A DNA stretch of 64,000 nucleotides from Cytophagales bacterium (GCA_965277185.1 CBDICC010000009.1:51087-115086); one strand, 5' to 3'; shown: positions 1-64,000, numbered from the stretch's first letter. Notes: generated by a model not told the origin, from the letters alone. A program made the numbers and translations.

Positions 1-4
1 AAAA

Positions 5-3000
5 TTAACGTATGATAAGAATTTTTCCACTAACATACTTTGGTCGATCATATTCTTCTTCCAATGCATTATATTCCATGGTCCATGGATATAATCCAGA
101 TGGCATGTCTTTACCAAGATATGTTCCATCCCAAACGTTATTTTTATTTTCAGAATAGAAGATGATTTCACCCCATCTATTAAAGATAGTTAATTTGAAA
201 TCTTTCTGATGCTTACAGAAAACATAGAAACAATTATCATTACAAATGATGTTATCATCTTCACTACACGTAGGATCACAAGCGGTACCGTCAGGTGAGA
301 AAGCCGTAGGCAAATGACATCTTGGTGGACAACGTTCTTCCACAAATACGGAATCCTCTGCCATACATCCATTCGAATCGATAATGGTAACATAATAAGT
401 CATTTCAACTGTTACATCAATAAACTGAGATGTGATCCCTAGTTCAGCCTTATCTTCATCATACCAAATATGTCCGGTAGGAGAGCCTGAAGAGGTTCCT
501 CCATCCAATGTGACAAATACATCAGACTCAGCACAGAAGACTGCCGAATCCTGAGCGAATGTTTCTGGTAAAGCATGGAATGGAAGATAAGCCGAATCAG
601 TTACGATACATTGCTCAATTCCATAAGTTAACTTATACCATCCTGAATCCAATCTGGAAGTCCATTTATGTGCGGAATCAGGAGCTAAAAATCCACTCCA
701 AGTGGAATCTTGCTTCAAGATGTTACCGCCATAGGTCCAAGTATAAATAGCACTATCTGTATTTCCTAAAACGGTATCGTTTTGTGGTACTCCATATAAA
801 TCAACTGCAAAACCATCACAAGTTGTATCAGGGAACACATCCAAAGTTGGAGGATTCAATTCATACAAATAAACCGAATCATCATTTTGGCATCCTAAAC
901 TATCCGTTATCGTTACGATAAACACTTGATCAATAGAATCATTTCCGATCCCAGATGCATTAAATGGATTTCCATTTCCAGTTTGACCAAGACCTCCAAC
1001 TTCTGCCCAAGCATATGTAATGAATCCAGTAGTAGCTTCTAGATTATAAGCGCCAAATTCACAAATTGATACGTCAATTCCCTCTACAATTGGTCTTGGT
1101 GCAACGAGTGTTGTGTCACTAATGAAACAACTTCCTGAAAGCCATTGCACGGAATGTACTCCTGATTGAATTACCTGATATACCGTATCGGTCGAAAGTC
1201 CTGGTGCAGGAGCTCCTTCATAATACCATTGCCATGTACCTTGGAATGGAGGGTCAGGAATCGTATTTACGTCAACCCCCGCACTGATACTTAAATTGTC
1301 GTCAAAACAATACAAGCTATCCATATCTAGAGTAGGAGGATCGATCACCTCTACATACATAGTATCAATTCTTTCACAACCATTTACATCCAAAATACCA
1401 AAGGCGAAGAATGTTGGATTAGGAACGGTGTTTACTGAATGACTAGCGCCAGTCGTAAGAACTAATCCGTTTTCATCATACCAAGTTAGCACATCTCCTG
1501 TACCAAGACTATCTATTCCATTCAGCTGAGTACCCGCATGTCGGCAGATTAATTGACTTGGTCCTGCATCTGGATTAGGAAGATCAGTGATGATAATTCC
1601 AATACTATCACAAACTGCTTGACATACGCCATTCCCATCACTACATACCGTTACAATAGCCGTACCAGGCTTCACAGACGCATCTGGAGTAAATTGAGTA
1701 GAAGTATCGGCTACGTTACCAAATATCCCATCATTTGAGCTCCAAATAATTCCAGTTGCGTTGCAATAGGTCGCATTAACTTCCAATCCATTTAGATCTG
1801 CGCAAATGTCACCAGCAGACAACGTTACAATTGGTGTTGGTTTGATCTCAACAATCATGGTATCCAAGATATTTTGACAATCACCTACATTCGTACTTTC
1901 TAAAATAAAAGTAAGGAAATTAGATGTTTTGGATGTTGGATCTGGAATATCACTTGGATCTAGAGTATATGTTGGATGTAAGGCAAATCGATTGCTGAAA
2001 TTAGCATTGTTACCTTCTATTGTACTCCATTGAACAGCTTTTACAATGTCATTAACAGAATCTGCAGATATTGTAAAGTTTCCAAAATCACCACAAATTA
2101 CCATGTCTGGACCTGCATCGATAGCTGGTCTAGGAGTTACAACTATATTATGCGTTTCAAAAACTTGATTACATTGACCATGTCCTGTTGATTCAAGCAC
2201 AAGCGTTGCGAGTCCGAATCCGATATCGTCGGTTCCAAGAGTATATGTAGTTACAAGGTTTGTAACATTACCAAACGAACCAGTCAAATCACTGCTCGTC
2301 CAAATACCTCCTGTAGCAATTAACACACTTCCTTCCACATTTATTGGACCTACATCGGCACAAACGGTATCTGGAGCCGTAATCGCAATTCTTGGTCGTG
2401 GTGTAATTTCCAAGATCAATGCGTCATTTACTTCATCACAACCATTTGAGTTTCCGATTGTTTCCAACGTTATGCCGACGTAATCCGTAATAAGATCTGT
2501 CACATTAATATCCGTAGAATCAATTGTATATAGCGGATTTAATGCAGTTGCATCGGTTCTACTAAATCCACATTGTGCGCAAACACCAGGTGAGGTCGCA
2601 GACCATAACTGGGTTGGAGAATTGGTTACAGTACCAATAAATGAAACTGTATCTTGATCTGCACATATTGTAAGGGTGTCATTTAACAGATTTAAAGTGC
2701 TATCAACTGTTACGGTAGGTCTTGGAAGAATTTGAACCATCATTGTATCCAAAACAGGATTACAACTTCCATTGTTTGTTGATTCAAGCACAAATGTGAT
2801 GAATCCACTGGTATCACCTCTTAATAGGTCGTCAGGTCCCAAGTCATATTCAATCATGCCAGAGAAAGAAGTATCGATTGCTCCAAGAGCATCTACAAAA
2901 GTTCCATCTCCGTCAGAAGTCCAATTTCCAGAACTAGTGGCTCCGATAATATAAGAATCCTTAATCGGACTAACAAAACTAATAGAGGTCTTGTCTTGAC

Positions 3001-6000
3001 AAATAGAACGATCATTTCCAGCAAATACGATTGGTACTTCTGTAACGGTAAGTTGAACTACATCCTGCACTGGATTACAATGACCATTATTAGTAGAAAC
3101 GAGTACAAAATTGATCAGATTTGTTGTTCCTGAAAGAACGGTGCCATCTATTGTGCCAAGTATATAATCCGTGATTAGAGTGAGACTATCTGGGGCCCAG
3201 GTTCCATCTCCTGATGAAGTCCAAGCTCCAGTTCCAGTAACAGTAACGCCTCCGGTTAAGCCATAAATTACAGCGTCAGCACAAATCGTATCGTCAAATC
3301 CTCCAGTGACAACCGGAATTGGTGTGATTATTACTTCAATTGTATCGTAGATCGTTAAGCAATTTCCTCCGCCGGTAGACTCAAGAACAAATGTAACAGT
3401 ACCTCTTGCCGTATCGGCATCTGTGAGCGTGTACATTACTAAATCTTGAGCAGGTGGGATTGGATTAAATTGATTAGGGTCTCCATTTAAGGTACTCCAT
3501 AATCCTCCAGTTGCGACAAGCACAGAGCCATTCAATTGGATGGTTCCAATATCTGCACAAACGGTATCTGTTGGTCCACCAGCTGATACAACTACGGCAG
3601 GTTCAAAAGTAATTTGAACGGTGTCAATATACGTTTTACATCCTGTAACCGTATCAGAAGCTGTTAAGATCATATTTATGGTAATAGACGAATCACCTGG
3701 ACAAGCAGGCACATAAGTAGCATTAAGCACAGAAGAATCTACAAAAGTACCGGCACCATCCGACGTCCATGCGAACGCGTTAGCAATTGTTGTATTTGCT
3801 GTAGTTAGGAATATACTATCTCCATTACAAGAACACACATTTTGAGGGAGTCCAGCGTCTACGGTAGGGGCATCTGTAAAATACATATTAAAGCTTTCAG
3901 AATACGTAAGACATTCTTCCGTTCCGGTAGTACTTGGTGTAAGTACAATTAAACTATCTGCTATGTCTTGTGGATCAGGTATGTAATGAGTAGTAAATAA
4001 ACTCGTATCTCTAAACATTCCTTGACCACTAGTTGTCCAACTTACTCCAGTAGCGTTTTGAACTAGAACGGATACTTGTACACTATCTATGTCTGCACAT
4101 ACCGTGGTATCCGCATTGTCAGTTACGGTTGGTACACATCGGACAAAAACATCTACAGAGTCGGTAACAGCATTACAATTGCCCGTTCCTGTACTAGTTA
4201 TATAAAGCCTCAAATCTCCACAAGAATCAACTTGATCAAAGTAATATTCCACGATCGTATCTGTATTTCCTAAACCAGGTGAGGATAGACTAACAAAGGT
4301 CCCTGTTCCTCCTGACCAGAAGACTCCTGCACCGGCTATATCAAAATCGATGGATCCACTTAAAGAGATAAATCCAGGTACGCCCGGTGCTTGTTCATAA
4401 CACGCTGTATCAGGTATTCCCGCATTTACAATAGGAGGATTGGTAATTGCAACGATGACTGAATCTACTCCTGGATTACATCCACGGTTGTCAAAGGTTG
4501 TTGTAATCGTAAGTACGACACCATTTGCAGAATCAGCTGAACTTAAGGTATAACATGTTGTATCACTCAAAGAATCTACAAATGTACCGGTACCAGATGA
4601 ACTCCATCGAATACTATCAGTAGTAACAACTGCATTTAAGCAAACCGTATTTTGATCACCACAAATCCCCTGATTAGGTCCTGCATTAGCAAATGGAGCA
4701 GGTATGATATTTAAAATAACGCTATCCACATACGCTTGACATAAACCGTTGTTTGTAGTGGTTAAGAAAAGCTTAACCGTCGCTAAGGCTGTATCGCCAG
4801 AAGCAGAATCTAATGTGTAAAAATCAGTATTCCCAGATCCATCTGTAAAACCGCCAGTTCCTTGGGTGGAACTGGTCCATACCGCGTCGTCCGGAGTCGA
4901 GCTTCCGTCATGAGTAACAAGACTTGTAAGTGTTACAACAGGGTTGTCTATACAAATTTCATCTACTGTAATATCTACGGTAGGAATCGGAGTGATTTCC
5001 AAATATATAGTATCAACAACCGGTACACATCCAGCAAAATCGTAAGAAGAATAACGAACGATAGCATATCCACTGTCAATATCATCTTGCACAAAATTAT
5101 AGGTTGTAGTATCTGCATTCACATCAGTAATGTGACCAGCTCCACTTATTATTTCCCAAAATACACTATCAGGAACATCGTTAGTAATGATACTTATTGG
5201 AATAGCAGATGTATCTGCGCAAACCGTAATAGTATCTGCTGATGTAACAATTGGTGGATGTGTAATGGTAATCTCCATTGTGTCAGATATCTCTGGACAG
5301 AACCCACTTCCATAGGTTGTAAGAATTAACGTTGCAGTAGTATCAACTCCGCCAGTGCGAATTGTATCCGGCACGTTGAAAATTGGATTAAAAATCACGC
5401 TATCATTTGGAGTAAACGTTCCTCCAATCGAATTTGTCCATACCGCTCCAGCAGACGCTGTTGTATCTACAGAAACACTCATTAACGGAATACTTAATAC
5501 ATCTGCACAAACCGTTGTATCATTTCCTGCAAATATTACAGGAGGAGGAGAGAAGTAGATCGTGGATGAATCACAATATGTTTTACAACCCGCATTTAGT
5601 CTTGTACATAATTTAATTACAACGGAATCAGCTGTTCCAACAGTATCTGCAGGAACGGGTTGATATTCATTGATCAATACAGTATTCCCAAAAGCAAATG
5701 ATCCACTGCCTGAATGTGACCAAGTTCCACCACCTGCGTTAGTAATGGTACCAACTAAACTTAAGGTGTCAAAAACAGCACATTGTGCAGCAGGAGTAGC
5801 AAAAACAGTAGGTACAGGATTGAATCGTATAACGATGCTATCCGTAACAGGAGAACATGATCCTCCAGCATTGGTTACATATAGTATTAATGAATCTATA
5901 CCTGTTGTATCCGCAGGGTCAAAAGTATAGGTCATAAACGTACTATCACTTTTGTAAATACTATCTATTCCAACTCCAATATCACCCACGCTGAATGTTC

Positions 6001-9000
6001 CATTTCCACCTGACCAAGTAACTCTGGTTGTGGTGTCAGAGAATGTATAGGCTCTTAGTGTAATGTCATCCGCATCTTTACATATTACTGTATCGACTGT
6101 CGTTACCGTAGGAACTGGAATTAAATTGACACGTAATGTGTCAAAATATCCTTTACACTGTCTATATGGATCCGCTGTTAATGTAAGTAAGAATGTTTCT
6201 GTAGTTATATCCACACCAGCAGGGGTATAATCGGTATTTGGTAGGATTGTGGAAGCAGGAACGGTATTGCCATCAAACATACCTCCACCGGCTGTAGTCC
6301 ACGTACCTGTATGCCCAGTAACACCATTGGTGTCAATACTTCCGATTAGATTAACTGCATTTCCAGGACTAGCACAAGCATTGGTGGCAGAAGCTGACAC
6401 AACTGGAGCTAGATATATACTGACATTCATGGTATCTGCAATCTCAGGACAGAGTGAACCGACCGTAGTAGTTAGAATTAGTTGGACACCACTAGAATCA
6501 ATATCATCCTGTGTTAAGGTATAACTTGCAGCCGTATCATTAACAGCAAAGGGTTCGGTAATTGGATTAACAAAGTTTCCATTGCCAGTAGTGGTCCATA
6601 GTACGGAAGTTACCGCTGTATTATGACCGGCATTTAGAGTAATCGTACCTGTATCACTACAAACAACTTGATCCGGACCAGCAGTTAACATAAATGGATC
6701 TGTATAATTAATGACGATTGTATCATAAATAATGGTACAAGTACCCGCATCTCTAGTTTCGGCTATAACCAAAACAGACTGGGTTGTTTTATCATTTGTT
6801 CCAAAATAATAATAGGTAGTATCGGCAAGTGAATCACTAAATGTACCATCACCTTTGGTTGACCATTCAATTCCACCTGCAATCGTATAATTAGCAGACA
6901 ATTGAACACTGTCATCGCTTGCACATAAAGCTGAATCTCCTATGTCTAAAGTTGGAGATGGAGTTAATGTGAGATTAAAGGTGTCACAATATACCTGACA
7001 TCTTCCGTTGCCAATATCCGCACAGAAAATATATTCTAAATTAGCGGTATCCCTATCAGCTTGAGAGAAGTACGTTTGAAATGTAATTGAACTGTCACCA
7101 TACGATGAATTAACGGAATCAGGGACGCCACTATAAGTCCAGTGTCCACTTGTAGCAACCGTAAGGTTAGAAGCTGATACAATGTACGATCCAATATCTG
7201 CACAATAGGTATCGGCAGGCGGTAGATCAAATGTTGGAACCGGAGTAATAATTAATGTCCGATCATCGGTATAAGTTTGACATCTCCCATTATTGATTGT
7301 AGCGACGGTGAGTAGTACCGTACCAACGGTATCATCTCCAATACCGGGAACGTAACAAGGGTCTAATGCAGAACTATCTACGAAGGTACCATCTCCGTTT
7401 GTTGTCCAAGCTACTCCACCAGGGACACTATTAACGGTGTCTCCAGCCAAACATACGGTGTCTTCATCTGCACATCGAGTGATATTAGCTCCCGCATAAA
7501 CTTCTGGAGCAGGAGTGATGTACGCAATAAATGAATCACAAACAGTTGGACATAATCCATTGTTTGCTGTACACCAATAAATAAGAGCAGAATCACTTAC
7601 AGCATCGACAGCAGATATCGTATAAGTGGTTGGCGTAGCAGAAGAATCAGCAAAAGGACCACCTCCACTAGAAATCCATTCCATCTGACCTGTGTAATTG
7701 GTTGTGTCAGAATCAATTCCAACTATAATCGTGTTTTCATCGATACAAACAATTTGAGTTGGACCGGCTTCCACAATTGGATCTGGTCTAATTTGTACTT
7801 GTATTGTGTCAAAAACATCTGCACATCCACCAGAACCTACGGTTTGTACGTAAACCTCAATGTTTCCAGGGACATCTGCTATATTTGGTGTAAAATATGT
7901 TGTGTCGGCCGCAGTTGTAGTAAATTCACTTCCTGCTCCTGTTCCATTGGTAGACCAAAGGACACCATTGGCATTTGTTCGAATGGCGATTAATTCAATT
8001 CCTGCTGCATCGAAACAAGCGGTAGCAGAACCAGCATTCACTGTTGGAAGCGGCGAGAATATAATCGACATAGTATCAGATAAAATAGCACAACCAGTTA
8101 ATGAGTCAGTAGTAGAGGCAATAACTTGAATAGTTCCAACAGCGGTATCAAGGGTGCTAGGTACATAAACCGAAGCAATAGATGTACTGTCATTTGCTTG
8201 CCAAGATCCAGTTCCTAATGCGCGCCAGATAATGCCTGTTGCATTGGTTATGGAACCAGCCATCGTAACTGAATTATCTGTTTTACATACGGTCTGGTCA
8301 GGTCCTGCTGTGATAGAAGGAGCTGGGTCCACGGTGATATTTACTATGTCTGAAACTGCATTACATAAACCATTATCTAGAGTAGTCAATGTCAATACAA
8401 TAATACCCGCAGAATCTGCTGTGAAATCAGATGTTAAGCTGTTCGGTAAAGCGATTGTTCCTTGTCCCGCTGTTGTCCAAATCGAATTTCCAGCTACGGT
8501 CATAGTTCCTGCCAATGTAGTTGCCGGTGCATCCGCACAGATTCGTTGATCCGGTCCTGCATAAACTGTAGGAGCTGGATTAATAGTAATGACTAATTGA
8601 TCCGTTACAGGATTACATGTACCAAAATCAGTAGAGGTCCAATCAAGCGTGACTGATCCATTTACATAATCCAATGAATCAAAGTGATAGGTTGAGTTAA
8701 TGCTTATACTATCCGGACTAAATGTTCCTCCGGTAGGGCTGCTCCAAACGCCTCCGCCTGCATTAGCAAAAGTTCCAGAGAGTTGAAGGAATCCAGAATC
8801 AGCACATATTGTATCAAATCCTCCTGCATCCATGATTGGAATAGGAGTTACGATTAACTGAACACTATCCTGGATCTCTTTACATGCTCCCACATTTATA
8901 TTCGTTAACGTTAACTTGATCGTGTCAGGAGTTGTAGGGCTAACGGTATTATGTGTGTAAGTGGTTCCCAAATCTGAACTGTCAGCAAAGACACCCGATA

Positions 9001-12000
9001 TATCGTCCGATGTCCAAATGCCATTTCCATAATTCACAGACCCAGTTAAAACGATATCTGCATCATCTCTACAAATAGTTTGATCTGGTCCAGCTTCCAT
9101 ACCTGGAGCCGGAGAGATATTTAAATCTAATTGCTCACTATAAGCATTACAAAGACCGTTACCAGTACTAGTTACGAAGAAACGAATGTCACCAATTAAG
9201 GTGTCTTGTGGATCTAAAATATATTCAAGATTATTTTGTGATGAATCAACCATGGTTCCGTGTCCGTTTGTAGTCCAAACTAGACCTGTTGCAAACTGTA
9301 CTAAAGCGCTAAAATTAACGGTATCAATATCAGCACATACGGTATCAAATGCAGGTGCAGTAATTACAGGGATCGGAGTAATGGTTAAATCCATACAATC
9401 CGAAACCAATGCACATAAACCATTACCGGTCGTTTGTATACAAAGCGTAAGAGGTTGATTGATTTGCATGGTATCGCTAGCAGAAGGAACAAACAACGTA
9501 TGCGTATCCGAAGGCATAAAGAACCCACTGTCATTTGATGATGTCCAATAACCGCCGGTTGCATTTACCACTGATCCTAATAAGTTATATCCTGACGTGT
9601 CCGCACATACAGTATCATCAGGACCTGCTAATGCAACAGGAACCGCTTGAAAAGAGATTAACATCGTATCGGTTTGAGGGACACATTGTCCTTCTAATCG
9701 GCTGGTTAGTATAACGGTAGCAAATCCAGAAGTTGAATCAGTTGCAGAACGGATGTAATCAGTTGCTAAATCTATATCATCAACAAATGTTCCTCCAGTT
9801 GGTAAAGTAGACCAAGTTCCACCGCCTGCGTATTGTACTGTCCCTGCAAGTAATATACTGTCACCAGTAGCACAGAGTGCTTGATCAGGACCGGCTCGAA
9901 CAATCACAGAAGGCGTGATGGTAAGCGTGAAAGTCCCAGAATCTGGATTACAAGTTCCGTTATCTGTAGTAACCCATTTAAAAACTACTATATTGTTAGT
10001 ATCATTCCCTGAGAATTGATAAATCGCGCCGTTCAAGTTGGTTTCGGTTCCAGCCATGAATGATCCTGGTCCGTTTTCGGTCCAGATCCCAGTTGTAGAG
10101 TTTTGCATAGTCGCTCCATTGATTGTAAAGCTTCCTGCATCTGCACAAAGAGTTGTGTCTGCTGGCACTGTAACTACAGGAGTAGGTAAAATAGTAAGCA
10201 ACATGGTATCAGCAATATTGTTACACTGTCCAGCTCCGGTGGTATTCAGATACATTTCCAATGTTAAATTACTGTCCACCGAAGTTGGATAATAATTAAT
10301 CAAACCTGTAGGTGAAGTGAATACTCCTCCCGCATCAAATACCGGCGGAGCACTAACAGAATTGGTAGTCCAAACACCTTGAGATGCAATTGTTATAGTT
10401 CCATTTAATCCATAAACTCCTTCATCATAACAAATGGTGTCGTCTGGTCCAGCATCAATCGTTGGAGCAGGAGTAATGGTTATGGTCATAGAATCTGTAG
10501 TTGGAGCACAAAGCCCGTTTCCAGTGGATGTTACATATACTTTTACAGAATCTGTTGTTCCAGGTACAGCAATATCACCAGCACACCAAGTATATACAGG
10601 AGTTAAAATATTTGCATTGTCAAATGCTCCAGATGGACCGTTACAACCACTTGTTGTAGTCCATGTTCCACCAGTAGCAGTAGTTACATTTCCAAAGAGT
10701 TGTAAAGTGTCTTGATCTGCACAAATGGTACGATCAATTCCTGCATCGATAACAACATTAGGGGTTAAAGTAACAACCATTGTATCACATTCTTGAGGGC
10801 AGAAAGTCTGGTTATTATTGCAAAGAACTAAGGATACAGTTCCATCTGTGTAGTTGTCATTGCTCATGCAATATCTATTTGGAGTTACCGTTCCAAATCC
10901 AAAATCAAATGAACCGACGACTTGTCCCAATAGTACATTCCAATAACCTGTACCACCGGCATTGGTAATACTCCCATTTAAATCTATACAAGCAATATCT
11001 GAACAAAGGGTGGTATCATTACCGGCAAACACAATTGGTCCAGGCAATATGGAAATCGTATCCTGATCACAGAATGAAGGACAAGAACCGATAGCACTAG
11101 TACACCAAGTTACTTCTACAAAACCATCTGTTTCGTTTGCTGCACTTGGAACAATATCAGTAACCTGAGCATTTGCGTCAACGATGCTTTGAACACCTTG
11201 TATAGTAGTCCAAGCTCCTATTCCAGACCCACTTGCCGAAATGGTTACAGGATAATCATTTGTACAAATCGTGTTGGGTGCAGAAACAATGGCTGTGGGT
11301 GCCCCTTGGAATGTAATTTGAATGCTGTCACAGTATATTCCACAACCTGAAAAGATTGGGTCTGTACCACAATATACTAGGTAAATTGATCCTCCAAGAC
11401 CAGCTCCGATTGTATCATTTGCAATGTCGATGTTATATTGGTTTCCAGTAAAGGTTCCATTTGCACCAGAGCCAAGAGACCAAGTCCCTTCATTTATATG
11501 TGTTGAAGTAGGAGATAAAGGGATGGTAGTAGCATCGGTACATACTGTAACATCTCCTCCTGCATTTACAGTTGGTGTAGGCATTACAATAAATGAATCG
11601 GTAGCACTTACATCATTGCAATAAGCTCCTCCCGTAGTATTTATCTTTACAAAATATTCTACTGGTATCGTATCTAAAGTAGTTGGATCTGGATTAAAAG
11701 TACTTATTGTATCATTGTTAGGAGAAAATACATCGCCCGGATTATTTCCAACCCAAGAAAAACCATAGGTTATTCCATCTCTAGGATCTGTTGTCAATGA
11801 TGCATTTAAGGCCATAGGTAATGCGTCGGTACAAATTGAATCGGCGACGGTAGTGGATATAATTGGTGCTTGTAAAATTTCAAGTCTTACCGTATCGGCA
11901 ACAGCCAAACAATTACCAGTATCTGTAGTCGTAGCAATAAATTCTACGAAACCATTTGTTATTTCCGTAGCAGTAGGAGTATAACAAACCGTATCGCTTG

Positions 12001-15000
12001 TACTGGATCCTCCTATAAAGGATCCGGCTACATCAAAGTTTGACCAAATCATAGTGGTAGATAAGGTCATTGATGATGCTAAACAAAGTTGGGTGTTATT
12101 TGAACAAGAAGTATCCGCGGGTCCTGCGAAAATTGTAGGACTAGGCGTATAATAAATCGTAGTTGAATCGAGGACAGCATTACAGTTACCGTTGCCAGTA
12201 GAGGTTAGATACATGCGAACACTATCTCCAGGAGTAGGTTGTCCATTGGTCCAACAAACAGAAGTGCTTAATGAATCTGGATCAACGATCGTAACATCTG
12301 CTGGTCTGTTCGTAGTCCATGTTGTTCCGGTTGCATTGGCAACGGAGCCAGTTACAATTCCGCATGGATTATTGGTACAAACATCAATTGTATTTCCTGC
12401 ATCTACAATAGGGGATGGCTCGAAATAGATATTCATGGTATCCTGAATTTCAAGACACAATCCAGAATTAGTTGTGGATAGAATTAAACTCATGGTTGTA
12501 CCGCCAACGCCGTATTCCGTGGCATTAGGTTGATATAGTCCAGCTTCGTTTGTACTATCTACTAACGGAGCAAAACTCCCACTAAAGTTACGCCATACGA
12601 CTCCACCGGAAACACCTGGATCATATGAACCTGCCAATGTTACATTTGGATTATTTACACAAGAAGTGTCATCCAATCCAGCATTTACTGTTGGGGCAGG
12701 AGTTACATAAATTTTCATTGAATCACATACCTCTAGGCAATTATTCAAAGCTGCACCATCGGTTGAACAAAGATTTAAGGTGACCGAATCAGTGGTAGTA
12801 GGTGTATAGCCAACACCAGTTAACGTGGTGGAGTTTGGAAGGAAAATTCCTGTCCCACCTGACCAAATTCCAGAAGAGGCTCCATCGCCTACACTACCAT
12901 TTAAAGTTACGGGGCGATTATTATCACATACGGTATCACTCGGACCTGCATCAACCAATGGAGCAGGAGTAGCTGAAACACAAACGGTGTCAGCAACAGA
13001 AGAACAAAATGTCGAAACATCTGACACTCTAAATTCTGCACACCAAGTGCTATCCGCCGGAGGTATTGGTAATGCTTGACCTGCCGCTACGGCAATTTGA
13101 GATGCGTCTGGGGAGTAAGTAGTACTTAAGGCATTACTTGAACCAAAAGATCCTTGTGTACCATATATATTTGTCCATTGAAAACTCAAAGCTCCACCTG
13201 CTCCACCACTTGTTGTATCTCCGGTAAAAGTTACATCTGGATTATTTGAGCAAACTATTTGATCGATTCCAACGGTAGCAGTAGGACTTGGTAGCACTGT
13301 AACTTGCATGCTATCGCATACGACCGGACAGGCGTCAAACAATGCCAATCGATAAATGCAAATTTCAAGTGTAAACGTATCTGTAAGAGTAGGAGTGCTG
13401 GTGAAACTTAATGTTTCATCAATTATTCCGGTAACATCCGTAAACGTACCTGCTGCAGGAGAAATCGTCCAAATTGGCTCTTGAATCTCACTAGTAATTC
13501 CATAATTACTATCGGCATTCATCACTAAATCGCTAGGGTTGTTTTCACATATTTGTTGATCTACACCAGCTTCCACAGTTGGAAGGGTAACAATCGTAAT
13601 ATTTGCCGTATCTGGAACAACCAAGCAATTTCCTACATTGGTTGGTGTCAAGATAAGAGAGACTTGTTGAAGCTGAGTAGGAAAGGAAGGTGTTTCTTCT
13701 GAACCAGGACAGTACTGAGATGTCAAATCTGTGATGTCTGTAATTACAGCGTTCACATCATTAACAGAAGCACCATTAACCACCACATTCCATTCTGTAC
13801 CGCTTCCTGGGAAATCACCTTGATTCGTAAATGCACCATTTAAATTTGCCAAGCAGTTTCCTGCACAAAGTAGAGAATAATCGAGCGGACCACAGCCATC
13901 ACATGCATCCACCAATGGTTCAGGTGTTACAGTTACTAGCAATGAGTCACATTCTTGGATACAACCTACTCCTGGATTGGGAACACAGAAGGCAACATCA
14001 TAAGTTGTATTAGATGTCATTCCAGCTGGATTATATGTAACTGTATAGCTACTTGAATCATTGGATTGCCATGAACCCGGCATATTCGTTGTCCAAAATA
14101 CGGATTGTCCGGTAGGCGTAGTAGTCCCTGTTAATGAGAAATCTGGATTGTTGAAACACACATTGAAATCTTCAGGAGCTGTGGCCGTTGCGGCAGTATT
14201 AATGATCAAAACCATGGTGTCCGCTTCCAGGGTGCAATACAAACCATTATTGGTAGATTCCCAAATTAGTGTGGCACTACCTGTAGAGGAATCGGTCGTT
14301 GTAGGAGTATACATTGTTGTAGCAAGTATACGGTCAGTAAATCCACTATGATCACCATTCATATTAGACCATTGTCCCGATCCGGTAGAAGACGTTGCGG
14401 CCAAGATGACATTGTAATTATTGTTACAAGTAGTGTCATCCGGTCCGGCACTAACAATTGGTGAAGGAATAACGATGATTTCAATGCTATCTACAGCTGG
14501 ATTACATAATGTAGATCCACCAGTACTGGTCCAGTACAACATAAGAGAACCACCTACTGTATCTCCAGGAGACAAGGTATATTGAGCGATTGAGTCTTGG
14601 GCCAATGTTGAAAACATGCCTGTTCCACCTGACCAAATAGCTCCAGTTGTGTTGGAATAGGTACCAGCTAGTTGAACAGTAAGATCATTTGCACAAACCG
14701 TATCTGACGGAGGTCCTGCATCTACGATTGGTTCTGGAGAGTATGTAATAATCAAAGTGTCAGCTACCGCATCACAACCTCGATTATCAGTTGTTCTAGC
14801 GATAAGTGTGACGGATCCAGCGGTAACTTCTGCCGCAGAAGGACAATAAGTTGTATTCAAAGTACCGATAGAATCAGTAGAGTCATTGACTGAAAATGTT
14901 CCTGTAAGTGGAGCATCTAACCAAATTATTCCACCTGCAATTTCAACAGAAGCGGCTAATTGAACGCAGCTATCATTCGCACAGGCAGAGGTGTCATTTC

Positions 15001-16291
15001 CTACATCAATGGCAATTGGAGAAGGATAAACAATGACTGTACTTGTATCTTGATTGGAACTACAACCCTGTTGGTCCAATACTTCCACCCTATATTCACC
15101 TGCTCCTGTTCCATAAACATCGATGCTGTCATCAAGATCTATGCCTGTGTAAATTGGAATAGAATCATTGCCATCTTTGTACCAATTATAGGTGTAGGGC
15201 GGATCACCATTTTGACCTTCTGCAAAGAGTGTAACGAATGATGAACCAAAACAGATTGCAGGATCCTTAGGGGTGACAAGAACCTCTAAATTACTTACAA
15301 ATCGAATCATTGTAGTGTCACAAATAGTAATGTTGTCACATCCTCCCAATGGTTCTCCGCAAATTTGAAATATTACAGAATCAGGAAGCCAAGTAGGAGG
15401 GTTAAGAGCAATAGAAAGAGGTAGTTCTACAAATAAAGTGTCAATTAGAGCACCGTTAGTAGGATTTCCAAATTCATCAAAAAGCCATGTGGCTACAGAG
15501 TCCGCGATGGTTGCACTATCAGGTCCTGCAGGAATTAAGGCTGTCCATTGAATTGAGTTAGGGTCATAACCTGTCCCCCAAACTTTACCAGAGCAAGCTT
15601 CCGAAACTACATCTGTTGGAGATATTTCAGGATCAGGAATGGAACGAATCGTAAAATGATTTGGGTTAGCTCCTGGTTTACAGAATGAGAGGTAAAAGGG
15701 TCCAGATCCAGTTAAACATATTTCTGATCCGTCGGCAGGATATTCCGCACTACAATCTGCAGGCGAATTAGTCGGATTCGAAAAACGATATCCAAGAATA
15801 CCAGAGCCCGGTGTTGAACCGCTTACAATATCAAGAGCCATCCCTCCGGCCGCTGAATCGAGATATAAAATAATCCCTAAGCAGGATTCGTTGTCGTTGT
15901 TTTGTGTGTTTGCATTACAACAAGTTTCACAAGGGGCATTTTTATCTCCGTGTCTACGTACACCTGGTCCGTCCACTGGATTATTAATGTCTAAGATATC
16001 GATTCCTCCAATGGATGGATCATCCATATCAATCCCCACAAAGTCTCTGGTGTCCCATAAACTATCGGCTGTTCCTCTTAAATCAACAACAAAAACTGGT
16101 ACATTATCATGACACGGATGCTCATTTTGATCAGTAACTAAAGTTGGGTCTTCTACGATAGGTAGGGTAGCACAAGGTGGAGAACCAGCAAAGGAATTAT
16201 TAACATTGAAAAATACCATGAAAGCTACAATCAAAGTAGTGATATGTTTTTTGCTTAATTGTTTCAATGTAAATTGTAATGATATAACCAT
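5..16291 (-). CDS. Giant (5428 aa) secreted cell-surface adhesin-like protein with T9SS type B C-terminal sorting domain (SprB-class cargo)
   Basis: One uninterrupted ORF with ATG at 16291-16289 and TAA at 7-5. The N-terminus looks like a signal peptide (KKHITTLIVAFMVFFNVNNSFA). It is followed by a ~300-aa unique Cys-rich region, then a long tandem-module array. The C-terminus (...FKLTIFNRWGEIIFYS..VWDGTYLG..MPSGLYPW...) fits the gliding-motility-associated/T9SS type B CTD pattern (TIGR04131-like, recalled from memory). Confidence 0.9.
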   Translation of the reverse strand: MVISLQFTLKQLSKKHITTLIVAFMVFFNVNNSFAGSPPCATLPIVEDPTLVTDQNEHPCHDNVPVFVVDLRGTADSLWDTRDFVGIDMDDPSIGGIDILDINNPVDGPGVRRHGDKNAPCETCCNANTQNNDNESCLGIILYLDSAAGGMALDIVSGSTPGSGILGYRFSNPTNSPADCSAEYPADGSEICLTGSGPFYLSFCKPGANPNHFTIRSIPDPEISPTDVVSEACSGKVWGTGYDPNSIQWTALIPAGPDSATIADSVATWLFDEFGNPTNGALIDTLFVELPLSIALNPPTWLPDSVIFQICGEPLGGCDNITICDTTMIRFVSNLEVLVTPKDPAICFGSSFVTLFAEGQNGDPPYTYNWYKDGNDSIPIYTGIDLDDSIDVYGTGAGEYRVEVLDQQGCSSNQDTSTVIVYPSPIAIDVGNDTSACANDSCVQLAASVEIAGGIIWLDAPLTGTFSVNDSTDSIGTLNTTYCPSAAEVTAGSVTLIARTTDNRGCDAVADTLIITYSPEPIVDAGPPSDTVCANDLTVQLAGTYSNTTGAIWSGGTGMFSTLAQDSIAQYTLSPGDTVGGSLMLYWTSTGGSTLCNPAVDSIEIIVIPSPIVSAGPDDTTCNNNYNVILAATSSTGSGQWSNMNGDHSGFTDRILATTMYTPTTTDSSTGSATLIWESTNNGLYCTLEADTMVLIINTAATATAPEDFNVCFNNPDFSLTGTTTPTGQSVFWTTNMPGSWQSNDSSSYTVTYNPAGMTSNTTYDVAFCVPNPGVGCIQECDSLLVTVTPEPLVDACDGCGPLDYSLLCAGNCLANLNGAFTNQGDFPGSGTEWNVVVNGASVNDVNAVITDITDLTSQYCPGSEETPSFPTQLQQVSLILTPTNVGNCLVVPDTANITIVTLPTVEAGVDQQICENNPSDLVMNADSNYGITSEIQEPIWTISPAAGTFTDVTGIIDETLSFTSTPTLTDTFTLEICIYRLALFDACPVVCDSMQVTVLPSPTATVGIDQIVCSNNPDVTFTGDTTSGGAGGALSFQWTNIYGTQGSFGSSNALSTTYSPDASQIAVAAGQALPIPPADSTWCAEFRVSDVSTFCSSVADTVCVSATPAPLVDAGPSDTVCDNNRPVTLNGSVGDGASSGIWSGGTGIFLPNSTTLTGVGYTPTTTDSVTLNLCSTDGAALNNCLEVCDSMKIYVTPAPTVNAGLDDTSCVNNPNVTLAGSYDPGVSGGVVWRNFSGSFAPLVDSTNEAGLYQPNATEYGVGGTTMSLILSTTNSGLCLEIQDTMNIYFEPSPIVDAGNTIDVCTNNPCGIVTGSVANATGTTWTTNRPADVTIVDPDSLSTSVCWTNGQPTPGDSVRMYLTSTGNGNCNAVLDSTTIYYTPSPTIFAGPADTSCSNNTQLCLASSMTLSTTMIWSNFDVAGSFIGGSSTSDTVCYTPTATEITNGFVEFIATTTDTGNCLAVADTVRLEILQAPIISTTVADSICTDALPMALNASLTTDPRDGITYGFSWVGNNPGDVFSPNNDTISTFNPDPTTLDTIPVEYFVKINTTGGAYCNDVSATDSFIVMPTPTVNAGGDVTVCTDATTIPLSPTSTHINEGTWSLGSGANGTFTGNQYNIDIANDTIGAGLGGSIYLVYCGTDPIFSGCGIYCDSIQITFQGAPTAIVSAPNTICTNDYPVTISASGSGIGAWTTIQGVQSIVDANAQVTDIVPSAANETDGFVEVTWCTSAIGSCPSFCDQDTISILPGPIVFAGNDTTLCSDIACIDLNGSITNAGGTGYWNVLLGQVVGSFDFGFGTVTPNRYCMSNDNYTDGTVSLVLCNNNQTFCPQECDTMVVTLTPNVVIDAGIDRTICADQDTLQLFGNVTTATGGTWTTTSGCNGPSGAFDNANILTPVYTWCAGDIAVPGTTDSVKVYVTSTGNGLCAPTTDSMTITITPAPTIDAGPDDTICYDEGVYGLNGTITIASQGVWTTNSVSAPPVFDAGGVFTSPTGLINYYPTSVDSNLTLEMYLNTTGAGQCNNIADTMLLTILPTPVVTVPADTTLCADAGSFTINGATMQNSTTGIWTENGPGSFMAGTETNLNGAIYQFSGNDTNNIVVFKWVTTDNGTCNPDSGTFTLTITPSVIVRAGPDQALCATGDSILLAGTVQYAGGGTWSTLPTGGTFVDDIDLATDYIRSATDSTSGFATVILTSRLEGQCVPQTDTMLISFQAVPVALAGPDDTVCADTSGYNLLGSVVNATGGYWTSSNDSGFFMPSDTHTLFVPSASDTMQINQPLTLCIQTTGNGLCALVSDCMDLTITPIPVITAPAFDTVCADIDTVNFSALVQFATGLVWTTNGHGTMVDSSQNNLEYILDPQDTLIGDIRFFVTSTGNGLCNAYSEQLDLNISPAPGMEAGPDQTICRDDADIVLTGSVNYGNGIWTSDDISGVFADSSDLGTTYTHNTVSPTTPDTIKLTLTNINVGACKEIQDSVQLIVTPIPIMDAGGFDTICADSGFLQLSGTFANAGGGVWSSPTGGTFSPDSISINSTYHFDSLDYVNGSVTLDWTSTDFGTCNPVTDQLVITINPAPTVYAGPDQRICADAPATTLAGTMTVAGNSIWTTAGQGTIALPNSLTSDFTADSAGIIVLTLTTLDNGLCNAVSDIVNITVDPAPSITAGPDQTVCKTDNSVTMAGSITNATGIIWRALGTGSWQANDSTSIASVYVPSTLDTAVGTIQVIASTTDSLTGCAILSDTMSIIFSPLPTVNAGSATACFDAAGIELIAIRTNANGVLWSTNGTGAGSEFTTTAADTTYFTPNIADVPGNIEVYVQTVGSGGCADVFDTIQVQIRPDPIVEAGPTQIVCIDENTIIVGIDSDTTNYTGQMEWISSGGGPFADSSATPTTYTISAVDAVSDSALIYWCTANNGLCPTVCDSFIAYITPAPEVYAGANITRCADEDTVCLAGDTVNSVPGGVAWTTNGDGTFVDSSALDPCYVPGIGDDTVGTVLLTVATINNGRCQTYTDDRTLIITPVPTFDLPPADTYCADIGSYIVSASNLTVATSGHWTYSGVPDSVNSSYGDSSITFQTYFSQADRDTANLEYIFCADIGNGRCQVYCDTFNLTLTPSPTLDIGDSALCASDDSVQLSANYTIAGGIEWSTKGDGTFSDSLADTTYYYFGTNDKTTQSVLVIAETRDAGTCTIIYDTIVINYTDPFMLTAGPDQVVCSDTGTITLNAGHNTAVTSVLWTTTGNGNFVNPITEPFAVNDTAASYTLTQDDIDSSGVQLILTTTVGSLCPEIADTMNVSIYLAPVVSASATNACASPGNAVNLIGSIDTNGVTGHTGTWTTAGGGMFDGNTVPASTILPNTDYTPAGVDITTETFLLTLTADPYRQCKGYFDTLRVNLIPVPTVTTVDTVICKDADDITLRAYTFSDTTTRVTWSGGNGTFSVGDIGVGIDSIYKSDSTFMTYTFDPADTTGIDSLILYVTNAGGSCSPVTDSIVIRFNPVPTVFATPAAQCAVFDTLSLVGTITNAGGGTWSHSGSGSFAFGNTVLINEYQPVPADTVGTADSVVIKLCTRLNAGCKTYCDSSTIYFSPPPVIFAGNDTTVCADVLSIPLMSVSVDTTASAGAVWTNSIGGTFTPNDSVIFNPIFNVPDTIRTGGVDTTATLILTTYGSGFCPEISDTMEITITHPPIVTSADTITVCADTSAIPISIITNDVPDSVFWEIISGAGHITDVNADTTTYNFVQDDIDSGYAIVRYSSYDFAGCVPVVDTIYLEITPIPTVDITVDEICIDNPVVTLTSLVTHDGSSTPDDAVWTSSTQGTGGFTDGSGNTDFYTLDSASGDTALATVKLFLTTTNNGLCQAYVDSVILNIIPAPFANAGPNQGICGDQNTVCLNAVVTTDSIRWSSSGTGTFVDSLSDTTCYTLSSADSANGVVLTITTTFDNRGCNPGVDSVIVAITNPPIVNAGIPDTACYEQAPGVPGFISLSGSIDFDIAGAGVFWSGGTGTFVSLSSPGLGNTDTIVEYYFDQVDSCGDLRLYITSTGTGNCNAVTDSVDVFVRCVPTVTDNADTTVCADIDSVQVSVLVQNATGVSWTTSGQGMFRDTSLFTTHYIPDPQDIADSLIVLTPSTTGTEECLTYSESFNMYFTDAPTVDAGLPQNVCSCNGDSIFLTTANTTIANAFAWTSDGAGTFVDSSVLNATYVPACPGDSSITINMILTASDTVTGCKTYIDTVQITFEPAVVVSAGGPTDTVCADIGTIQLNGSVLVATGGLWSTLNGDPNQFNPIPPAQDLVMYTLTDADTARGTVTFVLESTGGGNCLTIYDTIEVIITPIPVVTGGFDDTICADAVIYGLTGGVTVTGTGAWTSSGDGTWAPDSLTLITDYILGTIDGTVLSGTTNLINFVLVSTNNGHCNPVQDVVQLTVTEVPIVFAGNDRSICQDKTSISFVSPIKDSYIIGATSSGNWTSDGDGTFVDALGAIDTSFSGMIEYDLGPDDLLRGDTSGFITFVLESTNNGSCNPVLDTMMVQILPRPTVTVDSTLNLLNDTLTICADQDTVSFIGTVTNSPTQLWSATSPGVCAQCGFSRTDATALNPLYTIDSTDINVTDLITDYVGITLETIGNSNGCDEVNDALILEITPRPRIAITAPDTVCADVGPINVEGSVLIATGGIWTSSDLTGSFGNVTNLVTTYTLGTDDIGFGLATLVLESTGHGQCNQVFETHNIVVTPRPAIDAGPDMVICGDFGNFTISADSVNDIVKAVQWSTIEGNNANFSNRFALHPTYTLDPSDIPDPTSKTSNFLTFILESTNVGDCQNILDTMIVEIKPTPIVTLSAGDICADLNGLEVNATYCNATGIIWSSNDGIFGNVADTSTQFTPDASVKPGTAIVTVCSDGNGVCQAVCDSIGIIITDLPNPDAGPSQLICRHAGTQLNGIDSLGTGDVLTWYDENGLVLTTGASHSVNTVPNPTFFAFGILDVNGCERIDTMYVEVIDPPTLDMDSLYCFDDNLSISAGVDVNTIPDPPFQGTWQWYYEGAPAPGLSTDTVYQVIQSGVHSVQWLSGSCFISDTTLVAPRPIVEGIDVSICEFGAYNLEATTGFITYAWAEVGGLGQTGNGNPFNASGIGNDSIDQVFIVTITDSLGCQNDDSVYLYELNPPTLDVFPDTTCDGFAVDLYGVPQNDTVLGNTDSAIYTWTYGGNILKQDSTWSGFLAPDSAHKWTSRLDSGWYKLTYGIEQCIVTDSAYLPFHALPETFAQDSAVFCAESDVFVTLDGGTSSGSPTGHIWYDEDKAELGITSQFIDVTVEMTYYVTIIDSNGCMAEDSVFVEERCPPRCHLPTAFSPDGTACDPTCSEDDNIICNDNCFYVFCKHQKDFKLTIFNRWGEIIFYSENKNNVWDGTYLGKDMPSGLYPWTMEYNALEEEYDRPKYVSGKILIIR
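8..331 (-). other. T9SS type B C-terminal sorting domain (last 108 aa of the giant protein)
   Basis: The sequence is CPPRCHLPTAFSPDG[TACDPTCSEDDNIIC]NDNCFYVFCKHQKDFKLTIFNRWGEIIFYSENKNNVWDGTYLGKDMPSGLYPWTMEY...ILIIR. The core F(T/S)P(N/D)GD..ND...IFNRWG..W.G motifs are present. A Cys-rich insertion sits between the PDG and ND elements. Confidence 0.75.
332..1585 (-). repeat. Second module type: five ~84-aa Ig-like modules with an aromatic W/Y-x-W/Y-x-x-G motif (aa 4903-5320)
   Basis: The modules contain TWYDENG, WQWYYEG, YAWAEVGG, YTWTYGG and HIWYDED, each with paired Cys (..GC..D). One related module (YTYNWYKDGN, aa ~334-422, nt ~15026-15292) precedes the main array, so this type brackets it. 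Confidence 0.6.
1586..15025 (-). repeat. Protein-level tandem array: ~48 diverged modules of roughly 80-100 aa (aa 423-4902)
   Basis: I counted recurring anchors of the form P-x-P-x-V-x-AG-x-D-x-x-C, for example PAPTVYAGPDQRIC, PAPSITAGPDQTVC and PEPIVDAGPPSDTVC. Each is followed by L.G......G..W.T.G.G.F, Y.P...D...G.v.L.l.T and G.C....D.....I.P. Each unit has two conserved Cys. The units are diverged at the DNA level. The count and boundaries are approximate. Confidence 0.8.
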
Positions 16292-16964
16292 ATTAGCTCA
16301 ATAATTTCAATTAATAAATCTATTCCAAGTTATGTGCATAGTTTAAAACGCATTAGCCCAGTATAACCCGAAATATACAAGAAAAATTAACGTTTCACAA
16401 GTTAATGTAGCAGGTACTTTAAGTTTGACAATTAAAGGAAATGAAAATTTATAATGTACTGGATGCGTGGCTCCTAGAATTGTCCTATATCGTAAATGTA
16501 TTGATAATATAGTGTTAAAGTGTTGTTTTTAGAAAAAAGGAATTAACGGGTGTGCGTGAACGAGAAATGAGAATGTAGTTTGGAGTTATTGTGGTTTTTA
16601 TTTTTTAGTTAATTTTAACTTATTTTTAGGCTGTTTTAGTGTTTTTTTTTTGATTGAAATTAGATGCTTTGGTAGTAAAGAAATTTTAGTTTTAAGAAGA
16701 TAGTTGTATGCAGGTACGACCGATGTTTTAATAAAAAAGAATCAAAATTAATGATGAAAGAGATGTTTGAATAATACAATTACTATTGAGTTGGGATGAG
16801 CCGCGATGTATTTTATAATTGGTTATCGAACATTATTGTATGTACGCCGTATAAATAGTCAAAACCGTAAATTAATCAAGGATCGTTTCAAATGAAATTG
16901 AGTTTTCTTGGATTTTATCAAGATTAACGGTACTTTTATACATTGAATAATAAAAACTGGATAG

Positions 16965-18116
16965 ATGAGGAAATTTTTACTTGTAGCGTTGGTATTGTGT
17001 GGAGGAGCAAAAATGGTGGGTCAGGACATTCAATTTGCCCAATTTTATGCTTCTGCTTTGTATTTGAACCCTGCTTTTGCGGGAAGTGATCATCATAACA
17101 GGATTATGATGCATCAACGAGTTCAATGGCCTCGAATAGATGGTAAATATAACACCACTATGTTTGCTTATGATCGATATTTTGAAGATTATCAAAGTGG
17201 ATTTGGGGTGATGATAATTCAAGATTTCCAAGGTACTAATGATTTGAGGACCACAGATTTAAGTATGCAATATGCATATGAGCTTCATATCGATAAGGAT
17301 CATGCGATGCGTTTTGGTTTACAAGCTGGATATTTGTCCAGAAGTGTTGGATATGGTTTGGTTTTCCCTCAAAATTTAGCAACAACAGGTATTAATACAA
17401 GTAATCCTCCATCTGCAAGAGTATTAAGGAAAGGTATGGCAGATATCAGTAGTGGTTTACTTTTTTATTCAAAAGAATTTTATGTTTCAGCATCTGTTCA
17501 TCATTTGAACAGACCTAATACAGATTTTACGATTGCAGGAGTAAGTGATGCGACTGGTTCTCCTGGGAATCCTGTTGGTAAATTACCCGCTAGATACGCA
17601 TTGGTAGGGGGGTATAGAATTCCAATCGCAATGAACCAAAACAAGGGGATGGCGGCATATTCAAAATGGAATAAAGAAAAGAAAGCAGCGATTACACCTA
17701 CATTTCACTATAAATCACAAGGAAAGTCGGATCAATTAGACATAGGGGTATATGGTGTATATGATCAACTTCTATTAGGATTTTGGTACAGAGGTATTCC
17801 TGTAAAACGATGGAGACCAGTTGATGTAGTTTGGAATCCACCTGCAGCACCTACTATCCCAAATCCAGGTGATCCAGTGGCAGGATTGCATAATAATGAG
17901 TCCATTGTGGGAGTTATTGGTTGGTTGTATAACGGAATTGATTTAAGCTACTCGTATGATTTTGTTGTTTCAAAATTGAAAATTGCGCGTACGTTTGGTG
18001 CACACGAAATTAACTTGACGTTTGTACCTCACCATTATGCTAAAAAGCCTAAGATTCAGAAATTTATACCTTGTCCACATCCAATGGGAGGTCGAGGTAG
18101 AAGAGATATCAGATAG
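16965..18116 (+). CDS. PorP/SprF-family type IX secretion system membrane protein
   Basis: 383-aa ORF with a signal-like N-terminus (LLVALVLCGGAKMVGQ). It is followed by QDIQFAQFYASALYLNPAFAG, the hallmark N-terminal motif of the PorP/SprF family (from memory). It lies next to a type B CTD cargo gene. Confidence 0.8.
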   Translation: MRKFLLVALVLCGGAKMVGQDIQFAQFYASALYLNPAFAGSDHHNRIMMHQRVQWPRIDGKYNTTMFAYDRYFEDYQSGFGVMIIQDFQGTNDLRTTDLSMQYAYELHIDKDHAMRFGLQAGYLSRSVGYGLVFPQNLATTGINTSNPPSARVLRKGMADISSGLLFYSKEFYVSASVHHLNRPNTDFTIAGVSDATGSPGNPVGKLPARYALVGGYRIPIAMNQNKGMAAYSKWNKEKKAAITPTFHYKSQGKSDQLDIGVYGVYDQLLLGFWYRGIPVKRWRPVDVVWNPPAAPTIPNPGDPVAGLHNNESIVGVIGWLYNGIDLSYSYDFVVSKLKIARTFGAHEINLTFVPHHYAKKPKIQKFIPCPHPMGGRGRRDIR

Positions 18117-18684
18117 TCCTATCAAGGATTGAGATTCTTCTAATACACGTACTTACTGTACGTTGTAAGATTAATATAATCTGATAAGAATGGGTTTTTA
18201 TATCCAAATTTTGAACGAGTTTAGGAGTAAGAATCTTTCAGACTTTCTTTAACAATAGTATAGGGCAATTTCAAAGGAAGTCTTGTTCCTTAAAATTCAA
18301 CTTATTTAGGTTGCATGATAAATGTAGTCTGAGGTTCAATTCTTAGGATTTTGGTTTGAGAGCCATTCTTTCCAAAGGAGTGAATACTATTGTATAAGCG
18401 ATTTGCTTGACTAAAAATCACATAACATAACATTAAATTGTTTTTGGATCGATAAAATTTTGCTTATCAGCACCATCAATGGATGTTGAATCTATCGTAT
18501 GGATTGCTTGAAAATTTTTATTTTTCTAACTTGTCCAAGCGGACGTTCTGGAGGTTTGATCACTTACAAACTAACTAATCCCTTAATTAGGTCGTAAACA
18601 TGTCTTTAGTTCAATCAGATTTGAATTTGACAGATGAATAAGGCATTCTAAAATACCCAATTACAGGACTACTAGATTCTAAAA

Positions 18685-18709
18685 AAAAGAGAGTTATTTA
18701 CTCTCTTTT
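18685..18709 (-). terminator. Rho-independent terminator for the 18773-19834 gene
   Basis: Perfect 10-bp stem AAAAGAGAGT / ACTCTCTTTT with a 5-nt loop. Read on the minus strand it is followed by a T-run (A-run 18681-18684 on plus). It sits ~64 nt downstream of the minus-strand stop. Confidence 0.7.
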
Positions 18710-18772
18710 CTCTTTTATTAGCGAGCTAGATAGGATTAAATTAATAGTACTGTCCGGCTGTCCATAATTTAT

Positions 18773-19834
18773 TTATTTTTCAGCTTTAACCTTCTTTTTC
18801 GCAGAAGAAAATTTATAAGACAATCCTGCACCAAATACTTCTTTGAACTGAACTCTAGGACCATTGGAAAAAGTACCATCACCATTATCTACCATTATAT
18901 CTATGTCATCATCATATATAAGGTGAGAACTAAATGTGCAAGAGATAAATTCATTAACCTTCATCGACATAAGGAATTGCCAGTTAACATCAATATTTTG
19001 AGGATTCTTTAAATAATTTGAAAACAAGTCTACCTGATTTGTGATAGATATATTTTTAGCTACATCTCCTTTGTATCCAACTTTAAGATATCCACCTAAT
19101 TCGTAACGAACATTTTTTCCAACGGTAAGTAATGTACCACTTTGATCAGTCTCTCCGGCACCTAAAACCCCAAATGCACCCGCGTCAGCTAATGTTTGAT
19201 CATATACAAAAGTGATTTTGGATGTTAGTGGAGCAACAAAAATACTCACACCTTTTTTTGGTGTAGAATTGATCCCAATTGCAGTAACCCAATAGCCAGG
19301 AGCCATAAAACGTGAGATTACGTTTCGATCATTTGGATCGTCAAAACCATTTGCAAATTGAGTTCGAAAATTCATGTAACCTGCGTAATACAAGTTTTTT
19401 GAAATTTCTTGACCAATTTTGGCTGAGAAGTCAATTTTGTCATCACTTTTTAATAGGGGGATAGAGTCTCCAGATCCTTGTCTTTGTACCCCAAAAGATA
19501 GATCAAGGTTATTCTCCCAAAGTGTTTTGTTAATCTTTTTATAGGCATAAAGACTTAATAAGGAGTTAATCGATATCGAATTTTGTCCACCAGAAGTCCA
19601 GTTTACCAATCCTGTTTGGGAGAATGTATTATTAAATGTTCCACCATAATGCCAAGCACCGGTGGAATCAAACTTTTCGTTTTTGGTCTTTTCCTTTAGC
19701 TTTTTTTCGCCTTCAACGATTTGAGCTGAGGATGAATAAGAATTATAAAAAAATAGAATTGCGAGTGCGCAGATTTTGAATGTTAAAGAAAACTTCATCA
19801 AATTAGATTTTAAGATTTGAGTGATTGATTGCAT
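18773..19834 (-). CDS. DUF3078-like outer-membrane protein
   Basis: 353-aa ORF with a signal-like N-terminus (FKICALAILFFYNSYSSSAQ). The motif WHYGGTFNNTFSQTGLVNWTSGGQNSISINS resembles the DUF3078 signature as I recall it. Alternating beta-strand-like composition. Confidence 0.6.
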   Translation of the reverse strand: MQSITQILKSNLMKFSLTFKICALAILFFYNSYSSSAQIVEGEKKLKEKTKNEKFDSTGAWHYGGTFNNTFSQTGLVNWTSGGQNSISINSLLSLYAYKKINKTLWENNLDLSFGVQRQGSGDSIPLLKSDDKIDFSAKIGQEISKNLYYAGYMNFRTQFANGFDDPNDRNVISRFMAPGYWVTAIGINSTPKKGVSIFVAPLTSKITFVYDQTLADAGAFGVLGAGETDQSGTLLTVGKNVRYELGGYLKVGYKGDVAKNISITNQVDLFSNYLKNPQNIDVNWQFLMSMKVNEFISCTFSSHLIYDDDIDIMVDNGDGTFSNGPRVQFKEVFGAGLSYKFSSAKKKVKAEK

Positions 19835-19888
19835 TGGAATTAAGTATGTTGCCTATGTTTAAAATAAGGTTCTTGTGAATATGTTTGT

Positions 19889-20431
19889 TTAATGTAAGTT
19901 GAGTTGATTGCAGATCATAAGTATGCCTGTCATAGATATGGCATCTGTAATTAAACCGTTTTGAACCATTTTTAGAGCTTCAGAAAGATGTACTTTTTTA
20001 AGTTTCAAATCTTCAGTGTCTTCAGGATTACTCTTACCAAAAGAAAGATTACGTGCCGTAAATATAAAACCTTCTTCATCGGTAACCGAATTTGAAGTAT
20101 GAATTCGACATAGTTTTGTCCATTCTAGCGCTTGAATTCCAGTTTCCTCTATCAATTCTCGTTTAGCAGAATCAAGTATGTCAGTATCTATTGGACCGCC
20201 CCCCATTGGTATTTCCCAACTATACTCGTCTAAAGCATATCGATATTGACCGACCAAATAAGTGTATTGAAGATCATCTACTGGAATGATGCCAATTGCT
20301 TTATTTTTAAAATGGACAACACCATAGATACCATCGGTACCAGCAGGTGTCTTAACCTTATTTTCTTTGACTCTTATCCAGTTATTTTCATATTTTAACT
20401 CAGATTGAATCGTTTTCCAGGGGTTTTTCAT
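19889..20431 (-). CDS. NUDIX hydrolase (ADP-ribose pyrophosphatase-like)
   Basis: 180-aa ORF with a Nudix box, GGGPIDTDILDSAKRELIEETGI (GX5EX7REUXEEXGU pattern). Confidence 0.8.
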   Translation of the reverse strand: MKNPWKTIQSELKYENNWIRVKENKVKTPAGTDGIYGVVHFKNKAIGIIPVDDLQYTYLVGQYRYALDEYSWEIPMGGGPIDTDILDSAKRELIEETGIQALEWTKLCRIHTSNSVTDEEGFIFTARNLSFGKSNPEDTEDLKLKKVHLSEALKMVQNGLITDAISMTGILMICNQLNLH

Positions 20432-20457
20432 ATTTTGCAGAATCTCAGGACAAGTAT

Positions 20458-21090
20458 ATGCATAATTTTGAAATGCTTAAAATTAGTTTTAGTGAAAATA
20501 AAATAGAAGCAGGAGTCGACGAGGTTGGAAGAGGCTGCCTTGCAGGGCCCGTGGTTGCGGCAGCTGTTATTTTGCCTAAAAATTTCAAGAATGAACTCTT
20601 GAATGATTCGAAAAAATTGACTGACGCCAAGAGAAAGATTTTGGAACCAATAATCAAAGAAGAAGCTTTGGCTTGGGGTATAGGAATTATTGATAATCAC
20701 GAAATTGATAAAATAAACATATTAAATGCAACATATAAGGCGATGCACTCTGCAATCTCTCAGCTGAAAATTGATCCTGAATTGTTGTTAATTGATGGGA
20801 ATCGATTTAAACCATATGAAAATTATACCTTTGAATGCATAATTAAAGGAGATGGAAAGTTTCTTTCCATTGCTGCCGCATCCGTGTTGGCTAAAGTCTA
20901 TAGGGATGATTTGATGGACGAATTGGCACTGACGCATCCACATTACGACTGGGAGAATAATAAGGGATATCCTACAAAAAAACATCGTGCCGGGATACAA
21001 AAAGTTGGAATAACGGATTTGCATAGACGCTCTTTTAAGTTGTTACCAGACCAAATGGAATTGTTCTCTCTAAAAGACCAAAATAAGTGA
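20458..21090 (+). CDS. rnhB: Ribonuclease HII
   Basis: AGVDEVGRGCLAGPVVAAAVIL, plus DSKKL...R and SIAAASVLAKVYRD motifs typical of RNase HII. The start could also be the Met at 20473. Confidence 0.9.
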   Translation: MHNFEMLKISFSENKIEAGVDEVGRGCLAGPVVAAAVILPKNFKNELLNDSKKLTDAKRKILEPIIKEEALAWGIGIIDNHEIDKINILNATYKAMHSAISQLKIDPELLLIDGNRFKPYENYTFECIIKGDGKFLSIAAASVLAKVYRDDLMDELALTHPHYDWENNKGYPTKKHRAGIQKVGITDLHRRSFKLLPDQMELFSLKDQNK

Positions 21091-21138
21091 AGTTAGAGTA
21101 GCTTGCTTTTCAGGATAGGATTTATAGTTAATTTGCAA

Positions 21139-21759
21139 TTAGGGTTTGTCTGTCAGTACTTTATACGTGTCAGGATAAATAAGTTTCTCCCAAATACGAT
21201 ACATATCTGCCGAACCGTGAATCCCATCTTTTGCTACTAAGTTAGATTCTGTTTGCATTCTTCGAGATATTGGGTAAATATCTGTGAGTGTCAAATTTCT
21301 TTTTTTAGCCTCCGCCTTTATAATAAAGTTGAATTCTTGAAGCCCTTCTGAAATATTTCGTCCTTTGCTGAAATCCTGTCCATTAGGCGTGATTCCAAAA
21401 TCAGGAATAGTAATTAAAACTATATTGTTAGGGTTATTTAACCCCTTTTGCACATGATCTAAAATATGTTTAAGGTTGCTAGAAAATTGGGCTTTAGTGA
21501 TTTCTTGAACCCAGTCATTAACACCGATTAGGAGTGTGCAAAAATCAACTTCAAGCGAATCAAAAACGGGAAGTTCCTTTTCAATTAAATCTTGTGTTGT
21601 CCAGCCAGTTACAGAGGGATTGGCAATTAACTCAATAGCTACACCAGCATTGTTTAGGTTTGAGGTTAAAATAGGAGGCCATGCTTCATTTAATTCCGCT
21701 CCTTCGCCTATTGTATAGGAATCACCTAAAGCAATGTATCGAATTGGTTTATTATTCAT
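21139..21759 (-). CDS. SGNH/GDSL-family hydrolase
   Basis: 206-aa ORF with block I IALGDSYTIGEG, a GVND block (LIGVNDW) and a C-terminal D..H (DGIHGS). Confidence 0.75.
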   Translation of the reverse strand: MNNKPIRYIALGDSYTIGEGAELNEAWPPILTSNLNNAGVAIELIANPSVTGWTTQDLIEKELPVFDSLEVDFCTLLIGVNDWVQEITKAQFSSNLKHILDHVQKGLNNPNNIVLITIPDFGITPNGQDFSKGRNISEGLQEFNFIIKAEAKKRNLTLTDIYPISRRMQTESNLVAKDGIHGSADMYRIWEKLIYPDTYKVLTDKP

Positions 21760-21822
21760 GAGACGTGCTTATTTCTTATATTATATTATAGTTTTTGTTA
21801 TGCTTTGTCTTGAAACTTCAAA

Positions 21823-23634
21823 TTACAAGATTTTCAAACTCATAACCAATACATCGTCTACTTGTTCCTCCTCCTGTTTCCAATTATTAAAAGCCAGATT
21901 TAATAATTCTCGTTGATCAGTAGGTTGTTTATCATGTATATCCGTTAAAATTTGTTTGAAATTTCTAATCTTTAGTTTCTTATTTCGATCTCCCCCAAAT
22001 TGATCAACATATCCATCAGTGAAAATAAAAATGGAATCACCAGATTCCAATTGGATTAAATGGTTTGTAAATGGTTTTTTTACTTGGTCTGAAAAAGCAC
22101 CAATTGGACGTTTATCCGCATTATACTTTATAAACTCGTAATTTCTTAATACGTAGAGATGGTTATATGCTCCTGCAAATTCCAAAGTTTTATTCTTTGG
22201 ATTGTATTTGCAAAGTGAAATATCCATGCCGTCTCTAAGGTGGAAATCTTCGACTTGTTGGTGTAAACTTTTAGAAACGCTTGAATTTAATTCATCTAAA
22301 ATTTGTGCAGGCGATGCACTTGGATATTCTTTAATCGCTTGATTTAATCCGTTGTAACCAATAATACTCATGAAAGCACCCGGAACTCCATGTCCAGTAC
22401 AATCAACAGCCGCAAAATAAATTTCTTCGCCGGATTTTTCTACCCAGTAGAAATCACCAGAAACGATGTCTTTTGGTTTATAATAAATGCACGCGGTAGG
22501 TAGGAGTGATGCAATTAATTCAGCCGGGGGTAAAATCGCTTTTTGTAGTCTTTTCGCATATTTAATACTATCCAGAATTTCATCATTTTTAGCAATTACA
22601 TCCGCATTTCGAGATTTTAAAGTTTGATTAATCCGTTTTCTATTTCGAATATTCCAATAAAGTATAATGACAAATACTAATAAAAGAATGGAACTAGCGC
22701 CGGCAGCCATTAATAATACTCTTTGCCCTTTATTCTCAGCATTTTGCAACGCTAACCTTCGTCTGGCATTTTCGATTTCTTGCTCGGCGAGAAGAATTTC
22801 AGTTTCTGCCAATAGAATTTCTTGTTCACGATCCTGAATTGCTTTCTTATCTTCATGGGTTTGCGCTTTCAATTTGTCCAACTCCAATTGTGCTTTTTGA
22901 GTATGAATATGAATTCGCATTTCGCTCAGTAAACTATCTTCCTTCTCGATCGATTTGGAATGATACAAATCTTCTTTTATTTCAGGAACTTTGGATTTCA
23001 CCGGATTTTCGATGATTTTTTCACCGGTAGATTCTATTATTTTAGTTGAAACGGTACTATCAATAGGGAACGGTATCGCGTTTGTGTTCACCTCAAGTTC
23101 CCTATAAATACGATACATTTTTTCCTGTTCTCGCTCTAGATTTTCGTTATACACATAATCATAGGTCATTGAGCCAAAATCTTTCTCATAAGCTTCACGC
23201 AAGGGTTTGAAGAAAATAGAATCCTCAATGCCTTCGATTTTGGGGAAAAGATAAATATCCCAGCTTTTAATTTTTAGTTCTTTTCCGGTTTCAATTTCTT
23301 TGGTGTCAAATTCAATGATCTTAGGATAGAAACCTTCTTTTTCAAACTTTATTTGATAAACATGGTGCGGTTCAAGATTGAATACCATTTCATATTGACC
23401 ATTGCTGTTTGCAGGAATATTAAACATGTTATGCTGGTCAATCGAAATTGTAATATTGACGTTGGGCAACATGGCGGTTGAAAATCGCTTTTTAAGCTGG
23501 TCAAATTTGTTAAACCGATCAATTCGCTGATAAATAGTTCCATCAATTGAAATGAACGAACGATGTTCTTTTTTTGCAAAAAGAAGCGTATTCACAAAGA
23601 TTACTGCCAAGAAAAATAAACTAAATTTTTTCAT
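21823..23634 (-). CDS. Membrane-anchored PP2C/SpoIIE-family serine phosphatase with extracytoplasmic N-terminal domain
   Basis: 603 aa. It has a signal peptide (MKKFSLFFLAVIFVNTLLFA), a ~290-aa external region, a coiled-coil stretch and a TM segment (VLLMAAGASSILLLVFVIILYW). The cytoplasmic SpoIIE/PP2C motifs are SGDFYWVE...AAVDCTGHGVPGAFMS...FTDGYVDQFGG. Confidence 0.8.
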   Translation of the reverse strand: MKKFSLFFLAVIFVNTLLFAKKEHRSFISIDGTIYQRIDRFNKFDQLKKRFSTAMLPNVNITISIDQHNMFNIPANSNGQYEMVFNLEPHHVYQIKFEKEGFYPKIIEFDTKEIETGKELKIKSWDIYLFPKIEGIEDSIFFKPLREAYEKDFGSMTYDYVYNENLEREQEKMYRIYRELEVNTNAIPFPIDSTVSTKIIESTGEKIIENPVKSKVPEIKEDLYHSKSIEKEDSLLSEMRIHIHTQKAQLELDKLKAQTHEDKKAIQDREQEILLAETEILLAEQEIENARRRLALQNAENKGQRVLLMAAGASSILLLVFVIILYWNIRNRKRINQTLKSRNADVIAKNDEILDSIKYAKRLQKAILPPAELIASLLPTACIYYKPKDIVSGDFYWVEKSGEEIYFAAVDCTGHGVPGAFMSIIGYNGLNQAIKEYPSASPAQILDELNSSVSKSLHQQVEDFHLRDGMDISLCKYNPKNKTLEFAGAYNHLYVLRNYEFIKYNADKRPIGAFSDQVKKPFTNHLIQLESGDSIFIFTDGYVDQFGGDRNKKLKIRNFKQILTDIHDKQPTDQRELLNLAFNNWKQEEEQVDDVLVMSLKIL

Positions 23635-23988
23635 GTTTAGCGACCAGCTTTAAAACCTATACGCAAATATGGTCAACTTGTTCATTTAGTCCCATTTATA
23701 AATGGGAATTATTCAAATGAAGGAGTCTGATCAGAATTAAAATTGGGCACGGTCTAAAGGGCTTGTGGAATTGAAACTAATCTTAATTTTATTTGTAGAG
23801 AAGCTGGAGTAGTTGGGAATTTATTCTACTTGAAATCCGTATTAAGGCATATTATTTTAGTTATACTTTTCAAAAAGGTACGAATATGAGCCCGATTATG
23901 GACCAAATAAGTTTGTAGCGAATCACGATGTGATGTGCACATTTTTTGTATTTTCGCATCTGGTAAATATTGAAAATAGAATTAAGAA

Positions 23989-25095
23989 ATGGAAGTATTA
24001 AATTTAAAAACAATTGCGCTTAATGATAAGCATATTTCGTTGGGGGCAAAAATGGTCGCTTTTGCAGGTTTTTCGATGCCTGTTCAATACTCCGGAGTGG
24101 TAGAAGAACACCAATGTGTGCGAAAAGGAGTAGGGATATTTGATGTTTCGCATATGGGAGAATTTACCGTTAAGGGTGAGAAAGCACTGGATTTAATTCA
24201 ATATATTACTAGTAATGATGCTTCCAAATTATTTCCGGGAAAGGCGCAATATGCTTGTTTTCCAAATGGAAAAGGAGGTATTGTAGATGATCTAATTGTA
24301 TACATGATTGCTGAGAACGACTATTTATTAGTTGTTAATGGAGCCAATATTGATAAAGATTGGGCTTGGGTAGAATCAAATAATGACCAAATTGGAGCTG
24401 AAATTGAAAATATTTCAGACGGAATAACTCTTTTTGCAGTGCAAGGGCCAAAGGCCGCTGAGGCGATGCAAGGACTCACTTCTGTAAATCTTACTGAAAT
24501 GGGATTTTATACATTTCAAATTGGGGACTTTGCAGGAGAATCGGATGTGATTATTTCTGCAACAGGTTATACTGGTTCAGGAGGATTTGAGATATATGTT
24601 AAGAATGAAGTAGCAACGAAAGTATTTGAATCCATAATGAAAGCAGGTAAATCGTTTGATATTGCACCAATTGGTCTTGCAGCTCGAGATACACTTCGTT
24701 TAGAAATGGGTTATTGTTTATATGGAAATGATATTACCGATGAAACATCTCCTTTAGAGGCAGGGTTAGGTTGGATTACTAAACTTAAAAAAGATTCTGA
24801 TTTTATTGATAAATCGTTTCTAACATCTCAGAAAGAGGCGGGAGTGAAAAGAAAACTAATAGCTTTTGAAATGATTGAAAGAGGGATTCCAAGACAGCAC
24901 TATGAAATTTGCAACGCGCAAAACGAAGTGATTGGCGAAGTGACCTCAGGAACTCAATCTCCAATGTTGGAAAAAGGAATTGGAATGGGGTATGTGACCA
25001 TTGAAAATGCTGCAGTGGAAAGTGAAATCTTTATTAAGGTTCGAAAAAAGCATTTGAAAGCACAAGTGGTTAAGCTACCGTTTTATAAAGCATAA
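23989..25095 (+). CDS. gcvT: Glycine cleavage system aminomethyltransferase (T protein)
   Basis: 368 aa. The motifs [40 protein letters not shown] and [17 protein letters not shown] are typical of GcvT. Confidence 0.92.
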
Positions 25096-25248
25096 CAATC
25101 GAATGATCCTCAGGTCATTTGTTCTTTGATTTAATAATTTGACGAAGTGCAGTGTTGATTGAGGTCGATGAAATATTGAGGAACTTAAGTGATCAATGAT
25201 TTAGGTTTGTTGATTCAGAATACGAAATTCATATAAAGAAAGGAATAT

Positions 25249-25974
25249 ATGCCTCTAATTGATGTTTGTCTGACACCTGAAACAATTCATTTATTTGATT
25301 TGGAGGGAAAGATAGCGGTTGTAACAGATATTTTTCGAGCAACTTCGACAATGACCGCTGCCTTAGCTAATGGAGTGAAGTCTGTAATTCCCGTAAGTGA
25401 GTTGGAACAATGTGAGAATTACATCGGAACAGATTATATCAAAGCCGCTGAAAGAGGTGGAAAGAAAGTTGAAGGATTTATCTATGGTAATTCGCCCTTT
25501 GATTACGGAAAAGACGATGTGAAAAATAAGGTATTGGTAATGACGACGACCAATGGAACGAGAGCCTTAAATTTATCAAAAAGCGCAGATGAAATACTAA
25601 TAGGTTCATTCTTGAACTTGAAAAGCACGATGGATTGGTTGAAGCAGACGAACAAAGACATTGTAGTCGTATGTGCGGGTTGGAAAGGACGTTTTAGTCT
25701 GGAAGACACCCTCTATGCAGGCGCAGTCGTTCATGCGTTGTCAAGCGAATTTGAATCTACCTCCGATGCAGCGTTTATTTCAAACATGCTATATGAAAAA
25801 GCATTGGAGACTAATTTGAGTGATTATGTATCTAATGCAGCACATTTCAAACGGTTAAATTCATTTAGTAATCACAAAGACGTTGAATACTGTATGAAAA
25901 ACGATGAGTTTACCTTTGTAGCAGGAGTTACGAATCGGGACAACAATGAAATCACCATTTTTCAAAAAGATTGA
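25249..25974 (+). CDS. comB: 2-phosphosulfolactate phosphatase (ComB) family protein
   Basis: The motifs VVTDIFRATSTMTAALANG, GNSPFDY, TTTNGTRAL and VVCAGWKGRFSLEDTLYAG match the ComB family pattern as I recall it. Confidence 0.75.
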   Translation: MPLIDVCLTPETIHLFDLEGKIAVVTDIFRATSTMTAALANGVKSVIPVSELEQCENYIGTDYIKAAERGGKKVEGFIYGNSPFDYGKDDVKNKVLVMTTTNGTRALNLSKSADEILIGSFLNLKSTMDWLKQTNKDIVVVCAGWKGRFSLEDTLYAGAVVHALSSEFESTSDAAFISNMLYEKALETNLSDYVSNAAHFKRLNSFSNHKDVEYCMKNDEFTFVAGVTNRDNNEITIFQKD

Positions 25975-26068
25975 TCGCCAACTTTTTTATTTAGGTGGGA
26001 TTTGGCAATTAGTGTTAGTGAATTTCTTAAATTGTCTAGTTAACACACTTTAATTTGTATCTTGAATT

Positions 26069-26458
26069 ATGCTGTTTTTTATTGGAATAGGGTTTATGAT
26101 TGCAGGATGTATAGCTGCATTCATGTTTATCCGAAAAGCAACGAGGCCTAAAGTCAACGCTCAGGTAATACGCATTGTGATGGATTATTATGAAAAAGAC
26201 ACACAACGCCTAAAGCAACATCCTCACGGGTTTATAACCTATACAGTGCAAAACAGGGAATATGAAGCTAAAATATTGCTTATGAAACGTAAGGTGCAGG
26301 AAAAAGACATTATTGTCGTTTCATATAAGGAAGATAATCCTGAGAAACCAACGATGTATGCCCCTAAAACCGAAATTATAACGACCATTTTACTTTTTGC
26401 TATAGGTAGTATTTTAACTGGTGTTAGCCTGTACCTTATGGATTACTTTAATTTTTAA
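26069..26458 (+). CDS. Small membrane protein (two TM helices flanking a soluble domain; DUF3592-like topology)
   Basis: 129-aa ORF with an N-terminal TM (FFIGIGFMIAGCIAAFMFI) and a C-terminal TM (IITTILLFAIGSILTGVSLYL). I recognised no catalytic motifs. Confidence 0.5.
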   Translation: MLFFIGIGFMIAGCIAAFMFIRKATRPKVNAQVIRIVMDYYEKDTQRLKQHPHGFITYTVQNREYEAKILLMKRKVQEKDIIVVSYKEDNPEKPTMYAPKTEIITTILLFAIGSILTGVSLYLMDYFNF

Positions 26459-26686
26459 AGTTGAATTTTTAGGTCTCTGGGCAACCATTTCTGTCAAAAA
26501 CGAGTTATCAAGAAAACATCAGGATTAAGATTTTGTGATTAGGAAAAAACTTACAGGTTTTTGAAATCATATCATTTTGATTTAGTGTTTTTTTTCGTTT
26601 TCGGATTACGAGAACAAATGAAAAATTAAAGAAATATTTCCTTTGTTAAAAGTGATCAAAAAGAACGCAAAACAGGAAAAAATCCT

Positions 26687-26694
26687 TATTTTTG
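26687..26694 (+). promoter_or_regulatory. Candidate Bacteroidetes -7 promoter box (TAnnTTTG)
   Basis: Exact match TATTTTTG, 16 nt upstream of the GTG start at 26711. No clear -33 TTG at canonical spacing. The motif is expected by chance several times in AT-rich intergenic DNA. Confidence 0.25.
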
Positions 26695-26710
26695 GCCAAA
26701 ATTAGTTGTT

Positions 26711-28981
26711 GTGAAAAAGATTATTTCAATTCTGTGTGGAATTTGTGCTATAACCCTAAGTATGGCGCAAACCGGGGAAATTCGAGGGTTTCTGTACGAT
26801 TCGGAAACCGGAGAGCCGCTATTGTTCTCAAATGTGATTTTAGACGGGACTACGATAGGTGTACCGACTAATATCAATGGTTTTTATTCTTTAACAAAAG
26901 TTAAAGTGGGAACCTACACATTGTTAGCTACTTCAGTTGGGTATGATACATTGCGAGCTACCGTTGAAATAAAAGCCAATGGGATTATTTCTAAGAGTTT
27001 TAGTTTAAGTCCAAATCTAACCGACATAGAGGCGGTCGAAGTGTACACGGATAAGATCGATCGATCCAAAAACGTAAGCGTTGGTGTTACGAAGATAACT
27101 CCCAGGAAAATAAAATTAATGCCTAGTATAGGAGGGGAGCCTGATTTGGCACAATATTTACAAACCCTACCTGGAGTAATTTTTACTGGAGATCAAGGAG
27201 GTCAATTGTATATTAGAGGAGGAAGTCCGGTCCAGAACCTGACCTTGTTGGACGGTATGATGGTCTACAATCCATTTCACTCAATAGGTCTTTTTTCTGT
27301 GTTTGATACGGATTTATTGAGATCTGTTGACGTGTATAGTGGAGGATTTAAAGCAGATTATGGAGGAAGAGCATCTTCTGTAATGGATATCAGAACAAGA
27401 GACGGGAATAAAAAGAAAATGGGAGGGAAAATTTCCGCAAACCCATTTACTGGAAAAGTGATGTTAGAAGGACCATTGGTAAAAGGTCAAACGGATAACA
27501 GTGGAACATCGTTCTTGTTTTCTCAGCGAACTTCATATTTGAACAAAACAGCACCAATCCTTTATTCATATGTAAATGACAATGGTTTACCATATAGCTT
27601 TAGCGACACATATGCTAAAATTGTAACCCAAGCGCCTACAGGAAGTAAAGCGAGTATATCTGCCTTTAACTTTACAGATCAAGCGAATTTGGATTCATTG
27701 AACAATATTTCATGGAGAAATGTCGGAATTGGAAGTAATTTTCTTTTGCTTCCAGCAACGAATTCAAATGTAATGACTGGATACTTTGGTTATTCTAAAT
27801 ATGACATTAGTATTTCACAAGAATCATCTAGACCAAGATCAAGCAGCGTAGATAACTTTAATTTTAACCTTGATTTTAATTCCTATATAGAAAAGGATGA
27901 ATTGAAGTATGGAGTATCCTTTGTAGCAAATACAACTGGCTTTTTTGGTTTTGATCACAGAGATCAATTCGTGGAGATAAGAGAAAATAATACGGAAATA
28001 GCTGGTTATGCTAGGTATAAAATAGTTCGACCACGTTACATTGTGGAGCCAAGTCTTCGTTTGCATTACTATGCCTCCCTAAACAATATGAGACCAGAGC
28101 CAAGGTTGGGGGCTAAATACATTCTAACAGATAAAATCAGATTGAAATTTGCAGGAGGATGGTTTACTCAGAATTTGATCGCTACAAGATCAGATAAAGA
28201 CGTAGTAAATCTTTTTGCTGGATTTTTATCCTCACCAAGAATTTTGGTGGATGTGAATGGAGATCGCGTTGATAATAAGTTGCAAACCGCATGGCATTCC
28301 TTATTTGGAATAGAAATAGATATTAATGATCGTGTAGAAATAGATGTAGAGCCATACATAAAGGAATTTACACAGTTGGTCAATATTAACAGAGATTATC
28401 AAATTGATGCTGATTACCTAGTTGAAAATGGAAGAGCACAAGGAATAGACTTTCAATTAAGATACGAAGCCAAATCGATATATATCCAAGCCGGATATTC
28501 GCTTGGGTATGTATTTAGAAATGGAATCATTGATATTTCAAGTCAGCTTAAGAAATATCCAACTAATTATGATCGTCGGCACAACTTAAACTTTTTGTTA
28601 TCTAAGAAGTTTGGAAAGAAAAACAGTTGGGAATTTAGCTCAAGATGGAATCTAGGATCTGGATTTCCATTTACGGAGACACAAGGTTTCTTTGAGGAAT
28701 ATTCATTCTCAGGATCAATTGATAATGACTTCACAACGGACAATGGAGACTTAGGAATTATTTACGCTCCATTGAACAGTGGACGATTATTGTCATACCA
28801 TCGATTGGACATGTCGTTCAAAAAAACCATTAAAATGAAGAACAGAACGAAGATGGAATTGAATGCAGGTTTGATCAATACATACAATAGAAGGAACATT
28901 TTTTACGTTGATAGAGTAACCGGACTGAAAACATACCAACTTCCAATTGTTCCGAGCTTTGGAGTAAACTGGGATTTTTAA
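26711..28981 (+). CDS. TonB-dependent receptor with CarboxypepD_reg-like N-terminal domain
   Basis: 756 aa with a GTG start. It has a signal peptide (ILCGICAITLSMAQ) and a GEIRGFLYDSETGEPLLFSNVIL...GFYSL...G.Y.L regulatory-like domain. Plug motifs are present (IRGGSPVQNLTLLDGMMVYNP). The C-terminus ends in a terminal aromatic (..GVNWDF). Confidence 0.85.
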   Translation: MKKIISILCGICAITLSMAQTGEIRGFLYDSETGEPLLFSNVILDGTTIGVPTNINGFYSLTKVKVGTYTLLATSVGYDTLRATVEIKANGIISKSFSLSPNLTDIEAVEVYTDKIDRSKNVSVGVTKITPRKIKLMPSIGGEPDLAQYLQTLPGVIFTGDQGGQLYIRGGSPVQNLTLLDGMMVYNPFHSIGLFSVFDTDLLRSVDVYSGGFKADYGGRASSVMDIRTRDGNKKKMGGKISANPFTGKVMLEGPLVKGQTDNSGTSFLFSQRTSYLNKTAPILYSYVNDNGLPYSFSDTYAKIVTQAPTGSKASISAFNFTDQANLDSLNNISWRNVGIGSNFLLLPATNSNVMTGYFGYSKYDISISQESSRPRSSSVDNFNFNLDFNSYIEKDELKYGVSFVANTTGFFGFDHRDQFVEIRENNTEIAGYARYKIVRPRYIVEPSLRLHYYASLNNMRPEPRLGAKYILTDKIRLKFAGGWFTQNLIATRSDKDVVNLFAGFLSSPRILVDVNGDRVDNKLQTAWHSLFGIEIDINDRVEIDVEPYIKEFTQLVNINRDYQIDADYLVENGRAQGIDFQLRYEAKSIYIQAGYSLGYVFRNGIIDISSQLKKYPTNYDRRHNLNFLLSKKFGKKNSWEFSSRWNLGSGFPFTETQGFFEEYSFSGSIDNDFTTDNGDLGIIYAPLNSGRLLSYHRLDMSFKKTIKMKNRTKMELNAGLINTYNRRNIFYVDRVTGLKTYQLPIVPSFGVNWDF

Positions 28982-29117
28982 TCCTTAGATTGAATCGAGC
29001 ACTGATCAAAATCGGAAGTGGAGATTGATAAAATGAATCTGGTTAAAGGAAGAAAGAAACAAAATAGGGAGGTGCTACGCAACACCTTTGAATAAATTAA
29101 ATTAACGAAAACTGTTT

Positions 29118-32100
29118 ATGAGTTTTAGGGGACTTGTAAAAATAATATTGTTTGTATTTATTGCTCTGGTCAATGTTGGATCAGTTAGCAGTCAAAATTC
29201 CATTTACGTAAATTCTTCAGCGCAAGCGTTTGATGAATCCTACGAATTATACAAGGCGTGTAAATACAATGCTTGTATAGATTCCTATGAGAAATTCAGG
29301 TTAAAATATCCGAATGATAAACCAGAGTTATGTCAATTCTACATTGCCGCCTCACATTTATATTTATTCCATGATAATGCCGAGTATGAACTAGGCAAAT
29401 TAGCAGAGCAAAATCAAGGACATTTTGTGTCTTCATTGGCATTTTATGAATTAGGGGTACATTTTTATAGAGAGGGAGACTATGATAAGACCATTCAGTA
29501 CTTAACTCAAGTAAAAAAAGAACAACTTGGGAGCAATGACCGAGGGGAATTAAACTTCAAATTAGGATATGCTTATTTCAGTAAAAAGCAGTTTAAGAAA
29601 GCCCTTGATTTGTTTGGTAGGGCTAAATTACGTAATTCCAAGTACCATTCTGCCTCTGCATATTACTCTGGTTATATTTACATCCATTTGAAGCAATGGA
29701 AAAAAGCACTAGACGTACTTAAGCCATTAGAAAAAGACCCAGCATATGCACTTCATGTACCTGCGATGATCGCTAAAGCGATGTACAATTTAGGTATGCA
29801 AGAGGAGCTTTTGAAATATGGACATGATATTTTAGAATCCGGAAAACGCATTAAACGTGCAGAGCAAGTAAGTTTGTTTGTGGGGGCAGTGTATTTTGAT
29901 CAAAAGGACTACATGCATGCAACAGAATTCATTAGTGTTTATAAGCGTAAAGCAAAGAAGCCACATCGAGATGTTTATTATCGTTTAGGTTTTTCTTATT
30001 TCAAGGAAGGGAAGTATTACGATGCCATTGATAATTTAAAAAACTCAATGATTCCTGATGATTCATTGGCGCAAGTGACAGCCTATTATTTGGGACATAG
30101 TTATTTAAAAACAAAACAGATCCCGTATGCTATTACGGCTTTCAAACAAGCTTTTGATTTGACATTTAACAAAAGTATTGAAGAGGAAGCGCTGCTCAAT
30201 TATGGAAAGCTTAGTTATCAAAATGGAAATAATGGAAACACTATTATAGGATTGACTCGCTTGTTGAATCGGTATCCAGATACTAAGAATGGAAATTTGG
30301 TGAAAGAGTTGTTGAGTGACGCTTACTTGAAATCCGATAATTATGAGGATGCGGTGAATTACCTTGGTTCGATTCGAAAAAAGACGGAGAAGGTGAAATA
30401 TGCGTACCAAAATGCGGCATTTATGTTAGCAGTTAAATATTACAACTGTAAAGATTTTGCTCAGACGGAGGCATACCTAGATAAAGCATTTACCTATCCT
30501 TCCAATAAAGACTTATTGGCTTCAAGTTATTACTTGAAAGCGGAGATGTTGGCCCAGCAGGAAAAATATAATCTGGCCATATTAAATTATTCAGGTGTTT
30601 TTCAAACGGATTCGAAACGTTCATCTGTATATTATCTAAAATCCAGATACGGGATTGCTTTTGCGTATTATAATCACAAGGAGTATACCAAGGCAAAAGC
30701 ACATTATGAATACTATGTAAACAAAGCAAAAACAAAAGATACGTATTACGCAGATGCAATGATTCATTTAGCTGATTGCTATTATATTGGTGAAGATTAT
30801 GGTAAAGCATCAAAATACTATGAAAGTGCCCTTGAGGAGTCAAACTACATGAACGATTATGCATTATATCAAAGTGGCGTAATGGCTTTTATTATGAAAG
30901 ATTATGATAAAAGTAAAGCGCGATTCAGAGAAATGTCAGCGAAGTATCCGAATTCAGGTTACGCAGATAATGCATTGTTTCAATCGGCGATGGTTGATAT
31001 GGATATAGCCAAATATGATATTGCGGTTGTGGACTTTACCAAACTGATTGAAACCTATCCAGGATCTGATTTGTTGCCAATTGCGCTTGAAAAAAGAGGA
31101 TTAGCTTATGTTAATTTAAGAAATTTCAGAGGGGCCAAAAAAGATTTTGTTCAGATCATAGAACAATTCTCGACTAATGAAGTAGCCAAAGGTGCTATTT
31201 TAAGTCTGCAAGCCGCTTTAACAGAACTTGGAGAACAAGAAGATTTGCCTAAATATTTGGCGGCATATAAATTGGCTAATCCAGATGATAAAAACATAGA
31301 AAAAGTAGAATATGAAAGTGCGAAAGGGCTCTATTCTTCTGAAAAATATAGAAGTGGAGTAGCAGCGTTTGAGTCTTTTATGAATTTGCACCCTAATTCT
31401 CCCTTGATTAATAAGGCACGATATTATTTAGCGGAATGCTATCGATTGAACAACGATAATGCAAAGGCACTAAGGACATTTGAAATATTTATTAAGGATA
31501 ATAAAGGGTTCTTCATGGAGAAATCTATAAGTAAATGTGCGAATCTATATTATCTAGTGGATTCATTTACTCAAGCGAGGGTAAAATATAAATTACTTTC
31601 TGACGCGTCAACTAAGAATAAGTATAAAGTAAAAGGATATTTAGGACAAATGAAATCAGCGTATGCAATGGAAGATTTTAAATCTTCTTTAAAGCATGCA
31701 AACTACGTGATTAATAAAAGCAATGCACATACTAAAGATATCAACTTGGCATATTTATATAAGTCTAAAAATGAATTTTTGCTCGGAAATGATTCCAATG
31801 GTGTGACAAGTCTTAAATATTTATTGACAAATTCAAAATATGAATCAGGTGCAGAAGCAAATTATTTATTAGCAAAGTATTATTATGATCAAAAGGATTA
31901 CAATCAATCGATTGAAGTTCTTCGTCAGTTAAATGATAATTATGCAAGCTATGATTACTGGTTAGGTAAGTCCTTTTTATTGATTGCTGATAATTATATT
32001 GCGTTGAATGAATTGTTTCAGGCAAAAGCTACATTGGTTTCGCTCAAAGAGAAATCGTCCAGTAAGCAGATAGTAGAGGAGGCTGAATTGAAACTTCAGT

Positions 32101-32237
32101 TTTTGAACCAGCAAGGTATGCAACAAGCAGCGCCAGATAGTGATAGTACCGGGGTGAATGAAATTATACCGGAAGAGGAAGTGGCGCCTGATTCTTTGAA
32201 CAATAATGAAAATAAAAACGTTCCGGAAGATGAGTAA
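29118..32237 (+). CDS. Large tetratricopeptide-repeat (TPR) protein, secreted/periplasmic
   Basis: 1039 aa with a signal-like N-terminus (IILFVFIALVNVGSVSSQ). There are many A/Y/L-patterned 34-aa TPR-like units (e.g. YYLGHSYLKTKQIPYAITAFKQAF). Confidence 0.8.
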   Translation: MSFRGLVKIILFVFIALVNVGSVSSQNSIYVNSSAQAFDESYELYKACKYNACIDSYEKFRLKYPNDKPELCQFYIAASHLYLFHDNAEYELGKLAEQNQGHFVSSLAFYELGVHFYREGDYDKTIQYLTQVKKEQLGSNDRGELNFKLGYAYFSKKQFKKALDLFGRAKLRNSKYHSASAYYSGYIYIHLKQWKKALDVLKPLEKDPAYALHVPAMIAKAMYNLGMQEELLKYGHDILESGKRIKRAEQVSLFVGAVYFDQKDYMHATEFISVYKRKAKKPHRDVYYRLGFSYFKEGKYYDAIDNLKNSMIPDDSLAQVTAYYLGHSYLKTKQIPYAITAFKQAFDLTFNKSIEEEALLNYGKLSYQNGNNGNTIIGLTRLLNRYPDTKNGNLVKELLSDAYLKSDNYEDAVNYLGSIRKKTEKVKYAYQNAAFMLAVKYYNCKDFAQTEAYLDKAFTYPSNKDLLASSYYLKAEMLAQQEKYNLAILNYSGVFQTDSKRSSVYYLKSRYGIAFAYYNHKEYTKAKAHYEYYVNKAKTKDTYYADAMIHLADCYYIGEDYGKASKYYESALEESNYMNDYALYQSGVMAFIMKDYDKSKARFREMSAKYPNSGYADNALFQSAMVDMDIAKYDIAVVDFTKLIETYPGSDLLPIALEKRGLAYVNLRNFRGAKKDFVQIIEQFSTNEVAKGAILSLQAALTELGEQEDLPKYLAAYKLANPDDKNIEKVEYESAKGLYSSEKYRSGVAAFESFMNLHPNSPLINKARYYLAECYRLNNDNAKALRTFEIFIKDNKGFFMEKSISKCANLYYLVDSFTQARVKYKLLSDASTKNKYKVKGYLGQMKSAYAMEDFKSSLKHANYVINKSNAHTKDINLAYLYKSKNEFLLGNDSNGVTSLKYLLTNSKYESGAEANYLLAKYYYDQKDYNQSIEVLRQLNDNYASYDYWLGKSFLLIADNYIALNELFQAKATLVSLKEKSSSKQIVEEAELKLQFLNQQGMQQAAPDSDSTGVNEIIPEEEVAPDSLNNNENKNVPEDE

Positions 32238-33924
32238 GCAGGGGAGATATACAAGGTCTAATTGGACACGAAGAGGGATAGTGAATCTTAAGGTTGCCGT
32301 GTTTTTATGCATAAGTAGCTTAACTTTTCATTCCAGCTATTTAATGGCACAAGGAGATATAGATGATGCAGAAGTTACATTTATAAAAGAGAGAAAAATT
32401 AAGTTGCCTCCAGCAGAGCGGGAATTTGAATCTCTTGACTATAAAAAACAAGAGATAAAAACCAATCGTAAATTTAAGTTCGAATCAAACGATTATCAAA
32501 TTCCATTGGGAGATGTGGAAACCAAGACCAATGTACTAAGAACGAAAAAAGACAAGATTAAGAAGTTATATTCTTCTTATTTGAATTTTGGATTAGGTAA
32601 CTATGCTACTTCTCGAATCAAATATCATTACGCCAATAGAAGAAGTAAAACAATTTCTTATGGTCTTAACGTAGACCATTTGTCTTCTTTAACGGGGCCT
32701 GTTGAAAATTCGGCAATGTCTGACAATGATATAAGCCTTTATGCGAAACGTTATTTCAACGGAAAACAATTGGGGTTTAAGGCAAATTATGAATTGAACC
32801 GTTTCCGATATTATGGATATAATCAGGATGTGATTTCAATTGCAAATACGGATAGTATTACCCAAGCCATGAATCATATAGGAGCTACTCTGAATTATAA
32901 GAATAAGGAGCGAGATAAGCTATATTATAATGTATATGGTCGGTTTAACTTCTTTGCTCCTTCCTTTTTAAAGGAAATTAAAAGTGGTTACACAGGATCT
33001 TTAAGATACAAGTTAGATGATTCAAAGAGTATTGAACTGAACTCTGAGTTTTCTACAGATCAAATAAGCAGCGCAAGTGCTACAACCAATCGAAACTTGT
33101 TTAAGGCACAAGCTGGATTTAAATATAAGATGAGCAATTTGGAATTGTTTGGTGGAGTGCGGTTAGCATTGAATAACGATTCCCTTTTTGTACATACAAC
33201 CAATACGCACATTTATCCAATTATTAATGCCAAATATCTTGTTAGTGAAAACACCAGTGTAGGAGCTGAGTTGGCGGGAGATTTAAACCGTAATAACATG
33301 GAATCATTGCTTTTGGAAAACCCTTATTTGGATTCCACACAAAGTGTATTTGATGATAATAAAAAGATTGGTATAAAGTTGGATGTTCGGTCAGGAGTAG
33401 GAAGTAATTTGTTTGTTAAAGCTGCAATGGGGTATTCGATTTATGAAAACCTTCATATGTATGGTACCTCGCTTACGGATACCACTCGATTTACGACCAT
33501 ATGGAATACAGGAAATGTAGGACACGGTTTTGTTAAGGTCGGAGTAGAACATAAGTTGAAAGATAAGTTATTAACGGGGGTAACTTTAGGGTATAATAAT
33601 TATCAAGTCGACAGTTTAGAATTGGCGACATACCGGCCTGGAATAGAGGTTCAGTTTTTCACAAAGTATAATGTCCAAAATAAGATTGAATTGGAATTGA
33701 ATGGGACATATTGGGGGAATTTTAATTCATACAGTCTATTAAGAGAGCAAAAACAAGAATTAAGTGATATTATTGATCTTCGGGTTAAATTTAAATACAA
33801 CATGTCTCCAAAGGTTTCGCTGTATTTTGAAGCCAATAATTTAATCGCAAAAAAATATCAATATTATATAAATTACCCGAAAAAAGGATTTAATTTTATC
33901 GCAGGAATCAACTATTCTTTTTAG
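32230..33924 (+). CDS. Putative outer-membrane beta-barrel protein (hypothetical)
   Basis: The ORF is open from 32206. I prefer the ATG at 32230, which overlaps the upstream TAA (ATGAGTAA). Hydrophobic leader (VAVFLCISSLTFHSSYLMAQ), alternating beta-strand composition, and a C-terminus ..AGINYSF with the terminal Phe typical of OMPs. Confidence 0.6.
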   Translation: MSKQGRYTRSNWTRRGIVNLKVAVFLCISSLTFHSSYLMAQGDIDDAEVTFIKERKIKLPPAEREFESLDYKKQEIKTNRKFKFESNDYQIPLGDVETKTNVLRTKKDKIKKLYSSYLNFGLGNYATSRIKYHYANRRSKTISYGLNVDHLSSLTGPVENSAMSDNDISLYAKRYFNGKQLGFKANYELNRFRYYGYNQDVISIANTDSITQAMNHIGATLNYKNKERDKLYYNVYGRFNFFAPSFLKEIKSGYTGSLRYKLDDSKSIELNSEFSTDQISSASATTNRNLFKAQAGFKYKMSNLELFGGVRLALNNDSLFVHTTNTHIYPIINAKYLVSENTSVGAELAGDLNRNNMESLLLENPYLDSTQSVFDDNKKIGIKLDVRSGVGSNLFVKAAMGYSIYENLHMYGTSLTDTTRFTTIWNTGNVGHGFVKVGVEHKLKDKLLTGVTLGYNNYQVDSLELATYRPGIEVQFFTKYNVQNKIELELNGTYWGNFNSYSLLREQKQELSDIIDLRVKFKYNMSPKVSLYFEANNLIAKKYQYYINYPKKGFNFIAGINYSF

Positions 33925-33926
33925 GT

Positions 33927-35567
33927 TTGAACGCGGTTAAATATATACGTTTGCTACTCACAGAAGTAGATTGTGTAATACTTCCAGGCTTTGGGGGTTT
34001 TATAGGAAACTATGATGGAGCAAAGATTCATCCTATAACACATGTATTCTCTCCACCATCAAAGACGATTGCTTTTAATGCACGTTTGTCATCCAATGAT
34101 GGATTACTGATCGATTTTATTGCCTCTGAAGAAAAAATTTCCAAGGATTTAGTTACGGAAAAATTGGATTTCCTTATTAAGGAGATTCACGATAAAATTC
34201 AAAGTGGAAAGGAATTTCTTTTGAATGGAATAGGGAAAATCTTTTTAAATGAGAATAATAGCATTCAGTTTGAACCTGAATCGGAACGATTTGAATTAGT
34301 AGATTCTTATGGGTTGGCAGAATTTTTTGCCAAACCAATCGAACGCGAAGCAAGTATAAAATTACGAAATAAACAATCTGATATTATGAGCGACCCAAGA
34401 CCTAAACGACCCGTACGACCAGGTAATTCTGGAGAAAAGTCAGTAATGAGAAAGAAAGTACCTGTTGAGAAGAAAAAAGTTGCAAAGAAGGAAAAAGGTG
34501 GAAAATCTGGAGGTGGAAAAACCTGGTTGGTTATTGTATTAGTTGTGGTGCTCCTTTTAGGGGGAGGAAGTGGGTATTTGGTCACCCAAACGGATAATTT
34601 TAGTTTGTCTAGTTTATCTTTTTGGAACAAAGATAAACACGGAAGTGCACTTTCCAGCGATGCTAGTTCTGTATCGAACGACGGAGAATCAACGGATGGT
34701 ACAGCTGAGGATGATGCCAATAAATGGGATACAGAAACAGCGGATGAAACTGACGGTTCTGAAAGTGATTCTGATACGGATGTAGATGCAGATGCTGAAA
34801 AGGACGTTACAGTAGACGAAATTGATGAAGGAAGAGTAGATGAACTTATTGCCGAATCAGAAGGAGATGTAAGTGGTGATTTGAATTCAGAATCTTCTGA
34901 TACGGATGTTGAAGGTGATGATTCGAACACGAATTCAGATGAAGTAGAAGATTCGAATGAAGAATCAGATGAATCTGCTGATGCGACAAGTGAAACATCT
35001 AAAAAAACTAAAAAGGAAATGGCTTGGTATGAGTCAGCAATGGCTTGGGTGAAAGGTTTATTTGGAGGTGAAGGAGATAAAGGTACCGGTGAAGATTACG
35101 AAGATATTGCAAGTTCTAAAGAAAATGGTTGGGCAGATGATACAGATGATTCTTCTAATGGTTCGTCTGATAATTCTAGTGATGAAAGTCCAAGTGATAT
35201 TGAAAGTGGAGACGATTCCGATGACTCAGGAGACGATGAAGTTTCAAATGAGGTTTCTGAACCTGTAGTGGAAGAATCTTCAAGTTCTTCTAGTTATAGC
35301 AGTAGTAGTTCTAGCGATGTGACAATATCATCGAAAACCAATCGTTATTATGTTATAGCAGGTGCTTTTGAAGATCCAATTAATGCTCGTAAATACCGAG
35401 ATAAATTGGCAGCGAAAGGATACGATAGTAAAATTTTGGAGCCACGTGGTGAAAAAAATGTACATCGAGTAACACTTGCGGATTATTCGGGTCAGCAGGA
35501 AGGGATTCGAAAGTCCAGAGAAGAAAATGAAGGATTTGGAAACGCATTATGGGTATTACGTTATTAA
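33927..35567 (+). CDS. SPOR-domain protein with HU-like (HU_CCDC81-type) N-terminal domain, TM helix and long polyacidic linker
   Basis: TTG start. The N-terminus (YIRLLLTEVDCVILPGFGGFIGNY) fits the bacterial HU-CCDC81-like domain as recalled. A K-rich segment and TM (WLVIVLVVVLLLGG) follow, then a D/E/S-rich region (aa ~245-465). The C-terminal SPOR-like domain is RYYVIAGAFEDPINARKYRDKLAAKGYDSKIL.... Confidence 0.75.
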   Translation: MNAVKYIRLLLTEVDCVILPGFGGFIGNYDGAKIHPITHVFSPPSKTIAFNARLSSNDGLLIDFIASEEKISKDLVTEKLDFLIKEIHDKIQSGKEFLLNGIGKIFLNENNSIQFEPESERFELVDSYGLAEFFAKPIEREASIKLRNKQSDIMSDPRPKRPVRPGNSGEKSVMRKKVPVEKKKVAKKEKGGKSGGGKTWLVIVLVVVLLLGGGSGYLVTQTDNFSLSSLSFWNKDKHGSALSSDASSVSNDGESTDGTAEDDANKWDTETADETDGSESDSDTDVDADAEKDVTVDEIDEGRVDELIAESEGDVSGDLNSESSDTDVEGDDSNTNSDEVEDSNEESDESADATSETSKKTKKEMAWYESAMAWVKGLFGGEGDKGTGEDYEDIASSKENGWADDTDDSSNGSSDNSSDESPSDIESGDDSDDSGDDEVSNEVSEPVVEESSSSSSYSSSSSSDVTISSKTNRYYVIAGAFEDPINARKYRDKLAAKGYDSKILEPRGEKNVHRVTLADYSGQQEGIRKSREENEGFGNALWVLRY

Positions 35568-35838
35568 TCAGTTATTACTAACTGAAATGTAATATCAACT
35601 CAATCAAATCGCCATTTTATTATAGTAAAATTAAATAAGTAAGTAGTTAAACCTTATAATCGGTATAACTTAGATTCTACTTATATGGTGTATGTAACTA
35701 CATTTATACAGTAAATCTGAAAGTTTACAAGATTATGAACCAAAGCTAGTTGTCGCTAGGTGTTTCTTAATACATCAAATGATATTTATTTGTAGGTAAG
35801 GTTTAATCAACGGAACAAACAACTTTATACATATATAT

Positions 35839-36516
35839 ATGCTGTTGGATATAATTACGGATGGGGCAGGTACATTAGAAAATACGGAAGATTCTATTTC
35901 ATTATTGAGTCTAATAATGAAAGGAGGGATTACCATGATCTTCCTAATTTTACTTTCGATTGTAGCAGTTTATATTTTTGTTGACCGATTTATCGTAATA
36001 TTAAAAGCCTCCAAAGATCCATCTGTTTTTATGGATTCAATCCGTGAAAAGATGTTTAATAGTGATGTGGACGGAGCGAAAGATGTTTGTGGTCAGGTTG
36101 ACTCTCCTTTTGCCCGAATGATTGGAAAGGGACTTTCAAGAATAGGTAATCCGTTGAAAAGCATTTCAGAATCTATTGAAAACGTTGGTAAAATTGAGCT
36201 ATTCAAATTAGAGAAGAATTTATCAATGCTGGCTACAATTTCAGGTTTGGCACCAATGATTGGTTTTTTCGGAACTGTAGTAGGAATGATACGCGCCTTC
36301 ATGAGTATGGCGCAAGCAGAAGGAGTAGTGAATCCTCAAATGTTGTCATCTGGTATTTATGAAGCAATGATTACGACGGCAGGAGGCCTTTTGGTTGGAA
36401 TTATAGCTTATATGGGATATAATTACTTGGTTTCGAAAGTCGAAAAAACAGTTCATCATATGGAATCTGCTTCGATCGATTTTATTGACCTTTTACAGGA
36501 ACCACAAGCTAAATAA
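35839..36516 (+). CDS. exbB: MotA/TolQ/ExbB proton-channel family protein
   Basis: 225 aa with three TM segments. The motif LATISGLAPMIGFFGTVVGMIRAF...YEAMITTAGGLLVGIIAY is typical of ExbB/TolQ. Confidence 0.85.
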   Translation: MLLDIITDGAGTLENTEDSISLLSLIMKGGITMIFLILLSIVAVYIFVDRFIVILKASKDPSVFMDSIREKMFNSDVDGAKDVCGQVDSPFARMIGKGLSRIGNPLKSISESIENVGKIELFKLEKNLSMLATISGLAPMIGFFGTVVGMIRAFMSMAQAEGVVNPQMLSSGIYEAMITTAGGLLVGIIAYMGYNYLVSKVEKTVHHMESASIDFIDLLQEPQAK

Positions 36517-36596
36517 TACGGAGTTGCTAAATAGAGCAATTCACTCATTTCAAAAGTAGGTTGAAATAGGGATAAGGAAGGGATAAAACAAGTTAG

Positions 36597-36995
36597 ATGG
36601 GTTTAAAATCAAAAAATAAAGTTAGTACAGAGTTTAGCATGTCGTCTATGACGGATATTGTGTTTTTGTTGCTGATCTTTTTTATGTTAACCTCTCAAAT
36701 TGTGACTCCGCTTGGAGTTAAAGTAAATTTGCCTACAAGTAAGGTATCTACCATTGACCTTCAGAAAATTCAGGTAGCAATTTCCGAAGATTTAGAATAT
36801 TCATTAAACGGGAAGGTCATTCCGGCAGATCAATTTGAATTGGAGCTGAAGGAAGTATTGGTTGGAATACCAGAGGAGGAACGATTGGTTATTTTAAAAG
36901 TAGACAAGAAAGTGGCTATGGAGCATTTTGTGAGGATTGCTGGGATCGCAGCAAATTTGAAAGCAAAAGTCACTATTGGAACTGCCTTGGAGTAA
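36597..36995 (+). CDS. exbD: ExbD/TolR biopolymer transport protein
   Basis: 132 aa. MTDIVFLLLIFFMLTS is the single TM with the ExbD signature. It lies immediately downstream of exbB. Confidence 0.8.
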   Translation: MGLKSKNKVSTEFSMSSMTDIVFLLLIFFMLTSQIVTPLGVKVNLPTSKVSTIDLQKIQVAISEDLEYSLNGKVIPADQFELELKEVLVGIPEEERLVILKVDKKVAMEHFVRIAGIAANLKAKVTIGTALE

Positions 36996-37142
36996 ATCCG
37001 AAACATTTGTTGAAAATAATATCTATTGGTTTATGGAATTTATGCTCATTCTGCATCTAACTATTCAGAATGGAAGGGTAAAAGATCATTAAAATGGAAA
37101 CTTTATTGATTGATATTCGTAAGAACTGATAATCATATACTT

Positions 37143-38036
37143 ATGGCATACGCAGGAAACATAGAAGTAAAAAGCAAACGTATTGGATGGACCGTTACGA
37201 TTGTTGTGCATGCCATAATTCTATTGTTTTTTTGGTGGTATAATGTGTGGCCATTCAATCCACCAGCATTACCAGATTATGGTACGGAAATTAATTTTGG
37301 AATTTCTGATGTAGGAAGTGGAGATGTACAGAATACGAATCCACCTTCTGATGAAAATACAGAGAATAATGAAGAAGCAGCCGCAAGTGCTGCATCTGCT
37401 CAAAGTGCAGCTGAATCGGCAGAATCTGAAACAGAGGAAGATGCCGATATCAATGAGGCAGCTGAGACTGCAGAAAATGATGATTCAGATGTGAGCGCTT
37501 CTGAGACAAATGAAAGCCAAACTTCTTCGGAATCACAATCTACTTCGGAACAGGAGACTGAAGCAGAGACAGACAATGATGCCGATACAGAATCAGATAA
37601 TCCAAAGGATAGCAACTCGGATTCAGAAGCAACCAATGACAACGAATCCGATGGTGCGCAACAGAATAATAATGGAGACGACGCCAACGAAACAGGAGAT
37701 AAGGGTCAAGAAGATGGGAAGATAAATGACAAGGATATTTATCATGGACAAGCTGGAGGAGGTGGCGGTACTGGAGCACACATTACTGGATGGATTGCAG
37801 ATGGGCGAACCAAGGAATGTGAGAAATCAGCTGAAACTGGAAAGATAATTTTCAAAATTAAAATTGATGAAGACGGTGAAATGGTTTCTGTAAAAGTGAT
37901 TGAATCAACCGTAAGTGCAGCAACTGTCTCTTGCTATCAAGATCAGATCGAGCAACTTTCTTTTACCCCAAAAGATAGTAACGATGACCCTGCAGAATTT
38001 TCAGAAGGAACGTACACGGTAAACCTAGGTAATTAA
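37143..38036 (+). CDS. TonB-like energy-transducer family protein with polyacidic linker
   Basis: The ORF is open from 37110; the ATG at 37143 gives MAYAGNIEVKSKRIGWTVTIVVHAIILLFFWW (N-terminal TM anchor). A D/E/S/T/N-rich linker spans nt ~37340-37725. The C-terminal ~80-aa domain (GKIIFKIKIDEDGEMVSVKVIES...) fits a TonB C-terminal-like fold. The exbB-exbD-tonB gene order supports the call. Confidence 0.6.
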   Translation: MAYAGNIEVKSKRIGWTVTIVVHAIILLFFWWYNVWPFNPPALPDYGTEINFGISDVGSGDVQNTNPPSDENTENNEEAAASAASAQSAAESAESETEEDADINEAAETAENDDSDVSASETNESQTSSESQSTSEQETEAETDNDADTESDNPKDSNSDSEATNDNESDGAQQNNNGDDANETGDKGQEDGKINDKDIYHGQAGGGGGTGAHITGWIADGRTKECEKSAETGKIIFKIKIDEDGEMVSVKVIESTVSAATVSCYQDQIEQLSFTPKDSNDDPAEFSEGTYTVNLGN

Positions 38037-38184
38037 TCACCAATTTCTTCGGTGCTATGGATTTGATAGCTCCCAATCGAATAATTTCAATATTTCTGAT
38101 TTTTATTTTTTATTAGATCCAATTAGAGATACAAACTCTTAGGGATTCATGTAGATCCCTTTCCTTAGCTCTTTTATTTTTTGT

Positions 38185-38192
38185 TATGTTTG
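38185..38192 (+). promoter_or_regulatory. Candidate -7 promoter box (TAnnTTTG) upstream of folC
   Basis: Exact match TATGTTTG, 44 nt upstream of the folC ATG. No clear -33 element. Confidence 0.2.
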
Positions 38193-38236
38193 CACGGGCT
38201 TACAAAAACGTAAATAAAAGATTCTATTTGGATTAA

Positions 38237-39517
38237 ATGAATTATCAGGAAACGTGCACATACTTATTTGAAAAGCTGGCATCTTATCAGAAAACAGGAG
38301 GTAAGGCATTCAATAAGTCTTTATCAAAAACGCTATTGTTAGCTTCTGAACTTGACAATCCACAATCAAGTCTTAAAACGATTCATATTGCAGGAACAAA
38401 TGGGAAGGGGAGCAGTGCCGCAATCCTTACTTCCATATTGATGGAAGCAGGATATAAAGTTGGAACCTATACTTCTCCGCATTTAAATTCCTTTACCGAA
38501 CGGATAAGAGTAAATGGACATAAGGTTACGGAAGATTTTGTGGTAGCATTTACGAAACGAATACTAAATTTTATTGAGGTCAATAATCCCTCATTTTTTG
38601 AGATTACTACGTTGATGGCATTTTCCTACTTTAAAGAAAAGCAGGTTGATGTTGCGGTTATTGAAACTGGATTAGGAGGAAGATTAGATTCAACTAATAT
38701 TATCCAGCCTTTAGTCTCTTTGATTACGAATATTAGCTTGGATCATCAAGGTATGCTTGGTAATACGCTGAAAGAAATTGCCTCTGAAAAAGCAGGTATC
38801 ATAAAAGATCATACAGCGATTATTATATCCGAAAAACAAGTTGAGGTTGAAGAGGTGTTTAAAGAGTATGCCTCCATGAAAGATGCACCTCTTAAATTTG
38901 CAGAGGATGAAGTCCAACTAAACCGAAACGAATTCGAAGCGGAAAGCATTAAGCAATCGTTTAAATACGGCAAACTGAATTTACAATTAGATTTGGGAGG
39001 ACATTATCAAATGCAAAATCTCAAAGGCGCATTGGCAGTGGTAGAAGAATTAAATGAATCAAAATCATTGTTGATTTCAAATGAAGCGATTCAACAGGGA
39101 ACGCAAAATGTGTTGATTAACTCTGGAATAAAAGGAAGATGGGAAATAAGAGGATTGAACCCGAAAGTAATTTGCGACACAGGTCATAATACTGCAGGTT
39201 TGAAAATAGTATTTTCCCAATTAGCGGAGGAATCATATGATCGGCTTTATATTGTTTGGGGAATGGTCAACGATAAAGATCCCAATGAAATATTGAGCTT
39301 GCTTCCTTCAAAATACGAGAAGCTGATAATTTGTCAACCAAAGATAGAACGGGCAATGCCTGCGAATAAATTGCAGGAAATTGCATTTCAAATTGGATTA
39401 AAGGGAGAAATTATTGAAGATGTAAATGAAGCTGTAACCTATGCAAAAGAAAATGCAGGAGAAAACGATGTTATTTTTGTTGGGGGAAGTACATTTGTTA
39501 TAGGTGAACTTAAATAG
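38237..39517 (+). CDS. folC: Bifunctional folylpolyglutamate synthase / dihydrofolate synthase
   Basis: 426 aa with the P-loop IHIAGTNGKGSSAA, TSPHL, ETGLGGRLDSTN and the Mur-ligase-family layout. Confidence 0.9.
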   Translation: MNYQETCTYLFEKLASYQKTGGKAFNKSLSKTLLLASELDNPQSSLKTIHIAGTNGKGSSAAILTSILMEAGYKVGTYTSPHLNSFTERIRVNGHKVTEDFVVAFTKRILNFIEVNNPSFFEITTLMAFSYFKEKQVDVAVIETGLGGRLDSTNIIQPLVSLITNISLDHQGMLGNTLKEIASEKAGIIKDHTAIIISEKQVEVEEVFKEYASMKDAPLKFAEDEVQLNRNEFEAESIKQSFKYGKLNLQLDLGGHYQMQNLKGALAVVEELNESKSLLISNEAIQQGTQNVLINSGIKGRWEIRGLNPKVICDTGHNTAGLKIVFSQLAEESYDRLYIVWGMVNDKDPNEILSLLPSKYEKLIICQPKIERAMPANKLQEIAFQIGLKGEIIEDVNEAVTYAKENAGENDVIFVGGSTFVIGELK

Positions 39518-39520
39518 AAT

Positions 39521-40174
39521 ATGGGTCGAAATAAGAAAGTACGCTACGCTGACATCTCCGCCAATGAACTGGTACTAGAACCAGGTAAGGAGTTGTTTGA
39601 TCAAATTAAAGGAAATTGGAACAAAGAATATTTCAAGAACGATAAGGAAATTATCGTAGAATTTGCGTGCGGAAAGGGGGAGTATACAACGGGACTTGCT
39701 CAGCAATATCCAGATAAGAATTTTGTAGGAGTTGATATAAAAGGAGGGCGTCTTTGGAATGGATGCAAAGAGGTCGTTGAACACAATCTAAGCAATGTTG
39801 CTTTTCTTCGCACAGATATTTTAAAAATTGGAGACTTGTTTGAAGCAGGTGAGGTAAGCGAAATATGGATTACATTTCCTGATCCAAGACCAAAAGAACG
39901 AGATGAAAAAAAACGATTGACATCGGATCGTTTTTTGAGTTTGTATACCCAGATTTTGAAAGAAGGTGGATCTCTTAACTTAAAAACGGACAATGCCGAA
40001 TTATTTGATTACTCCTTAAATAAAGCACATGAGCATAAATGGAAAATTGTGCACGCTACTAAAATGCTCTACAGATCACCATTGTACACTTCAGAGTTGA
40101 AAATTAAAACTACTTACGAGCGAAAGTTTAACGACTTAGGGTTTGAAATCAATTATTTGAAAATAGAGAAATAG
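39521..40174 (+). CDS. trmB: tRNA (guanine-N7)-methyltransferase
   Basis: 217 aa. The motifs VEFACGKGEYT, GVDIKG, FPDPRPKERDEKKRLTS and LKTDN are typical of TrmB. Confidence 0.88.
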   Translation: MGRNKKVRYADISANELVLEPGKELFDQIKGNWNKEYFKNDKEIIVEFACGKGEYTTGLAQQYPDKNFVGVDIKGGRLWNGCKEVVEHNLSNVAFLRTDILKIGDLFEAGEVSEIWITFPDPRPKERDEKKRLTSDRFLSLYTQILKEGGSLNLKTDNAELFDYSLNKAHEHKWKIVHATKMLYRSPLYTSELKIKTTYERKFNDLGFEINYLKIEK

Positions 40175-40246
40175 AAAATAAAGCTTGTATTCAAGTGAAT
40201 TTTTTGATTAATTATAAATCTTAATAAGATTAAAAACTAATCAAAA

Positions 40247-41344
40247 TTGAATACCACAAAAATAAAGACTACTCAGGGCCGCGGAGCGCAGTATAATAGT
40301 GATAACCCTTTTTTGAAACATCGATATGATTACGATGCAGAAGATACTATTGATGAACCCACCAATCATGATTCGCCCACGCAAATCTTGAATGTTTCTC
40401 CCAAAACCATTTTAAATAAAGTAGAAAGTACGGACATTCCCTTTGAATGGTCGATGAATCCATATCAAGGCTGTGAGCATGGATGTGTATATTGTTATGC
40501 ACGCTATTCACATACGTATTGGGGTTATAGCGCAGGGATTGATTTTGAAAAGAAGATTTTGATCAAAGAAAATGCAGCTGAACTATTGGCTCAAAAGTTG
40601 TCATCAAAAAAATGGGAAGCGAGGCCAATAATGCTTTCGGGAAATACAGATTGCTATCAGCCAATTGAGCGAAAGAAGAAAATTACGAGGCAAATTCTGA
40701 AAGTACTTTTACGCTATAAACACCCTGTTTCTATTATCACCAAAAACGCCTTGGTGTTACGGGATTTAGATTTGTTAAAGGAATTGGCAAAGCATAAATT
40801 AGTGAAGGTTAATTTAAGCGTGACCACATTAAACGAGGATTTACGTCGATTTTTAGAACCAAGGACCAGTACCGGTGCACGTAGGTTAATGGCCGTTAAA
40901 AAGCTCGTAGAAGAAGGCATTCCGACCAATGTTATGTTGGCACCAATTATACCATCACTCAATAGCTATGAAATCCCAGAACTCGTTAAAAAATCAGCAG
41001 AGGCAGGAGCACATTCCATAAGTTATCAAATGGTTCGGCTGAGAGGAGGGATTTATGAATTGTTTGAAGATTGGATTAACAGAACCTATCCTGATCGAGC
41101 GGCTAAAGTGTTGAGTCAGATTAAATCTATCCATGCGGGACATACGACCAGTTCAGAATATGGAAAGAGAATGAAGGGAGAAGGGGAGATTGCTCGGAGT
41201 ATTCAGCAAATGTTTCATTTGAGTAAGAAAAAGTATTTTGATGTATCGGAAAGTTCCGAATCTAAAAAAGATGATCGGAGTAGAGGATATAATTTAGATC
41301 TATATCATCCAAGCCGGGGAGATGATCAGCTTCGAATGTTTTAG
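40247..41344 (+). CDS. Radical SAM protein (PA0069-like family)
   Basis: TTG start. The N-terminus has GRGAQYNSDNPF and the radical-SAM cluster motif is CEHGCVYCYAR (CxxxCxxC). Confidence 0.8.
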   Translation: MNTTKIKTTQGRGAQYNSDNPFLKHRYDYDAEDTIDEPTNHDSPTQILNVSPKTILNKVESTDIPFEWSMNPYQGCEHGCVYCYARYSHTYWGYSAGIDFEKKILIKENAAELLAQKLSSKKWEARPIMLSGNTDCYQPIERKKKITRQILKVLLRYKHPVSIITKNALVLRDLDLLKELAKHKLVKVNLSVTTLNEDLRRFLEPRTSTGARRLMAVKKLVEEGIPTNVMLAPIIPSLNSYEIPELVKKSAEAGAHSISYQMVRLRGGIYELFEDWINRTYPDRAAKVLSQIKSIHAGHTTSSEYGKRMKGEGEIARSIQQMFHLSKKKYFDVSESSESKKDDRSRGYNLDLYHPSRGDDQLRMF

Positions 41345-41500
41345 TGATTTCTGAAATTTCGTAGGTCAAAATAGCCGAATTGGAATAGATTACATTTTTG
41401 TATTATGCCTTTAGTTTGCATAAGGTCGAGGTTTTTGTAAAAACTACAGAATCCTAGAGATACGAATGTTAAATTCAATGGCAACTTTAAAATAAATGGC

Positions 41501-41508
41501 TAAATTTG
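41501..41508 (+). promoter_or_regulatory. Candidate -7 promoter box (TAnnTTTG) upstream of ispG
   Basis: Exact match TAAATTTG, 17 nt upstream of the ATG at 41526. Confidence 0.25.
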
Positions 41509-41525
41509 CGTAAATTTTTTCCAGA

Positions 41526-43460
41526 ATGTTACGCTACACAAATAGTCTATTCAAGTATCAAAGACGCAAGTCTATTGAAGTGAAAATTGGGAATGTTCCT
41601 TGTGGGGGCGATAACCCAATTAGGATTCAATCCATGACAACTACAGATACCATGGATACTATGGCTTCTGTGGAGCAATCCATTCGCATGATTGATGCAG
41701 GATGTGAGTATGTGCGCCTAACGGCTCCAAGTATGCGTGATGCAGAGAATCTGGATAATATAAAAAAGGAACTAAAGAGGCGGGGATATGATGCACCATT
41801 GGTGGCAGATATTCATTATACGCCTAAAGCGGCTGAGATTGCTGCACGCATAGTGGAGAAAGTACGTGTTAATCCTGGGAACTATGTGGATAAAAAGAAA
41901 TTCGATATAATTGAATATAGCGATGCAGACTACCAATCTGAAATTGATCGAATTCGAGATCGATTCTCTCCGTTGGTGAAAATTTGTAAAGAATATGGTA
42001 CTGCGATGCGAATTGGAACGAATCACGGTTCGTTATCAGATCGAATTCTGAGTCGATATGGAGATACACCTAATGGAATGGTAGAATCTGCCTTGGAATT
42101 CTTGCGAATTTGTGAAGATTTGAAATATTACAATGTGATATTATCCATGAAGGCATCTAATCCACAGATTATGGTGCAAGCTTACCGTTTATTGGTAGAA
42201 CGATTGGAAGAAGAGTCCTTGCAACCTTATCCATTGCATCTTGGAGTAACCGAAGCGGGAGAGGGCGAAGATGGACGAATTAAATCTGCTTTAGGTATTG
42301 GAACTCTTTTAGAAGATGGAATTGGAGATACTGTTCGTGTTTCATTGACAGAAGAACCGGAATTTGAAATTCCGGTTGCCAAAGAAATTGTAGAGCGATA
42401 TAAAACTAGGCATGCGCACGATCCAATCGAGGAGGTTGATGCCAAAAAGTTTTCACCTATGATTTATTCTAAAAGGAAATCAGATGGTGTTCATAATATT
42501 GGAAATGATCATGTTCCGGTGGTGATTACAGACTTATCGTCAAATGGTGAAATTTTCATCGAGGATATGGCTCAAATAGGGTACGAATATGTGGCTAAGT
42601 CGGATAAATATAATATTACAGATTTCGCATGTGACTATATCTATCTGGCAGAAACATCAATAGGGTTTGATGTGCCGGATTCGTTGGGAGTAATTCAAAA
42701 CTATAAAAGCTGGAAGATCAACAAGGATCGAATTAATTATTTTCCTTTAATAACAAAGTCAGAGTACGTTCAGTTAGAAGAAACCGATATGGATTCTAAG
42801 CTGAATTTTGTGATTGTGGAATTAGAAGACCTTGAGGACGATTTATTAAAGAAATTAAAAGGAAGTGAAAACATTGTTTTGATGTTGAAAACGTTCAATG
42901 CTCATGCCATGGCAGAGCAACGTGCCGCTTTTTTGAAGTTAGTTAATAATGAAGTTTCTTGTCCAGTGATTCTAAGTCATAATTATCTATTGCCCAATAT
43001 GGAGCGACTTCAATTGACTGCAGCAACGGATATGGGGTCTTTATTTATTGATGGTTATGGTGATGGAATATTTTTGCAGATGCAAGAAGGAAATGATTAT
43101 GGACAGCTAAACCAAACCTCATTTAATATTCTTCAGGCAAGTAGAACTCGAATATCAAAAACGGAATATATATCTTGTCCTTCTTGTGGCCGAACGCTAT
43201 TTGATTTACAAGAAACCACTGCTAGCATTCGTAAGGTTACAAGTCATTTAAAAGGATTGAAAATCGGAATTATGGGATGCATCGTAAATGGCCCTGGAGA
43301 AATGGCTGATGCAGATTATGGATATGTGGGAGTTGGAAATGATAAGATCTCGCTTTATAAAGGACAAGAGGTTGTAAAGTCAAGGATTCCTTCTGGAGAA
43401 GCTGTGGGTGAATTAATCGATTTGATTAAAGAGCACGGAGATTGGATCGATGCAGAATAA
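41526..43460 (+). CDS. ispG: 4-hydroxy-3-methylbut-2-en-1-yl diphosphate synthase (long form with inserted domain)
   Basis: 644 aa. The TIM-barrel half has PIRIQSMTTTDT...RVNPGN, then a ~250-aa insertion. The C-terminal 4Fe-4S half has YISCPSCGRTLFD...GCIVNGPGE. Confidence 0.9.
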   Translation: MLRYTNSLFKYQRRKSIEVKIGNVPCGGDNPIRIQSMTTTDTMDTMASVEQSIRMIDAGCEYVRLTAPSMRDAENLDNIKKELKRRGYDAPLVADIHYTPKAAEIAARIVEKVRVNPGNYVDKKKFDIIEYSDADYQSEIDRIRDRFSPLVKICKEYGTAMRIGTNHGSLSDRILSRYGDTPNGMVESALEFLRICEDLKYYNVILSMKASNPQIMVQAYRLLVERLEEESLQPYPLHLGVTEAGEGEDGRIKSALGIGTLLEDGIGDTVRVSLTEEPEFEIPVAKEIVERYKTRHAHDPIEEVDAKKFSPMIYSKRKSDGVHNIGNDHVPVVITDLSSNGEIFIEDMAQIGYEYVAKSDKYNITDFACDYIYLAETSIGFDVPDSLGVIQNYKSWKINKDRINYFPLITKSEYVQLEETDMDSKLNFVIVELEDLEDDLLKKLKGSENIVLMLKTFNAHAMAEQRAAFLKLVNNEVSCPVILSHNYLLPNMERLQLTAATDMGSLFIDGYGDGIFLQMQEGNDYGQLNQTSFNILQASRTRISKTEYISCPSCGRTLFDLQETTASIRKVTSHLKGLKIGIMGCIVNGPGEMADADYGYVGVGNDKISLYKGQEVVKSRIPSGEAVGELIDLIKEHGDWIDAE

Positions 43461-43579
43461 AAATTCTCTTCAAATGAAGGAAGTACAATTCTGATAATGG
43501 GTATTCTATTCTACTTAATTTCACTAATCAAATTTCAATAATTGAGTGCCCCTTTGTGGTTGTTCGATAGGAAAAAGCT

Positions 43580-43587
43580 TATTTTTG
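43580..43587 (+). promoter_or_regulatory. Candidate -7 promoter box (TAnnTTTG) only 4 nt before the ATG
   Basis: Exact match TATTTTTG followed by TGTT then ATG (43592). This geometry would imply a leaderless or near-leaderless mRNA. Confidence 0.25.
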
Positions 43588-43591
43588 TGTT

Positions 43592-45973
43592 ATGAAAAAA
43601 CTGATTACATTGATCTGTTTTGTGGTTTTATTGGTTCAGGTTTCTGTTGGCCAATTGATCACAAATACGATTCGCGGAAAAGTGGTGGACGAACAATCTA
43701 AAATGGGACTTCCTGGAGTTACCATCATTTTGATTGGATCAGAACCCTTGTTGGCAGTATCTACAGATGCCGATGGCGAATTTAGACTTAAAAATGTCCC
43801 AGTAGGACGTCAGGGTATCCAAGCCCGATTTATAGGATATGAAACGGTCACATTATCCAACCTTACTTTAGTTAGTGGAAAAGAGTTATTTGTTCAAATC
43901 AATATGATTGAGAGCATTGATGAAATAGAAGCGGTAGAGGTTGTGGCGAAACAAAATAAGCAGCAAACCAATAATGAAATGGCAACAGTAAGTGCTCGAA
44001 CATTATCGGTAGATGAGGCGATGCGGTTTTCTGGAAGTTTACAAGATCCTTCGCGAATGGCTCAAAACTATGCAGGGGTAAGCGGGGCTTCTGATAATCG
44101 AAACGATATTATTATTCGTGGGAACTCACCGTTAGGGGTTCTTTGGCGAATGGAAGGAGTCGATATTCCTAGTCCAAATCATTTTTCAACTCTAGGAACA
44201 ACAGGTGGACCAATTAGCATGTTAAATATCAATAATTTAAGTAATTCAGATTTTATGACGAGTGCTTGGTCTGCAGATTATGGAAATGCTTTATCAGGAG
44301 TGTTTGATATTAAATTAAGGTCTGGAAACCATGATAAACGGGAATATTTAGGGCAAATAGGTTTTAATGGGCTGGAACTAGGAGCAGAGGGTCCATTCAA
44401 AAAAGGGAAAAAAGCATCTTATTTGGTCAATGGGAGATATTCTACACTGGGTGTGATGACTGCAATAGGTTTAGATCTTGGAGTAGGGTCAGCTGTTCCG
44501 GAATACAAGGATATGACTTTTAAAATTGACATTCCAACAACCAATGCAGGACGTTTTAATATCTGGGGAGTGTTGGGGAACAGTGAAGTAAAGTTTGATG
44601 CATCTCCAGAAATAGATTCAACCAATCTTTTTAGCGAGAATGATCAGAATAGTACGTTTGGATCGGAAACGATGATGTTGGGAGCCAGCTGGATCAAGTT
44701 TTTGAATGATAATACCTATTTGCAATGGACTGGCGCACATACTCGAGCAACTACGGCAGGTTTGGTCACACGAGTTGATTTTAGCAATAATGAAGAAACG
44801 CTGTTAGTGGAATTTGATCAATTTCAAGCAAAAGTTTCGAATCATTTAAAGTTAAATAAGAAAATAAATAAAAAGAATACAATCTCGGTAGGCCTTCTTA
44901 GTGATAACTATTTTGTAGATATTCTTGATAGTGGATTGGCTCGATTCAAGGATTCCATTATTCCATATAACATTTACGAAACCATTACGGACAGCAAAGG
45001 AAATGCGTTTTTAATTCAATCTTATTTAAATTGGCAACATCGTTTTAATAAGAAATTGACATTAAATTCAGGATTGCATGAACAGTATTTTGCCTTAACC
45101 AATCATATTGTTGCTGAGCCTAGATTGGGACTTGCCTACCAAATGAATGTTCGACATAAGTTTAGTGCAGGAATGGGACTGCATAGCCAGATTCAACCAA
45201 TCACGCTATATTTTGTGGAGAGTGATACCACAGAAAATTTAACCTATCCAAATCAGGATGTAGGTTTTTCTAAAGCATGGCATGGAGTTGTATCTCATGA
45301 TTTTATTATTGGATCTTCTATGAGATTGAAAACAGAAGTTTACGGGCAATATTTGTTTAATATTCCAATTGAGAATACTTCAAGTTATTTTTCAATGGTT
45401 AATCAAGGAGCAGATTTCATTTTACCAGATGGGGATAATTATGTCAATAAGGGTACTGGTTATAATTATGGGGTAGAATTTACATTGGAACGATTTCTTA
45501 ACAAGGGGTTCTATTTGTTGTATACTACTTCTTTGTTTGAATCCAAGTTTCGAGGAAGCGATGATACATTGCGAAACACGGTGTTTAATGGCAATTATGT
45601 GTTGAATGCATTGGCAGGTAAAGAGCTAAAAGTCAATAGTAGATTGACTATTAGCATAGATAGTAGGGTTACTTATTCGGGAGGACGTCGTTATATACCT
45701 ATTAATTTGGAGGAGTCCATCAATCAAAACAGACAAGTTTTAGATCAATCAAGTATTTATGAAAATCAGTATGATCCTTATTTCCGATGGGATTTAAAAT
45801 TAGGATTTCAGCTTAATGGTAAAAGGGTCTCTCAAAAGTGGATGATTGATATTCAGAACATTACCAACCATAATAATGTTTTCCTTACGCAGTACAATAA
45901 AGAGGCAAATCAGTTGGTTACGACCTATCAGCGTGGTTTTTTTCCAATAGTACTATATCAAATCTATTTCTAG
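43592..45973 (+). CDS. TonB-dependent receptor with CarboxypepD_reg-like N-terminal domain
   Basis: 793 aa with signal peptide LITLICFVVLLVQVSVGQ. IRGKVVDEQSKMGLPGVTIIL...G.F.L is the regulatory-like domain. The plug region is DIIIRGNSPLGVLWRMEGVDIPSPNHF. The C-terminus ends ..VLYQIYF. Confidence 0.85.
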   Translation: MKKLITLICFVVLLVQVSVGQLITNTIRGKVVDEQSKMGLPGVTIILIGSEPLLAVSTDADGEFRLKNVPVGRQGIQARFIGYETVTLSNLTLVSGKELFVQINMIESIDEIEAVEVVAKQNKQQTNNEMATVSARTLSVDEAMRFSGSLQDPSRMAQNYAGVSGASDNRNDIIIRGNSPLGVLWRMEGVDIPSPNHFSTLGTTGGPISMLNINNLSNSDFMTSAWSADYGNALSGVFDIKLRSGNHDKREYLGQIGFNGLELGAEGPFKKGKKASYLVNGRYSTLGVMTAIGLDLGVGSAVPEYKDMTFKIDIPTTNAGRFNIWGVLGNSEVKFDASPEIDSTNLFSENDQNSTFGSETMMLGASWIKFLNDNTYLQWTGAHTRATTAGLVTRVDFSNNEETLLVEFDQFQAKVSNHLKLNKKINKKNTISVGLLSDNYFVDILDSGLARFKDSIIPYNIYETITDSKGNAFLIQSYLNWQHRFNKKLTLNSGLHEQYFALTNHIVAEPRLGLAYQMNVRHKFSAGMGLHSQIQPITLYFVESDTTENLTYPNQDVGFSKAWHGVVSHDFIIGSSMRLKTEVYGQYLFNIPIENTSSYFSMVNQGADFILPDGDNYVNKGTGYNYGVEFTLERFLNKGFYLLYTTSLFESKFRGSDDTLRNTVFNGNYVLNALAGKELKVNSRLTISIDSRVTYSGGRRYIPINLEESINQNRQVLDQSSIYENQYDPYFRWDLKLGFQLNGKRVSQKWMIDIQNITNHNNVFLTQYNKEANQLVTTYQRGFFPIVLYQIYF

Positions 45974-46222
45974 TTTCGCAATAAGTTAGGGTCTTGTACG
46001 TTTTAGGTGTTGTAATAAGCAGAAGGGGAGATAAAATAAAAGGCCGGTTGAAAAACTCCTAAAAAAACAGGATTTGACTCATACATCTCCTCGACCTTCC
46101 CCTGACTTTAATACCACGAGGGTGGGGGCTTGCTCTAATAAACGTAGTGGAGTCGTGATTTAATTTAACGTTGAATTTTTCAATTAATCCGACCTTTGAT
46201 ACGAAATTAGGCATAAAATTTG

Positions 46223-46230
46223 TACTTTTG
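46223..46230 (+). promoter_or_regulatory. Candidate -7 promoter box (TAnnTTTG)
   Basis: Exact match TACTTTTG, 19 nt upstream of the TTG I favour as the start of the small lipoprotein gene. Confidence 0.2.
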
Positions 46231-46249
46231 TCATGGAAAGGAAAGAAAC

Positions 46250-46486
46250 TTGAAAAAATTACTTCAAATATTGTCAATCTTATTGATTGCCATAACGGTT
46301 AGTTCGTGTGGTAAATTATTTGGTTTATATCCCAAATGTAAAATCAAGCAATGTAAAACCAGAATGGTTCATTCACATCCGCGTGGAGATAAATTCTTTA
46401 GAGGAATGCCATTTTGTAAAAAACAAAACCCTTTGACTGGTGAGCTTTGGAAAAAGCAAAAACCAGACCGCCCAAAAACATTGTAA
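46250..46486 (+). CDS. Small basic Cys-containing putative lipoprotein
   Basis: The ORF is open from 46220. A TTG at 46250 gives (M)KKLLQILSILLIAITVSSCGK, a lipobox-like L-x-x-C. The mature part is K/R-rich with 4 Cys. The start assignment is uncertain. Confidence 0.45.
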   Translation: MKKLLQILSILLIAITVSSCGKLFGLYPKCKIKQCKTRMVHSHPRGDKFFRGMPFCKKQNPLTGELWKKQKPDRPKTL

Positions 46487-46638
46487 CATTCAGGTTTTCA
46501 ACCTTTTATGCGAGGCTATTTTGAAGCCTTTTTTACACCTATTTTTTTCTTAAATTTATCAAAAAAAATGCCGTTTGGTACGCATGAAATTGTGTATCTT
46601 CACGGTTTAATTGAAAATTAACATTTGTCAAAATTACT

Positions 46639-49254
46639 ATGGCTGAAGGGAATATTATCAACATTAATATTGAAGATGAAATGAAAGGAGCTTACATCGA
46701 TTATTCGATGTCGGTTATTGTTTCTAGGGCGTTACCTGATGTGCGAGATGGTATGAAACCAGTTCACCGGAGAGTACTCTTCGGAATGCATGAATTGGGA
46801 GTTCAGCATAATAAAGCACATAAAAAATCTGCCAGAATTGTTGGGGAGGTTTTAGGTAAGTATCACCCTCATGGAGATACATCTGTTTATGATGCGATGG
46901 TGCGTATGGCTCAAGAATGGTCTTTACGATACCCAATGGTGGATGGTCAAGGAAACTTTGGTTCCATTGATGGAGATTCACCTGCAGCAATGCGATATAC
47001 GGAAGCGAGGCTCAAGCGAATTGCGGAGGAAATGCTTTCGGATATTGATAAGAAGACCGTTGATTTTCAACCAAACTTTGATGATTCGTTGAAAGAACCT
47101 TCTGTTTTACCTGGTAAAGTTCCAAACTTATTGTTGAATGGAGCATCAGGAATTGCAGTAGGTATGGCAACAAATATGGCACCACACAATCTTACTGAGA
47201 TTGTAAACGGGACTATGGCCTATATTGACAATAGAGATATTACAGTTGCGGAATTAATGGAGCATATTACTGCACCAGATTTTCCAACTGGAGGTACGAT
47301 TTACGGTTATGAAGGGGTTAAGTCTGCTTTTGAAACTGGAAAAGGTCGTGTAGTAGTCCGCGCAAAATCAACCATAGAGGAGACTGATTCAGGAGCAAGA
47401 GAGCAGATTATTGTAACGGAGATTCCGTTCATGGTTAATAAAGGAACCATGTTGGAAAAGACAGCTGCATTAATTAATGAGGGGAAAATTGAAGGTATTT
47501 CGGATCTTAGAGATGAATCGGATCGAAATGGAATGCGAATTGTATATGAATTGAAAAGAGATGCCATGCCTAATGTGGTATTAAATAATCTTTTTAAGCA
47601 TACAGCACTTCAGACTTCGTTTAGTGTAAATAACATTGCCTTGGTAAAAGGGCGACCTCAGTTATTAAATCTAAAAGATTTGATCATTTATTTTGTGGAA
47701 CATCGCCATGAAGTAATTGTTAGAAGAACAGAGTATGAATTAGCGGAAGCAGAGAAAAGAGCACATATTCTTGAAGGTTTAATTATAGCGTCAGATAATA
47801 TTGACGAAGTAATAAGATTGATTAGAGCTTCGAAAAGTCCGGATGAAGCACGTGAAACGTTAATGAAAACGTTTGACTTGTCTGAAATTCAATCCAGAGC
47901 GATTGTAGAGATGCGTCTACGTTCATTGACTGGACTGGAACAAGAGAAATTGCGTAAGGAGTACGAGGAGATCATGGCATTAATTGCGGATTTGAAAGAT
48001 ATTCTTGCAAACGAATCCAGAAGAATGGACATCATCAAAGAGGAATTAAACGAGATGTTGGAGCGATACGGAGATAAACGTCGTACCGACATTGAATTTA
48101 GTTCAGCTGAATTTGCTATTGAGGATATGATTCCTGATGAAGAGATGGTTATAGCTATTTCTAACGAAGGATATATTAAACGAACTGCGTTAACAGAATA
48201 TAGAGAACAAGGACGTGGAGGAAGAGGTTCAAAAGGAGCTAAAACAAAAGAAACAGATTATATCGAGCATTTATTTGTTGCAACGACGCACAATTACTTA
48301 CTGATATTTACAGAAAAAGGAAGGTTGTTCTGGAAACGTGTTTATGAAATTCCTGAAGGAAGTAAAACACATAAAGGAAGACCAATTCAGAATTTAATTA
48401 ACATTGAATCGGATGATCGAATCCGTGCTGTAATTAATGTGTTGAATCTGAAAGATGAAGATTACATAAATAATCATCACATCGTATTCTGTACGGAGAA
48501 AGGGGTGATTAAGAAAACATTACTTGAGCAATATTCTCGACCAAGAACGAATGGTATTAATGCAATTACCATCCGTGAAGGAGATCAATTAATGGACGTT
48601 AAGTTGACCAATGGAAATAGTAATATTGTGATCGGATTGCGATCTGGTAGAGCAATTAGATTCCCAGAGGAAAAAGTACGTTCCATGGGAAGAAATGCAG
48701 CTGGTGTACGAGGTGTAACGCTTAAAGATGACGATGATAAAGTAGTAGGATTAGTTTGTGTAGATAAAGAAAATAAGGAGCAAACCATTCTTGTAGTATC
48801 TGAAAAAGGATACGGAAAACGAACATTGTTGGACGATCCAGAAACTGGTGACGCAATTTATAGAATCACTAACCGTGGAGGTAAGGGAGTTAAAACAATC
48901 AACGTTACCGATAAAACAGGTAAAATGGTTGCTTTATTGGCCGTATCAGATGAAGATGGATTAATGATTATTAATAAGTCTGGTATTACCATTCGACTAA
49001 GTATTGAATCCATGAGAATAATGGGTAGAGCAACGCAAGGAGTTCGATTAATCAAATTAGGAGATAAGGACGAAATTACTTCGGTAACTAAGGTTGTAGA
49101 GGAAAAAAGTGAAGAAGAAGTAGATGAGGAAAATGCTGAAAATGTAGAAAACTCAGAAACTGGTACGGAAAATGCAGATGATTCAAAAGAAGTTTCTAAT
49201 TCAGATGAAGAAGAGGCTGCTGAAAATACCGAGGAGGAATCAGAAGAAGAATAA
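46639..49254 (+). CDS. gyrA: DNA gyrase subunit A
   Basis: 871 aa. The motifs [27 protein letters not shown] and [17 protein letters not shown] plus the active-site [10 protein letters not shown] are classic GyrA. The C-terminal beta-pinwheel ends in an acidic tail. Confidence 0.97.
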
Positions 49255-49340
49255 ATTTTGATTTTCTTGGTTGTATAAGGCAACCAAATCTTAGAGGAAT
49301 TAGTTATATTAATTGAAAACGAAAATTAAAGAATAGACGA

Positions 49341-50471
49341 ATGAAAAAGATCTTGCTGACACTGGTAGCTACAGTTCTACTAACTTTTGTGAGTATTGCC
49401 CAAAACACAGCTGTTACCAATGCTTATATTTATTATAAGGATGAAAAGGATTATGAAAAGGCTAGAGAGAATATCGATAAAGCCATTAATCATCCTAAAA
49501 CATCAATTAAATCGAAAACTTGGACCTACCGAGGTTTAATTTATGAGAAATTAGCTGCTGCAACAACTTCAGGAGAGTTGTTGGTCACAGCTGCCGATTC
49601 ACATAAGAAGAGCATTGAATTAAATGAAAATAAAGGACAGGTTCAATTGTCTCAAAAGAATCTGAAAAATATTTATAATGATGCACTAAACTGGGCTTTT
49701 AAAAAATATGAAGCAAAGGATTTAGAGGTTGCGTTGAGTATTTATGAGGCAGGAATCAAAATAAATCCTCAAGATACTATTGCTTATTTATATGCAAGTT
49801 CTGTCTTGATCGATCTTAAAAATTATGATCGTCTTGTTACTCTAAACAAGGAACTTATTGCTACCGGTTTTGCAAAGGAAAAGGTGTATTTCAATGTGTT
49901 GATTGGTCAGTTAAGTAAAAATACAAAGGAGGACAGTATTGCTGCGTTACAAACTTTGGAAGAAGGAATGACGGCAAATCCAAATGCAACTAAGTTAGCA
50001 AAAACGCAAATTGATATTCAAATTGCATTGGGAAGAAAGGATGAAGCTCTTAAAAGCATTAATTCTAGATTGGATAGTGATCCTAATAATCCATTGTTAT
50101 GGTGTTTGAAGGGGACTTTATTAAAAGGAGAGGAAGCAGAACGTAGTTTTAAGAAGTCTTACGAAAACATTAGTTCATCTACCAAGCCTAACATGGTGGA
50201 GTTTATTAACTTTTCAATTGGAAACATTTACTATAACAAAGCGGCCGATCTTTACAATAAAGTAAATAACATGGGACTTAGTGATTATCAGAAAAATGGT
50301 AAGAAAATTGAGGCGGATGCAAAGGTTATTATGTCAAAATCAATTCCTTATTTTGAAAAGGCACATGAGGTAAATCCTAAAGCTACGGATGTAATTCAGT
50401 CATTGATTACGGCTTATTTAAAAGTTGGACGTCAGGAGGATTCGGATCGAATGTCTGCTAAGCTGAAATAG
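49341..50471 (+). CDS. Secreted TPR-like repeat protein (hypothetical)
   Basis: 376 aa with signal peptide ILLTLVATVLLTFVSIAQ. Helical-repeat composition (e.g. YEKARENIDKAINHP..., ALSIYEAGIKINPQD). Confidence 0.6.
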   Translation: MKKILLTLVATVLLTFVSIAQNTAVTNAYIYYKDEKDYEKARENIDKAINHPKTSIKSKTWTYRGLIYEKLAAATTSGELLVTAADSHKKSIELNENKGQVQLSQKNLKNIYNDALNWAFKKYEAKDLEVALSIYEAGIKINPQDTIAYLYASSVLIDLKNYDRLVTLNKELIATGFAKEKVYFNVLIGQLSKNTKEDSIAALQTLEEGMTANPNATKLAKTQIDIQIALGRKDEALKSINSRLDSDPNNPLLWCLKGTLLKGEEAERSFKKSYENISSSTKPNMVEFINFSIGNIYYNKAADLYNKVNNMGLSDYQKNGKKIEADAKVIMSKSIPYFEKAHEVNPKATDVIQSLITAYLKVGRQEDSDRMSAKLK

Positions 50472-50501
50472 TTATTTAAAAAGACTAACGAATTTTTATT
50501 T

Positions 50502-50540
50502 AAACCGTTTTGAATTTGATATTCAAAACGGTTTTTTTTT
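50502..50540 (+). terminator. Rho-independent terminator after 49341-50471
   Basis: 14-bp perfect stem AAACCGTTTTGAAT / ATTCAAAACGGTTT with a 5-nt loop, followed by a T-run (50532-50540). Confidence 0.85.
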
Positions 50541-50660
50541 GTGGTTTTTTCGGTTTCTCGGATTCTCAGTTTTTCAGTTTCTCAGTTTTTCGGTTCTTCA
50601 GTTCTTCAGTTTCTCAGTTTTTCAGTTCTTCCGTTCCTCAGTTCTTCGGTTTTTAATTAT

Positions 50661-50703
50661 TCTACCTTAACTATCAACGGAATAACTGATCAACTGAATA
50701 ACT
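50661..50703 (+). repeat. 43-bp module copy 1 (TCTACCTTAACTATCAACGGAATAACTGATCAACTGAATAACT)
   Basis: Read directly. It is preceded by GGTTTTTAATTAT and followed by CG+T8. Confidence 0.95.
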
Positions 50704-50743
50704 CGTTTTTTTTCGGTTCTTTAGTTCTTCGGTTTTTAATTAT

Positions 50744-50786
50744 TCTACCTTAACTATCAACGGAATAACTGATCAACTGAATAACT
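50744..50786 (+). repeat. 43-bp module copy 2 (identical to copy 1)
   Basis: Read directly. Same flanks as copy 1 (GGTTTTTAATTAT upstream, CG+T7 downstream), so copies 1 and 2 form an ~83-bp duplication. Confidence 0.95.
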
Positions 50787-50930
50787 CGTTTTTTTCAGTT
50801 CTTCGGTTTCTCGGTTCTTCAGTTTCTCGGATTCTCGGATTCTCGGTTTTTCGGTTCTTCAGTTCTTCGGTTTCTCGGATTCTCGGTTCTTCAGTTCTTC
50901 GGATTCTCAGTTCTTCGGTTTCTCAGTTCT

Positions 50931-50973
50931 TCTACCTTAACTATCAACGGAATAACTGATCAACTGAATAACT
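50931..50973 (+). repeat. 43-bp module copy 3 (identical core)
   Basis: Read directly. It is fused directly to the last octamer (AGTTCTTC|TACC...) and followed by T11. Confidence 0.95.
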
Positions 50974-51094
50974 TTTTTTTTTTTAGTTCCTCGGTTTCTC
51001 AGTTTCTCAGTTTCTCAGTTCTTCGGTTTTTCGGTTTTTCGGTTCTTCCGTTCCTCAGTTCTTCGGTTCTTCAGTTCTTCAGTTTCTCAGTTCT

Positions 51095-51137
51095 TCTACC
51101 TTAACTATCAACGGAATAACTGATCAACTGAATAACT
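51095..51137 (+). repeat. 43-bp module copy 4 (identical core)
   Basis: Read directly. Followed by CG+T9. Confidence 0.95.
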
Positions 51138-51178
51138 CGTTTTTTTTTAGTTCTTCGGTTCTTCCGTTCCTCAGTTCT

Positions 51179-51221
51179 TCTACCTTAACTATCAACTGAA
51201 TAACTGATCAACTGAATAACT
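51179..51221 (+). repeat. 43-bp module copy 5 (one substitution, CAACGG->CAACTG)
   Basis: Read directly. Followed by T14. Confidence 0.95.
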
Positions 51222-51291
51222 TTTTTTTTTTTTTTCAGTTCCTCGGTTCTTTAGTTTTTCGGAAAGTATGCTCATGATGTAGTGACTAGTT

Positions 51292-52362
51292 TTATGCGTA
51301 TTTGGATTCAAATTGCTGCATTACATCGACTAAGGCGAGTACGCTTGATTTAGTCATCGCATTGTACATGGAAGCTCTGAACCCGCCTATACTTCGATGC
51401 CCTTTAATTCCAGAAATCATGTCATCCTCACAGAGTTCAAGGAATTTAGCTTCTAAGGTTGGATCGTTTAACTGGAACGTGGCGTTCATAACAGATCGAT
51501 CACTTGTTTTTACAATTCCGGAGAAAAGCGCATTTCTGTCGACTTCTTTATATAAGATGGTCGCCTTTTCTGAATTTCTTTTAGCAATTGCATCCAGTCC
51601 GCCTTCGTTTTTAAGCCAAGTTAAGGTTTGCAACATGGCATAAATAGCAAAAGTAGGGGGTGTGTTAAACATAGACCCTTTATCTATGTAATTTTGGTAA
51701 TCGAGCATGGATGGAATGGCGCGATTCGTTTTTCCTAATAAATCTTTTCGAACGATAACCAAGGTTATACCCGATGGACCAATATTCTTTTGTGCTCCGG
51801 CATAAATTAATGCAAATTTTGACACATCGATTTTTCGACTAAGAATATCGGAAGACATATCCGCAACCACTGGAATCGGTGATTCTGGAAATTCGTTTAA
51901 CTGTGTTCCGTAAATTGTATTATTGGTCGTTAAATGAAAATAATTAGCGTCCGTTGGAATGGTATAATCGGTAGGTATATGCTTGTAATTATCTTCCTTG
52001 GAAGACGCGACAATTTTTGTATCTCCAAATATTTGAGCTTCCTTGATTGCTTTTGAGGCCCAAGTACCTGTATCTAAATAGCAGGTAGATCCTCCTTCTT
52101 TTTGAAGGTTATATGGGATCATACAAAATTGCATACTGGCGCCACCTTGAATAAATAGCACTTCATGCGTGTCTGGAATCTCAAGCAGTTCAATTAATAA
52201 ATTTCTTGTTTGATTTAAGATATTTACAAATTCGGGACTACGATGTGAAATTTCCAAAAGCGATAATCCCATATCATTCAATTCCAATACCGCTTTAGCA
52301 CATTGTTGGAAAGTGAATTCTGGTAAAATAGAAGGTCCCGCAGAAAAATTATGTTTTTTCAT
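51292..52362 (-). CDS. serC: Phosphoserine aminotransferase
   Basis: MKKHNFSAGPSILP... is the typical SerC N-terminus. The ORF is open to a TTG at 52371, but the ATG at 52362 fits better. Other motifs are GGASMQF and ADMSSDILS...YAGAQKNIGPSG (PLP lysine region). Confidence 0.9.
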   Translation of the reverse strand: MKKHNFSAGPSILPEFTFQQCAKAVLELNDMGLSLLEISHRSPEFVNILNQTRNLLIELLEIPDTHEVLFIQGGASMQFCMIPYNLQKEGGSTCYLDTGTWASKAIKEAQIFGDTKIVASSKEDNYKHIPTDYTIPTDANYFHLTTNNTIYGTQLNEFPESPIPVVADMSSDILSRKIDVSKFALIYAGAQKNIGPSGITLVIVRKDLLGKTNRAIPSMLDYQNYIDKGSMFNTPPTFAIYAMLQTLTWLKNEGGLDAIAKRNSEKATILYKEVDRNALFSGIVKTSDRSVMNATFQLNDPTLEAKFLELCEDDMISGIKGHRSIGGFRASMYNAMTKSSVLALVDVMQQFESKYA

Positions 52363-52516
52363 TAAATGCAACGATTAACAGGGGTGAGGTTTTTATTAAT
52401 ACAATAAATAAATCAATAGCAGGCTGAATTCAATTCAGTCAACTTAATAAATGAAATGCAATGCAATGGAATACAAAACAAAATAAGACAATAAAATAAA
52501 AGAAGATGGATGCTTC

Positions 52517-53998
52517 TTAGCTCAAGCGCGTTCTCCAATTTTTGGCTTTGACACCTTGATCATAGGATTTCCAACTCGGTTTTTCCATTAACGTTTCGGC
52601 AAATAACGCTGCAATTTCTGCATTTTCTTTATGCTCTTCTTCCAAAATTTCTGGTGAAAAATAATTTGCTACAAAATGCGTGTCAAATTTACCAGATAAA
52701 AAGTCAGGATGGTTGAATACAAATTTACCAAACGGGAGGGTTGTCTTAACTCCTTTGATTTCAAACTCATCGATGGCTTTTAACATATTTTGAATGGCAT
52801 CGTTTCGATCTTTTCCATAAGTGATCAATTTTGCTAGCATTGGATCATAATAGATTGGAATCTCCATTCCTTGATTGAATCCTGTATCTAACCGAACGTT
52901 TGGTCCTGTTGGTGCTTTGAAAATTTCTAACGTACCAATATCTGGTGTGAAATTATCTTCTGGATCTTCCGCATATAGCCTCAATTCAACCGCATGACCT
53001 GTGATGGTAAGGTCTTCTTGATTAAATGATAATGGTTCGCCTTGTGCTACTTTAATTTGCTCCTGAACCAAATCTACTCCTGTAATAAGTTCCGTAACTG
53101 GATGCTCTACCTGAAGTCGCGTGTTCATTTCTAAGAAATAGAAATTAAGATCTTCGTCTACAATGAATTCTACTGTTCCTGCTCCTTCATAGTCACATGA
53201 ACGGGCCACATTTACGGCAGATTCACCCATGGCTTTCCGCATAGCTTCAGAAACTACAGGAGAAGGTGCTTCTTCGACCACTTTCTGATGTCTTCGTTGG
53301 ACTGAACATTCCCGTTCAAACAAGTAAACAACGTTTCCATGTTGATCAGCCATTATTTGGATTTCGATGTGCTTAGGAGAGCCAATGTATTTTTCAACAA
53401 ATACTTCTCCATTTGCAAAAGATGAAACGGCTTCGCTTACCGCTCGATCCATTTGTTCTTCAAATTCTTCTTCTGATTTAACAACTCTCATCCCTTTTCC
53501 ACCACCACCGGCGCTGGCTTTGATCATAATAGGGAATCCAATTTCAGCAGCTAATTTTTTAGCTTCTCCAATGTCAGTTATCGCTCCTGGAGAACCAGGG
53601 ACTTGTGGGATGTCAAATTTACTTACGGTTGCTTTCGCTGAAAGTTTGTCTCCCATTACTTCAATTGCATGAGGTTTAGGGCCAACAAATATGATTCCAG
53701 CATCTGTTACACTTCTTGCAAAATCAGCATTCTCAGATAAAAAACCATATCCAGGGTGAATTGCATCCACTCCAAGTTCTTTTGAAACTTCAATTATCTT
53801 ATCACCTAAGAGATAGGATTCGGAAGAGGGAGGAGGACCAATACATACAGCCTCATCAGCGAATCGAGTATGCAATGCATTTCGGTCAGCTTCACTGTAT
53901 ACTGCTACGGTTTTGATGCCCATAGCTTTTGCCGATTGCAAAACGCGCATTGCAATTTCACCTCTGTTGGCGACCAATAATTTAGATATCTTTTTCAA
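52517..53998 (-). CDS. accC: Biotin carboxylase (acetyl/acyl-CoA carboxylase biotin carboxylase subunit)
   Basis: 493 aa with a TTG start. Motifs include KLLVANRGEIAMRV, the ATP-grasp region (GFPIMIKASAGGGGKGMRVV) and EMNTRLQVEHPVTE. There is a ~45-aa C-terminal extension beyond the usual end. Confidence 0.88.
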   Translation of the reverse strand: MKKISKLLVANRGEIAMRVLQSAKAMGIKTVAVYSEADRNALHTRFADEAVCIGPPPSSESYLLGDKIIEVSKELGVDAIHPGYGFLSENADFARSVTDAGIIFVGPKPHAIEVMGDKLSAKATVSKFDIPQVPGSPGAITDIGEAKKLAAEIGFPIMIKASAGGGGKGMRVVKSEEEFEEQMDRAVSEAVSSFANGEVFVEKYIGSPKHIEIQIMADQHGNVVYLFERECSVQRRHQKVVEEAPSPVVSEAMRKAMGESAVNVARSCDYEGAGTVEFIVDEDLNFYFLEMNTRLQVEHPVTELITGVDLVQEQIKVAQGEPLSFNQEDLTITGHAVELRLYAEDPEDNFTPDIGTLEIFKAPTGPNVRLDTGFNQGMEIPIYYDPMLAKLITYGKDRNDAIQNMLKAIDEFEIKGVKTTLPFGKFVFNHPDFLSGKFDTHFVANYFSPEILEEEHKENAEIAALFAETLMEKPSWKSYDQGVKAKNWRTRLS

Positions 53999-54125
53999 TT
54001 TGCCGATTTATTAGTTTTCAATGTAAAACAAGTAAGAATTGAAGTAAAGACAAAGTAAAATTTGTACATAGTTGGGGCTTGAAAGGAATCCACTGTTTGA
54101 GATTGGTAGTTGAGGCGAAAAAACA

Positions 54126-54133
54126 TACCTTTG
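54126..54133 (+). promoter_or_regulatory. Candidate -7 promoter box (TAnnTTTG) only 4 nt before the ATG
   Basis: Exact match TACCTTTG followed by TTGT then ATG (54138). Same geometry as at 43580. Confidence 0.25.
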
Positions 54134-54137
54134 TTGT

Positions 54138-54797
54138 ATGTATACATCTGCAGAGGAAAACTACATTAAAGGGATTTATAAATTGGCTGATAAGGCCAAA
54201 AGTGGATCAGTTTCGACTAACGAAATTGCAGAATTAATGCATACTGCGGCCGCTTCCGTAACGGATATGGTCAAGAAGCTATCTCAAAAGAACATACTAG
54301 AGTATCGAAGGTATCAAGGGGTACAGCTCACGGAGCTAGGAACCAAGACCGCCTTGAAAATAATTCGAAAACATCGATTATGGGAGGTTTTTCTGGTAAA
54401 TAAACTAAATTTCAATTGGGATGAGGTGCACGAAATTGCCGAGCAATTGGAACATATTAAATCACCTGCCTTGATTGATCGTTTGGATGAATTTCTAGGC
54501 TATCCGTCTTATGATCCTCATGGAGATCCTATTCCAAATAAAGAGGGCGAGGTTGTTGAGCGACAAAAGTCCTTGTTAATAGATTTAACGGAGAAGAGCA
54601 CGGGTGTAGTGGTTGAGTTAGGAGATACGTCGGATACTTTTTTACGATATCTTGATAAACTTGGCATTAATCTTGGAAGTCATATTATGGTATTGGAACG
54701 TGTTGATTTTGATAATTCCATTGAAATCAGGTTGAACGAAACGAAGTCCATTAGTGTTTCTGAACGAGTAGCAAGCAATATTTATATATCCATTTAA
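54138..54797 (+). CDS. DtxR/MntR-family metal-dependent transcriptional repressor with C-terminal FeoA/SH3-like domain
   Basis: 219 aa. SAEENYIKGIYKL...VSTNEIAELMHTAAASVTDMVKKL is the wHTH. RKHRLWEVFL...EVHEIAEQLEH...DPHGDPIP is the metal-binding/dimerisation region. Confidence 0.85.
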   Translation: MYTSAEENYIKGIYKLADKAKSGSVSTNEIAELMHTAAASVTDMVKKLSQKNILEYRRYQGVQLTELGTKTALKIIRKHRLWEVFLVNKLNFNWDEVHEIAEQLEHIKSPALIDRLDEFLGYPSYDPHGDPIPNKEGEVVERQKSLLIDLTEKSTGVVVELGDTSDTFLRYLDKLGINLGSHIMVLERVDFDNSIEIRLNETKSISVSERVASNIYISI

Positions 54798-54862
54798 GAG
54801 GATTGCTCGAATTATTTGATTCTGTCAGTTCTTTTACGGATTTAAGAAAATTAATATCTCAA

Positions 54863-55459
54863 ATGAAAAATCATAATAGTAAGAAAAATAGTTTGAATCT
54901 TCCAATTTGGTTTACTGTGGTAGGCGTACTGATGATTGGATTAGTTGTATTTAGTTCATTTGTGCCGGGCAAGGAAGAGGCAAATGTAGAAATTGAGTGG
55001 CTTACTTTTGAAGAAGCAGTTGAACGTTCAAAAAAGGAACCTCGACCTATTTTTGTAGATGTATATACTCCTTGGTGTGGATGGTGCAAACGAATGGATA
55101 AGACAACGTTTGAGAATCCAAAGGTTGCGAAGTACATGCGCAAAAATTATTATTGCATTAAGTTCAATGCTGAAGGGAAGCAAGAGGTGGTACTGCCGCA
55201 CAAAACCTATACGAACCCGTCTAAAAATCATGAATTGGCAAAGGAATTGCTGGATAATAAAATGAGTTATCCTACGGTGGTTTATATGAATAAATCATTT
55301 ACAAAATTGCAAGCATTACCAGGCTATCGGGATGCCTACGAGTTTTTAAAGATTAGTACTTTTTTTGGTGAAGAGGCATATACTTCTACTTCCTGGGAAG
55401 CGTTTTCGGCGAAATTTGATGCGGAAAACAAAAAGCCAGCGGCTGTCGTAGATAAGTAG
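54863..55459 (+). CDS. Membrane-anchored thioredoxin-fold protein (DUF255/thioredoxin-like)
   Basis: The ORF is open from a TTG at 54803. The ATG at 54863 gives MKNHNSKKNSLNLPIWFTVVGVLMIGLVVFSS (TM anchor). The thioredoxin-type motif is VDVYTPWCGWCKRMD (CxxC). Confidence 0.75.
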   Translation: MKNHNSKKNSLNLPIWFTVVGVLMIGLVVFSSFVPGKEEANVEIEWLTFEEAVERSKKEPRPIFVDVYTPWCGWCKRMDKTTFENPKVAKYMRKNYYCIKFNAEGKQEVVLPHKTYTNPSKNHELAKELLDNKMSYPTVVYMNKSFTKLQALPGYRDAYEFLKISTFFGEEAYTSTSWEAFSAKFDAENKKPAAVVDK

Positions 55460-55541
55460 TCCAAAGCGGTAAAAACGATACTAAATCACAAAATGTACTA
55501 TTCGTACATCACATCACAACATATTACAATAATAGACTGAA

Positions 55542-56897
55542 ATGGAGGAACCAATCATTGCACTTGCAACCGCGAATGGAGTGGGCGCAATATCAGTATT
55601 GCGCTTGTCAGGAAAGGATTGTATTCAAATTGTGAATGACGTATTCAGAGGCAAGGATTTAACTGTTCAAGCGACCCACACGGCCCATTTTGGATATATT
55701 GAAGACAAGAAGCAAGAACGCACCTTGGATGAAGTATTGGTTACGATCTTTAAAAATCCAAATTCCTATACAAAGGAAGATTCAGTAGAAATTTCATGTC
55801 ATGGTTCGCCTTATATTGTAAAGGAGGTAATCAAGTTATTTTTGAGCAAGGGAGTACGTTTGGCAGAACCTGGAGAATTTACAAAACGTGCTTTCTTGAA
55901 TGGTCGTTTTGATTTAGCTCAAGCGGAAGCAGTGGCAGATTTAATTGCAAGTGAAACGAAATTGGGTCATGATTTGGCTTTAAAGCAACTTCGAGGTGGT
56001 GTTTCGAATGAAATTAAGGAGTTGCGGGAACGATTGATTCATTTTGCCTCATTGATTGAGTTAGAATTGGATTTTTCGGAGGAGGATGTGGAGTTTGCGG
56101 ATCGGGATTTATTGGTGAAATTGATCAATGAAATCAGGGAGTATTTAGCGAAATTGATTCATTCTTTTGAATATGGAAATGCGATCAAAAAAGGCGTTCC
56201 TGTGGCAATTGTAGGAAAACCGAATGCAGGGAAGTCTACGTTGCTTAATTCCTTATTAAATGAGGAAAAAGCCATTGTTTCCGATATTCCTGGTACTACT
56301 CGAGACTTTATAGAAGACGAATTGGTGATCGATGGAATTCCGTTTCGCTTCATTGATACGGCAGGAATTCGAGAGACCCAGGAGGAGATAGAAGCGATAG
56401 GAGTTCGCAAGGCAAAAGAGAAGATTGAAGAAGCTTCTATTGTATTGTACTTATTTGATGTAGTTACGAGTACGGAAGAAGAGGTGCACGCAGAAATTGA
56501 GGCATTGTCCTCCTCTAAGATTATTCCTGTAGCCAACAAGATTGATTCTGATGGCGCAAATATTGATTCGTTTTCTAATATATCGAATTTATACACCATT
56601 TCTGCTAAGGCAGGAGATCAGATTGAATTATTGAAGCAAGCACTAGTTGAGAAAGTGCAGACGGGAGATGTGGAAGGGAATAATACAATTATCTCCAGTT
56701 CGAGGCATTATCAAATGCTGGTAACGACCAATGAGTCGCTAGAAGCAGTTTTAATTGGGATCTCCAACGGACTAACAGGTGATTTCTTATCGATAGACAT
56801 TCGTACGGCGTTGGATGCGTTAGGGGAGATTACTGGAGAGATTTCTACGGATGATTTGCTGGATAATATCTTTAGTAAGTTTTGTATTGGAAAATAA
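55542..56897 (+). CDS. mnmE: tRNA modification GTPase MnmE (TrmE/ThdF)
   Basis: 451 aa. The G-domain has GKPNAGKSTLLN, DIPGTTRD and DTAGIR. The C-terminus is the canonical ..FCIGK. Confidence 0.95.
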   Translation: MEEPIIALATANGVGAISVLRLSGKDCIQIVNDVFRGKDLTVQATHTAHFGYIEDKKQERTLDEVLVTIFKNPNSYTKEDSVEISCHGSPYIVKEVIKLFLSKGVRLAEPGEFTKRAFLNGRFDLAQAEAVADLIASETKLGHDLALKQLRGGVSNEIKELRERLIHFASLIELELDFSEEDVEFADRDLLVKLINEIREYLAKLIHSFEYGNAIKKGVPVAIVGKPNAGKSTLLNSLLNEEKAIVSDIPGTTRDFIEDELVIDGIPFRFIDTAGIRETQEEIEAIGVRKAKEKIEEASIVLYLFDVVTSTEEEVHAEIEALSSSKIIPVANKIDSDGANIDSFSNISNLYTISAKAGDQIELLKQALVEKVQTGDVEGNNTIISSSRHYQMLVTTNESLEAVLIGISNGLTGDFLSIDIRTALDALGEITGEISTDDLLDNIFSKFCIGK

Positions 56898-57462
56898 CCG
56901 TCCAATAAACGGCAATCATATCCAATCAAATCTAAGTATAAACGAAGAGAACCTATCTTTTGGTTTCGTATACTTTCGTATCGTAGCCTATTTTCTTTAG
57001 GTTTTCTCTAGACTTTTGAAAACTCTAAACTTTTTCTGATTTCTTAGAATTGATTTCTAAATAGACACTACGGTACACCACCAGACACTACGAGACAATA
57101 CGAATCTGTAGGTTTGATGAGGTGGTTGGGAAGTTTAGAGATTGGTTTTTTCTATAATGATATCTGAACTGAAGGAATTAAATATACAGAGTATTTTGTT
57201 TATGCCTGTTTTCCTGTTGTCTCTTTAATTAACTCTAATTGGTTTTATATCTTCTATTCAGCTTAGTATATGGATGTGTTAGGTGAGTTTTATTTAGGTA
57301 TACTTAATAAGTAATAATATTAAATTAAGACTCCATCGGGTTATATACAGAAAAGTATATTTTTATAGATTAAAAATCTATTGTATCATGTAGCTTTGTA
57401 GTACACATATACATGATGCAATAACCCTTTTATCATAATAGCCACCTTGACCTAAATTAAAA

Positions 57463-58365
57463 ATGACACATAGACAAATAATTGATCAGCTAAAAGAATT
57501 TGATTTCGCTGAAGATAATAGAGATTATGTCCATCAAAAATTAAAAGATCTTGGTAAGTTTGGTGTTCTTCTTACTACTCTTCATAAAGGGAAACGAATT
57601 ATTCGTGCAAGATTATCTGAAAAGGAATCTTTCAAAAATATTTCCGATTTATCATTTAAACCACAAGAATACAATTCTACCTATCAGAGAGCCAGTACTC
57701 CGTACAAGACTATGTTTTACGGTTCTATTGTTCCAGAGATACAAGGGAACTCTGAACCACAAACGGCAAGAATTACGATCCTGTTTGAACTTAGTGAATT
57801 CGTAAGGAATACCAATACCAAAGGAGAACAAGATATTACCTATTCAGCATGGGAAGTTGTTGAAGATATAGAATTAATTTCGCTGATACATCATCAAGAT
57901 TTTGAGCGACCAACAGAATTGACTAAAAAGTTGAGATTAGATTTTGAAGGATTTATTTCTCAATATCCGGAACTCAAAACCCCCAGCCTTGAGATTAGTG
58001 AATATTTAGCTCACGAATATGCTAAAGATAAAATCCCTGACCATCTACATTATATGATATCTGGAATATATTCTGAGATTGGTAGTTCTAAATATGATGG
58101 TGTCTTATACCCAAGTGTTAGGCTTGCAGGAGAAGGAATTAATGTTGCAATTAAACCTGATACGGTAATTAATAAACTGAAATTTTTAGGTGCATCGGAG
58201 TGCACAGTGTATAAAAATGAGAAAGATGTTTTTGTTGGCAATAACACAAAATCAAGACTCGATAATAAAAATGAATTAGTATTTACCAAAATGGAAGAAA
58301 AGTATTACGTTTCAAAAGAAATAGGTAGGCAACAAGTTGGACTAAATATTGAAAATGATTCATAA
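57463..58365 (+). CDS. RES-domain-like protein (putative NAD+-targeting toxin family)
   Basis: 300 aa. It shows the spaced R...E...S signature: IIRARL / YQRASTPYKTMFYGS (R region), ARITILFELSEF (E) and YDGVLYPSVRLAGEGINVAIKPD (S, compare G.l.PS....g.N.v.f). The call comes from motif memory, not an HMM. Confidence 0.55.
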   Translation: MTHRQIIDQLKEFDFAEDNRDYVHQKLKDLGKFGVLLTTLHKGKRIIRARLSEKESFKNISDLSFKPQEYNSTYQRASTPYKTMFYGSIVPEIQGNSEPQTARITILFELSEFVRNTNTKGEQDITYSAWEVVEDIELISLIHHQDFERPTELTKKLRLDFEGFISQYPELKTPSLEISEYLAHEYAKDKIPDHLHYMISGIYSEIGSSKYDGVLYPSVRLAGEGINVAIKPDTVINKLKFLGASECTVYKNEKDVFVGNNTKSRLDNKNELVFTKMEEKYYVSKEIGRQQVGLNIENDS

Positions 58366-58435
58366 CAATGGTTAAAATAATAAATATATCAAAGTAGTCT
58401 TTTTACACTTTTAGCTTAGCATTATAACAATAAAA

Positions 58436-59176
58436 ATGAGTGAACATTACGAACACGATAAACAAATTACTGCCAGTATTCTAAAAGATATTGAAGAATA
58501 TAGAGTACATATTGCTTTTGTAGAAAGTGATGGGTATAATCCTAGATTTGGTTATTCTATTGGACTCTTTAAAGAGTTTAATCACCCTGAATTAATAATT
58601 ATTGGTCTTGACTCTGAATCAACAGGTGCAATAATTAATAGCGTAAAGGAAGAAATTGAAAAAGGAACTAAGTTTATAGAAGGGGTTAACTATGCTGATT
58701 TCTTGGTGGAGCTTCCTGTTCAATTTATTCAAGTCAAAAAAGAGCATTATCCAGATTATATGGGATATGCAGGATGGTATAATGATAATTCAATAGACTT
58801 CCCAACACTTCAGATTGTTTGGTCTGATCGAAAAGGAATTTTTCCTTGGGAAGCTGAATTTAATGATAATTTCAAGTTCAAACAGCCGTTATTGGATAGA
58901 AATACAGAATTTAAATTTCTGGAAGAACGAAATTTGGGTGTATTTACAACTTCAGATGTATTAGATGGAAAACCGATTAAATATGTCTACCATAATGAAG
59001 ATGGTGATTGGCAGTTTCAGTCGGAACAAGATCCTGATCTGGATAAAGCCAAACTTGTATGTTTGGAAGATATTATAAAAAAAGACATTACTCTGAACGA
59101 AATATATTATTTGAATTATGGAGAATCAGCTAAAAGAATTGAGGTTGGGGGAGAATGGGAAATATTTGAAAAATGA
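58436..59176 (+). CDS. DUF4262-like N-terminal domain fused to a DUF2185-like C-terminal domain
   Basis: 246 aa. The N-terminal half (FGYSIGLFKEFNHPELIIIGL...VQFIQV...FPTLQIVWSDRKGIFPWEAEF) matches the DUF4262 pattern I recall (FaYTvGL..hPEl.v.Gl...Q.vWpD..G.fPW). The C-terminal half (VFTTSDVLDGKPIKYVYHNEDGDWQFQS...LVCLEDII) resembles DUF2185. Confidence 0.6.
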   Translation: MSEHYEHDKQITASILKDIEEYRVHIAFVESDGYNPRFGYSIGLFKEFNHPELIIIGLDSESTGAIINSVKEEIEKGTKFIEGVNYADFLVELPVQFIQVKKEHYPDYMGYAGWYNDNSIDFPTLQIVWSDRKGIFPWEAEFNDNFKFKQPLLDRNTEFKFLEERNLGVFTTSDVLDGKPIKYVYHNEDGDWQFQSEQDPDLDKAKLVCLEDIIKKDITLNEIYYLNYGESAKRIEVGGEWEIFEK

Positions 59177-59179
59177 AAT

Positions 59180-59692
59180 ATGATAAGGTACTATAAAAGA
59201 AATTGGGAGGAAACACGTGGTGATGAATTTGATTCTTGGGGAACTTCTATCTGGTACTTTGAGGTAGGAAATGATAACTATCCAACCCGACAAATTGAGT
59301 TATATGAAAATGGGAATAGATTAAAATATCATTCAGATAAAACTTTTGATGATTATGGTGGGCTTGGTGATCAAGCATTTGATTTAGTTGAATTTGAGCA
59401 GTTTGAAATTGGAAAAGAGGAATTTGAAGAGGAATGGAGTAAGTCAAACCCGAAAAAAGAACACCAAGAAATTCTTGATTTAATATCTGATTATTTAGCA
59501 AACCATTATGACCAAAGATTTGGTCAAGCATTATTCAATTTAGGTATAAATGAATTTGTAAATAAAATGCAACCTGAAAAGGATAATCATAGAATTAGAG
59601 ATATACACAGTGACCAAGATAGTGTGATAATAGAACGGATTAAATCGCAGCTTGAATGGTTTGAAGAGCAGAAAAAAACAAATAATGATTGA
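59180..59692 (+). CDS. Hypothetical protein, immunity-protein-like N-terminal domain
   Basis: 170 aa, starting 3 nt after the upstream stop. The N-terminal pattern YYKRNWEE..GDEFDSWGTSIWYFEVGNDNYPTRQIELYENG...FEIGKEEFEEEW resembles small proteins found in polymorphic-toxin immunity gene arrays (weak recollection). The C-terminal half is helical (RFGQALFNLG...). Confidence 0.4.
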   Translation: MIRYYKRNWEETRGDEFDSWGTSIWYFEVGNDNYPTRQIELYENGNRLKYHSDKTFDDYGGLGDQAFDLVEFEQFEIGKEEFEEEWSKSNPKKEHQEILDLISDYLANHYDQRFGQALFNLGINEFVNKMQPEKDNHRIRDIHSDQDSVIIERIKSQLEWFEEQKKTNND

Positions 59693-60410
59693 ATTTCCAG
59701 CAGAGGTAATAAACGAATTGAAATGCTATGTTTATAGATTAATAGATCCAAGAAATGGTGAAACATTCTATGTTGGTAAGGGTAAAGGAAACAGATTATT
59801 TCAACATATTAAATGTGCATTAAAAACTGATGATTCTGTAGAAAGCAAATTGAGTACAATAAGAGAAATTTTAGCAGCAGGATTAGATGTAATACATGTA
59901 ATTCATAGACATGGTATGACGGAAGAAAGTTCTTTAGAGGTGGAGGCAGCTTTAATTGATGCATATCAAGGGACAACAAATATTATGGGTGGATATGGAA
60001 GTCATGATTTTGGTCCCATGCATGCAAAAGAGATAATGGATAAATACGCAGCGGAAGAAGCTGAGATTTGCCATAAAGTATTAATGATTACAATTAATAA
60101 AAGTGTGACAGAAAAGAGCGTCTACAATGCAACAAGATTTGCTTGGAAACTTAGCAAGAGTAAAGTCAAAGAGGTTGAATTTGTTTTTGCCGTTGTTCAG
60201 GGAATGATCGTTGATGTTTTTAAACCTACAGAATGGAAAATTGCCTTGGCTGAAAATTTCCCGCAGATCAATACTGAAGGAGAACCTAATAGAATGGGTT
60301 TTATTGGTCAAAAAGCTAATCAAGAAATTTTGAAACAATATCTAAGAAAAAGAGTACCATCTAAATATAGAAAGAAGGGTGCATCTAATCCCGTAAAATA
60401 CAGTTTTTAG
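59685..60410 (+). CDS. GIY-YIG nuclease-family protein with uncharacterised C-terminal domain
   Basis: The ORF is open from 59652. The ATG at 59685 overlaps the upstream stop (ATGATTGA). The GIY-YIG core is CYVYRLIDPRNGETFYVGKGKGNRLFQH...EVEAALIDAY. The ~130-aa C-terminal region ends ..KKGASNPVKYSF. Confidence 0.65.
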   Translation: MIEFPAEVINELKCYVYRLIDPRNGETFYVGKGKGNRLFQHIKCALKTDDSVESKLSTIREILAAGLDVIHVIHRHGMTEESSLEVEAALIDAYQGTTNIMGGYGSHDFGPMHAKEIMDKYAAEEAEICHKVLMITINKSVTEKSVYNATRFAWKLSKSKVKEVEFVFAVVQGMIVDVFKPTEWKIALAENFPQINTEGEPNRMGFIGQKANQEILKQYLRKRVPSKYRKKGASNPVKYSF

Positions 60411-60541
60411 CTTTGATTAAATCCATTGTATTAACTAAAAAACTGTAGTACTATCTTAGAGGATTTTATCTTAATCAAGAATGATAAAAACCTTTTAAAG
60501 CCGTCAATCTGATCAAAAATTGGAAAACGTGAAACACTTAA

Positions 60542-60748
60542 CTATTCTTTCCCTTGAATAATTTTTGAAAGAGATTTTAAAAAGAAAGCTACGTTTTGTT
60601 GTTCCCTTTGTGTTATACAATCTCGATCTATGTAATTCATAAGATACATCAGTTCATCAATATCATTTGCAAGCTCCTGTTTCGTGGAGTACAATTTGTT
60701 CAATTTCTTACAAATGGATTTGATTTCTTTGGTCTTAATTTTGCTCAT
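60542..60748 (-). CDS. Small helical hypothetical protein (68 aa)
   Basis: ORF with an ATG start and K/E-rich helical composition. No recognisable motif, so coding status is uncertain. Confidence 0.35.
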   Translation of the reverse strand: MSKIKTKEIKSICKKLNKLYSTKQELANDIDELMYLMNYIDRDCITQREQQNVAFFLKSLSKIIQGKE

Positions 60749-60945
60749 TCCTAAATATAAATGGAAGACTTCGATCTCACATACTGGTTTTTATGATGTT
60801 TTAGGCTTCCATAAGATCAATGGTTAAGATTATTAACAGAACCTTAGAATTGCCTATTTATCTTATGTCTGCTAAAAGATCTACTAATTACTCCATATCT
60901 TTGTCCATCTAAGGAAAAGAATGCAGTAGAACCTTTCTTATTAAG

Positions 60946-61293
60946 TTAGTCTTGATATTTATAAGGAGGAAACATTATTCTTTGAAGACAATCCCCATTT
61001 TTAAAACATAGTTCGAACTTAATGTGGTCATTTCGTTCTTCGTACATAATTTGAAAAGAAAGGTTAGTACCCTCCAATTCATAAAAAGGATAATAAAGAG
61101 GTAACTTAAATGGGATAAAAGTACTGTCTCCATCCTTGACATAAAATATTCCAGTTTTATCTTTCATTACGAATCTATAATCCACGACTCCTATAGATTT
61201 AAAATGTGTATAAGTTCCGTTCAAATCAGGTTTTTGTCCTTTAGAAAGGTAAGCTGTGCTACATAGTACAAGCAATAATAATATTTTTCTCAT
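60946..61293 (-). CDS. Small secreted hypothetical protein (115 aa)
   Basis: Clear signal peptide MRKILLLLVLCSTAYLSKGQ. The rest is beta-rich with no recognised family. Confidence 0.55.
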   Translation of the reverse strand: MRKILLLLVLCSTAYLSKGQKPDLNGTYTHFKSIGVVDYRFVMKDKTGIFYVKDGDSTFIPFKLPLYYPFYELEGTNLSFQIMYEERNDHIKFELCFKNGDCLQRIMFPPYKYQD

Positions 61294-61374
61294 AATGGTT
61301 AATGGTTTAGTATCCCCCTCAACCCTATGAGATGTTAATTGTTATAAAAAAGCGATGGGTTGAAAGCCATTCGC

Positions 61375-61484
61375 ATCCGAGGTTCCGCTAAGACCCACAT
61401 CACAAAATAAACTCAACAACCCATCTATCGATGAGCGTTAGTCTATCTTTTCCTGTGATGTTTGAAATTTAGCGGATTTCGGAT
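61375..61484. other. Long imperfect inverted repeat / hairpin (~110 nt)
   Basis: The outer arms are ATCCGA-GGT-TCCGCTAA (61375-61391) and TTAGCGGA-TT-TCGGAT (61469-61484), giving 14 Watson-Crick pairs plus possible G-U pairs. The inner helix is ACATCACA (61397-61404) / TGTGATGT (61454-61461). The apical mini-hairpin is CATC-TATC-GATG (61422-61433). A separate hairpin GCGATGG..CCATTCGC lies at 61352-61374. Confidence 0.6.
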
Positions 61485-62158
61485 ACAGTCAGATAGCTAT
61501 CGCTATAGCATTAATATATAATTGAGGTAAAGATAATAGGAAAGTCTTTTGAATAAAGAGATTGCTTACAGGAATTTTTGTTTGGAGATATAGAATTATA
61601 GATGTAACCCCTCGGATGTTAATCAGGCAACCGTTGGAAAAGAGTTCTTAATCTGCTGGAATTAGGTAAACATTTAAAGCTTATATGTTTTAGAGGGAGA
61701 TATTTGGTTGAATATTAATCGTGACAGTATTGCATCGTACAGGTCGAATTTAATTAAGTTTTTGTTGTTCTAAGGTAGTAGAGCTTCGTTCTACAAAAGG
61801 CAAATTGATTTTTGGTGTATTGATGTCAGAAAGTAGTTATTAATAGATATAACTAAGGGAATCAAGTTTGTAGAGACTATAATTAAATATTAGTCAATAA
61901 AGAGTTAAAGCATTATTAATCAGAACAATATTTAGAAAACGCATTTTTCAGCATGAAAAATAACTATTGTTTTATTAACTTTTTTAAAAGTTAGAGTTTA
62001 TTATATCTGTTGTTTATATAAGGTATTTAATTAGATAGTTATGTATAAACGGAAGAAACAAGATTTGAAAAAGAAGAAATAAGATATTGAAAACAGAGGA
62101 AACAAGGTTTCTAAAATGGAAGATTTAAGATTTGAATCAAATTGGCTATATTTCCGAT

Positions 62159-62974
62159 ATGAAAGAAATTGGGATAAAAATAACTGCTTCAATAGTCGAA
62201 AACAAGGAACTTTCTTCCTTATCTAAATTAATACTTGGATTAGGTTTTACGTACAGTCAAATGGCAGGTTACAATATGCTAACCAATAAAGAAATTGCAG
62301 AGTTGTTCTCAATAAATGAAAATACCATTGGTAAACACAGAAAGACTTTGCTTGATAAAGGTTATGAAAGAAACGAAAAAGGCAAGTATTATCTCACAGA
62401 CAAGTATAAAGAATTTAAACCAATACATAAGAGAGATATTATAATTCCATCAGAAGTTTATAAGAAGAGAATTAATGTCGGAGCAAAATTACTTTGGGGA
62501 GAATATAATTCGCTTTCAAACAAAGGTCAAAATGAAGCATTTGCAGCAAGAGATTATTATGCTGCACGACTGAACTGTAGCGTTGATAGTATTACAAATT
62601 GGTTTATGGAGTTAGTTGATAACGAATTATTATCCGATTATGGTTTGTTCGGGGGCCGTGGAGCAAGACAAAGACGTGTTAAAACGGTTGATTTTTCTAA
62701 AGGTAGTAATTCAATGATTCCAGTTGCCTTAGAGAGAAGGAAAGAGATTTGGAATGAATATATAGGAGACAAAAGCTATTTAAAAAGAAATGTTAATACC
62801 GAAAAACAGGCTTGGGAATATGCTAAGGACCTACGTATGAATATTATAGCGGGTGAAAATGAAAGAGAGATTGTTAGTTCTTTATTAGCCGATATTGATA
62901 CAAAAATGAAAGGAACTGACATTCTTGATAAGCTTAGAGAAATAATTCAAGAAGCACTCAAAGGAATCATTTAG
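62159..62974 (+). CDS. DNA-binding protein with two HTH/wHTH-like modules (element regulator or replication-initiator-like)
   Basis: The ORF is open from a TTG at 62132; the ATG is at 62159. Module 1 is LTNKEIAELFSINENTIGKHRKTLLDKGY and module 2 is ARDYYAARLNCSVDSITNWFMELVDNELL. The C-terminal part is helical. Confidence 0.55.
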   Translation: MKEIGIKITASIVENKELSSLSKLILGLGFTYSQMAGYNMLTNKEIAELFSINENTIGKHRKTLLDKGYERNEKGKYYLTDKYKEFKPIHKRDIIIPSEVYKKRINVGAKLLWGEYNSLSNKGQNEAFAARDYYAARLNCSVDSITNWFMELVDNELLSDYGLFGGRGARQRRVKTVDFSKGSNSMIPVALERRKEIWNEYIGDKSYLKRNVNTEKQAWEYAKDLRMNIIAGENEREIVSSLLADIDTKMKGTDILDKLREIIQEALKGII

Positions 62975-63345
62975 TATAATAGTTCTGTATCAGTATTTAG
63001 AAATCCAAGACCTTAATAAAAAAACTGGACAGCTATCTTAATAGATTGAGATCAAACTACCCACTTCGCGTAAGAACTTGCCAGAGAGAATGAATAATCC
63101 CTAATTATATGATTACTTGATCATGTACACATAATTTATTTTCACTTTTTTTAGCTTGAAAACTTATACTTGTACACCTTTTTGTAACTACCTAAAAACC
63201 AGTCAATATAAAATTTTAAAAGTATAAGTTTTATATGTTAAATAATTGATTGTAAGGTTATTGCGTTTTTTATTCTCAATAATTAGCAAGTACTTTGTGC
63301 CACTCAAGTAAGTAATTTATTACACAATTTTAATTATTAAACATT

Positions 63346-63567
63346 ATGAATTTAGAACAACTAAAACCTGAACAGGAGGTGTACTTTTTGGAACAAACAG
63401 ATAAAGACTATGTAGCAATGGTATTTCAAATGATGAACACTTTGACAATTGATGAGTTAATCGACGGAATTAAATGCTACAAAAACAATCATCCAGAAAC
63501 AAGTAAATATTTAGGCGGGATAATAGAAGAAAAGGCTGAAGGTTTAACAGAAAACTCAAATTCATAA
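63346..63567 (+). CDS. Small acidic hypothetical protein (73 aa)
   Basis: ATG-initiated ORF with no recognisable motifs. Confidence 0.35.
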   Translation: MNLEQLKPEQEVYFLEQTDKDYVAMVFQMMNTLTIDELIDGIKCYKNNHPETSKYLGGIIEEKAEGLTENSNS

Positions 63568-63652
63568 GGTTCAAAAGCTTCGAATGGTAAAAGTTCAATA
63601 TATGATGTTAGAGGACTTCTTTTTAATATTAGGAAGAAAAAAAACTACTTGT

Positions 63653-64000
63653 ATGTCCTCCAATATTAGAATTAAAAGAATCTGTGACCATTGTGGAAGT
63701 CAGTTTGAAGCCAAGCAAACTCGAACTAAGTTTTGTTCTCCGAGTTGTTCTAAATTGAATTACAAAAGGAGAGTGAAATTGGAAAAAATTCAGGGATCGG
63801 AAATAGAGACTTTAATTAAACGAATCGAGCCATTATTATTAATTCAGCAGAAGCAGTTTTTAAGTGTAGTAGAAACTGCTGAATTGCTTGGAGTAGGAGA
63901 GTCAACAGCTAGAGAAATGGTCTTTAATCGAATACTTGTAAGCAGAAAGATTGGAAATCGAATTATAATAAGGCGAATTGATATTGATAATTTATTTAAA
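63653..64000 (+). CDS. Partial (3'-truncated by window) zinc-ribbon + excisionase/MerR-type HTH DNA-binding protein
   Basis: This ORF is not in the supplied track because it runs off the window. My translation from the ATG at 63653 is MSSNIRIKRICDHCGSQFEAKQTRTKFCSPSCSKLNYKRR...FLSVVETAELLGVGESTAREMVFNRILVSRKIGNRIIIRRIDIDNLFK. It has a CxxC...CxxxC ribbon plus the Bacteroidetes mobile-element Xis-like HTH pattern (L.v.EaAellGv...t....v..g.l...kig.r..i.r.di). Confidence 0.6.
   Translation, partial: MSSNIRIKRICDHCGSQFEAKQTRTKFCSPSCSKLNYKRRVKLEKIQGSEIETLIKRIEPLLLIQQKQFLSVVETAELLGVGESTAREMVFNRILVSRKIGNRIIIRRIDIDNLFK

Follow-up and report, generated by a model that had tools for sequence, protein, structure and literature searches.

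Among modular intergenic repeats, the BIMEs of E. coli (clusters of REP sequences) and the pneumococcal BOX elements form hairpins in tandem and vary in the number of their internal modules. Such families often lie at the 3' ends of convergent genes, and a genome holds tens to hundreds of dispersed copies. A different class is that of the long simple sequence repeats (LSSR) of Mrazek et al. (2007), with units of 1 to 11 nt, as summarised in PMC4679880.

Closer in sequence to the locus described here are the TAACTGA heptamers that MacGregor (2015) reported as direct repeats in Beggiatoaceae, Cyanobacteria and five Bacteroidetes (PMC4679880). These occur as many sets per genome, mostly in the forward orientation and just upstream of start codons, with some between stop codons (PMC4679880). 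In Gramella forsetii and Aequorivita sublithincola they form long intergenic arrays that the closest relatives lack despite identical gene neighbourhoods, and contigs often end inside arrays of this type (PMC4679880). Their function is unknown, and S1, Csp or CsrA-like proteins have been proposed as binders (PMC4679880).

The array that we analysed occupies positions 50543-51262 of the window, by which we mean the whole 64,000-nucleotide stretch of DNA under study, and it sits in an 820-bp gap that separates a convergent pair of housekeeping genes and is bounded on both sides by stop codons, rather than ahead of a start codon. An earlier reading made from the sequence alone knew of no described element class to which it could belong, but long simple-sequence repeats and TAACTGA-type arrays have both been described (PMC4679880), and the array is an unusual instance of the known bacterial simple-sequence repeats rather than a new kind of element. 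We file it under the LSSR, whereas its relation to the TAACTGA repeats is one of resemblance and not of membership. It is built of a tandem 8-nt unit (four period-8 tracts, 51 clean units), and its length is far beyond chance expectation: the consensus RGTTYYTC has 42 matches on the plus strand within the 820-bp gap, as against 19 on both strands (12 plus, 7 minus) of the other 63 kb. With the LSSR it shares short head-to-tail units, an intergenic position, sporadic phylogenetic occurrence with presence in one genome but not in its relative, and a presumed origin by slippage. It differs from them in its second-level units of 83-187 bp and in a fixed inverted run that makes hairpins, and its roughly 54 octamer copies are at the long end for bacteria.

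The likeness to the TAACTGA repeats lies in the AACTGA core (module units TAACTGAT and CAACTGAA; AACYGARR in the reverse complement of the blocks), in the long intergenic arrangement of variant units lacking in closest relatives despite conserved neighbourhoods, and in a location between stop codons that some TAACTGA sets share. The Gramella and Aequorivita arrays, however, are likened to this one by description and not by architecture. Here the period is 8 and not 7, TAACTGA itself occurs only in the modules, as TAACTGAT, and there is a single locus in 64 kb, which does not precede a start codon. In general outline the array is similar to BIMEs and BOX elements, as a modular, tandem, hairpin-forming intergenic repeat, but it has no second copy in 63 kb.

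Layout of the array and its flanks

The array is genuine according to both Tandem Repeats Finder and an in-register parse. The former returned four period-8 tracts (50546-50654, 50803-50928, 50999-51096 and 51149-51180) and two higher-order periods, one of 83 bp at 50629-50816 with 91% matches and one of 164 bp at 50821-51176 with 87%. The latter resolved 51 clean RGTTYYTC octamers and three that straddle a module boundary, reading AGTTCT/TC, in which the final two bases double as the first two of the module. Counted in this way, the blocks hold 14, 3, 16+1, 13+1, 3+1 and 3 units. The sequence-only reading was therefore upheld in its unit, block sizes, modules, T-runs and strand bias; its figure of about 55 octamers stands for the array, with the count now given as 51 clean units plus 3 straddling. 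Its statement that the repeat fills the whole 820-bp gap is correct for 50543-51262 but not for the first 70 nt, which hold the terminator of the upstream gene, or for the last 29 nt, which are unique.

Across the 51 clean units, position 1 is A in 24, G in 24 and C in 3; positions 2, 4 and 7 are G, T and T without exception (51/51 each); position 3 is T in 46 and A in 5; position 5 is divided between T (25) and C (26), as is position 6 (T 30, C 21); and position 8 is C in 47. Variation is thus clustered at three positions, and five are near-invariant. The blocks are separated by a 43-bp module, TACCTTAACTATCAACKGAATAACTGATCAACTGAATAACT, that is present five times (Table 1). Four copies are identical and the fifth carries one mismatch, G to T at 51197. 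The modules are spaced by 40, 144, 121 and 41 bp of octamer repeat, and the T-runs on their 3' sides measure 8, 7, 11, 9 and 14 nt, with CG preceding three of them. Copy number varies at three levels, namely in the T-runs (7-14 nt), the blocks (3-17 units) and the higher-order units (83-187 bp). The composition of the 720 nt (T 336, C 157, A 123, G 104) shows a strong strand bias, with an AT skew down to -0.48.

Table 1. Positions of the array units, their predicted hairpins and the flanking features, counted from the first nucleotide of the window.
Feature	Position	Strand	Description
gyrA	46639-49254	+	Pfam GyrA
TPR-repeat lipoprotein-like gene	49341-50471	+	Pfam TPR; downstream of gyrA
Canonical intrinsic terminator of TPR gene	50502-50540	+	perfect 14-bp stem, 5-nt loop, T9
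Higher-order unit A	50543-50703	+	14 octamers (50543-50660, ending GGTTTTTAATTAT) and module 1 (50661-50703)
Predicted hairpin of unit A	50608-50703	+	-28.2 kcal/mol, z -6.4
Higher-order unit B, 83 bp	50704-50786	+	CG and T8, 3 octamers, module 2 (50744-50786)
Predicted hairpin of unit B	50712-50781	+	-17.5 kcal/mol
Higher-order unit C, 187 bp	50787-50973	+	CG and T7, 17 octamers, module 3 (50931-50973)
Predicted hairpin of unit C	50909-50973	+	-17.3 kcal/mol, in centroid structure
Higher-order unit D, 164 bp	50974-51137	+	T11, 14 octamers, module 4 (51095-51137)
Predicted hairpin of unit D	51057-51137	+	-22.2 kcal/mol
Higher-order unit E, 84 bp	51138-51221	+	CG and T9, 4 octamers, module 5 (51179-51221; G>T at 51197)
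Predicted hairpin of unit E	51149-51221	+	-16.9 kcal/mol
Truncated unit F	51222-51262	+	T14 and 3 octamers, without module; then 29 unique nt
SerC-like class-V aminotransferase gene (serC)	51292-52362	-	Pfam Aminotran_5; convergent with TPR gene; stop codon 51292-51294

A further neighbour was identified by Pfam as a biotin carboxylase gene (accC). The terminator of the TPR gene, whose 14 pairs include 4 GC (-16.3 kcal/mol, z -4.6), was the best terminator call in 40 kb of the window's sequence. When the gap was scanned for canonical terminators, with at least 3 GC pairs and a loop of 3-8 nt, the hairpins of the array failed and only 50502-50534 was flagged. The minus strand reads the same stem and then UUUAAAUAAAAAUU, and serC, too, therefore has this as its sole terminator-like site. 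In the stretch that separates the stop codon of serC from the array, terminator scans found nothing, and transcription of serC therefore probably passes through the entire array; judged from the positions of these sites, it probably continues to the hairpin at 50534-50502.

Two other features of the window were recorded. A single ORF of 5428 aa fills its first quarter (5-16291, minus strand), with a G+C content of about 0.40-0.42 that is clearly above the 0.31-0.37 of the rest. At 62047-62136, four imperfect tandem copies of a purine-rich 23-nt unit (AAACAGAAGAAACAAGATTTGA, 71% matches) lie directly upstream of, and overlap the start of, an ORF at 62132-62974 and close a gene-free stretch of 1.7 kb.

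The module as inverted octamers, and its predicted folding

The module is itself made of octamers of the family AACYGAnn, some 4.5 copies of them, which run opposite to the blocks. Its reverse complement reads AGTTATTC AGTTGATC AGTTATTC CGTTGATA, and in these units G2, T3, T4, T7 and C8 are as in the block matrix, the differences being confined to positions 5-6. A search with AACNGANNAACNGANNAACNGA, in which three AACNGA cores are set in phase, gave five matches on the plus strand, in the modules, and 26 on the minus strand, in the blocks. The entire array is one 8-nt family in two orientations, with a core of TCRGTT (AACYGA on the other strand) and two variable bases. It follows that the claim of a single orientation for all units is not correct, and the array is less odd once the module is seen as inverted octamer.

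The modules had also been said to have no hairpin and hence not to be terminators. A module is, however, 75-82% complementary to any 28-nt stretch of a block, and the overall complementarity of some 80% between the two orientations lets each higher-order unit fold into a long, interrupted hairpin. Hairpins were predicted in all five units, at -17 to -28 kcal/mol, and are built of 6-7-bp helices with small internal loops between them. Four of the five extend to the module's final base, which leaves 0-2 nt to the T-run; the exception is the one at 50712-50781, which stops 5 nt inside the module. Each T-run exceeds the length of at least 5 that was sought for a U-tract after a stem. Since the hairpin ends beside the T-run, each unit is, on the plus strand, shaped like an intrinsic terminator.

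The block windows distal to a module pair with it no worse than the proximal ones, and in part better (82% vs 75%), and the complementarity looks generic rather than tuned. The change at 51197, the one mutation seen among the modules, costs a C-G pair that could form with the in-register CCGTT unit. The idea that folding might favour one strand, and so point to an RNA, was rejected, given that the two strands of the array fold with equal stability.

Searches within and beyond the window

Several explanations of the array in terms of known functional sequence were tried. The Bacteroidota -7 motif TAnnTTTG was found on neither strand of the array, even in its relaxed form TAnnTTnG, and one weak sigma-70-like match lies outside it; internal promoters were accordingly rejected, and the suggestion that the array is a source of small transcripts ending at the T-runs found no backing. 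Against Rfam 15 the best matches had E values of 0.84-5, far below the gathering scores. The claim that the array is non-coding was borne out: a period of 8 is no multiple of a codon, and a translated query of 85 aa matched no protein at E<=10 among 5.8 billion sequences. On the minus strand all frames are closed, and on the plus strand the frames are broken at the modules, their openness elsewhere being a by-product of T-richness.

The array failed a test for CRISPR in that its 43-bp repeats are spaced by the same octamer repeat and not by unique spacers, in a neighbourhood made up of gyrA, the TPR gene, serC and accC. Triplex or H-DNA was set aside because the longest pyrimidine runs outside the T-runs are 7-9 nt and the octamer has 2 purines in 8. 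A replication terminus or origin was rejected as well: GC skew is negative only over two minus-strand genes and positive again from 54 kb, so that the dip is a gene-strand effect.

No other copy of the module (allowing up to 3 mismatches, and with blastn-short and nhmmer) or of octamer dimers was found in the remaining 63 kb, which agrees, within the 64-kb window, with the view that this is not a REP-like high-copy repeat. Plasmid and phage collections held no similar array. The 24-nt module core, searched against 596 Gb of genomes and a metagenome set, was found in only two unrelated places, both of them short runs of (Y)AACTGA(N) octamers in 5' regions. Tandem AACYGARR triplets, counted as octamers only, occur at 23 loci in 2.9 million viral contigs, as against 17, 21 and 20 for three scrambled cores; these counts give no sign of a preference for the AACYGA core in these contigs, which are viral and not bacterial genomes.

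In a Bacteroidales MAG (JAEEON010000032.1, 7746-7798) some 5.5 tandem octamers, CAACTGAT CAACTGAC CAACTGAA TAACTGAT CAACTGAA TAACT, run up to the ATG of a gene that begins MSLETKIMADIKAAML; the sequence recurs in three further records, and its placement is that reported for the TAACTGA heptamers, but with a period of 8 nt. About 11 tandem octamers (TAACTGAA / AAACTGAA) stand a few bases before an ATG at around 530-650 of the viral contig IMGVR_UViG_2751185931_000002. In IMGVR_UViG_3300029374_000171, runs of (AACTGAGG)x4-5 lie in opposite orientation at 1574-1595 (minus) and 1726-1747 (plus), flanking an AT-rich palindromic stretch of the (TATATA) type, of about 130 bp, that has the look of an origin or of a divergent control region. 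Two viral contigs with GAAGAACT runs (L008 and L029) were set aside, as these are dispersed, operator-like CTGAAGAC motifs and a different phenomenon.

Among homologues of the TPR protein, the next relative is 48% identical and is followed by Hymenobacter at about 37%, and the source organism therefore belongs to a poorly sampled lineage of Bacteroidota. Its assignment to the Flavobacteriia was not established, Hymenobacter supplying the nearest named homologues. The relative at 48%, GCA_020627945.1, is the only one found and keeps the order gyrA-TPR-...-serC-accC, with identities of 88% for GyrA, 82% for AccC and 67% for SerC. Its syntenic site holds no tandem repeat, so that at this distance the position of the array is not conserved. 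What the relative has there is a gene for a 409-aa protein between two copies of an ordinary terminator.

The two terminator copies (JAHDFW010000007.1, 11197-11228 and 12579-12609) are near-identical over about 35 nt, with the hairpin ATGTAAAACCGATCTGGAAACAGGTCGGTTTTTTT, and the protein encoded between them, in the spacer that separates the TPR gene from serC, has a signal-peptide-like N-terminus and no Pfam match on record. Judged by this arrangement, the gene seems to have been inserted, with the terminator either duplicated in the process or serving as the target. That the array is a remnant of this gene was considered and rejected: tblastn gave no match to the protein anywhere in the window, and at the nucleotide level the similarity of its locus to the window is limited to T-runs and CGGTTTTT. 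The occurrence of TCTTCAGTTTTAATTATT by the relative's serC and of GGTTTTTAATTATT in blocks 1-2 was taken as chance; the two are not positionally equivalent, since in the relative the stretch codes for the C-terminus of SerC.

Origin and possible roles of the array

On balance, we lean to the view that the array is a lineage-specific, hyper-expanded octanucleotide repeat with higher-order structure, tolerated in the spacer between convergent genes. Its growth would have involved slipped-strand mispairing in both octamer and T-run, a single inverted duplication that gave rise to the module, and unequal recombination or duplication of whole units of T-run, block and module. Given that hairpin folding is what the array predictably does, its only predictable activity would be structural. 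On the folding models, the hairpins could at most be weak, redundant, terminator-like elements on the plus strand behind the TPR terminator, and the array would add a structured extension of about 790 nt to the serC transcript. We found no sign of selection on structure, and we do not think that the array has a dedicated sequence-specific function.

Two observations, the uniformity of the modules and the pattern of the octamers, speak against this view. The module copies differ at 4 of 430 compared positions and the blocks at 63 of 529, the compared pairs not being independent of one another. Constraint or gene conversion, and not a recent origin, could account for such uniformity, and near-invariant octamer positions, together with a core kept in the inverted module, are the pattern expected of a recognition motif. 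Both can also be explained by recent duplication or gene conversion and by slippage shuffling. For the octamers, some four mutation events at the variable sites, with slippage shuffling, would give the same three-position pattern as selection. Still, the uniform modules and the invariant octamer positions keep the recognition-motif reading alive.

In its general form, which we consider rather improbable, that reading makes the array, by analogy with the TAACTGA repeats, a platform for a sequence-specific nucleic-acid-binding factor that would recognise the AACYGA / TCRGTT core, in repeats of the form (GAAGAACU)n or (AGUUCUUC)n. The platform could be the DNA or the purine-rich 3' extension of serC, (GARRAACY)n, the latter as a decoy or sponge of the kind that has been proposed, and never shown, for TAACTGA. 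The hexamer core is conserved and its 2-nt spacer variable in both orientations, the 8-nt spacing is fixed across 54 units, the core is that of the TAACTGA repeats with their proposed S1, Csp or CsrA-like binders (PMC4679880), and the short (Y)AACTGA(N) runs of the Bacteroidales MAG and of one viral contig abut start codons. The array itself, however, lies between stop codons, at one locus in 64 kb and at none in the relative, the core in tandem is no commoner than scrambled cores among the viral contigs, and no binding factor is known, even for TAACTGA. The narrower proposal, again by analogy, that the octamers are sites for a single-strand nucleic-acid-binding factor, and that the roughly 54 phased sites carried by serC form a high-capacity decoy or sponge, appears very doubtful. 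A different kind of selection, and one that we regard as unlikely, would have made the five hairpin and U-tract units a plus-strand backup terminator or insulator behind the TPR terminator, which would block read-through from the gyrA-TPR operon and hence antisense RNA across serC. All five units fold, four of them directly before U-runs of 7-14, they point uniformly at serC, the modules and the T-run junction are near-invariant, and like an intrinsic terminator they stand downstream of a gene. In contrast to such terminators, their stems (n=5) are long, AU-rich and interrupted every 6-7 bp, with a weak base in the form of a 4-bp AACU/AGUU helix, and none passes the canonical scan; a strong canonical terminator already lies upstream, the equally stable hairpins of the minus strand are followed by no U-run, and in the relative a single ordinary terminator per gene end suffices.

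The remaining readings concern the assembly and mobile DNA. It is quite improbable that the repeat exists but owes its copy numbers or layout to creation or distortion in a short-read metagenome assembly. The source protein is on one 261-kb contig without close relatives, five exact 43-bp repeats with an 8-bp periodicity are hard for short reads, and contigs often end within such arrays, as MacGregor noted (PMC4679880). This array, on the other hand, is internal to a long contig with unique sequence and intact genes on both sides, and its blocks keep distinct, non-collapsed unit orders and different junctions (ATTAT vs AGTTCT/TC), which is unlike the usual product of collapse or chimeric joining. 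Tandem imperfect hairpins in the space between convergent genes would also suit a cluster of a dispersed mobile, REP or BIME-like hairpin element, or a locally amplified MITE, and the same spacer in the relative took up a foreign gene, so that the site is insertion-prone. We nevertheless give this reading hardly any probability: neither module nor octamer dimer recurs in the remaining 63 kb, the units have no terminal inverted repeats or target duplications, and the module core met only unrelated short runs in the genomes and metagenome set.

If the array is the tolerated, lineage-specific expansion that we favour, it would be a clear example of how a spacer grows, in which a repeat expands, an inverted copy arises and whole units duplicate. 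It would also be a hairpin-rich minisatellite of 720 bp that shifts the terminator of a gene by almost 800 nt, and would serve well as a hypervariable marker of strains. The locus would carry greater weight only if its conserved core and invariant modules bind a factor or terminate transcription; as a sponge, it would amount to a titration RNA of the CsrB kind, in a phylum without CsrA. As a repeat expansion, it would add a data point on the unsolved recurrence of AACTGA-type repeats in Bacteroidota and Cyanobacteria.
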